Origin: Chthonomonadales bacterium
GTDB lineage: Bacteria; Armatimonadota; Chthonomonadetes; Chthonomonadales; Chthonomonadaceae
Length of the DNA: 18,486 bases
Direction: 5' to 3'
Assembly: GCA_038217285.1 (NCBI GenBank)
Contig: JBBQPO010000110.1
Span: 1 to 18,486, forward strand
Notes under the pieces: generated by a model
The model's input: only the letters and a program-made list of their open reading frames with translations
Told to the model about the DNA's origin: nothing
Database searches by the model: none
Position numbers and translations under genes: made by a program
Part shown: positions 1 through 18,486 of the stretch, piece by piece
Layout of the letters: the number at the start of each line of letters is the position of its first letter
How positions within the stretch are numbered: position 1 is the first letter of the stretch

Positions 1-12
1 GAGGGCTTTAGC
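1..12 (+). rRNA. Possible extreme 3' end of 23S rRNA (cut by window edge)
   Basis: Window starts GAGGGCTTTAGC, resembling the common 23S terminus (...CGAGGGCTTRACC), and lies ~315 nt upstream of a 5S rRNA on the same strand. Only 12 nt are visible, so support is weak. Confidence 0.35.
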
Positions 13-329
13 AAAATCCTTGCACCCTACGCGCACCTCGTCCTTCCTCCTGGGCTTCCCACAAGGATACCTTGGCAGAAGGAAAGAGTGCGGGCAGTAG
101 TAAGTAGCAAGCGTGTGAACTTGGTACGCAAGTACCATACAATGGGGATTTGTTGCTGGTAGAGACTTCAGGACTCCCAGGCAAAGCTCTGAACACTTCG
201 ATCAAACCGTCTATTCGTGAAGGATATTGGAGAGTGAGCGCCCGACCGCAAGGAGAGGCGCTCCCCCTTCAAGCCCAAAAACTACAGATTTTGAGGGGAT
301 ATAGGGCTTCTTGCTCTCCTCTCGCCGAT

Positions 330-447
330 TTCTGGTGGTCATAGTGCTGGTGTCCCACCCGTTCCCATCCCGAACACGGTCGTGAAACCCACGCATGCCG
401 ACGATACTCGCGGGGAAACCTGCCGGGAAAATAGGTCGCCGCCAGAA
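330..447 (+). rRNA. rrf: 5S ribosomal RNA
   Basis: 118 nt; terminal helix TTCTGGTGG...CCGCCAGAA; conserved CCACCCGTTCCCATCCCGAACACGG..GTGAAAC loop C region; GCCGACGATACT and GGGAAAATAGGTCGCCGCCAG 3' motifs. Confidence 0.97.
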
Positions 448-456
448 TACATAGCG

Positions 457-500
457 AACGAGCGTCTTCGAGAGCAATCTCAGACGCTCGTTTTGTTTTT
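457..500 (+). terminator. Rho-independent terminator after 5S rRNA
   Basis: AACGAGCGTCT (457-467) pairs with AGACGCTCGTT (482-492), capped by GAGA-GCAA-TCTC, followed by TTTTGTTTTT. Confidence 0.9.
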
Positions 501-521
501 ATGCCAAAGGAGTTCGCCGCC

Positions 522-1457
522 ATGAACATGCGTAACCTCGCCAAAACTGGTTTGCTGGTGATCGCCTTATCCACCACGTTTGCTATAGAGGGTTCCGTCG
601 CTCAACAACGCAACTTTGAACTGGATATCGCCCGATTGTCCCTCAGGGCATTAGATAAATGTTCCCCGAAAGGTCCTGCGTCCCCACCCTCTATCAGCTC
701 TTCCAGCGCCTCATCCCATCGGATACCCGCCGGGTATAAACTGGTCTGGTCCGACGAATTTAACAAAGAGGGCCTGCCTGATAAAACAAAGTGGAGCTAC
801 GATACCGAGGCCAATAAGACGGGTTGGTACAACCATGAACTGCAATACTACGCAGCCGGACGCTCAGAGAACTCTCGCGTTAGCGGCGGAAAACTGATCA
901 TTACGGCACGTAAAGAGGCGCTCACCTCAGCGTCCGATTACGGAGGTCAGAAATACACCTCTGCGCGGCTGATTACGCGCGACAAGGTCAGTTGGACCTA
1001 TGGATTTATCGAAGTGCGTGCCAAACTGCCGGGTGGGATAGGCTCGTGGCCTGCCATCTGGATGCTGGGGACGAGCGGCGGCTGGCCTCGGGGAGGCGAG
1101 ATCGACATCATGGAGCAGGTCGGAAAAGAACCGACCAAAATCCAAGGCACGATACATACTCAGTCGACGGCCGGCACCTCAGGCAGTGGCGGGCAGATCA
1201 ACGTGCCGGACGCCTGCACCCGGTTCCACAACTACCAGTTGACCTGGACGCCGAAACGTCTGTCTATCGGGGTGGACGGCAAAATCTATCACACCTATCT
1301 CGATACAGGCAAAGGAAGAGACAGTTGGCCCTTTGACAAACCGCAGTATCTGCTGCTGAACTTGGCCATTGGCGGAGACATGGGCGGCGCAGTGAAGGAC
1401 AGCATCTTTCCCGTTCAGATGGAGGTCGATTACGTGCGTGTCTATCAAAAACGCTGA
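522..1457 (+). CDS. Glycoside hydrolase family 16 (laminarinase/beta-1,3-glucanase-like), secreted
   Basis: Catalytic EIDIME motif; LVWSDEF, YTSARL, WPAIWML and M.VDYVRVY signatures; N-terminal signal-like segment and Ser/Pro linker. ATG 522 is preferred over 501 because AAGGAG lies at 507-512. Confidence 0.93.
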   Translation: MNMRNLAKTGLLVIALSTTFAIEGSVAQQRNFELDIARLSLRALDKCSPKGPASPPSISSSSASSHRIPAGYKLVWSDEFNKEGLPDKTKWSYDTEANKTGWYNHELQYYAAGRSENSRVSGGKLIITARKEALTSASDYGGQKYTSARLITRDKVSWTYGFIEVRAKLPGGIGSWPAIWMLGTSGGWPRGGEIDIMEQVGKEPTKIQGTIHTQSTAGTSGSGGQINVPDACTRFHNYQLTWTPKRLSIGVDGKIYHTYLDTGKGRDSWPFDKPQYLLLNLAIGGDMGGAVKDSIFPVQMEVDYVRVYQKR

Positions 1458-1519
1458 CGGCAGAGGAGATCAGCCTGAGGTAGAATATAGAGGACAGACA
1501 GGCAGAGGAGAACGAGAAG

Positions 1520-2605
1520 ATGAAACGGATACACAATTTTAGCGCGGGGCCGGCGGTGCTGCCGGTCGAGGTCCTGGAAGAGGCCAGCCGGGGGGTCCTG
1601 GAGATTAACGGGTCGGGAATGTCGATCCTGGAAGTGAGTCATCGGGGCAAAGACTACGAGGCGATCCACTTCGACGCCAAAGAGCGGATGCTCAAGGTGC
1701 TGGGTCTTTCCGCCGACGACTATACCGTGCTCTTTCTGGGCGGTGGTGCAAGTACGGAGTTCGCACTGCTGCCGATGAACTTCCTGCGGCCCGGTCAGAC
1801 CGCCGACTATGTGAACACCGGCGAGTGGGGCACGAAGGCCATCAAAGAGGCGAAGCGGTTCGGGAACGTGCATGTGGCAGGCTCGTCGGAAGACGCGAAG
1901 TTCTCCTATATTCCCACCACGCTCGATCTGACGCCCGACGCCCAGTATGTCCATATCACGACCAACAACACCATTGAAGGCACCGAGTGGCCGTCCCTTC
2001 CGGAGACAGGCAACGTGCCTCTCATCGCCGACGCCTCCTCCGATATCATGGCGCGCGCCCTCGACTATTCGCGCTTTCATCTGTTCTACGCCGGGGCCCA
2101 GAAGAACGCCGGACCTGCCGGGGTGACGATGGTGATCGCGCGCAAAGACTACCTCAACCGCGCCAACGACGACATTCCCACCGTCCTCTCCTACAAGACG
2201 CATGCCAAAGCCGACTCCCTCTACAACACGCCGCCTGCCTTCGCGATCTACGTGGTCGGGCTGGTGCTGAAGTGGATCGAGGCGCAGGGCGGCGTGACCG
2301 TGATCGAGAAGCGCAACTGTGAGAAGGCTGCGCTCGTCTACGACGCCCTCGACGCGCATCCCAACTTCTATGAGCCCGCCGTGCGCAGTAAGGTGGACCG
2401 TTCGCTGATGAACGTCACGTTCCGTATCAGGAACGCCGAACTGGACAAGGCGTTCCTCCAGGGCGCTCAGGAGCGCGAGATGGACGGCCTGAAAGGCCAC
2501 CGCAACGTCGGCGGCTTCCGTGCCTCCCTCTACAACGCCCTGCCGGTCGCCTCTTGCCTGGCCCTCGCGGAATATCTCCACGATTTCGCCCGCCGAAACG
2601 GATAG
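1520..2605 (+). CDS. serC: 3-phosphoserine/phosphohydroxythreonine aminotransferase
   Basis: HNFSAGPAVLP, SILEVSHRG, GGGAS, AGAQKNAGPAG (PLP lysine), SLYNTPP, RSLMNVTF, LKGHRNVGGFRASLYNA; 361 aa; GAGGAG RBS. Confidence 0.98.
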   Translation: MKRIHNFSAGPAVLPVEVLEEASRGVLEINGSGMSILEVSHRGKDYEAIHFDAKERMLKVLGLSADDYTVLFLGGGASTEFALLPMNFLRPGQTADYVNTGEWGTKAIKEAKRFGNVHVAGSSEDAKFSYIPTTLDLTPDAQYVHITTNNTIEGTEWPSLPETGNVPLIADASSDIMARALDYSRFHLFYAGAQKNAGPAGVTMVIARKDYLNRANDDIPTVLSYKTHAKADSLYNTPPAFAIYVVGLVLKWIEAQGGVTVIEKRNCEKAALVYDALDAHPNFYEPAVRSKVDRSLMNVTFRIRNAELDKAFLQGAQEREMDGLKGHRNVGGFRASLYNALPVASCLALAEYLHDFARRNG

Positions 2606-2665
2606 GAAGGGACGCCGCTTCCGAACCTCGATAAGGCGCAGAAGAAACGCTATCGAAGGCTTCTG

Positions 2666-2693
2666 ACAACTGACCGCGCAAGCGGTCAGTTGT
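2666..2693. repeat. Perfect 12-bp inverted repeat with GCAA loop (terminator-like or REP-like)
   Basis: ACAACTGACCGC-GCAA-GCGGTCAGTTGT between serC and the ankyrin gene; no clean U-tract. Confidence 0.75.
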
Positions 2694-2732
2694 GGTTGAT
2701 TGTGTCGTGGGTCTATTGGAAAGGTCGGCGAG

Positions 2733-4358
2733 ATGGACGGGCGAAAAAAACGACTGACAGGCTGCCTGCTTTTGCTCCTCGTAATGGTGGCTCTCCCAAC
2801 CTTCCTCATCCGGAGGCAGCTACGCCAGGATCGCCTGTCCGCGCAACTCATGGCAACCCTCAAAGAGGTACCCTCCCACTTCGAAATTGACTACGATGCT
2901 GAGGCTGAGAAAATTGGGCAGGGACGTGAGAGACTAAAGCAGGTGACCCGGAGAAAAGAAGTGCAGGTAGCGCGACTGCTTCAGGAAGGCGCCGACCCCA
3001 ATGTGCGCGACTTCGGCACGGTCAAACGCTCTTTTTGGGAGGAGGCGAAATTCCTTCTAAAGCAGATGTTCAAACATTCGCCGGCCAGCGCTTCTTTGCC
3101 GCGTTCCGCTCTGTCAATCGCCGTACAGGCCGACAACACCGTAATGGTTCACGCGCTTCTAAAGGCAGGCGCAAATGATGTCAACGCGGAGATAGGGACT
3201 ACGGATGGCCGTGATTATCAGTTTCCTCTCGTCAACTATGCCGCCAACGTCGGCAACCTGGAAATCGTGAAGGAGTTGTGTGCCAGAGGGGCCGACATTC
3301 ACAAACTCAATTCGGAGAGTGAGATCATCCTCCAATCTGCCCTGGAAAGCAGCGGCAGGTATGAAGTCCCTGCGAACAAGGCTGCCGATGTCGCATGGCT
3401 TCTTGATCACAGACGCCGAACGGAAATTTTTCATCTACTGCAGGCAAAGGGCGCGAAGTACGAGGCGAACTCAAAAACCGGACATGCCCTGCTGTTTGCC
3501 GCCGCCGGCGGCGATTTTCTCGAACTGACGCGTGAACTGCTTGTTGCAGGTATATCAGCCAATGCGAGGCCGGAATGGGTGGCTTACCCTCCCGAATTTA
3601 CGGCACTCGACTACGCAGTGACCAACGACGACATTGCTCTCGTTAAACTCCTCTTGCAGTATGGCGCCTCCATTGAAGATGCACAGTCCGAGGCTGCTAT
3701 TCTGTACGTGAAAAGTCCGGCGATGGCACGACTTCTCCTGGAACATGGCGCAGACATCCACGCGATTTCCAGGCGCGGGAAACGGGAAGGCGCAAATGCA
3801 TTGAACTTTGCCTGTATCAACGGAGATGCAAAAGTGATCTCGTTCTTGATCGAGCATGGCTTAGACGTCAATTCCACCAAAGAGTACAGCAGCCCGATAA
3901 CGGAAGCGGCGGAATACGGCGGCGTCGGGGCCGTTCGACTGCTTCTGAAACGTGGCGCAAAAGTCGGCCCAAAATCTCCGGGAGCCGATGCGCTCTACAT
4001 GGCGATTGCAGATTCCCACTTCGACAGTGCGAAGCTAATTCTGCGTTATGGCGCCGCCGTCAATTCGAAGGAAGGCAGTCCGCTTACAGAAGCGGCTAAT
4101 CAAGACAATTTCGATATGGCGCTCGAACTTCTCAAACGCGGGGCGAATGTGAATGCAGGCAGAGGCGAAGCGCTTGTCGCCGCCTGTGAAAGTTGTGACG
4201 AGGACCTCGTCGATCTGCTGCTCCAGTATGGCGCCGATCCTACGGTTCGCGCGAGCGATGGCACGACCGCCATCCAGACGGCGAGACAAAACGCCGATCC
4301 GCCGGAAGACGCCAACGGAATTATTGCGCTGCTGAAAGACTACGGCGCGAAACGGTAG
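2733..4358 (+). CDS. Ankyrin-repeat protein with N-terminal membrane anchor
   Basis: Many repeats of the type TAL..A...G...VKLLL..GADVN (e.g. TALDYAVTNDDIALVKLLLQYGASI, SPLTEAANQDNFDMALELLKRGANVN); basic N-terminus RKKR followed by a hydrophobic helix. ATG 2733 is more plausible than TTG 2700. Confidence 0.92.
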   Translation: MDGRKKRLTGCLLLLLVMVALPTFLIRRQLRQDRLSAQLMATLKEVPSHFEIDYDAEAEKIGQGRERLKQVTRRKEVQVARLLQEGADPNVRDFGTVKRSFWEEAKFLLKQMFKHSPASASLPRSALSIAVQADNTVMVHALLKAGANDVNAEIGTTDGRDYQFPLVNYAANVGNLEIVKELCARGADIHKLNSESEIILQSALESSGRYEVPANKAADVAWLLDHRRRTEIFHLLQAKGAKYEANSKTGHALLFAAAGGDFLELTRELLVAGISANARPEWVAYPPEFTALDYAVTNDDIALVKLLLQYGASIEDAQSEAAILYVKSPAMARLLLEHGADIHAISRRGKREGANALNFACINGDAKVISFLIEHGLDVNSTKEYSSPITEAAEYGGVGAVRLLLKRGAKVGPKSPGADALYMAIADSHFDSAKLILRYGAAVNSKEGSPLTEAANQDNFDMALELLKRGANVNAGRGEALVAACESCDEDLVDLLLQYGADPTVRASDGTTAIQTARQNADPPEDANGIIALLKDYGAKR

Positions 4359-4363
4359 TTTCT

Positions 4364-4822
4364 TCACTCTTCGTCCTCGGGGTCTTCACTGGACGGCTCC
4401 GGGGTTGGCGTCGCCTGTTGGCGCATCTGTTGGCGCAACAGCAGAACTTGCGAACGCATGGCGGCGTCCATCTGGCCGGACTGTGGGGCGGCGATCCAGC
4501 GCATCATGGAAGAGAGGAATAGCTCTTTCAGGTAGGCGAAGGAGAAGCCTTCTGTCAGGGCGACGATCTCCGTGATCCCCACGACCGAGAGTCGCATATC
4601 AGGCTCCAGCGCCGTGTTCCAGTGCGTGATATAGGCTTCGCGTTCGCCGGGGGCGGGCATTGCGAAGGTATATTTGCGGTCGAAGCGGCTGGGGCGGTCC
4701 AGAATGGCCGGGTCCAGCTTTTCCGGATGGTTGGTGGAGGCGATTACCACGACCCCGGTATTGTTTGCAAACCCATCCAGTTCGTTGAGGAAGAAGGAGC
4801 GGTTGCGGTCGTTGATGAGCGA
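4364..4822 (-). pseudogene. C-terminal half of an AAA+ ATPase, 5'-truncated
   Basis: Frame reads [49 protein letters not shown] (sensor 1 / arginine-finger SRH). Upstream of 4822 the frame stays open to a TAA at 5002-5000 but has no Walker A, no Walker B and no ATG/GTG/TTG. Confidence 0.85.
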
Positions 4823-4833
4823 GAGGAGGAGGC

Positions 4834-4853
4834 CGAAAAGGGGCCCCTTTTCG
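4834..4853. repeat. Perfect 20-bp palindrome
   Basis: CGAAAAGGGG|CCCCTTTTCG, 12 nt from the point where AAA+ similarity stops. Confidence 0.85.
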
Positions 4854-4982
4854 TTCTCCAGGCAGGATGTTACATCGGGCGCGTCGAAACGTCTTATGGA
4901 GCAACGACGGCAGAGAGGGGCCGCGCAGTTTAGCCTCTTGAAACCGAAACAACGCCGAAGAGAGACGTTGACAGGGCTGCGC

Positions 4983-5011
4983 TTGATTTTTGCGCGCCAT
5001 TATGATACTAT
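4983..5011 (+). promoter_or_regulatory. Putative sigma70 promoter of the downstream cluster
   Basis: TTGATT (4983-4988), 17-nt spacer, TACTAT (5006-5011), with an extended -10 TG at 5003-5004. Confidence 0.6.
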
Positions 5012-5176
5012 GGGGTAGTATATCATCCCCACCTCGAATTATTCTTGCTTCGGTTTGCAGCGGCGCGGTCACCTCTGCCGCCCATTCTGCAAACCGCCTG
5101 GAAGAAACGAAGAACGACGACGTTCCCTCCTGACGATCTGCGTTCACTCGTTTTCCCCATAAGAAGGGAAGCGTCC

Positions 5177-8100
5177 ATGCCTTGTTTCGGGAATAGCCTC
5201 TCGCCTCGCTCTGTTTGGAGCAGAGGTTTCGCATCCGTTCTGTTCGCGCTCCTGCTGCTCGGGGGAGTGGGCCGTGTCGCCCGCGCCGCCGACGTCACGA
5301 AAGAGTTTCAGGACAAGTATCGCGAGATCTACGGTGCCGTAGACGCGGCACGGCTGCAGCAGACGGTGCAAGACCTCGGTAAGTTCAAGTCGCGTGTCGC
5401 GGGCTATCCCGACAGCGACAAAGCCGCCGACTATGTCAAAGGACAGATTCAGGGGATCCTCGGTCCCGGCAGCGTACAGGAAGACGCATACCATATCACC
5501 ATTCCTTATGATCTCGGTGTGGACGATCCGGCGAAGGGCGCGTATGTGCAGGTAGTGCCAACCCCCGGCGGAGCGGCAGCGACGAGCGCGACCTTGGCTG
5601 CGGCCCCCTTGCGGATGTATCCGCTCTGGCCCAATCTGGTCCGCACCCCGACCCTCCCCGCCAACGGCCTGACCGCCCCCCTTATCTATGTCCGAGACGG
5701 CAAACTTCGCAACTTCAACGGCAAAGATGTAGACGGCGCGGTCGTCATGGTCGATTTCAACTGCGCGGCGGAGTGGATGAACGCCCCGCGCCTCGGCGCG
5801 AAAGCCGTCATCTTCGTCGCCCCGACCACCACGATGCGCGGCGAGGCTGAAGCCAAGTTCATCTCGATCCCCATCGCCATTCCCCGCTTCTATATGACCA
5901 AGGAGGACGCCGCGCCCCTGCTTGCCCAGTGCGTCAGCGGGCGCGCCCCGACGGTCAAGCTCACCTGCACTATGCCCTGGGAAACCAAAACAGGGCGCAA
6001 CTTCATGGCGAAGATCGAAGGCTCTGACCCCGAGCTGAAAAAGCAAGTCATCGTCGTGCAGTCCTACTACGACTCCACCTCGGTCGTACCTGCCCTCGCT
6101 CCCGGCGCGGATACGACCTGCGGCATGGCCGCCATGCTCGAGATGATGCGCTACTTCAAACAGCCGGAGCACCAGCCGAAGCGTACCATGTGGTTCGTCG
6201 CGACCAGTGCGCATTTCCAGGCGCTGCAGGGTATCCGGGAATATGTGCATGCGCATATGGACGAATGGACCGCGCCCAGCCTCGTCGAATCCGCGACCGC
6301 GAAAGAGAACGCCGGGCGCGTCAGCGTGTGGCTGGTCGGCGCTCTGGTCCTGTTCGCCGTGCTGCTGGTCGTTCGGCTGGCGCGTAAGCTGGCGGAGGGC
6401 GAGAAGCGGTTCAATGGCCCGACGGTCTTTGTCACGGTGTCCCTGTTCCTCATGCTGTTGCTCAACCTCGGCTTTTTCGCGCAGCCACGCGACAAGTCGG
6501 CGCATGAACCCCCCACGATCTACCTCTGGGCCGGGCTCGACCTCACCAGTCAGACACAGTCGTTCGGAATCTTCTATAAAGGCTGGTTCTTCGACTATCG
6601 CGAGGACATCCAGGGTCGCTTCAGCGACATCGCCCGCGTCTGCCGCGAGAACGCCGAGAAGGTCGGCACCACGCTTGGATTCAACTCAAAACGCTATTTC
6701 AACGACGGTGTCAACCCGGTAGACGGCAAGAACTGGCGCAACTTCATCCCCGGCAAGCCCGCCTTCGACTCCGAAGTCGTCACGGTCGCCGGCGGCAACG
6801 GCATCACCTTCGCCTCCACCGACGACAGCCGCTCCCTCGTAGACACGCCGTTCGATACCCCGGACAAGGTCAATATCGCCAACCTCGCGCAGCAGGTGAA
6901 GCTTCTCGACTGCCTGATGTGGCACATCGTGACCGATACCAATGCTCCCGGCGACGTGAACGCGCAGCGCATGCCGATCACCGATCCCTCCAAATGGTCC
7001 CGTATGGCGCTGCAGGGCGGCTTCGCGACGGTGCAGGGCCGGGTGCAGATGTTCAACCCGCGCAAATCCTTTATCGCCAACTCCGACCCCGCGCTCTCCG
7101 ACACCCTCGTCGTTGTCCGCAACCGCAATAAGTCGTTTATGGGCGTGCGCGGCAACATGGTGCAGCGCACCGAGTGGACCACCCCCGAGCGGATGCACGA
7201 GCTGACCTTCAACGCCGACGGCAGTCTGCGGAAAAACCTCGAGGGAGAGGCGCTGGCCAACTCCGGCCCGCCGATCCCGGCCTCCAACTTCTTCGCCTTC
7301 CACGGCATCGCTCCGCTCACGGCCTATGGCAACAACAAAGCCACGCTGCTCGCCGCCTACCATCTCGACTATCGCGACGAGCGCACCGACCCGAAAGATC
7401 CCACCGGCAAGACCAAAATTCCGAACCCCCTGCGCGGTGAAATCGACTACGCACCCGACCTCGGCAGCACCGGCGCGAAGTATGTGCCGCTGGACGTCAT
7501 GGTCACCACCGCCGTCAAAGAGACGCCGGTCATCGTGTTCCGGTGCGTTCCGACCGCCATCTACGACCTCGTCGATCAGCAGTCGCTGCGCGCTCTGACC
7601 GGCATCGACATCTACGATGGGGAGAGCAACGGCGAGCCGCGCATGTATGGCTACGCTATCGACCCACAGGACCCCTCGCTGGTCGGCTCCTATGTCGAGG
7701 ATGTCGCCGTCCTGTTCTCGCAGCCCGGCTCACGTCTGAAGATCGCCATGAACAGCGGCCCCGGCGCGACGCGCCTGCTGCTGATCAACTCGCAGTACGA
7801 CGCCTCCGATCCGTTCAACCTGAAGAACCTCTCCCCGGAGCCCGAGGGCAAAGGCTACCTTGTCGCGGGCAGCACAAAGGATGCGCAGAATGCCGACCTC
7901 CTGGGCGACCTGACGGACAAGGCCACTGACGATACGGGCGAGATTGCCAAATCCGGTGCGATCTACGATACCGCCCTGCACGTCGCCGAAGATATGCACC
8001 GGCTCGACGACTTCCGGATGCGCCGTCTGGCCAAGTACCGCATCCTCGATATGGACAGCGACGAAGGCGTGCCCGGCCTGCACAAACTGGCGGCAGGCGC

Positions 8101-10363
8101 GATCGCGCAGTCGAAAATAGACCTGAAAAACCGCGACTGGGAGCGTTTCGACGCCGACTCCCGCGCCGCCTGGGGCTACGAGAGCCGTGCCTACCCTGAT
8201 GTCCAGCAGACCGCGACCGATGTCGTGCAGGGCGTCCTCTTCTATCTGGCCCTGCTGCTGCCTTTCGCCTACTTCATGGAGCGGCTGCTGTTTGGCTTCT
8301 TCGACCTCAAGCGCCAGTTGGGCGCTGCCGCGCTGATCTTCCTGGTAATCTTCATGATGTTCCGCGCCGTACACCCGGCCTTCGACATCACCATGAACCC
8401 GATCATCGTGCTGCTGGCGTTCATCATGCTCGCGCTCTCCGTCATCGTCATCGGCCTCATCTCCGGCAAGTTCGAAGAGCAGTTGAAGCAGATGAACCAG
8501 AGCGCCGGCGGCATCCATCGCGCCGACATCGGGCGCGTCTCGGTCGCCCTCGCCGCGTTCAATCTCGGCATCTCCAACATGCGGCGACGCAAAGCCCGCA
8601 CCTTCCTCACCTGCGTCACGCTCGTTCTACTCACCTTCACCGTGCTGTCGTTCACCTCGGTCGTGCAGACCATCCGGTTCAATCAGGTGCCCGCCCCGAG
8701 CGACCACGGCCCGCGCTACAACGGCATCATGATCCGCACCGCCATGTGGGACCCGCTGCAGGAGCCGGCCTACCGTCTGCTGGCGGACGAGTACGGACGC
8801 GAGTACTCCGTCGCCCCCCGCGCCTGGTTCTACGGCACGCAGATGGGCGAGCAGTCGTTCCTGACCCTGCGCCGCGCCGACAAGTCCTACGATGCCAAGG
8901 CGATGGTCGGCCTCACACCGGCGGAGGCGAAGATCACGCATCTCCAGGAGGCGCTGCTGCCCGGTGGGCGCTGGTTCGAGCCAGGGGATGTCTATACGAC
9001 GATCCTGCCCGACTCCGTGGCCGCCGCCCTGCGCGTAGACGACGCCGATGTCGGCAAGGCCAAAGTGACCTATAGCGGCGTCGAGTACACCGTCATCGGG
9101 ATCCTCGACTCGCAGAAGCTCAAAGACATCGCCGACCTCGACAACGAGCCGCTGACCCCCGTCGACTTCATCGCCATGAACAAGATGTCGAAAGGCGCGA
9201 GCGGCGGCGGCGACCAGGGCTTCAAAGAGTACACCCACCTGGAGCCGGACTCGGTCTTCTTCATTCCCTACCAGACCGCGACCAACATGGGCGCGCAGTT
9301 GCGCTCCATCGGCATCGACTTCGCCCAGAAGGCCGAAGTGCTGAAACGCCTCAATCCGTTGATGCACCGTCTTGGTCTCAACCTCTATGCCGGACAGATC
9401 ACGCATCCCGAAATCGACGGCCCCAAGCGCGGCACCATCGAGCGCTACTCCTCGATCGCCGCTACCAGCGGACGCGGCCTGGAACTGGTCTTTTTCCCCA
9501 TTCTGATCGCCTCGCTCATCGTGCTCAACACGATGCTCGGCTCCGTCTACGAACGCATCAACGAGATCCACATCTTCTCCTCTATCGGTCTGGCCCCAGC
9601 GCATATTGGCATGCTCTTCATGGCGGAGGCGATGGTCTATGCGATCCTGGGCTCGGTGGCGGGCTACTTGCTCGGACAGTTCACCAGCAAACTGCTGGTG
9701 CTGACGCACTGGCTGCCGGATCTCTATCTGAACTTCTCCAGCGTCAGCGCGGTCATGACCACCCTGATCGTTGTTGCGGTCGTGCTGCTCTCGACGGTCT
9801 TCCCCGCTCGCAAAGCGTCGGAAGTCGCCACCCCCTCCGTAGACCGCACCTGGAAGATCGCCGATCCGCAGGGCGACCACTGGATCATCCCGCTGCCCTT
9901 CGCCGTCACGGGTGAGCAGGCGGCCGGTCTGAACGGCTTCCTGAGCGAATGGTTCCAGGCCTACGAGGAGTACAGCATCGGCGACTTCGTGACGCAGGGC
10001 GTGACCTCGGAGGAGTTCGAACACGCGAATGGCAACGCCTATCGCGTGAAATGTATGACCTGGCTCGCGCCCTTCGACCTGGGTGTCTCCCAGCGCGTCG
10101 CCATCGAGACGACGCCGACCGACACGCAGGACGTGTTCGAGATCCGCCTGCATATCGACCGTGAGTCCGGCGACATCTCCAACTGGAAGCGGGTCAACCG
10201 CCGCTTCCTCAACACGCTGCGCAAACAGTTCCTGATCTGGCGCACCCTCAAACAGTCCGAGCGCGAGCGCTATCTGCTCGCCGCCGAAACCGCCGCCATG
10301 CCAAAACAGGAGACCGAAGGCGCACCCGGCCTCGGAGGCGTAGAGCCCTCCCCCGCCGGATAG
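5177..10363 (+). CDS. Giant fusion: signal peptide + PA/degenerate M28 peptidase-like domain + extracytoplasmic region + type VII ABC (FtsX/MacB-like) permease
   Basis: Signal peptide ending VARA|AD; PA-like segment (APLIYV...DVDGAVVMV...LGAKAVIF); M28-like VVQSYYDS...APGAD...AAMLEMMRYF...PKRTMWFV; three-TM block at ~8230-8465; elbow helix plus TM1 (ISNMRRRKARTFLT); periplasmic core domain; FtsX motif SVYERINEIHIFSSIGL...MLFMAEA; PARKAS; soluble C-terminal tail. ATG 5177 with AAGGGAAG upstream is preferred over TTG 5045. Confidence 0.88.
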   Translation: MPCFGNSLSPRSVWSRGFASVLFALLLLGGVGRVARAADVTKEFQDKYREIYGAVDAARLQQTVQDLGKFKSRVAGYPDSDKAADYVKGQIQGILGPGSVQEDAYHITIPYDLGVDDPAKGAYVQVVPTPGGAAATSATLAAAPLRMYPLWPNLVRTPTLPANGLTAPLIYVRDGKLRNFNGKDVDGAVVMVDFNCAAEWMNAPRLGAKAVIFVAPTTTMRGEAEAKFISIPIAIPRFYMTKEDAAPLLAQCVSGRAPTVKLTCTMPWETKTGRNFMAKIEGSDPELKKQVIVVQSYYDSTSVVPALAPGADTTCGMAAMLEMMRYFKQPEHQPKRTMWFVATSAHFQALQGIREYVHAHMDEWTAPSLVESATAKENAGRVSVWLVGALVLFAVLLVVRLARKLAEGEKRFNGPTVFVTVSLFLMLLLNLGFFAQPRDKSAHEPPTIYLWAGLDLTSQTQSFGIFYKGWFFDYREDIQGRFSDIARVCRENAEKVGTTLGFNSKRYFNDGVNPVDGKNWRNFIPGKPAFDSEVVTVAGGNGITFASTDDSRSLVDTPFDTPDKVNIANLAQQVKLLDCLMWHIVTDTNAPGDVNAQRMPITDPSKWSRMALQGGFATVQGRVQMFNPRKSFIANSDPALSDTLVVVRNRNKSFMGVRGNMVQRTEWTTPERMHELTFNADGSLRKNLEGEALANSGPPIPASNFFAFHGIAPLTAYGNNKATLLAAYHLDYRDERTDPKDPTGKTKIPNPLRGEIDYAPDLGSTGAKYVPLDVMVTTAVKETPVIVFRCVPTAIYDLVDQQSLRALTGIDIYDGESNGEPRMYGYAIDPQDPSLVGSYVEDVAVLFSQPGSRLKIAMNSGPGATRLLLINSQYDASDPFNLKNLSPEPEGKGYLVAGSTKDAQNADLLGDLTDKATDDTGEIAKSGAIYDTALHVAEDMHRLDDFRMRRLAKYRILDMDSDEGVPGLHKLAAGAIAQSKIDLKNRDWERFDADSRAAWGYESRAYPDVQQTATDVVQGVLFYLALLLPFAYFMERLLFGFFDLKRQLGAAALIFLVIFMMFRAVHPAFDITMNPIIVLLAFIMLALSVIVIGLISGKFEEQLKQMNQSAGGIHRADIGRVSVALAAFNLGISNMRRRKARTFLTCVTLVLLTFTVLSFTSVVQTIRFNQVPAPSDHGPRYNGIMIRTAMWDPLQEPAYRLLADEYGREYSVAPRAWFYGTQMGEQSFLTLRRADKSYDAKAMVGLTPAEAKITHLQEALLPGGRWFEPGDVYTTILPDSVAAALRVDDADVGKAKVTYSGVEYTVIGILDSQKLKDIADLDNEPLTPVDFIAMNKMSKGASGGGDQGFKEYTHLEPDSVFFIPYQTATNMGAQLRSIGIDFAQKAEVLKRLNPLMHRLGLNLYAGQITHPEIDGPKRGTIERYSSIAATSGRGLELVFFPILIASLIVLNTMLGSVYERINEIHIFSSIGLAPAHIGMLFMAEAMVYAILGSVAGYLLGQFTSKLLVLTHWLPDLYLNFSSVSAVMTTLIVVAVVLLSTVFPARKASEVATPSVDRTWKIADPQGDHWIIPLPFAVTGEQAAGLNGFLSEWFQAYEEYSIGDFVTQGVTSEEFEHANGNAYRVKCMTWLAPFDLGVSQRVAIETTPTDTQDVFEIRLHIDRESGDISNWKRVNRRFLNTLRKQFLIWRTLKQSERERYLLAAETAAMPKQETEGAPGLGGVEPSPAG

Positions 10364-10410
10364 TCAGGGAGCGATTGAGAACGGGATTTCAGTCCCGAAA
10401 GAGGGGGTAG

Positions 10411-11574
10411 ATGGGCCGACCACGGACGCTGTTGATTCTGTTCTGTCTGGGTGTGGTGACTGCCGGTTCGGCGCGGGCCGATAAGGCAGGCGAAGCTCTG
10501 CTCGACCGGTGCATCCAGGCCGAGACGAAAGCGGCGCTGCTCCAGGCCGACTACTCCTCGGAGATCGTGCGCGGCCGGCAGACGGTCAAGGTTAAAGGGC
10601 ATTTCGTGCTCAAGAAGCCGAACTTCGCGCATATCGTCTACTCGGGCTCAGGCGGTGAGAAGGACGAGACGGTTCACTCGGATGGCCGCAAACTGCTGCA
10701 CTACATGGCGTCGGAGAAACAGTATACGCGTGAGACGCCCGATATGAGTGGCGGTAACGTGGTGCGCATGGCGAGCAGCCTGGAAGCCATGGTCTTTTTC
10801 AATCCGGATCTGCTCAACCAGTTCCGTGGGCTGGGATCGGGGCTCAAGATCGTCGGGACGGTGAAGATCGGCGGGACTGCCTGTCAGGCGCTGCAGGCGA
10901 CGGTGCGCGACGGCAATATCTACAAAGTCTATATCGGCCCCGATAACCTGCTGCATGGGATCTCGCAGATCATGGGCAAGGGCGATACGCGGCAGGTGCT
11001 GGAGAGCCGTCTGACGGGCGTGGGGATGGATGCGGGCAGCGCGGCCAAGCCCCTGGCCTGGACCCCTCCCGCCAAAGCGAAGCTCGTCGAGCAGATCACC
11101 CTGCAAGCCTCCTCCGGGGGCAGTGGGGCCAGCCCGGCGGCAGAACTGCTGGCGGTCGGCGCCGTCGCTCCCGCTTTCGATCTGGCGATGGTCACCGGCG
11201 AAAAGATGGCGCTCGCGACCCTGACGAAGCCGACGAAGGTCGTGCTGGTCAACTTCTGGGACTATGGCTGAGGCTTCTGCCGTGAGGAGTTGCCTCACCT
11301 GAATAAGATGCTGGCGGAGTTCAAAGGCAAAGGGTTCGACATCGTGACGGTGGACATCGGCGACAGCGCCGCCACCATTCAAAAGTTCTGGCAGGAAAAA
11401 GGGCTGCGCCTCCGCGCCCTGATGGACACCGACGGCAAAGTCGCGGAGAAGTACAAAGTTTCCGGCGTACCCTGCAACTATCTGATCGGAAACGACGGCA
11501 AAATCATCGCCCGCTTCGAGGGCTTCGATGAGGCGGGTATCCGGCAGGCGTTGGCGAAAGCAGGCATTCAGTGA
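10411..11574 (+). CDS. Exported LolA-like/TlpA-type redoxin fusion, predicted selenoprotein (UGA at 11269-11271 read as Sec; 387 aa)
   Basis: ORFs 10411..11271 and 11290..11574 are in the same frame. Read-through gives KVVLVNFWDYG-U-GFC-REELPHL, a thioredoxin U-x-x-C, and later the cis-Pro motif GVPCNYLI. N-terminal AxA signal peptide and LolA-like motifs (GHFVLKKPN, VHSDGRKLLHY...KQYT, WTPPAKAK). GAGGGGGT RBS. Confidence 0.88.
11269..11303 (+). promoter_or_regulatory. Bacterial SECIS-like hairpin
   Basis: After the UGA, GTGAGG (11282-11287) / loop AGTTG / CCTCAC (11293-11298) forms a perfect 6-bp stem. There are 16 nt between UGA and loop, the loop has G at position 2 followed by U, and a lower TTC/GAA pairing is possible. 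Confidence 0.7.
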
Positions 11575-11598
11575 ACAAGAGAAGGGGGACTCCGTAGC

Positions 11599-13647
11599 GT
11601 GGCGGAAGAAAATGAGATAGCCCAAATACGGCAGCAGGTCGAGACCGAATCCAGGGAAGAGGGCGCAGAGACTTCTGAGCCCCAGTTCGAAGAGGGATTC
11701 AGCAGTAAGACCGTCATCGGCGCCCTGTTCGTCGGGTTCATTATGCTGCCGGGCGCACTCTACCTGGGCCTCGTGGCGGGTCAGGGACTCGGCCCGGCGG
11801 CGGAGTGGGTCACCATCGTCCTGTTCTCCGAGATCATGCGGCGTTCGTTCCTGCCCATGAAGCGCCAGGAGATCTACATCCTCTACTATGTCGCGGCCGC
11901 TCTTACCGGACTGGCGGCGGACAAAGGGATCTCCGGAGGACCGTTCGGTGGCCTGATCTGGAACCAGTACTTCATCCAGTCTCCCCAGGCGGCGATCGTC
12001 GCGCGGGAGATACCGCACTGGGTCGTGCCACCTGCCGGCTCGGCGGCGCTTCAGCACCGTACCTTCTTCGATGCGGCCTGGGCGGTGCCAATCCTACTGC
12101 TGGTCGTTGGGGAGGTGCTGGGCCGTCTGAACTGGATGAGCGCCGGCTATTTCCTGTTCCGCGTTACGTCGGACATCGAACAGTTGCCGTTCCCCATGGC
12201 CCCCGTAGCCGCGTCCGGCGCGACCGCGCTGGCGGAAGCGGCGAGCAAAGAGGAGTCGTGGCGGTGGCGGGTCTTCTCCATCGGCAGCGTCATCGGCATG
12301 ATCTTTGGCTTCTTCTATATCGCGATCCCGGTCTTTACCGGCGTCGTGTTCGGCAAAGCCTTTACGCTGATACCCATTCCCTTCTTCGACACCACCACGA
12401 ACACGGAGACGATCCTGCCAGCCGCGTTGACCGGAATCTCCGGAGACCTCACGAAGGTGCTGACCGGATTCATCATCCCGTATCATATCGTGCTGGGTTC
12501 GCTGATCGGGTCGCTGGTCTGTCGTGTCGGCCTCGCGCCCATCCTCTACCATTTCGGCGCCTTCGGCAACTCGGAGAGCAACGGCTGGACACGGGGCATG
12601 GACGCCATCTTTACCAACCAGGCCATCAACATCAAGTTCTGGACCTCGGTCTCCATCGGCTTTCAACTGGCGATCGCCATCATCGGATTCTACAGCGTCT
12701 TCCGTTCGCTGTCCGCCTTACGGTCGCAGATGAAGAACCGGGGTCTGCAGGCCCGCATCCCCAAAGGACGCGGCGACCTGCCCCTCTGGATTCCGCTCTG
12801 CATCTGGCTCGGTGTCACAATCTTCTATATCGGCCTGACAAAGTACCTTCTGAACTACGATGGCGAACGCTTGCATCAGAACCACGCCTTCCCAATCTGG
12901 ATCCTGGTCTTCTATGGCCTTATCTGGTCTCCCATCAACTCCTATGTCTCCGCGCGTATGATCGGTATCACGGGCTCGGGGGTCTCCTTCCCATTCATGA
13001 AGGAGGTCTCGATCATGAAGTCGGGCTACCAGTACGCCGACATCTGGTATGCGCCGATTCCGCTCAACGACTACGGGGGGTTCGCGCAGAAGTTCCGCGA
13101 GGTCGAGTTGACCGGCACGAAGTTCACCAGTGTGGTCAAGGTCGAAGCGTTGATGCTGGTCCTGATCCTGCCCGCGAGCTTCGTCTTCTGGGCCTTCTTC
13201 TGGCACACCAGTCAGATACCGTCGTCGCAGCATCCCTACGCGCAGCACTTCTGGCCGATCCATGCGACCTTCCAGGCGATGTTCAACACCATCAACAAGC
13301 AGTCGGGCGGCATCGCCTGGGTCAAAGAGGCTATCGACTTCAAGCGGATCGTCGGCGGTGTGATCGTTGGGTTAGGCCTCTACGGCGTGTTCGGGCTGTT
13401 CAAGATCCCGATACTCGTCTTCTACGGCTTCATAGGGGGATCGGGCGCCTTCCCACACGATGTCATTCCGACCTTTATCGGGGCGGTGCTGGGCCGTCGC
13501 TACTTCGCCAAGCGGTTCGGACTGGAGAACTGGCGTATGTACACGCCGGTACTGCTGGCCGGGTTCTCATGCGGCACGGGCCTCGTCGCCATGGCCTCGA
13601 TCGCCCTCGCCCTGATCGCCAAATCGGTCAACTATCTGCCGTTCTAA
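11599..13647 (+). CDS. OPT-superfamily (oligopeptide/YSL-like) multi-pass transporter
   Basis: 682 aa with many hydrophobic helices; OPT-like N-terminus (KTVIGALFVG...ALYLGLVAG...), internal EQLPFPMAPVAA..ATAL motif, C-terminal LLAGFSCGTGL. GTG start with GAAGGGGG RBS. Confidence 0.75.
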   Translation: MAEENEIAQIRQQVETESREEGAETSEPQFEEGFSSKTVIGALFVGFIMLPGALYLGLVAGQGLGPAAEWVTIVLFSEIMRRSFLPMKRQEIYILYYVAAALTGLAADKGISGGPFGGLIWNQYFIQSPQAAIVAREIPHWVVPPAGSAALQHRTFFDAAWAVPILLLVVGEVLGRLNWMSAGYFLFRVTSDIEQLPFPMAPVAASGATALAEAASKEESWRWRVFSIGSVIGMIFGFFYIAIPVFTGVVFGKAFTLIPIPFFDTTTNTETILPAALTGISGDLTKVLTGFIIPYHIVLGSLIGSLVCRVGLAPILYHFGAFGNSESNGWTRGMDAIFTNQAINIKFWTSVSIGFQLAIAIIGFYSVFRSLSALRSQMKNRGLQARIPKGRGDLPLWIPLCIWLGVTIFYIGLTKYLLNYDGERLHQNHAFPIWILVFYGLIWSPINSYVSARMIGITGSGVSFPFMKEVSIMKSGYQYADIWYAPIPLNDYGGFAQKFREVELTGTKFTSVVKVEALMLVLILPASFVFWAFFWHTSQIPSSQHPYAQHFWPIHATFQAMFNTINKQSGGIAWVKEAIDFKRIVGGVIVGLGLYGVFGLFKIPILVFYGFIGGSGAFPHDVIPTFIGAVLGRRYFAKRFGLENWRMYTPVLLAGFSCGTGLVAMASIALALIAKSVNYLPF

Positions 13648-13682
13648 CCTGACCCCCATCCCCTTCCCGACACGGGAAGGGG
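13648..13682. repeat. REP-like intergenic palindromic element
   Basis: CCTGACCCCCAT followed by CCCCTTCCCG-ACA-CGGGAAGGGG (10-bp perfect stem), resembling the widespread CCTcACCCC...CCCTcTCCC..GGGAgAGGG bacterial repeat type; starts immediately after the stop codon. Confidence 0.7.
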
Positions 13683-13736
13683 CGCCCGAACCAGGAACGA
13701 CCTCGTGGTGTCTGAGTTTGGGTTTGGACACTTATC

Positions 13737-14558
13737 ATGCAAGTTGATGCTGTTCTAAATATCGTGCGCGGGGTCTGCATAGGGCTGTGTGTGCTGGCGT
13801 TCGCGGCAGGCGCGGCAGTCGGCTTTCGAACCAAGGATACCGGTCGCAGCGGCCGAAATCTGGTGGTGGCGGTCGGGTTGATCGCGCTTTTGCTCATCGG
13901 AGGAACGTATCCGCTGGCGACCGTGGTAGGCCCGATCATCGTTATGCTGGCGGGCTATCTGAGTTGCGCCCTGGGGGCGGCATTGCTCGGCGGCTACGGC
14001 GCGGGGCGCAAACGCAGCAAGGGGATTCCGAAGGGAGTCGCGCTCTATCTGGTCGTGACGGGCCTGGTGACGGCGCTTGCGCTGGCCAGGATGTTCGGGC
14101 TGCTCAATCCGCTCGTTGCGATCGACAAGCAGTTCCATACGGAAAAGTACGCTGCGAAAACGGATAAGAACTGCGCGGAGAACCTGCAGAGCCTCTACTT
14201 CGCTTTCGGGAAGTATGTCGAGTACAACGACGGCCTGCCGCCGGCGGAGAGTTGGCAGGACCAGGACGACCTCAAGGCCGCCATTCAGAAAGACGAGTGG
14301 CTGCACTGTCCGGCGGTCTCGAACCGGCACGACAATCAGTTCGGTTATGCGTACAATGTCGCGCTGTCGGGACGCAAGCTCCAGGGCAAAAAGCTGAACA
14401 AGATGCCGGACGCGGCTACAACGCCGCTGCTCTACGACTCGACGAATCTGGCGAAGAACGCGCACGACAGCCAGACCAGCCTGCCGAAGCCGGGACGACA
14501 CGGCGGCAAAAACAATATTCTATTCTGTGACGGTCATATCGAGAGTGTAGCTCCGTAG
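13737..14558 (+). CDS. Membrane protein with C-terminal DUF1559-like / H-X9-DG domain
   Basis: About four N-terminal hydrophobic helices; then KNCAENLQSLYFAFGKYVEYNDGLPP, LHCPA, YAYN and an exact H-GGKNNILFC-DGH (14499-14537). Confidence 0.82.
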   Translation: MQVDAVLNIVRGVCIGLCVLAFAAGAAVGFRTKDTGRSGRNLVVAVGLIALLLIGGTYPLATVVGPIIVMLAGYLSCALGAALLGGYGAGRKRSKGIPKGVALYLVVTGLVTALALARMFGLLNPLVAIDKQFHTEKYAAKTDKNCAENLQSLYFAFGKYVEYNDGLPPAESWQDQDDLKAAIQKDEWLHCPAVSNRHDNQFGYAYNVALSGRKLQGKKLNKMPDAATTPLLYDSTNLAKNAHDSQTSLPKPGRHGGKNNILFCDGHIESVAP

Positions 14559-14642
14559 TAACTCTCTATCGTCTCACAACGTGCGTTTGCAAAAGAGGGG
14601 GCGGGCACATTCGGCGTCTGCCTCGAAGAACGGTTTTATTTT

Positions 14643-15713
14643 ATGGCGGTTCACGTGGAAAAGCGCGGGGAGTTGGCGGACGTGGCGAGCGCGGAAGTGC
14701 TGCCGACAACGACGGTGGTGGGATGGCAGGGCGTTCGGTTCCAACTGCCGCCCGAATGGAACGTCAGCGCGTTCTCGATGGATCGGGACAACGGCTCGCT
14801 GCGCGTAGATGCGCCGGGCAGCAGCAGTCTGACGGTACAGATCCGGTGGATGAACGCGGCCAAGCCGCAGAGAGAGGGGCCGCCCACGGCGTACCACTAT
14901 CTCGCGCCGCTGTTTCGAAAATGGTTCCGACGGCCGGACCCGCCGGTGCCGAAGACCGACCTGAAAGCCAATATCGAGCGCAGTCTGAAAGAGACGGCGA
15001 AGCAGGCGAAGAAGAACAAGGCCAGCTTTGAGAGCACGATCCGCGCGGAGAAGACCGAAGGCAGGGACAATGAGCGCAGCTCGATCAACTTTTCGTGGAT
15101 AGACGCGGGACGCGGACAGGGCAAGATCTGGCAGTGTTCCGTCTGCAACCGGATCGTTATCGCGCAGGTGGTCGGGCTGGCGAAAGACCAGGCGGCGATT
15201 AGCGCCGTGGCGTCGCAGCTCTTCGCCACCCTGGAAGACCATCCGACCGACGGCTACGACCTGTGGGCGCTCTACGATCTGCAGATCGGCATTCCGGAAG
15301 ATTTTCGGCTGGAAGAGCAGAAGCTGCTCTCCGGCTATCTGCATCTGAGCTTCGCGCGCGGCGGCGAGAAGATCATCGTGGACCGGTGGGGGCTGGCGAA
15401 CGTGACGCGCAAGAAGTTCAGCCTGGCCGACTGGTTCGCCAACCACGCGTTCGTCCGGCTGAAACGCCTGACGAAAGACGAAGAGACGCTCTACGATCAT
15501 GAGGCCATCCACTATGTCGGCAGCCTCAGCTTCTTCGACCGTCTGCGCCTGCTGCGAGACGCCAAGACGTCGCTGCGCCGCTTCCCGACCCGCTACGAGG
15601 GGGGCTTATGGGAGTGCGTCGATTCGAACAAGCTCTACGCCGTGCAGGTGCTGCACAGCCAGAAGACGGAAGGACTATGGGACGAGGTTACTGACCGATG
15701 CGTTTGCCACTGA
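14643..15713 (+). CDS. Hypothetical cytoplasmic protein with internal duplication and Cys/His motifs
   Basis: 356-aa ORF with GC3-rich codon pattern inside the operon; no signal peptide or TM; two similar halves (WQGVRFQLPPEW...WQCSVCNR...LEDH and LYDLQIGIPEDF...WECVDSNK...CVCH). Confidence 0.78.
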   Translation: MAVHVEKRGELADVASAEVLPTTTVVGWQGVRFQLPPEWNVSAFSMDRDNGSLRVDAPGSSSLTVQIRWMNAAKPQREGPPTAYHYLAPLFRKWFRRPDPPVPKTDLKANIERSLKETAKQAKKNKASFESTIRAEKTEGRDNERSSINFSWIDAGRGQGKIWQCSVCNRIVIAQVVGLAKDQAAISAVASQLFATLEDHPTDGYDLWALYDLQIGIPEDFRLEEQKLLSGYLHLSFARGGEKIIVDRWGLANVTRKKFSLADWFANHAFVRLKRLTKDEETLYDHEAIHYVGSLSFFDRLRLLRDAKTSLRRFPTRYEGGLWECVDSNKLYAVQVLHSQKTEGLWDEVTDRCVCH

Positions 15714-16135
15714 AGATGCGCCTCTACTACGGAATCGGACGCTATCTGCCATTTCTGAAGATTCGTCCGCCGGATGTCGATAGGCAGGCGACGCTGACGC
15801 TCCGGCCCGGCCGGAACGCTCTGCTGACCTGGGAGAAGCGCGAGACGGGCGGTACACTGCTGACGGTGCCGCAGAACGCCAAAGCGGGCCGAATCACCAA
15901 AACGATGGCGAAATGGCTGCGCGCTCCCACCGAGCGCCAGGTCGAACTGGACGAGGTGGGCGCCTATGTGTGGGAACTGTGCGATGGCAGTCATACCGTC
16001 GAGACAATCGTCCAGAAGACGGGCAGACAGTATAAGATGAACCGACGCGAGGCAGAAGTCTCCGTCACGATGTTTCTGCAGATGCTGCACGAGCGTAATT
16101 TCATAGGCTTCTATAAAAAAGTCAAAAAGAGTTGA
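15698..16135 (+). CDS. PqqD-family / RiPP recognition element (RRE) protein
   Basis: ELDEVGAYVWELCDGSHTVETIV...Y...EAEVSVTMFLQMLHERNFI fits the PqqD pattern; GAGGT RBS; overlaps the upstream gene by 16 nt. Confidence 0.85.
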   Translation: MRLPLKMRLYYGIGRYLPFLKIRPPDVDRQATLTLRPGRNALLTWEKRETGGTLLTVPQNAKAGRITKTMAKWLRAPTERQVELDEVGAYVWELCDGSHTVETIVQKTGRQYKMNRREAEVSVTMFLQMLHERNFIGFYKKVKKS

Positions 16136-16148
16136 GGGAAAATAACCT

Positions 16149-16775
16149 ATGAGCGATCAATCTATCCAGCAGCCCATTCAGGCTTCCATCAAGGTGCAGA
16201 AGCAGGTTTCGCTGCGCTTCTCAAAAGCCTGGGAGATCACGATCAAGAGCATTAAGATACGCTTGGCCCGTTCGCTTATCACGGCGGCCGGTATCGCCCT
16301 TGGTATCGCCTTCTACAGCTCGGTGCGGGCCGCCGGTCTGTTCCCGTCGGAGGGGGTCGGCGCGGAGGCCCTGGCGGCGGCGCACCGGCAGCAGTGGCTG
16401 GCGGTCATGGCCCTTATGGTCTGCTTCGTCGGTATCATGAACTCCATGCTGATGTCGGTGACGGAGCGGTTCAAAGAGATCGGCACGATGAAGTGCCTCG
16501 GAGCCCTGAACCGCGACATCATCATGCTCTTCTTCCTCGAAGCCATGCTCATGGGCCTGACGGCCTCGTTCCTGGGCTGGCTGGTCGGCTGGCTCATCGT
16601 GGTGGTCATTCACCTCTTCACCGGCGGCTTTCAGCCCGCGTTCATCGGCGGTTCGCTCGTGCAGATGTTGCTCTCAACGGGCATCGGCGTCGCGATCACG
16701 CTGCTGGCGGGGATTCCGCCCGCCATCAACGCCGCGCGTATGGCTCCCGCCGTCGCGCTGCGCTCGTCCATCTAA
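16149..16775 (+). CDS. Minimal FtsX-like (type VII ABC) permease lacking a large periplasmic domain
   Basis: KSIKIRLARSLITAAGIALGIAF (elbow + TM1), GIMNSMLMSVTERFKEIGTMKCLGA...LFFLEA, PAINAARMAPAVALR; only ~25 aa between TM1 and TM2. Confidence 0.92.
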   Translation: MSDQSIQQPIQASIKVQKQVSLRFSKAWEITIKSIKIRLARSLITAAGIALGIAFYSSVRAAGLFPSEGVGAEALAAAHRQQWLAVMALMVCFVGIMNSMLMSVTERFKEIGTMKCLGALNRDIIMLFFLEAMLMGLTASFLGWLVGWLIVVVIHLFTGGFQPAFIGGSLVQMLLSTGIGVAITLLAGIPPAINAARMAPAVALRSSI

Positions 16776-16800
16776 TATCAAAAGAAAGGGTTCCTAATTC

Positions 16801-17538
16801 ATGGGCGCCAATGAGTATGTGGTTCGCACAAAAGGCCTGATCAAAGAGTTCACGATGGGCGATGAAACCCTCCGCGCCCTGAACGGCGTGGATCTGGACA
16901 TTCGACGTGGCGAGTATATCTCGATCATGGGCCCTTCCGGCTCCGGCAAATCGACGCTGTTCAACGCCATCGGCGGCCTGGACAAGCCGACTTCCGGCTC
17001 GGTCTTCATCAACGACGTCGATATGGCGCAGCTGGATGCCTCCGAACTGGCCTATTTGCGCTGCCACACCATCGGCTATATCTTCCAGTCGTATAACCTT
17101 ATCCCCGTTATGACCGCGCTTGAGAACGTGGTGCTGCCGACGATCTTCGCCGGAATGCCCACCGACGAAGGCGTCGAGCGCGGTATGGAGATGCTCAACA
17201 AGGTCGGCCTGGGGCATCGCTTCCACCACCGTCCCACGGAGCTCTCTGGAGGCCAGCAGCAGCGCGTCGCCATCGCCCGTTCTCTGGCGAACCGACCCGC
17301 CATCGTCCTCGCCGACGAGCCGACCGGCAACCTGGATCTGAAGACCGGGACCGAGATCATCGAACTGCTGCGCGAGTTGAACCGCAATGAAGGCGTGACG
17401 ATCATCTCGGCGACCCACGACTATAAAATGGTCGATGTTTCGGACCGTGTCGTCTGGATTCGAGACGGCCGTATCGCCAAGATCGAAGAGCGCGCCGACA
17501 TCGATATCACCGTCGGCGAGATGCACGTCGAAGAGTAG
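16801..17538 (+). CDS. ABC transporter ATP-binding protein, LolD/MacB/FtsE type
   Basis: Walker A GPSGSGKST, IGYIFQSYNL Q-loop, LSGGQQQR signature, Walker B IVLADEPTGNLD, ATHD switch. Confidence 0.97.
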   Translation: MGANEYVVRTKGLIKEFTMGDETLRALNGVDLDIRRGEYISIMGPSGSGKSTLFNAIGGLDKPTSGSVFINDVDMAQLDASELAYLRCHTIGYIFQSYNLIPVMTALENVVLPTIFAGMPTDEGVERGMEMLNKVGLGHRFHHRPTELSGGQQQRVAIARSLANRPAIVLADEPTGNLDLKTGTEIIELLRELNRNEGVTIISATHDYKMVDVSDRVVWIRDGRIAKIEERADIDITVGEMHVEE

Positions 17539-17576
17539 TTTCGTTTTCAGGATTCAATAGGAGTGGAGAGACCGCA

Positions 17577-18410
17577 ATGAAGTTTGCATCGAAGCAGATC
17601 GTTGGCGCGGGGGTTTTCCTCGCGTTCGGCGCGGGATGCGGGGCCGTTCTTACGGCGCAGGCTCAGCAACAGCAGGACGAACATCTCGGCTATCAGGATA
17701 CGCCCATGCTCGGCAGGTGGCATGTCCACGACGGCCTGCGGCCGCAGCCGACAGAGATCGACCCCGGCACAGCCAGCACCAACCGCAGGCCCGGTCGCCC
17801 GCCGTCCGATGCCGTTGTGTTGTTCAACGGCAAGAATCTCTCCCACTGGACGAGCCAGAGCGGTGGAGCGCCGGGCTGGAAAGTGGAGCACGGCTACATG
17901 GAAGTCGCCTCCAAAGAGTCGATCATCACGCGCGACCAGATCGGCGACTGCCAACTGCACGTTGAATGGTCCGCCCCTAAGCCGCCGACAGGCACAGGGC
18001 AGGGGCGCGGCAACAGCGGTGTGCTGTTTTTCGGCCGATACGAGATCCAGGTGCTGGACAGCTACAAGGCGAAGACCTATCCGGACGGGCAGGCGGGAGC
18101 GCTCTATGGCAGCTATCCCCCGCTCGTCAACGCCATGCGCAAACCCGGCGAGTGGCAGGTCTATGACATCCTCTTCACCGTACCGCGCTTCGACGGCGCA
18201 AAGCTGGTCAAGCCCGGCTACTTCACCGTGATCCACAACGGCGTCGTGGTGCAGAATCACGTGGAACTGCTCGGCAACTCCAATCACCGCGCCCTGCCCA
18301 ACTACCAGGCGCATCCGCCGAAGGGCTCTCTTCTCCTTCAGAACCACGGCAACCCTGTCCGCTACCGCAACGTCTGGTACCGCGAACTCAAAGAGTACGA
18401 TCAGCCCTGA
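17577..18410 (+). CDS. Secreted DUF1080 (3-keto-disaccharide hydrolase-like) protein
   Basis: Signal peptide; PPSDAVVLFNGKNL, DCQLHVEW, GNSGV, YEIQVLD, GEWQVYDI, HNGVVVQ, LQNHGNPVRYRNVW signatures; AGGAG/GGAG RBS. Confidence 0.92.
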   Translation: MKFASKQIVGAGVFLAFGAGCGAVLTAQAQQQQDEHLGYQDTPMLGRWHVHDGLRPQPTEIDPGTASTNRRPGRPPSDAVVLFNGKNLSHWTSQSGGAPGWKVEHGYMEVASKESIITRDQIGDCQLHVEWSAPKPPTGTGQGRGNSGVLFFGRYEIQVLDSYKAKTYPDGQAGALYGSYPPLVNAMRKPGEWQVYDILFTVPRFDGAKLVKPGYFTVIHNGVVVQNHVELLGNSNHRALPNYQAHPPKGSLLLQNHGNPVRYRNVWYRELKEYDQP

Positions 18411-18427
18411 TCCGATCCCTGTGCGAC

Positions 18428-18460
18428 AGGCCGCCCGAAACAAAATCGGGCGGCCTTTTT
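18428..18460 (+). terminator. Rho-independent terminator closing the cluster
   Basis: AGGCCGCCCGA-AACAAAA-TCGGGCGGCCT, 11-bp stem followed by a T-run. Confidence 0.9.
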
Positions 18461-18486
18461 CGTGTAGATAGCCTGTCAAATGGTAC

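Follow-up and report, generated by a model that had tools for sequence, protein, structure and literature searches.

A conserved gene block of Armatimonadota that may couple a type VII ABC mechanotransducer to peptide import

The window analysed here (18,486 nucleotides of contig JBBQPO010000110.1, from a Chthonomonadales bacterium) carries eight co-oriented genes, G1 to G8. We tentatively propose that it represents one conserved functional module of Armatimonadota, in which peptides would be captured outside the cytoplasm at the expense of ATP, imported by G3 and handed off to an RRE protein and a Cys/His protein. The proposal builds on domain identities, loss of catalytic residues, conserved gene order and operon signals. 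Armatimonadota is a poorly studied phylum, and no described system has this set of parts. A preliminary description of this DNA had known of no characterised pathway combining them, and a literature search likewise found no paper describing the ABC-OPT-RRE combination. The features of the locus are as follows.

4983-5011, + strand: promoter-like element; TTGATT (4983-4988), 17-nt spacer (TG at -14), TACTAT (5006-5011)
5177-10363, + strand: G1, giant permease; ORF open from TTG 5045, with ATG 5177 preceded by an AAGGGA ribosome-binding site
5297-6990, + strand: PA/M28-like pseudo-peptidase ectodomain of G1 (approximately aa 85-650, numbered from 5045)
6326-6481, + strand: transmembrane hairpin (two hydrophobic helices) inside the M28-like fold of G1, from a MAFFT alignment
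6992-8212, + strand: unknown extracytoplasmic domain of G1 (approximately aa 650-1056)
8609-9799, + strand: MacB/LolC-type unit of G1 (PADLOC model positions 186-555; Pfam and PDB matches)
9800-10360, + strand: conserved cytoplasmic C-terminal domain of G1, matching PADLOC PDLC01991
10411-11574, + strand: G2, with translation continued through TGA 11269-11271
11269-11271, + strand: in-frame TGA of G2, read as selenocysteine on the basis of an orthologue alignment
11282-11298, + strand: candidate bacterial SECIS hairpin (centroid fold; 6-bp stem, 5-nt loop containing G and U)
11599-13647, + strand: G3, OPT-like polytopic permease, 682 aa
13737-14558, + strand: G4, H-X9-DG protein
14643-15713, + strand: G5, Cys/His protein
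15698-16135, + strand: G6, PqqD/RRE protein, overlapping G5 by 16 nt
16149-16775, + strand: G7, small FtsX permease, 208 aa
16801-17538, + strand: G8, LolD/MacB-like ABC ATPase
17577-18410, + strand: DUF1080 / 3-keto-disaccharide hydrolase gene (Pfam 137.5 bits)
18428-18456, + strand: intrinsic-terminator-like hairpin with T tail (11 pairs, 9 of them G-C, then TTTTCGTGTA)

Organisation and conservation of the locus

G1 to G8 occupy 5177-17538 of the + strand and are as tightly spaced as first described, with gaps of -16 to 89 nt (in order 47, 24, 89, 84, -16, 13 and 25 nt). The single promoter predicted for them is partly upheld. Ahead of the G1 homologue, all 13 Chthonomonadales sequences examined by regular expression and alignment have a motif of the form TTGNNN-N13-17-TGNTANNAT, whereas a consensus scan of 4358-5177 returned no + strand promoter-like site with at least nine of twelve matches, the TTGATT/TACTAT element scoring below that threshold. 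Transcription from this element would be expected to give a 5' leader of approximately 160 nt. Downstream of G1, the hairpin at 18428-18456 is the sole strong terminator-like site on the + strand, in line with the preliminary description, which had noted no U-tailed terminator until 18428, but a ninth co-oriented gene, encoding the DUF1080 protein, lies between G8 and this site. The DUF1080 gene probably shares the terminator of G1-G8; it follows G8 in just one further locus (L019) and does not belong to the conserved module.

Gene neighbourhoods were compared in 47 related loci in which the G3 homologue is flanked by sequence of at least 5.5 kb on the upstream side and at least 5 kb on the downstream side (full-flank loci). 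The genes G1-G3-G5-G6-G7-G8 occur in the same order and on the same strand in 33 of these, more than chance would suggest, and the co-occurrence anticipated in the preliminary description holds for six genes. Twelve loci, all from one Fimbriimonadia clade, have G3 without any partner, and the remaining two, both from Abditibacteriota, have G1-G3 alone; save for these two, the pattern is all-or-none. The predicted core is G1, G3, G5, G6, G7 and G8, with G2 and G4 as lineage-limited add-ons. The selenoprotein redoxin G2, first thought part of the system, does not belong to this core: G2b matches occur in 10 of 80 loci, including one unrelated minus-strand redoxin (L055). G4 matches occur in 17 of 80.

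The near all-or-none retention of gene order in 33 of 47 loci argues that the six genes form one module. This reading is also favoured because no further accessory family exceeds 15 of 42 loci, because in 40 of 47 loci G6 has an available start that overlaps the G5 stop or lies no more than 30 nt from it, and because the conserved promoter motif is paired with a single strong terminator. It is strengthened by persistence of the order in several lineages of a phylum whose cultured member is described as 'nonoperonic' (PMC4959169).

Were G3 instead an independent peptide transporter beside an unrelated ABC system, lone G3 genes would be accounted for: the partner-less clade comprises 21 G3 rows (12 full-flank) with no partner gene within 10 kb, its G3 retaining 51-56% identity. 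We consider this very unlikely, since G1 is the immediate upstream neighbour of G3 in 41 of the 57 loci with sufficient upstream sequence, the Abditibacteriota loci retain precisely the G1-G3 pair, and the order persists over several Armatimonadota lineages despite the dispersed operons for which the phylum is known.

The type VII ABC components

Counted from ATG 5177, G1 is 1728 aa long. It consists, in order, of TM1, a PA/M28-like dead peptidase, an approximately 400-aa unknown ectodomain, three TM helices, a MacB-type unit (TM, periplasmic core domain and FtsX three-TM bundle) and a cytoplasmic C-terminal domain, the TM layout being derived from hydropathy. Pfam matches are to FtsX (52 bits), Peptidase_M28 (42 bits) and MacB_PCD (27.0 bits, cut-off 27), and PDB matches are to MacB, LolC, YtrF and LolF. 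G7 is a minimal FtsX-type permease (FtsX 65.9 bits; MacB PDB match, E=2.2e-14) in which about 25 residues separate TM1 from TM2 by hydropathy; most forms have no periplasmic domain. The FtsX scores of both proteins exceed the Pfam cut-offs. G8 is highly conserved (73-95% identity) and matches LolD best in NCBIfam (TIGR02211, 239.7 bits, cut-off 307.75), with MacB at 220 bits; among 44 homologues, Walker A, Walker B plus Glu and the H-loop are present in all and LSGG in 42. From the FtsX matches of G1 and G7, the PDB matches and the ATPase motifs intact in 42 to 44 of 44 G8 sequences, G1, G7 and G8 are assigned to the type VII ABC systems of the MacB/LolCDE class, as in the preliminary description.

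The pseudo-peptidase reported there is also borne out. This domain aligns residue by residue with the aminopeptidase of PDB 2ek8 (E=8.6e-10), yet the His of the HxD motif is found in none of 44 sequences, which have Y, F, M or S at this position, and the M28 Glu-Glu pair is missing from all 44, with His plus F, H, N, C, Y or G instead. The domain is thus predicted to be catalytically dead. An insert of 60-70 aa with two hydrophobic 19-mers, corresponding to the TM hairpin, is present in 15 of 40 evaluable G1 homologues (window included; 46 examined) and absent from 25. In L006 the Pfam M28 alignment runs up to position 182 of the 193 in the model, and in the two Abditibacteriota forms up to 138-140; the M28 fold continues across the insertion. 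Because this fold is uninterrupted, and because the motifs around the lost catalytic residues remain conserved, the dead peptidase may be used as a receptor. The neighbouring unknown ectodomain gave no meaningful Pfam match in 45 of 45 members of alignment A3 and no PDB relative in a profile search; judging by Pfam labels, names and short contigs, its shorter relatives look like fragments of these same giant proteins.

The C-terminal domain is the most conserved non-ATPase part of the system (56-81% identity over 48 homologues) and is also present in Abditibacteriota G1. The membrane plus C-terminal module of G1 is already catalogued as the uncharacterised PADLOC model PDLC01991 (CARF_m8--CARF_LolE_TM), which aa 977-1690 match with E=6.4e-60. 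Taken by itself, the C-terminal domain matches positions 543-682 of the 810 in this model (E=4.5e-8). These matches would fit a ligand-gated membrane effector in signalling or defence, with the C-terminal domain acting as a CARF-type nucleotide sensor to switch the transporter. This seems extremely improbable: model positions 682-810 are unmatched, no other CARF model matches the domain at E<=10, and it has no PDB relative. Each G1/G7 pair would moreover have a single such domain, and CRISPR or cyclase genes are absent from the window and from families common to at least 5 of 42 loci.

The OPT-like permease, the cytoplasmic pair and a possible import mechanism

G3 has at least ten separate hydrophobic segments by hydropathy, and 1623 of 8000 scored sequences are relatives at E<=0.001. 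The designation of G3 as an OPT transporter stands in part. Its nearest Atlas cluster, 'Peptide transporter family protein', carries OPT on 33% of members, and one of seven intact homologues scanned, L047, exceeds the PF03169 cut-off (27.0 against 25.8 bits), but G3 of the window has no Pfam OPT match at E<=10 and 0 of 14 members of alignment A1 match at E<=1. G3 is therefore best described as belonging to a divergent OPT-like 'peptide transporter' family, with the OPT call borderline by sequence. The Atlas clusters and the L047 match suggest both a peptide theme and an inward direction. These are also suggested by proteases near lone G3 genes (among six such loci scanned, a tricorn/S41-type protease adjoins G3 in L027, and in L047 the other strand encodes a true M28 peptidase at a distance of approximately 2.7 kb) and by an S9 family peptidase between G1 and G3, in L012 only.

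G5 and G6 also answer to their first descriptions. G5 is predicted to be cytoplasmic and represents an uncharacterised family; C165, C168, H200, H286, C325 and a C-terminal Cys-His are invariant or near-invariant. It has no relative in Pfam, NCBIfam or PDB, and the family is large (1684 clusters at 50% identity, E<=0.001). G6 bears an N-terminal extension ahead of a PqqD-type RiPP recognition element (PF05402, 53.3 bits, cut-off 23.4; alignment A6).

We infer the physical complex, its substrate, the direction of transport and the roles of G5 and G6 to be as follows. G1, G7 and presumably two copies of G8 would form a heteromeric type VII ABC mechanotransducer whose extracytoplasmic face is the dead PA/M28 aminopeptidase joined to the 400-aa domain. 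On the outer side of the cytoplasmic membrane, the dead aminopeptidase pocket would hold a peptide or unfolded polypeptide by its free N-terminus. The energy of ATP hydrolysis by G8, transmitted by the FtsX-type helices, would then displace the ectodomain and deliver the peptide to G3, which would carry it inward like OPT transporters. Finally, G6 may take the peptide as an added beta-strand and offer it to G5, which would process or sense it in a metal-dependent manner. Nutritional, signal and antimicrobial peptides are all conceivable substrates.

Several observations count against this import mechanism, including the failure of G3 and A1 to match Pfam OPT. The Fimbriimonadia G3 is maintained at 51-56% identity with partners absent within 10 kb, suggesting that G3 may do without the other genes, although these could be elsewhere in the genome. 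An RRE is not needed for nutritional peptide import. The conservation of G8 and of the G1 C-terminal domain fits housekeeping at least as well as scavenging, and the ligand-sensing CARF-type domain suggested by the PADLOC name has no role in the mechanism.

The special case of import in which antimicrobial peptides are captured, imported and neutralised, by a BceAB/Sap-like resistance logic, carries little probability. It would give each core part a task (the ectodomain as receptor, an importer, a peptide binder in the cytoplasm and a possible Cys/His hydrolase), and annotations of the MacB/BceB-class permease family include antimicrobial peptide transport. Bce systems, however, have an adjacent two-component sensor, and none occurs among the families common to these loci; G5 belongs to no recognisable protease family, and the phylum-wide conservation looks housekeeping.

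The opposite direction of transport appears unlikely. Here a ribosomally made peptide or small protein would be matured and exported: G6 would bind its leader, G5 would process it, G3 or another route would provide its passage through the membrane, and its expulsion or placement in the envelope would fall to the type VII ABC. PqqD-type RREs are mainly known from RiPP pathways, and G6 matches the PqqD, lasso-PqqD and ScmD models, each below the family cut-off. G8 is similar to the export ATPases for darobactin (213.5 bits) and lactococcin-972 (183.5 bits), although neither score reaches its cut-off, TatA-like genes occur in three loci, and Chthonomonadaceae have a periplasmic redoxin. Yet no conserved precursor-like ORF of at least 18 aa was found in the G3-G5 gaps of 23 loci, nor any conserved modifying enzyme, and no further family exceeds 15 of 42 loci. 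Characterised OPT transporters import, and the substrates of type VII ABC systems are already outside the cytoplasm.

Lineage-limited add-ons

To the import machinery proposed above, individual lineages would add G2 (which joins a putative LolA-like carrier to a Sec/Cys redoxin), G4, the TatA-like gene (confined to one clade) or the S9 peptidase. G2 consists of a signal peptide, a LolA-like domain and, by read-through translation, a TlpA/ResA-like redoxin whose active site reads U-G-F-C (AhpC-TSA 76 bits, Redoxin 59 bits; ResA PDB matches of approximately 1e-27). The profile of its N-terminal domain matches LolA structures over two colinear stretches (E 1e-5 to 1e-4). G4 comprises four TM helices and an extracytoplasmic domain ending in an H-X9-DG motif, which is kept in the window and in 16 of 17 homologues; its score against TIGR04294 (15.9 bits) is under the cut-off of 19, and no PDB relative was found.

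The LolA-like redoxin, TatA-like and pseudopilin-like accessories indicate envelope biogenesis or export as much as import. An alternative is that G1, G7 and G8 act as a Lol-like extractor or another one of envelope biogenesis, pulling lipidated or hydrophobic cargo such as a lipoprotein or pilin-like protein from the cytoplasmic membrane and, in some lineages, passing it to a LolA-like carrier. The conserved G8, with LolD as its best match, and the two unlike permease subunits G1 and G7, resembling LolC/LolE, would suit such a machine, as would the LolA matches of G2 and the H-X9-DG motif of G4, which is that of pseudopilin-like proteins. We nevertheless judge it distinctly unlikely. None of the Lol equivalog cut-offs is reached (LolD 239.7 against 307.75, LolC 24.5 against 473), G2 and G4 are restricted to at most 10 and to 17 of 80 loci, most G7 forms have no periplasmic domain, and neither G3 nor G5/G6 is accounted for.

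The reading of G2 as a selenoprotein TlpA-type redoxin agrees with its orthologues: in six of them (L001, L002 and L005-L008), the first Cys of CxxC stands where the window has TGA, suggesting selenocysteine at this position, which is Phe in L003 and again TGA in L022; L004 is disrupted. The fold energy of the candidate SECIS hairpin is no better than that of shuffles (z=-0.04); the hairpin begins 13 nt past the U of UGA and is identical in L022.

Organisation and conservation of the gene module

The module consists of eight genes, G1 to G8, which, as the preliminary description had it, are tightly spaced and co-oriented: all lie on the + strand, with gaps of -16 to 89 nt. Gene identities in the window were assigned from the listing of open reading frames and from family scans.

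Genes of the module and the gene that follows it
G1, 5177-10363, + strand: giant permease, 1728 aa (reading frame open from a TTG at 5045)
G2, 10411-11574, + strand: redoxin, 387 aa, read through a TGA at 11269
G3, 11599-13647, + strand: OPT-like permease, 682 aa
G4, 13737-14558, + strand: H-X9-DG protein, 273 aa
G5, 14643-15713, + strand: Cys/His protein, 356 aa
G6, 15698-16135, + strand: PqqD/RRE protein, 145 aa
G7, 16149-16775, + strand: small FtsX permease, 208 aa
G8, 16801-17538, + strand: ABC ATPase, 245 aa
DUF1080 / 3-keto-disaccharide hydrolase gene, 17577-18410, + strand: encodes a signal peptide; 38 nt after G8 and before the terminator

From G1 through the DUF1080 gene the gaps are, in order, 47, 24, 89, 84, -16, 13, 25 and 38 nt. 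Downstream of G1, the + strand has a single strong terminator-like hairpin, at 18428-18456, and the DUF1080 gene is probably co-transcribed with the module. A promoter-like motif, TTGNNN-N13-17-TGNTANNAT, is present upstream of G1 in all 13 of the 13 Chthonomonadales sequences examined; about 0.01 chance matches are expected per 420-nt search, a figure from our own arithmetic and not from a shuffle control. A generic promoter scan at its threshold did not pick up this conserved motif. The predicted 5' leader of G1 (5018-5185, + strand) folds better than shuffled sequences (z = -2.5; 3 of 200 as good) and has no match in Rfam. A conserved RNA structure in the leader was rejected after RNAalifold on eight loci returned only a 4-bp pairing with the ribosome-binding site.

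One genome per species was scanned with the alignment of G3 relatives, yielding at least 592 places, of which the best 80 were examined. Nearly all of these 80 belong to Armatimonadota or Abditibacteriota, the closest G3 relatives being from Chthonomonadaceae, phylum Armatimonadota. When all window proteins were compared by tblastn with these best 80 of at least 592 loci, G1 was matched in 54, G7 in 52, G5 and G8 in 50 each and G6 in 47. G4 was matched in 17 of the same 80, the N-terminal part of G2 in nine and its redoxin part in 10, one of which is an unrelated minus-strand redoxin in locus L055. Forty-seven of the 80 loci have at least 5.5 kb of sequence upstream and at least 5 kb downstream, and in 33 of these 47 the genes G1-G3-G5-G6-G7-G8 occur in the same order and on the same strand. 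Gene neighbourhoods thus uphold the system put forward in the preliminary description as far as this ordered core of six is concerned, but not the inclusion of G2 and G4, which occur in few loci only. No further gene family is common to more than 15 of 42 complete loci, and tblastn of G3, G5 and the C-terminal half of G1 against plasmids gave no match.

The remaining full-flank loci are poor in partners. Two of the 47, both from Abditibacteriota (L066 and L077), carry only G1-G3, and 12 carry none of the five G3 partners. Profile HMMs of G5 and G6 found no match in these 14 loci at E values up to 0.01, and recovered four of four positive controls. In the G3 tree, the 12 partner-free loci all fall within one 21-row clade (SH-aLRT 99) assigned to Fimbriimonadia or Fimbriimonadales. 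The neighbours of stand-alone G3 differ from locus to locus: in L027 it adjoins a tricorn/S41-type protease, and in L047 a true M28 peptidase is encoded on the opposite strand at a distance of about 2.7 kb. In L066 and L077 (about 3500-15700), a divergent LysR-type regulator gene is located upstream of G1-G3, and downstream come a DUF1152 gene and genes for several small membrane proteins with double zinc ribbons.

One alternative is that the module represents two unrelated systems lying side by side. The loci in which G3 stands alone are to be weighed for it, and the 33 loci with a single order and orientation against it. The Chthonomonas calidirosea genome is called 'nonoperonic' in its description, with his, trp and pur genes dispersed (PMC4959169), and the order of the module is more telling for that reason. 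We consider it likely that the six core genes, G1, G3, G5, G6, G7 and G8, make one machine. With the order so strictly kept, in a phylum noted for dispersed operons, the functional link lends itself to testing in Armatimonadota that are in culture.

The giant permease and its ABC partners

G1 was divided into parts by hydropathy.

Parts of G1, + strand, with residues numbered from 5045
aa 57-81: transmembrane helix TM1
aa 85-1056: ectodomain, comprising a dead peptidase and an unknown domain
aa 1064-1138: three transmembrane helices, TM4-6
aa 1189-1585: MacB-type unit (transmembrane helix, periplasmic core domain and FtsX bundle)
aa 1586-1772: cytoplasmic C-terminal domain

The FtsX bundle matches PF02687 at 52 bits (cut-off 25.5) and the periplasmic core domain matches PF12704 (MacB_PCD) at 27.0 bits, exactly at its cut-off of 27. 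Among PDB entries the MacB-type unit matches MacB (3.7e-8) and LolC (1.2e-5), as well as YtrF and LolF. The cytoplasmic C-terminal domain is 56-81% identical across 48 homologues; a profile search found no PDB relative of it, and hhalign gave no support for a relationship to G5. Nor did hhalign support a relationship between TM4-6 and the FtsX helices (E = 0.78).

The best PDB match of the N-terminal ectodomain is the PA-domain aminopeptidase 2ek8 (E = 8.6e-10); other M28 aminopeptidases also match, and nicalin matches weakly (E = 0.11). The Pfam Peptidase_M28 model is matched at 42-46 bits (cut-off 21.3), and all 34 of the 34 G1 segments match it. Catalytic residues were counted in 44 aligned sequences (the window and 43 others) for the HxD motif, the bridging Asp and the Glu-Glu pair, the last two ligands not being alignable residue by residue. 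The His of HxD is kept in none of the 44 and is replaced by Tyr, Phe, Met or Ser in every one. The Glu-Glu pair is likewise found in 0 of 44, all of which instead have His followed by Phe, His, Asn, Cys, Tyr or Gly, and the bridging position holds Asp or Glu in all 44. Motifs flanking the lost catalytic residues are conserved, suggesting that the putative dead peptidase of G1 keeps a binding pocket.

Most G1 forms align with only the first 80 or so positions of the Pfam M28 model because a two-helix insertion interrupts the fold; the alignment runs to position 182 of 193 in L006 and to positions 138-140 in two Abditibacteriota forms. In the window, alignment places the two hydrophobic helices at aa 428-479 (6326-6481) as an insertion inside the M28 fold, and the dead-peptidase fold therefore extends to about aa 650. 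The insert, of 60-70 aa, is absent from 25 of 40 evaluable homologues (46 examined, six not evaluable). Even close relatives differ in this respect, the insert being present in L001, L002 and L009 and absent from L004, L005, L007 and L008. The last 400 or so residues of the ectodomain have no detectable relative among Pfam and NCBIfam models (45 sequences scanned) or in a PDB profile search, and hhalign gave no support for a relationship between the middle domain of G1 and one true M28 peptidase.

Nicalin and nicastrin are dead M28-fold receptors, and G1 may resemble them in function. G1 shares with them and with PA-domain aminopeptidases the M28 fold with a PA-like insert, and has lost the catalytic residues. 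It differs in the fusion of the dead peptidase to an ABC permease and in the hydrophobic hairpin inserted in the M28-like fold of 15 of the 40 evaluable forms.

Residues 977-1690 of G1 (numbered from 5177) match the PADLOC model PDLC01991, 'CARF_m8--CARF_LolE_TM', with an E value of 6.4e-60 over positions 36-681 of 810. The three-TM segment of G1 corresponds to model positions 71-189, the FtsX unit to 186-555 and the C-terminal domain to 543-682 (E = 4.5e-8). The N-terminal 975 residues, with the dead peptidase and the unknown ectodomain, fall outside the model, whose last 130 positions (682-810) in turn have no counterpart in G1. The match to a sister model of 1791 positions, 'CARF_Beta-galactosidase_LolE_TM', lies mostly in the FtsX unit. 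Names of this CARF type presumably derive from the 2020 CARF domain classification; a literature search on the term CARF_m8 found no relevant paper. A ligand-gated effector is an alternative reading of the module on which this match to a CARF-labelled model bears. The model has no function attached to it.

G7 is a second FtsX-type permease (PF02687, 65.9 bits; cut-off 25.5). According to hydropathy, the window protein is almost without an ectodomain, having only about 25 residues between TM1 and TM2. One clade has longer reading frames of 427-628 aa with an inserted, repeat-rich ectodomain (L062, 13634-14917; L073, 13405-15276; L074, 8085-9971), in which a motif of about 20 residues ending in A-G-(I/V/L)-P is repeated approximately four times. 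G8 is a LolD/MacB/FtsE-class ATPase, scoring 239.7 bits against LolD, 220 against MacB and 196.5 against FtsE, all under the equivalog cut-offs. Walker A, Walker B with its Glu, and the H-loop are each present in 44 of 44 homologues and LSGG in 42, and identity across loci is 73-95%.

MacB, of the MacAB-TolC system, is the best PDB match of both G7 and the C-terminal half of G1. The module resembles it in having an FtsX four-helix permease unit, a periplasmic core domain and a LolD/MacB-type ATPase, separate or fused. Unlike MacAB-TolC, however, it has no MacA-like adaptor or TolC gene among its conserved genes. It also differs in its partners, an OPT-like permease and an RRE, and in having two unlike permeases: G1 is extended by about 1100 N-terminal residues and a cytoplasmic tail domain of 190 aa, and G7 has almost no ectodomain.

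A Lol-like extractor is a further alternative. In its favour, the module shares with LolCDE-LolA a heterodimeric permease and a LolD-like ATPase, and in Chthonomonadaceae the gene adjoining the permease codes for a LolA-like periplasmic domain. Against it, the equivalog cut-offs are missed for LolD (239.7 vs 307.75), LolC (24.5 vs 473) and lolCE (15 for G1 and 31.5 for G7 vs 362.45), G7 lacks a periplasmic domain in most forms, and the LolA-like domain is fused to a redoxin and found in few loci only.

Models of type VII ABC systems are few: MacB, LolCDE, FtsEX, BceAB and HrtBA. To these the module adds a new architecture, a giant subunit with a putative dead PA/M28 peptidase and a conserved cytoplasmic tail domain, together with a minimal second permease subunit and three unexpected partners, namely the OPT-like permease, the RRE and the unknown Cys/His family.

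The OPT-like permease, the cytoplasmic pair and a possible mechanism

The G3 family comprises 1623 proteins at E ≤ 0.001 among 8000 candidates scored, named in their sources, where a name is given, 'hypothetical protein' or 'peptide transporter'. The nearest Atlas clusters to G3 are also 'peptide transporter' (score 0.98), with OPT on 33% of the members of the first cluster, followed by DUF6784/DUF6785 clusters (0.87-0.88). G3-like clusters in the Atlas also come from Lentisphaerota, Planctomycetota and Thermoproteota. No literature was found on DUF6785 or DUF6784. Like members of the OPT family (TC 2.A.67; PF03169), G3 is large and polytopic, at about 680 aa; hydropathy gives at least 10 separate hydrophobic segments, and the OPT fold has about 16 TM helices. 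Of seven intact G3 homologues scanned, one passes the PF03169 cut-off (L047, 27.0 vs 25.8); an eighth locus, whose ORF lacked the beginning of the gene, is left out of this count. Unlike OPT family members, the window protein gave no match to PF03169 at E values up to 10, nor did any of the 14 aligned relatives (alignment A1) at E values up to 1. A profile search found no PDB relative, and no internal duplication was detected when the two halves were compared by hhalign (E = 0.28). We therefore treat G3 as a putative divergent OPT-superfamily permease and not as a demonstrated member. Its conserved N-terminal tail was considered as a docking peptide for G6 and set aside, because the tail is kept in many stand-alone G3 proteins and so does not discriminate.

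G6 matches PF05402 at 53.3 bits (cut-off 23.4) and, on this profile evidence, is a PqqD-type RRE. It has the conserved L-D-E-V-G-x-x-V-W-x-L-C-D-G motif in common with PqqD, lasso B1 and ScmD, but lies below all the RiPP subfamily cut-offs: 35.9/46 for PQQ, 32.9/80 for lasso, 29/100 for Scm and 25.2/100 for Geo. Unlike RiPP RREs, it has neither a radical SAM enzyme or lasso cyclase nor a protease or precursor gene in its vicinity, and is instead paired with G5. In 22 of 47 loci a start for G6 overlaps the stop of G5, and in 18 more one is available no further than 30 nt from it; taking the nearest start biases these counts to small gaps.

G5 has no relative in Pfam or NCBIfam (47 sequences scanned), and its profile returned nothing from the PDB except at E above 2. 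The family is nonetheless large, with 1684 clusters at 50% identity for E ≤ 0.001 and 920 at 1e-10 or better, and its Atlas neighbours are unnamed clusters from Armatimonadota and Thermodesulfobacteriota. Conserved residues are C165 (47/47), C168 (45/47), H200 (45/47), H286 (43/47), C325 (44/47) and, at the C-terminus, C355 (42/42) and H356 (41/41). Comparison of the N- and C-terminal halves by hhalign (E = 0.0024, probability 12%) gives a weak hint of a possible internal repeat. None of 11 long relatives carries a fused domain.

The presence of an RRE raises the alternative that the module exports or matures a ribosomal peptide. A precursor gene was looked for and rejected: no conserved small ORF of at least 18 aa occurs in the G3-G5 gaps of 23 loci, and no precursor peptide was found among the gene families shared across 42 loci.

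The mechanism that we favour draws on the known behaviour of the families concerned: type VII ABC systems work on substrates that lie outside the cytoplasm, and peptides are imported by OPT transporters and bound by RREs. The dead aminopeptidase of G1 would capture the N-terminus of a peptide, which would be passed in an ATP-driven step to the OPT-like permease G3. G3 would then import the peptide, to be received in the cytoplasm by the RRE and Cys/His pair, G6 and G5. We put forward this whole sequence tentatively, by analogy. Neutralisation of antimicrobial peptides is an alternative use of the module.

If the parts do form one machine, ATP-driven mechanotransmission would be tied to secondary transport, and an RRE would have a role outside RiPP synthesis. 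A bolder reading, which we regard as rather unlikely, takes the module for an envelope machine of a new class. Here a type VII ABC mechanotransducer with a dead-aminopeptidase receptor (compare nicastrin and nicalin) would be physically coupled to an OPT-fold secondary permease and to an RRE/zinc-protein receiver in the cytoplasm. ATP-driven extracytoplasmic movement would drive a specific peptide or an unfolded protein into a channel powered by protons. Such a machine would be without precedent both in putting ABC mechanotransmission at the service of another transporter and in having an RRE that works outside RiPP biosynthesis. The preliminary description knew of no characterised pathway combining these parts, in agreement with our literature search, which found no paper on FtsX, PqqD and OPT together and none joining 'FtsX-like permease' with 'peptidase M28'.

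Accessory genes and flanking sequence

G2 encodes a signal peptide, a LolA-like N-terminal domain and a ResA/TlpA-like redoxin C-terminal domain. With the N-terminal profile, eight different LolA sequences of the PDB are matched at E < 1e-3, the matches falling in two colinear stretches; Pfam DUF2092 reaches 16.9 bits, under its cut-off. Aligned with the in-frame TGA at 11269-11271, L001, L002, L005, L006, L007 and L008 have the first Cys of CxxC, and reading through this TGA raises the redoxin Pfam score from 43.6 to 76 bits. L022 (84-88% identical) also has a TGA; L003 has Phe, and L004 is disrupted. The Cys/Sec pair makes it well supported that G2 is, as predicted, a selenoprotein. A candidate SECIS element, a 6-bp hairpin whose loop contains G and U, begins 13 nt after the UGA and folds no better than shuffled sequences.

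Like ResA/TlpA/DsbE redoxins and their selenoprotein forms, G2 has a thioredoxin fold, with U-x-x-C for C-x-x-C. It falls far under the cut-offs of NF041054 (WAxxUGC; 42.7 vs 300) and NF053656 (TUGYCR; 15.1 vs 100), and differs from known selenoprotein redoxins in its motif, W-D-Y-G-U-G-F-C, and in its fusion to a LolA-like domain. The residue after the cis-Pro (about 11470-11484, V-P-C-N-Y) is Cys only in the Sec forms of the window and L022, and Thr in all six Cys forms; this Cys may have changed along with Sec and act as a resolving residue. The Sec/Cys alternation lends itself, as a clean natural pair, to the study of how envelope redox enzymes use selenocysteine.

G4 has four TM helices by hydropathy. 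Like the pseudopilin-like H-X9-DG/DUF1559 proteins it carries a C-terminal H-X9-DG motif, which 16 of 17 homologues share with the window protein. It scores 15.9 against TIGR04294 (cut-off 19), and no prepilin signal was found at its N-terminus, where there are four hydrophobic helices instead. Its soluble domain has no PDB relative.

Other additions occur in single lineages. Between the G3 and G5 homologues of one clade lies a TatA/E-like small ORF of 68-71 aa, recognised by visual inspection of its motif (L020, 12032-12241; L036, 12040-12246; L079, 12050-12265). In L012, a secreted S9 family peptidase of 735 aa (7730-9937, + strand; G-G-S-A-G-G), 44% identical to annotated S9 peptidases, is encoded between the G1 and G3 homologues, an insertion seen in this one of the best 80 of at least 592 loci. 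The DUF1080 gene after G8 is an arrangement that the window has in common only with L019 among the same 80.

A complete 5S rRNA lies at 331-447 on the + strand (83.7 bits, E = 7e-17), so the window begins at the end of an rRNA operon; no tRNA was found anywhere in it. Also upstream of G1 are genes for a GH16 protein, a SerC-like protein and an ankyrin-repeat protein. The ORF at 4364-4750 on the minus strand, located between the ankyrin gene and the G1 promoter, codes for no more than the C-terminal part of an AAA ATPase, matching positions 103-129 of the Pfam AAA model, and is probably what remains of a gene. In the related loci L001, L002 and L007 the SerC-like gene is directly upstream of G1, whereas in the window (1520-4358) the ankyrin-repeat gene (2700-4358) and the AAA remnant separate the two, which suggests an insertion.

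Follow-up and report, generated by a model that had tools for sequence, protein, structure and literature searches.

We here describe a giant protein of a Chthonomonadales bacterium in which a degenerate head with the PA + M28 aminopeptidase fold shares one chain with a MacB/FtsX-type (type VII ABC) permease. Our preferred reading, to which we give a probability of about 55%, is that the head descends from bacterial PA-M28 aminopeptidases and now acts as a non-proteolytic module that binds a ligand and is powered by a type VII ABC motor, an arrangement resembling FtsEX-EnvC. The window analysed is the whole 18,486-nucleotide stretch of contig JBBQPO010000110.1, and all features given below lie on its forward (+) strand.

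Results

The gene spans 5177-10363, encodes 1,728 aa and contains the bases 5660-6560, which the first-pass annotation had interpreted as a nicalin/nicastrin-like pseudo-peptidase. Its open reading frame is 5045..10363, and ATG 5177 is the likely start codon, matching homologue lengths of 1,722-1,727 aa. The reading frame, the Pfam domains (M28, MacB_PCD and FtsX) and full-length homologues together give the layout of the whole gene (5177..10363), in which a PA/M28-like head is followed by a beta-sandwich region, a helical stalk, three extra transmembrane helices, the permease and a C-terminal domain. The hydropathy scan and the sequence indicate an N-terminal signal peptide or signal anchor (5177..5290), with a hydrophobic core at residues 17-35 followed by A-R-A-A, where the signal would be cleaved after A-R-A. 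In the predicted topology of the whole protein, the head would be the periplasmic part of a giant inner-membrane protein; it is placed outside because of the parity of hydrophobic segments in the hydropathy scan, and the hairpin loops described below are rich in Lys and Arg.

The head has a PA + M28 aminopeptidase fold. The first-pass annotation had recognized an M28 scaffold with a PA-like insert, and both hold up in Pfam and Foldseek searches, the PA match falling below cut-off. The PA-like (protease-associated) module (residues 166-246; 5672..5914) has a Pfam PA match with an E value of 3e-4, aligns with the PA part of 2EK8 and contains many invariant residues. Residues 275-366 (5999..6274) carry the YYD, GAD and AHF motifs and form the first half of the M28 fold, as supported by Pfam, PDB alignments and hhalign; Peptidase_M28 (PF04389) scores 42-44.7 bits against a gathering cut-off of 21.3, covering profile positions 1-88 of 193 only, while the whole fold is recovered by Foldseek. 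In the AF2 model of the head (pLDDT 92.5, pTM 0.91), the top Foldseek matches are 2EK8 (3.4e-22), 3IIB, BSAP 6HC6 and PaAP, followed by transferrin receptor and GCPII; the best 49 matches listed are bacterial PA-M28 aminopeptidases, transferrin receptor and GCPII.

The second half of the fold (residues 447-575; 6515..6901) is assigned from Foldseek coverage and conservation. The Foldseek alignments that cover it run over 559-590 columns to aminopeptidases of 407-442 residues, with target TM scores of 0.58-0.64. By sequence, residues 440-600 have no Pfam match at E<=10 and no relevant PDB match by phmmer, and hhalign of the second half against a canonical M28 protein (P0212) gives a probability of 0.1. 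Hydropathy and the model place a membrane hairpin (6326..6481) after the AHF helix and before the D455 strand; it consists of two hydrophobic helices, residues 384-402 and 417-435, linked by a Lys/Arg-rich loop. These helices have Kyte-Doolittle values of 2.65 and 2.36 and are modelled as long helices (pLDDT 93-98). The hairpin is present in 47/121 family rows (this gene and 46 of 120 homologues) and missing in 74/121.

The motif replacements reported by the first-pass annotation are confirmed by the DNA and by alignments, and the codons of YYD, GADTT and AHFQALQG all lie in the frame of the gene. Y297-Y298-D299 (6065..6073; tac-tac-gac) stands in place of HxD, with His97 changed to Tyr and Asp99 kept. 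G310-A-D312-T-T-C-G316 (6104..6124; GADTT codons 6104-6118, ggc-gcg-gat-acg-acc) is the hhalign equivalent of GAxDNxxG and keeps the acid equivalent to the bridging Asp117. A345-H346-F347-Q-A-L-Q-G352 (6209..6232; gcg-cat-ttc-cag-gcg-ctg-cag-ggt) stands in place of xEExGLxG, with His for Glu151 and Phe for Glu152. HMMER alignments to the Vibrio aminopeptidase (1AMP family) and to 2EK8 pair Y297 with His97, D299 with Asp99, H346 with Glu151 and F347 with Glu152, and hhalign to P0212 (which has H..D, GAADN and EE) gives the same equivalences at a probability of 97.4%. Since hhalign aligns D312 with the Asp of GAxDN, the bridging Asp is retained, at a position where the two HMMER alignments disagree by a one-residue gap. 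Because the second half is not recognizable by sequence, the matching of D455 to Asp179 and of S532 to His256 is a prediction from motif shape and from the succession of strands and helices that the model shows.

Conservation was read from 121 close and 133 distant rows. Neither set contains a single Glu-Glu pair (0/121 and 0/133), nor a Glu at either of the two positions. H346 is found in 121/121 close and 128/133 distant rows, D299 in 121/121 and 133/133, and D455 in 121/121 and 129/133. Position 312 is Glu in 79 and Asp in 42 of the close rows, and Glu in 89 and Asp in 24 of the distant ones, being non-acidic in 20/133. Position 297 varies more (Y100/F19/H2 among 121 close rows, Y103/H14 among 133 distant); thus, of the Tyr, Asp and His whose conservation the first-pass annotation had proposed as a check, D299 and H346 are near-fixed, whereas Y297 is replaced by Phe (19/121) or His. 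At the Glu152 position, His occurs in 18/133 distant rows. Invariant residues of the second half across the 121 rows are D455, E533, D550, R552, D556-T-P and D560.

Compared with the five ligands His-Asp-Glu-Asp-His of the canonical site, alignment gives Tyr at His97 and Phe at Glu152 and keeps the Asp117 equivalent, and the general base, the first Glu of EE, is His346. Judged from the sequence, the canonical two-zinc centre should therefore be unable to form, as the first-pass annotation had held: the general-base Glu, the adjacent ligand Glu and His97 are replaced, and the His256 ligand is probably replaced by Ser. The remaining zinc ligands would be the two Asp only, the Asp179 equivalent being the one predicted from the model, and peptidase activity has presumably been lost. 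The pattern of replacements is not due to chance, as it is fixed across the family. The fixation of D299, E/D312, H346, D455, E533 and R552, along with a large part of the PA module, argues for a site that is remodelled and under selection, not decaying, and this conservation makes it most likely that the pocket has been kept to bind a peptide-like ligand and not as a classical aminopeptidase.

A specific kinship with nicalin and nicastrin, as initially proposed, finds no support, and bacterial PA-M28 aminopeptidases match far better. In a single-sequence search, nicalin reaches an E value of 0.18-0.2, compared with 2.7e-9 for a bacterial aminopeptidase. With the family profile, nicalin becomes significant (1.8e-6 and 4.6e-6), but the aminopeptidases score far higher (8.3e-22 and 3.1e-15). 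No nicastrin chain is found at E<=10 by sequence or family profile, Nicastrin Pfam (PF05450) has no match at E<=10, and neither protein is among the best 49 Foldseek matches listed. PMC2647162 describes the nicastrin ectodomain as aminopeptidase-like and as a substrate receptor, which would fit a prokaryotic head that truly belongs to this lineage or is ancestral to it, inactive by descent; given the scores above, we regard such descent as highly improbable. The likeness appears from the sequences to reflect parallel loss of the metal site, not shared descent of an inactive form, and the label 'nicastrin/nicalin-like' is valid only as an analogy.

Downstream of the head, the structure model contains a beta-rich region (residues ~617-869; 7025..7783), probably of tandem beta-sandwiches. 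Modelled alone (pLDDT 87.3), it resembles adhesins, pilins and Fabs only weakly in Foldseek (E >= 2.5e-4, TM <= 0.24); it has no Pfam match at E<=10, and an Atlas search returned no usable match. Three long helices seen in DSSP of the models (residues 932-1004; 7970..8188) lead to the membrane and are followed by three extra transmembrane helices in the hydropathy scan (residues 1016-1094; 8222..8458). Pfam, profile matches and hydropathy then define a MacB/FtsX-type permease unit (8600..9820) with TM1 at 1145-1163, a periplasmic core domain, and TM2-4 at 1437-1541. This is the arrangement of a type VII ABC permease, an FtsX four-helix module with the periplasmic core domain between TM1 and TM2. 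MacB_PCD (PF12704) scores 27.1 bits against a cut-off of 27 and FtsX (PF02687) scores 52 bits, and the family profile matches MacB (2.7e-12) as well as YtrF, LolF and LolC. The chain ends in a conserved cytoplasmic domain (residues 1550-1728; 9824..10360) with many near-invariant columns and no Pfam match.

The family is large: 1,929 representatives reach E<=1e-3 and 599 reach E<=1e-30, in hundreds of 50%-identity clusters; most of the 150 members listed are 1,400-1,900 aa long. Current annotation of homologues goes no further than 'FtsX-like permease' or 'M28 family peptidase'. Among 15 unusual relatives scanned, four (P0253, P0254, P0181 and P0207) carry LysM domains inserted in the head. 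The full-length one of these, P0253, is an M28-MacB_PCD-FtsX protein of 2,451 aa with an additional weak match to NMB0315 domain I. Pfam finds no LysM in the protein studied here. A split form with stand-alone heads was sought among 91 shorter matches, which gave no clear evidence for one: short proteins and names with 'partial' are common among them and the contigs of several measure just a few kb, which makes them look like fragments, and one is a distant canonical M28.

Gene context was compared over 25 genome loci. The conserved cluster in related genomes includes an ABC ATPase downstream of the big gene. In the window, the neighbours are a secreted fusion of a LolA-like domain with a ResA/TlpA-type thioredoxin fold (10411..11574), a 682-aa polytopic membrane protein at a conserved position (11599..13647), a 208-aa four-helix FtsX-type permease lacking a periplasmic domain (FtsX2; 16149-16775) and a LolD/MacB-like ABC ATPase (16801-17538). 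The LolA-thioredoxin gene has an in-frame TGA (11269-11271) at the first Cys of its CxxC, a candidate selenocysteine codon; a SECIS-like hairpin 3' of it has a folding energy no better than that of shuffled sequence (z = -0.75). The ATPase, which scores higher with LolD and MacB models than with FtsE, falls within 7 of the loci and FtsX2 within 11, both in conserved order. Their genes adjoin each other within the conserved cluster, and the ATPase may serve FtsX2 alone; the small FtsX2 may also partner the big permease. Of the ABC motor suggested by the first-pass annotation, the permease lies in the same chain and a LolD/MacB-like ATPase gene in the downstream cluster; the use of ATP by the head would follow from these by analogy.

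The 682-aa membrane protein follows the big gene in 15/15 loci where the downstream sequence is long enough. Pfam and PDB searches give no match for it; its Atlas features suggest 'peptide transporter'/OPT and DUF6784/6785 clusters, and 'peptide transporter' is the name of 3 of its 120 listed relatives, which we treat as a lead only. It was also compared with the DUF6785/6784 module fused in the relative P0296, to which it shows no alignable similarity (no BLASTP match, hhalign probability 0.3). The cluster further encodes a PqqD-like peptide-binding fold. Searches with a 356-aa neighbour gave no match, and Pfam and model searches recognized no hydrolase gene in the conserved cluster.

Discussion

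In the mechanism we favour, the head would be tethered to the permease through the beta-sandwich domains, the helical stalk and the three extra membrane helices, with the membrane hairpin as a further tether where present. Cytoplasmic ATP binding and hydrolysis would set the periplasmic parts in motion, in the manner of other type VII ABC systems, and the degenerate head would thereby be opened, closed or shifted on its ligand; FtsEX acting on EnvC is the closest bacterial parallel. Peptide and peptidoglycan are leads as candidate ligands; the PqqD-like fold and the 'peptide transporter' names (3/120) hint weakly at a peptide, and LysM in 4/15 relatives is a further lead. The His kept at the His97 position in 14/133 distant rows and the His at the Glu152 position in 18/133 count against this explanation, and an unchanging His with two Asp at its side could just as well serve for metal binding or catalysis.

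That invariance also makes more plausible the remodelled metal site using the new His that the first-pass annotation had offered as its second option. The head could accordingly still be an enzyme, a one-metal or metal-free hydrolase built on H346 with D299, E/D312, D455 and E533, whose substrate may be peptide or cell wall and which the ABC motor may gate. An H346 this strongly fixed, next to an essentially invariant D299 and D455, is more than a mere scaffold requires; the two ligands whose equivalents are retained, Asp117 and probably Asp179, belong to one of the two metal sites in the Vibrio aminopeptidase, and the Glu151 position adjoins the metals. However, there is a single fixed His, position 312 is non-acidic in 20/133 distant rows, the Phe at 297 in 19/121 means that the Tyr hydroxyl is not essential, and His as a substitute for the general base is not known to us from any MH-clan enzyme. 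On balance, a rebuilt enzyme is possible but unlikely.

Transferrin receptor, an inactive PA-M28 ectodomain that serves as a binding surface, is among the top fold and profile matches, which would suit an M28-like fold that is a structural spacer or dimerization platform without a functional pocket. The residues here are fixed at the old active-site positions and not just in the core, and we consider such a spacer improbable. More room is left for a cell-wall regulator, in which the head would bind peptidoglycan stem peptides or a peptidoglycan hydrolase as an ATP-controlled on/off switch, like FtsEX via EnvC. PMC7668044 and PMC11627006 describe periplasmic hydrolases regulated by FtsEX systems, and LysM is inserted in the head of four relatives, one of them full-length; but the protein itself has no LysM, the cluster has no hydrolase, and the ATPase is nearer to LolD/MacB than to FtsE, which leaves this role rather doubtful.

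The bacterial PA-M28 aminopeptidases (2EK8 from Aneurinibacillus AM-1, BSAP/YwaD 6HC6 from B. subtilis, 3IIB from Shewanella and PaAP 8ACK from P. aeruginosa) are the best sequence and fold matches; PA and M28 are arranged in the same way, and the equivalents of Asp99, Asp117 and probably Asp179 are kept. Unlike them, the protein described here has His-Phe for Glu-Glu, Tyr for His97 and probably Ser for His256, is fused to a permease, carries a membrane hairpin within the fold and has a second half diverged past sequence recognition. Nicalin and nicastrin likewise have an M28-type fold without zinc ligands on the non-cytoplasmic side of a membrane complex, their partners being presenilin or the ER translocon, whereas here an ABC-type permease is in the same chain. 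Nicastrin is proposed as a substrate receptor in PMC2647162.

Transferrin receptor 1 and GCPII share PA + M28 and extra domains on a membrane anchor and rank high in Foldseek and profile searches, but they are eukaryotic, single-pass type II proteins with a helical dimerization domain and no transporter module; transferrin receptor is a non-enzymatic member of its family. EnvC is a degenerate LytM protein. In FtsEX-EnvC, as outlined in the FtsEX literature, an FtsX-type permease and an ATPase pass force to a periplasmic degenerate metallopeptidase fold. EnvC, however, is a protein of its own and has the M23/LytM fold instead of M28, whereas the degenerate domain here is fused, three additional helices and a large C-terminal domain come with the permease, and FtsX models match weakly. 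With MacB, LolCDE, LolF and YtrF the protein shares the FtsX four-helix unit and periplasmic core domain, along with a LolD/MacB-like ATPase and a LolA-like neighbour, but curated equivalog scores are all far below cut-off and there are ~1,100 extra N-terminal residues.

Degenerate enzyme folds recur as binding modules under regulation (EnvC, nicastrin, transferrin receptor), and type VII ABC systems are the known route by which bacteria let cytoplasmic ATP power work beyond the membrane. Here a degenerate M28 fold and a type VII permease are joined in one chain, and our literature search found no paper on such an M28-FtsX fusion and nothing relevant on a bacterial nicastrin/nicalin relative. 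More speculatively, and with low confidence, the family might represent an unrecognized class of ATP-driven periplasmic machines, in which an M28 fold rebuilt round an invariant His/Asp pocket would catalyse new reactions of peptides or cell-wall peptides or capture them in a force-dependent way, powered by an FtsX-type permease and working with the Sec/Cys thiol-oxidoreductase-LolA fusion and the polytopic transporter-like protein. The fixed His/Asp pocket is a precise target for mutagenesis, and natural variants with and without the hairpin offer ready-made soluble constructs. For annotation, the consequence is that proteins of this family should not be named aminopeptidases.

Results

The region 5660-6560, which the first-pass annotation had read as a nicalin/nicastrin-like M28 pseudo-peptidase coupled to an ABC motor, falls within a single long ORF (5045..10363, + strand). 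Read from the first ATG (5177), the likely start, the product is 1,728 aa long, in agreement with the closest homologues (1,722-1,727 aa). Pfam assigns Peptidase_M28 to residues 275-366 (42-44.7 bits, cut-off 21.3, over profile positions 1-88 of 193 only), MacB_PCD to 1142-1313 and FtsX to 1439-1548, with a sub-threshold PA domain at 166-246 (E 3e-4). Hydropathy scanning adds a signal or anchor segment (17-35), two hydrophobic helices within the M28 fold (384-402 and 417-435), three helices at 1016-1094 and FtsX-type TM1 (1145-1163) and TM2-4 (1437-1541), followed by a conserved tail (1550-1728). By segment parity, the tail would be cytoplasmic, and the PA and M28-fold head, the MacB periplasmic domain and a beta-rich region would be external, a topology that agrees with that of MacB. 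Residues ~617-869 are modelled as beta-sandwiches, with weak generic matches to adhesins, pilins and Fabs (E at least 2.5e-4, TM at most 0.24), and three long helices then run into the membrane. Homologues are named "FtsX-like permease family protein" or "M28 family peptidase" in databases. A literature search returned no paper on a fusion of M28 with FtsX, nor on any nicastrin/nicalin-like domain in bacteria.

An AF2 model of residues 38-1010 (pLDDT 92.5, pTM 0.91) most closely matches bacterial PA-M28 aminopeptidases in the PDB, namely 2EK8 (3.4e-22), 3IIB, BSAP 6HC6 and PaAP, with transferrin receptor 1 and GCPII ranking next; together with the Pfam hits, these Foldseek matches bear out an M28 scaffold with a PA-like part. 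The top 49 of at least 500 matches include no nicastrin or nicalin chain. In single-sequence searches 2EK8 scored 2.7e-9, the Vibrio enzyme ~2e-5 to 2.6e-4 and nicalin 0.18-0.2, with YwaD/BSAP and transferrin receptor 1 not listed. The family profile gave 8.3e-22 for 2EK8, 3.1e-15 for YwaD/BSAP, 3e-8 to 1e-6 for the Vibrio enzyme and ~1e-7 for transferrin receptor 1, versus 1.8e-6 and 4.6e-6 for nicalin. Nicastrin had no match at E<=10 in either search, and Pfam found no Nicastrin match in the protein. A specific kinship with nicastrin and nicalin is thus not supported, and true membership of that group is highly improbable. The comparison points to an independent loss of the metal site within a bacterial aminopeptidase lineage. 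Nicastrin, whose ectodomain a review (PMC2647162) likens to an aminopeptidase and presents as a proposed receptor for substrates, remains a fair analogy for the head.

The altered motifs lie exactly where they had been placed, with 6065-6073 encoding Y297-Y298-D299, 6104-6118 G-A-D312-T-T and 6209-6232 A-H346-F347-Q-A-L-Q-G. HMMER alignments to solved enzymes equate Y297 with His97, D299 with Asp99, H346 with Glu151 and F347 with Glu152 of Vibrio aminopeptidase (1AMP; residues counted along the alignment), in which Glu151 is the general base and Glu152 a zinc ligand. Aligning the family against P0212, a canonical M28 protein (motifs H..D, GAADN, EE, D, DH), with hhalign gave the same equivalences at a probability of 97.4%. 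The two methods agree, and the replacement of the catalytic pattern is confirmed. At the bridging-Asp motif two HMMER alignments disagree by a one-residue gap; hhalign pairs PGADTTCG with GAADNATG, which keeps the bridging Asp. The second half of the fold yielded no sequence alignment (nothing in Pfam at E<=10, nothing relevant by phmmer against the PDB, hhalign probability 0.1). Here, D455 probably corresponds to Asp179 and S532 to His256, judging from motif shapes (a strand ending L-D, then D-S-E at a helix start with a strand after it), the modelled order of secondary structure and Foldseek alignments of 559-590 columns to aminopeptidases of 407-442 residues (target TM-scores 0.58-0.64). 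On these equivalences two of five ligands would remain; the general base is gone.

The remodelled site is strongly conserved. Among the query and its 120 best full-length hits (40-88% identical; 121 rows), D299, H346, D455 (putative Asp179) and E533 are invariant, as are D550, R552, D556, T557, P558 and D560. Position 297 is Y in 100, F in 19 and H in 2 rows, position 312 (Asp117) is E in 79 and D in 42, and position 347 is F in 94, H in 12, Y in 10 and another residue in 5, never E. A distant set comprised the query and 132 cluster representatives at 31-63% identity (133 rows), drawn from 134 representatives new to the study after 16 already stored were excluded, with 2 removed by a span filter. 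It retains D299 in every row, H346 in 128, D455 in 129 and an acidic residue at 312 in 113; position 297 is Y in 103 and H in 14, and E occurs at neither 346 nor 347. The Tyr, Asp and His singled out by the first-pass annotation are thus widely kept. Many residues of the PA-like module are likewise invariant. In an exhaustive search the number of representatives was 1,929 at E<=1e-3, 1,209 at 1e-10 and 599 at 1e-30; of the 150 listed, most are 1,400-1,900 aa long. The fixed residues in both alignments rule out chance or decay as the cause of site loss; across so large a family, they mark the zinc-less site as an old, selected state.

A two-helix membrane hairpin (6326-6481) interrupts the M28 fold after the AHF helix and before the D455 strand. 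Its helices are long and confidently modelled (pLDDT 93-98) and joined by a Lys/Arg-rich loop; 47 of 121 family rows have it, and the other 74 carry a loop of 27-52 residues instead. From these features we read it as an optional hairpin fixing the head to the membrane. Distant members also bear hairpin inserts, in dissimilar, unrelated-looking versions, a distribution that suggests repeated gain or loss.

Gene order downstream is kept across related loci, as seen in 25 loci that encode relatives, in genomes of Chthonomonadales and other Armatimonadota. A LolA-like/thioredoxin gene often comes first, undetected in 5 loci whose DNA spans the interval. It is followed by a 682-aa polytopic membrane protein (11599-13647; 15 of the 15 loci reaching that far, 69-95% identical among them) and a membrane protein (13737-14558) with a weak, below-cut-off C-terminal match (E 0.0084) to the H-X9-DG motif of prepilin-like proteins and no further family match. 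Tightly packed or overlapping ORFs at 14643-16775 encode a 356-aa protein of no assigned family, a 145-aa PqqD-like protein (12 loci) and a 208-aa four-helix FtsX-type permease with almost no periplasmic loop (11 loci). Directly downstream is a LolD/MacB-like ABC ATPase (7 loci; the remainder stop before it), scoring 239.7 bits for LolD, 220 for MacB and 196.5 for FtsE, each under the equivalog cut-off. Upstream of the big gene lies a 552-aa ankyrin-repeat protein (2700-4358), as in two related loci (L001, L003), and a 5S rRNA gene (331-447, +; 83.7 bits) closely precedes a gene for a GH16 glycoside hydrolase.

The LolA-like gene (10411-11574) runs past a TGA (11269-11271), the frame staying open for ~100 more codons. 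The TGA stands where a CxxC motif has its first Cys (NFWDYG-TGA-GFC), and the product read through this codon aligns on both sides of it with ResA/TlpA thiol-disulfide oxidoreductases (E 1.4e-18). Related loci have TGA here in 4 cases and TGT/TGC in 7, a candidate for the classic selenocysteine/cysteine pair; a hairpin 3' of the TGA folds no better than shuffled sequence.

Discussion

We favour, at a probability of roughly 0.55, a reading in which the head is a non-proteolytic, ligand-binding M28 fold, probably periplasmic and devoid of peptidase activity, whose position or openness on its ligand would be driven by a type VII ABC motor. The coupling to a motor claimed earlier stands in part: the chain contains a MacB_PCD/FtsX permease and the conserved cluster an ATPase, but that ATPase adjoins the small FtsX gene, so ATP coupling is plausible but indirect. 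That the two permease units form a heterodimer is a guess. The main rival, an enzyme rebuilt to work with one metal or none through His346 and the Asp residues that remain, is a lesser possibility; it would suit the fixed His and Asp residues. A purely structural head is unlikely, set beside so strictly kept a site.

Slightly less probable than the rebuilt enzyme is a cell-wall-directed regulator in the style of FtsEX-EnvC, which is the favoured reading with its ligand specified; EnvC is itself a degenerate LytM protein. A Pfam scan of 15 unusual relatives found LysM inserted in the head of four (P0253, P0254, P0181 and P0207), P0253 being full-length (2,451 aa, LysM-M28-MacB_PCD-FtsX), which points to peptidoglycan. 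One of the 15 has a Big_5 domain, and P0296 (2,120 aa) is fused C-terminally to DUF6785 and DUF6784 (E 9e-120). Other leads concern peptides. Language-model features place the 682-aa neighbour near "peptide transporter" clusters (score 0.98; OPT on 33% of members), which is also the NCBI name of 3 of its 120 listed relatives. It has no Pfam or PDB match and does not align to the DUF6785/6784 module of P0296; we treat a peptide transporter as a lead only. Judging by the names of the matched families, PqqD folds bind peptides in other systems.

Under the favoured ligand-binding reading, the big gene would join a pseudo-enzyme head to a type VII ABC system, in a fusion on which the literature search returned no paper, within a large family and with a precisely defined site.

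Follow-up and report, generated by a model that had tools for sequence, protein, structure and literature searches.

An in-frame TGA points to an exported selenoprotein joining a LolA-like domain to a ResA/TlpA-like redoxin in Chthonomonadales

Selenoproteins of the TlpA/Prx-like type with a UxxC motif have long been catalogued as predicted families; according to the portions of the two sources available to us, selenocysteine (Sec) serves as the N-terminal nucleophile in their PF00578 thioredoxin fold, Cys homologues are abundant, and a bacterial SECIS element (bSECIS) directly follows the UGA (PMC13188914; PMC1794560). The 387-residue protein predicted here has all of these traits in common with them. 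However, when set against those families by their descriptions, its redoxin forms the C-terminal half of a protein that also has a LolA-like domain, and its gene belongs to a Chthonomonadales cluster of MacB/FtsX transporter genes; LolA is not mentioned in the review (PMC13188914). With ResA (Bacillus subtilis), TlpA, and CcmG/DsbE, which provide its best sequence and fold matches, the protein shares a CxxC-type motif followed by acidic residues and, as predicted from its N terminus, export, but it has Sec in place of the first Cys and an extra LolA-like domain. The NCBIfam family NF041054, a ResA-like WAxxUGC selenoprotein, likewise has Sec in its redox motif; nevertheless, our protein scored 42.7 bits against a cut-off of 300 for this family, and its motif is DYG-U-GFC, not WAxxUGC. 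LolA, the carrier of the LolCDE system, resembles the N-terminal fold, and a LolD-like ATPase and FtsX/MacB_PCD permease parts are encoded nearby, whereas sequence identity to LolA structures is 12–18%, a redoxin is attached to the domain, and the partner on the permease side is 1772 residues long and includes an M28 peptidase-like domain. What is new is the LolA-like fusion in its Sec form, and the lineage. UxxC TlpA-like selenoproteins were already known; the locus extends this class and alters nothing about recoding or about thioredoxin-fold selenoproteins in general.

The window, that is, the whole stretch of 18,486 nucleotides that we analyzed, contains a TGA at 11269–11271 that is in frame with an ATG at 10411. 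A preliminary description had placed this TGA at the first Cys of a thioredoxin motif, with a frame of about 100 further codons, a 94-aa downstream ORF without an active site, and a gene that gene callers would split; each of these features was borne out. The TGA sits between ...LVNFWDYG and GFCREELPHL and aligns with the Cys of full-length homologues. It would encode Sec287, the N-terminal nucleophile of U-G-F-C, and the TGC at 11278–11280 encodes Cys290, the resolving residue of the UxxC motif. After the TGA, 100 codons remain, which complete a ResA/TlpA-like domain and lead to the true stop, a TGA at 11572–11574 without a SECIS-like hairpin 3' of it. Translation with TGA read as U gives a complete predicted CDS of 387 codons on the forward strand (10411–11574, Sec at codon 287), with a Shine-Dalgarno-like GAGGGGG at 10401–10407 upstream of the ATG. 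Full-length Cys homologues of 380–410 aa align end to end with the read-through product.

Under translation table 11, the same frame is split into a 286-aa ORF (10411–11271) and a 94-aa ORF that begins at a TTG (11290–11574); the latter starts past the second Cys and therefore lacks a CxxC. Public records carry the same split: the 286-aa part is named "hypothetical protein" or "outer membrane lipoprotein-sorting protein", and an 88-aa part is named "peroxiredoxin" or "cytochrome biosis protein". In one NCBI record, both halves lie on a single contig with adjacent accessions. Judged from the sequences, the two publicly annotated "genes" are almost certainly one gene for an exported redox enzyme, at 10411–11574. 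This annotation error, which has a simple fix, is a recurring one: 16 related 90% clusters and, at 50% identity, 6 further representatives show the same truncation.

The preliminary description had called the product an exported fusion of a LolA-like domain and a redoxin, and both folds are backed by the structure model and by fold search. The best reading of the architecture is a signal peptide, a LolA-like domain, a linker, and a UxxC thiol:disulfide oxidoreductase. The predicted signal peptide covers residues 1–23 (MGRPRTLLILFCLGVVTAGSARA; 10411–10479), with cleavage predicted between ARA and DK; by eye, from the sequence and the alignment, it has a basic n-region, a hydrophobic core, and an AxA motif. 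A23 and D24 are invariant across 22 aligned sequences, and pLDDT is below 50 at residues 1–20. The LolA-like domain (residues ~24–232; 10480–11106) was modeled as a helix and a long antiparallel sheet, with pLDDT mostly 80–95, in keeping with the LolA-type fold, an open beta-barrel under a helical lid. Foldseek matched this domain to the LolA structures 8v1k, 4ki3, 7z6w, 1ua8, and 6f3z (a LolA-LolC complex) with E values of 1e-10 to 1e-11 and TMt of 0.56–0.63 (8v1k: E 1.7e-11, TMt 0.62). In Pfam, the LolA family PF03548 gave no match in the 387-aa protein, and DUF2092 (PF09865) scored 16.2 bits, below its gathering threshold of 21.2. Precomputed PF09865 assignments are present on some homologues.

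A Gly/Ser-rich flexible linker (residues 233–244; 11107–11142; pLDDT <50 in the model) leads to the ResA/TlpA-like thioredoxin-fold domain (residues 245–387; 11143–11571), which was assigned by Pfam, PDB sequence search, and Foldseek. The AhpC-TSA/Redoxin match covers residues 249–375 and runs across the TGA (E 3e-21; 76 bits against a cut-off of 26), and PF00578 and PF08534 both exceed their cut-offs. ResA was the best match in the PDB sequence search (E 1.4e-18) and in Foldseek (1su9, E 7.6e-13, TMt 0.89, rmsd 1.8 Å). In the model, a strand at 277–283 is followed by a helix at 288–303, placing the CxxC-type motif at the N terminus of helix 1 of a thioredoxin fold. The NCBIfam scores for named subfamilies were all below their cut-offs (ResA 88.4/170, DsbE 54.5/123, TlpA 44.7/230, StoA 52.2/210); by these sequence scores, the domain is superfamily-like and a member of none of the ResA, DsbE, TlpA, and StoA subfamilies. 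We also considered and rejected a peroxiredoxin (AhpC/TSA proper): no PxxxT precedes NFWDYG-U-GFC, so the PxxxTxxC/U motif is absent, and the best named matches were ResA, DsbE, and TlpA, not Prx. Further along lies a GVPCNY motif with a predicted cis-Pro354 and an extra Cys355 (11470–11475, from the alignment); Pro354 is presumably a cis-Pro, by analogy with the ResA/TlpA family. The residue 355 column holds Cys in the Sec clade and in its two nested Cys forms, and Thr in the distant Cys forms.

Next to this architecture, we compared homologues at the column of the TGA. The preliminary description had not recognized a LolA-redoxin combination; the Sec version is indeed new, but the Cys version is common, since a LolA-like plus redoxin architecture occurs in 55 of the best 150 representatives at 50% identity. 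Among the first 46 protein matches listed, the window's own protein included, 23 are full length with Cys at the TGA column, and 18 end just before the first-Cys column (17 at ...NFWDYG, and one, P0046, at ...NFWSYF); the other five comprise four with F at the column and one garbled sequence. Truncation at the same column was found in 16 related 90%-identity clusters (74–98% identity), and when the best 150 representatives at 50% identity were examined, 7 of them, with identities of 32–81%, also ended at the TGA column. C-terminal fragments of 88 or 94 aa make up 12 further 90% clusters (73–97% identity). For several of these fragment clusters, the size of the longest contig is the same as for truncated N-terminal ORFs.

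At the nucleotide level, three Chthonomonadaceae/Chthonomonadales MAGs (L001–L003) also have TGA at this codon, beyond which the frame stays open and conserved, with 77–84% amino acid identity to the window over the gene; the TGA is kept in orthologues that differ at 15–23% of residues. The possibility, raised beforehand, that all close homologues would have TGC or TGT is contradicted by these three. The more distant orthologues L004–L008 (39–45% identity) have TGC or TGT at this codon. Overall, the motif was matched in 75 of 80 loci, with TGC/TGT in 71 and TGA in four: L001–L003 and L010, a further Armatimonadota redoxin, from Fimbriimonadales, with TGA at the same column. Both codon types that had been sought at this position in homologues were thus found. 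In the tree, the Sec forms make up one 20-row clade with a support of 100/100 (17 U, two nested Cys, and one garbled), and P0046 is a U row outside this main clade. With a predicted gain of Sec and a return to Cys in two nested lineages, the clade offers a natural comparison of the two residues in an exported redoxin. Residues ~140–317 are missing from the L009 orthologue, so either at least one lineage may do without the protein or the L009 contig is misassembled.

We then asked how the frame and the nucleotides 3' of the TGA are constrained. In six pairwise comparisons, dN/dS was 0.027–0.141 over codons 297–387 and 0.124–0.166 over codons 25–286, values that demonstrate, from the codon alignment, strong purifying selection on a translated frame 3' of the TGA. 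Directly at the TGA, a 30-nt block (codons 287–296; 11269–11298) is invariant in the window and L001–L003. These 10 codons are the longest invariant run in the gene (the next has 6, and 27% of codons are invariant overall), and a run of 10 was reached in 13 of 20000 shuffles. All nine degenerate codons of the block are identical, as against 34.8% elsewhere (P ~7e-5).

Within this block, we observed a SECIS-like hairpin, GUGAGG-AGUUG-CCUCAC (11282–11298), with a 6-bp stem and a 5-nt loop AGUUG that has G and then U at loop positions 2–3. The hairpin alone folds at -8.8 kcal/mol, and the distance from the UGA to the apical loop is 16 nt, the lower limit of the bSECIS consensus. As given in the available part of PMC13188914, this consensus asks for an apical loop of 3–9 nt, a stem of 4–16 bp, a G within the first two loop positions, a distance of 16–37 nt from the UGA, and an MFE <= -7.5 kcal/mol; the hairpin lies within every one of these published limits. 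A 42-nt fold was stable at -14.6 kcal/mol (z -3.26; none of 200 shuffles was equally stable), and that of L010 at -21.9 (z -4.0), while five Cys forms had z values of -1.34 to +1.08. In L007 and L008, the CREELPHLN peptide is kept but spelled with different codons, and there is no stable hairpin. The stability of a 65-nt fold was insignificant (z -0.71), the minimum-energy fold favors an alternative pairing, UGAGGC/GCCUCA, that takes in the UGA itself, and the minimum-energy fold of L010 has a loop without the consensus G. No compensatory changes were found among the four Sec-type orthologues (window and L001–L003), because the hairpin is invariant in them, so covariation does not prove the structure. 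Around the TGA, Rfam returned no SECIS family at E <= 10, with chance snoRNA/sRNA matches only; at the gathering threshold, 5S rRNA was the only Rfam match in the whole window, and a promoter/terminator scan of 10200–11800 gave nothing above chance.

We found no selA, selB, selC, or selD in the window or in the L001–L003 flanks, and ARAGORN detected no tRNA-Sec in the window or in L001–L010. A regex scan of the window and L001–L010 for further ORFs that are joined by a TGA and bear redox motifs gave many matches, of which only the target gene and L010 are convincing; the others look spurious in this GC-rich DNA and were set aside. The available part of PMC13582414 reports Sec-type hydrogenases, along with selABCD and a canonical SelC, for MAGs from other Armatimonadota classes, and "Chthonomonad" is absent from the one supplement of that paper that was searched. 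Our literature searches found no link between Chthonomonas and selenocysteine, nothing on selenocysteine with DUF2092, and nothing related to a LolA-thioredoxin selenoprotein; judging by titles and abstracts, nothing relevant was found on Armatimonadetes with selenocysteine or on LolA-like/thioredoxin fusions. The present gene and L010 imply Sec use in Chthonomonadales and Fimbriimonadales, respectively.

Several other explanations of the TGA were weighed. The UGA might be recoded through SECIS and SelB as cysteine by a tRNA(ReC)-like (SelC*) tRNA, which would yield an ordinary CxxC redoxin by an unusual route. A conserved TGA, a hairpin, and Cys homologues give the same signature for Sec and for Cys insertion, and tRNA(ReC)-like tRNAs were reported, beside canonical SelC, in five of five Armatimonadota genomes with UXXU-type hydrogenases; however, in the available part of that study, these genomes belong to other Armatimonadota classes and have the canonical SelC too (PMC13582414). 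Moreover, costly recoding for Cys is hard to explain when a single base change from TGA to TGC or TGT would suffice, the very change that two nested lineages in the tree have made. We consider Cys insertion improbable and infer that the inserted residue is Sec. A second reading, which appears very improbable to us, takes the TGA as a true stop, as gene callers and public records annotate it, leaving a functional 286-residue LolA-like protein with an 88- or 94-aa ORF that is separately translated or silent. Insertion of Sec is usually inefficient, so a truncated product probably coexists with the full-length protein. However, the downstream frame evolves with dN/dS of 0.03–0.14 and never loses phase, and codons 288–293, upstream of any possible restart, are conserved. 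As for restart sites, a GGAG directly abuts the TTG at 11290, and the ATG at 11308 is without a Shine-Dalgarno sequence; a separate downstream product would have neither a signal peptide nor the two active-site residues. According to the model, termination at the TGA would also leave an incomplete thioredoxin fold, because residues 245–286 are only its first strands, and ordinary stops are not expected at the exact Cys column in independent lineages of 32–45% identity.

The remaining two readings carry almost no weight. That the TGA arose by a recent nonsense mutation or a sequencing error, or marks a pseudogene, has nothing specific in its favor beyond L009, where the gene is either capable of decay or misassembled, but the same TGA is present in three independent assemblies, the same truncation occurs in 16 further 90% clusters, and purifying selection 3' of the TGA argues against all three; we regard this reading as hardly credible. 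There is equally next to no chance that UGA is a sense codon (Trp or Gly) throughout the organism: just one of the 12 window ORFs has an in-frame TGA and the other 11 have none, whereas TGA terminates five of the 12, the target gene included, at a conserved C terminus.

The best explanation, which we hold with considerable though not full confidence, is that 10411–11574 is one gene encoding a 387-residue exported selenoprotein, with Sec inserted by means of a SECIS element. The UGA at 11269–11271 would be recoded, with the hairpin that starts 10 nt downstream acting as a bacterial SECIS that recruits SelB with Sec-tRNA(Sec) and so puts selenocysteine at the nucleophilic Cys position. The Sec-type signal peptide (residues 1–23) would carry the protein across the cytoplasmic membrane, and the mature protein would comprise the LolA-like beta-barrel (~24–232), the linker (233–244), and the ResA/TlpA-like domain (245–387) with the active site U287-G-F-C290. 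Such an enzyme would alternate between selenol/thiol and selenenylsulfide as an extracytoplasmic thiol:disulfide oxidoreductase, by its relatives most likely a reductant like ResA, TlpA, and CcmG, and would probably be recharged by a CcdA/DsbD-type membrane protein encoded outside the window. The LolA-like domain probably binds a ligand that is hydrophobic or lipidated, or else has its docking site on the neighboring MacB/FtsX-type transporter, in the periplasmic domain; this would link the redox step to the conserved gene cluster.

The redoxin gene sits in a conserved eight-gene MacB/FtsX-type transporter cluster, on the forward strand. Pfam searches of the window ORFs found no cytochrome c maturation genes nearby. 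Upstream lies a giant membrane protein of 1772 residues (5045–10363; Pfam and hydropathy) with M28 peptidase-like, MacB periplasmic core, and FtsX parts, which is syntenic in L002–L009 at ~58–91% identity by segment. Its likely start, from hydropathy, is Met45 and not the TTG at 5045. Downstream lies a 682-aa polytopic membrane protein (11599–13647), for which an Atlas feature search (0.98 to "peptide transporter family" clusters, with OPT on 33% of members) and synteny provide a lead to an OPT-like peptide transporter; no Pfam or NCBIfam family matched it. The rest of the cluster (13737–17538; Pfam, NCBIfam, and hydropathy) contains a 273-aa 4-TM protein, a 356-aa protein of unassigned family that matches hypothetical-protein clusters only, a PqqD-like protein (15698–16135), an FtsX-only permease (16149–16775), and a LolD/MacB-type ATPase (16801–17538), which scored 240 bits to TIGR02211 against a cut-off of 308. 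Loose Pfam searches returned nothing for the unknown neighbors. A more speculative and rather unlikely extension is a new Chthonomonadales envelope machine, in which the LolA-like domain would dock on the periplasmic core of the 1772-residue M28/MacB/FtsX protein, as LolA does on LolC, and a selenium-dependent thiol:disulfide step would be physically coupled to an ABC-driven process that extracts or exports a lipidated or peptide cargo. That the cargo may be a peptide is hinted at by two other members of the cluster, the PqqD-like chaperone and the OPT-like transporter. If there were such a machine, the switch of the clade to Sec might mean that this step called for a reductant that is faster or better resists oxidation. 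Whatever its role, the locus draws attention to a strongly conserved and uncharacterized envelope gene cluster, whose gene order is kept in L002–L005 and L007–L009; L006 ends inside the 682-aa gene.

From ATG 10411 (+ strand, GAGGGGG upstream), we read a frame that meets a TGA at 11269-11271, within the peptide LVNFWDYG-[TGA]-GFCREELPHL, and stays open for a further 100 codons before another TGA (11572-11574) ends it. Translation with table 11 yielded a 286-aa ORF and a 94-aa TTG ORF (11290-11574), the latter beginning past the second Cys of the motif. In the read-through product, Pfam AhpC-TSA matched residues 249-375 (E 3.1e-21, 76 bits vs. a cut-off of 26), as did Redoxin, and the domain thus spans the TGA. 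These observations, together with homologues aligned at the Cys column (see below), bear out the preliminary description, which had placed the TGA at the first Cys of the motif (NFWDYG-TGA-GFC), had held that the ~100 codons after it complete the fold, and had seen no active site in the downstream 94-aa ORF. A 469-aa antisense ORF (10648-12057, - strand) overlaps the target and its neighbor; it is most likely a GC-rich artefact, because the sense frames are the conserved ones.

We then compared homologues at this column. A protein search of the 90%-identity collection returned 78 matches, and we took the top 46 rows, counting the protein from the window itself, for alignment or the tree; the weaker representatives P0047-P0079, mostly multidomain or redoxin-only but including a few with a precomputed DUF2092 match, were left out. 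Eighteen of the 46 rows stop one residue before the first Cys column: 17 end in ...NFWDYG (74-98% identity), and P0046 ends in ...NFWSYF (44%). Cys occupies the column in 23 rows, all full length (374-410 aa; CGFC, CAFC, CVFC, CGPC, and similar), and the remaining five comprise four with Phe and one garbled fragment. The four Phe rows (P0032, P0035, P0038, and P0040) form a clade of full-length LolA-like/redoxin proteins with F-A-P-C at the motif and a Cys seven residues upstream of the column (LLCFW), and their active site may be shifted or single-Cys.

At the DNA level, a scan of genome contigs gave 80 loci, and the active-site pattern was matched in 75 of them, with TGA in 4 (L001-L003 and L010) and TGC/TGT in 71. 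The preliminary description had proposed looking for homologues with Cys or TGA at the same column, and both were found: the corresponding codon is TGA in three Chthonomonadaceae/Chthonomonadales MAGs (L001-L003, whose genes share 77-84% amino acid identity with that of the window) and TGT or TGC in L004-L008 (39-45%). The fourth TGA locus, L010 (10019-10522, from a Fimbriimonadales MAG), encodes a stand-alone 167-residue exported redoxin, NFWFYG-[TGA]-GGC, with the TGA at the same active-site column and its gene between those for a dienelactone hydrolase and a cytidylyltransferase; it is a candidate second selenoprotein of the phylum.

The four Sec-type genes (the window and L001-L003) are of equal length without indels. 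Across their six pairs, Nei-Gojobori dN/dS was 0.027-0.141 for codons 297-387 vs. 0.124-0.166 for codons 25-286; constraint is thus no weaker downstream of the TGA than upstream of it. Querying with residues 288-387 recovered 13 proteins only 88 or 94 aa long: that of the window itself and 12 others (73-97% identity), which are called "peroxiredoxin" where a name is given. The longest contigs of several of these C-terminal fragments have the same sizes as those of truncated N-terminal ORFs (32154, 13709, 22090, 25219, and 2683). As had been expected of gene callers, one NCBI record splits the gene: its halves have separate, consecutive accessions on a 28,503-bp contig, one (286 aa) named "hypothetical protein" and the other (88 aa) "cytochrome biosis protein".

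To look for a recoding signal, we examined the nucleotides around the TGA. A 30-nt block that begins with the TGA (TGA GGC TTC TGC CGT GAG GAG TTG CCT CAC) is identical in the window and L001-L003, with synonymous changes immediately 5' and 3' of it. It is the longest invariant codon run in the gene (10 codons, against 6 for the runner-up; invariant codons make up 27% of the gene), and runs of at least 10 codons arose in 13 of 20000 shuffles. Among degenerate codons whose residue is kept in all four genes, 9/9 were nucleotide-identical inside the block vs. 34.8% outside (P ~7e-5). The block contains a hairpin, GUGAGG-AGUUG-CCUCAC (11282-11298, + strand), with a 6-bp stem, a 5-nt loop whose positions 2-3 are GU, a UGA-to-loop spacing of 16 nt, and a folding energy of -8.8 kcal/mol on its own. 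The Fig. 2 legend of PMC13188914 gives the bacterial SECIS consensus as a loop of 3-9 nt, a stem of 4-16 bp, G in the first two loop positions, a spacing of 16-37 nt, and MFE <= -7.5; on these values the hairpin lies within the consensus throughout, with the shortest spacing allowed. A 42-nt stretch beginning at the UGA folded at -14.6 kcal/mol (z -3.26; 0/200 shuffles as stable), and L010 has a long hairpin after its TGA (-21.9 kcal/mol, z -4.0) whose loop lacks the consensus G in the best fold. Folds of the five Cys-type orthologues had z from -1.34 to +1.08, and two of them, L007 and L008, encode the same CREELPHLN peptide with codons other than those of the Sec-type genes. The minimum-energy fold of the target is an alternative pairing, UGAGGC/GCCUCA, in which the UGA itself is paired; a 65-nt fold was not significantly stable (z -0.71), Rfam gave no SECIS match in the region around the TGA, and no covariation is visible because the element is invariant in the four Sec-type genes.

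We weighed these results against other readings of the TGA. Global UGA reassignment was ruled out: no in-frame TGA occurs in any of the 11 other ORFs examined, and TGA serves as the terminator of 5 of the 12. Conservation of the TGA and the frame across orthologues and clusters ruled out a sequencing error or recent pseudogene. Independent initiation of the downstream product is unlikely, since GGAG directly abuts TTG 11290 and ATG 11308 has no Shine-Dalgarno before it; such a product would have neither signal peptide nor redox motif. The UGA is very probably recoded and the full-length protein made, and, judging from sequence, the inserted residue is probably Sec. Insertion of Cys through a tRNA(ReC)-like tRNA is unlikely. 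PMC13582414 reports such tRNAs together with canonical SelC and selABCD in MAGs of Armatimonadota that encode Sec-type hydrogenases (the only support we found for Sec machinery in this phylum); those MAGs belong to other classes, and "Chthonomonad" occurs 0 times in one supplement of that paper. We conclude that the target is a real, conserved, mis-annotated gene for a probable selenoprotein.

To describe the product, we used an AlphaFold model from a 22-row alignment, A1 (mean pLDDT 80.6, pTM 0.62). A disordered N-terminus (residues 1-20) precedes a helix and long antiparallel sheet (25-215), a disordered linker, SSGGSGASPAAE (233-244), and a thioredoxin fold (257-383) in which U/C sits where helix 288-303 begins. 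In Foldseek, the C-terminal domain resembled ResA (E 7.6e-13, TMt 0.89, and rmsd 1.8 Å to 1su9) and the N-terminal one LolA (E 1.7e-11 and TMt 0.62 to 8v1k; also 4ki3, 7z6w, 1ua8, and 6f3z), and a sequence search found ResA structures at E 1.4e-18. ResA, DsbE, StoA, and TlpA ranked top in NCBIfam, each far under its cut-off, and Pfam DUF2092 scored 16.2 bits, under its cut-off of 21.2; the protein is thus LolA-like and ResA/TlpA-like in fold and lies outside every curated subfamily. A peroxiredoxin proper was rejected (no PxxxT before the redox residue), as was the WAxxUGC family (42.7 bits vs. 300). The N-terminus, MGRPRTLLILFCLGVVTAGSARA followed by DK, resembles an SPase I signal peptide, with A23 and D24 invariant in the 22-row alignment, and we infer export. 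In the LolA-like domain, C158 is invariant and C34 nearly so. Immediately following the predicted cis-Pro, the Sec clade and its two nested Cys forms carry one more Cys (11473-11475; GVPCNY), at a position occupied by Thr in distant Cys forms; this Cys might serve as a third redox-active residue close to the Sec.

In PMC13188914 and PMC1794560, UxxC thioredoxin-fold selenoproteins are standard catalogue entries, and the Sec/Cys-pair and truncation logic that exposes the target is the one set out in these papers. The target is of this kind and adds an unreported domain fusion: we found neither a LolA-like fusion selenoprotein nor any Chthonomonadales selenoprotein in the published literature. 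The LolA-redoxin combination noted earlier as unfamiliar proved widespread with Cys in the motif. An exhaustive search of 50%-identity representatives, with E <= 1e-3 as the limit, gave 56,731 proteins. Of the top 150, 55 show the complete LolA-like plus redoxin architecture (CxxC in 49), 7 break off immediately ahead of the Cys column (P0016, P0082, P0086, P0087, P0125, P0178, and P0218; 32-81% identity), and 88 have other architectures, indicating that the fusion is common and the Sec form recurs. In a midpoint-rooted tree of the N-terminal domain (46 rows), Sec forms made one clade (support 100/100) of 17 rows ending at the Sec column, 2 nested Cys rows, and the garbled row. Within it, P0002 is sister to P0017+P0018 (97/93) and P0003 to P0016 (93/93); P0046 falls outside the clade as a separate row ending at the Sec column. 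At least 3-4 state changes are needed; given midpoint rooting only, the simplest reading would be that Sec was gained once in the clade and reverted to Cys twice, and was gained again independently elsewhere.

The target is the second gene of an eight-gene cluster (5045-17538) conserved across Chthonomonadales (L002-L009), with gene order kept throughout, L006 stopping within the 682-aa gene, and identities of 57-97% for neighbors vs. 39-84% for the target. The membrane protein encoded by the first gene has 1772 residues and combines M28 peptidase-like, MacB periplasmic core (MacB_PCD), and FtsX domains. After the target come a 682-aa polytopic protein; a 4-TM protein of 273 aa whose C-terminus weakly matches H-X9-DG; a 356-aa protein assigned to no known family, which has CxxC and, at its C-terminus, CxC; a PqqD-like protein; a permease with FtsX alone; and a LolD/MacB-type ATPase. 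For the 682-aa protein, a lead to OPT-like peptide transporters comes solely from an Atlas feature search (0.98; 33% of the first cluster's members carry OPT). With a LolA-like domain encoded next to permease parts of the MacB/LolC type, the two may dock in the manner of LolA and LolC; physical coupling of a selenium-dependent redox step to the MacB-type machine is conceivable, though we consider it doubtful. In L009, the target orthologue (8973-9562) matched only at residues 11-140 and 317-387, the linker and active site missing, with adjoining genes intact; the loss of residues ~140-317 reflects either decay or misassembly. Upstream of the cluster are a SerC phosphoserine transaminase gene (1520-2605; 470 bits, over cut-off), similarly placed in L005, L006, and L008, and one for a 552-aa ankyrin-repeat protein (2700-4358), duplicated in L002. 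A 5S rRNA gene (331-447, 83.7 bits) stands alone near the window start, presumably at the end of an rRNA operon.
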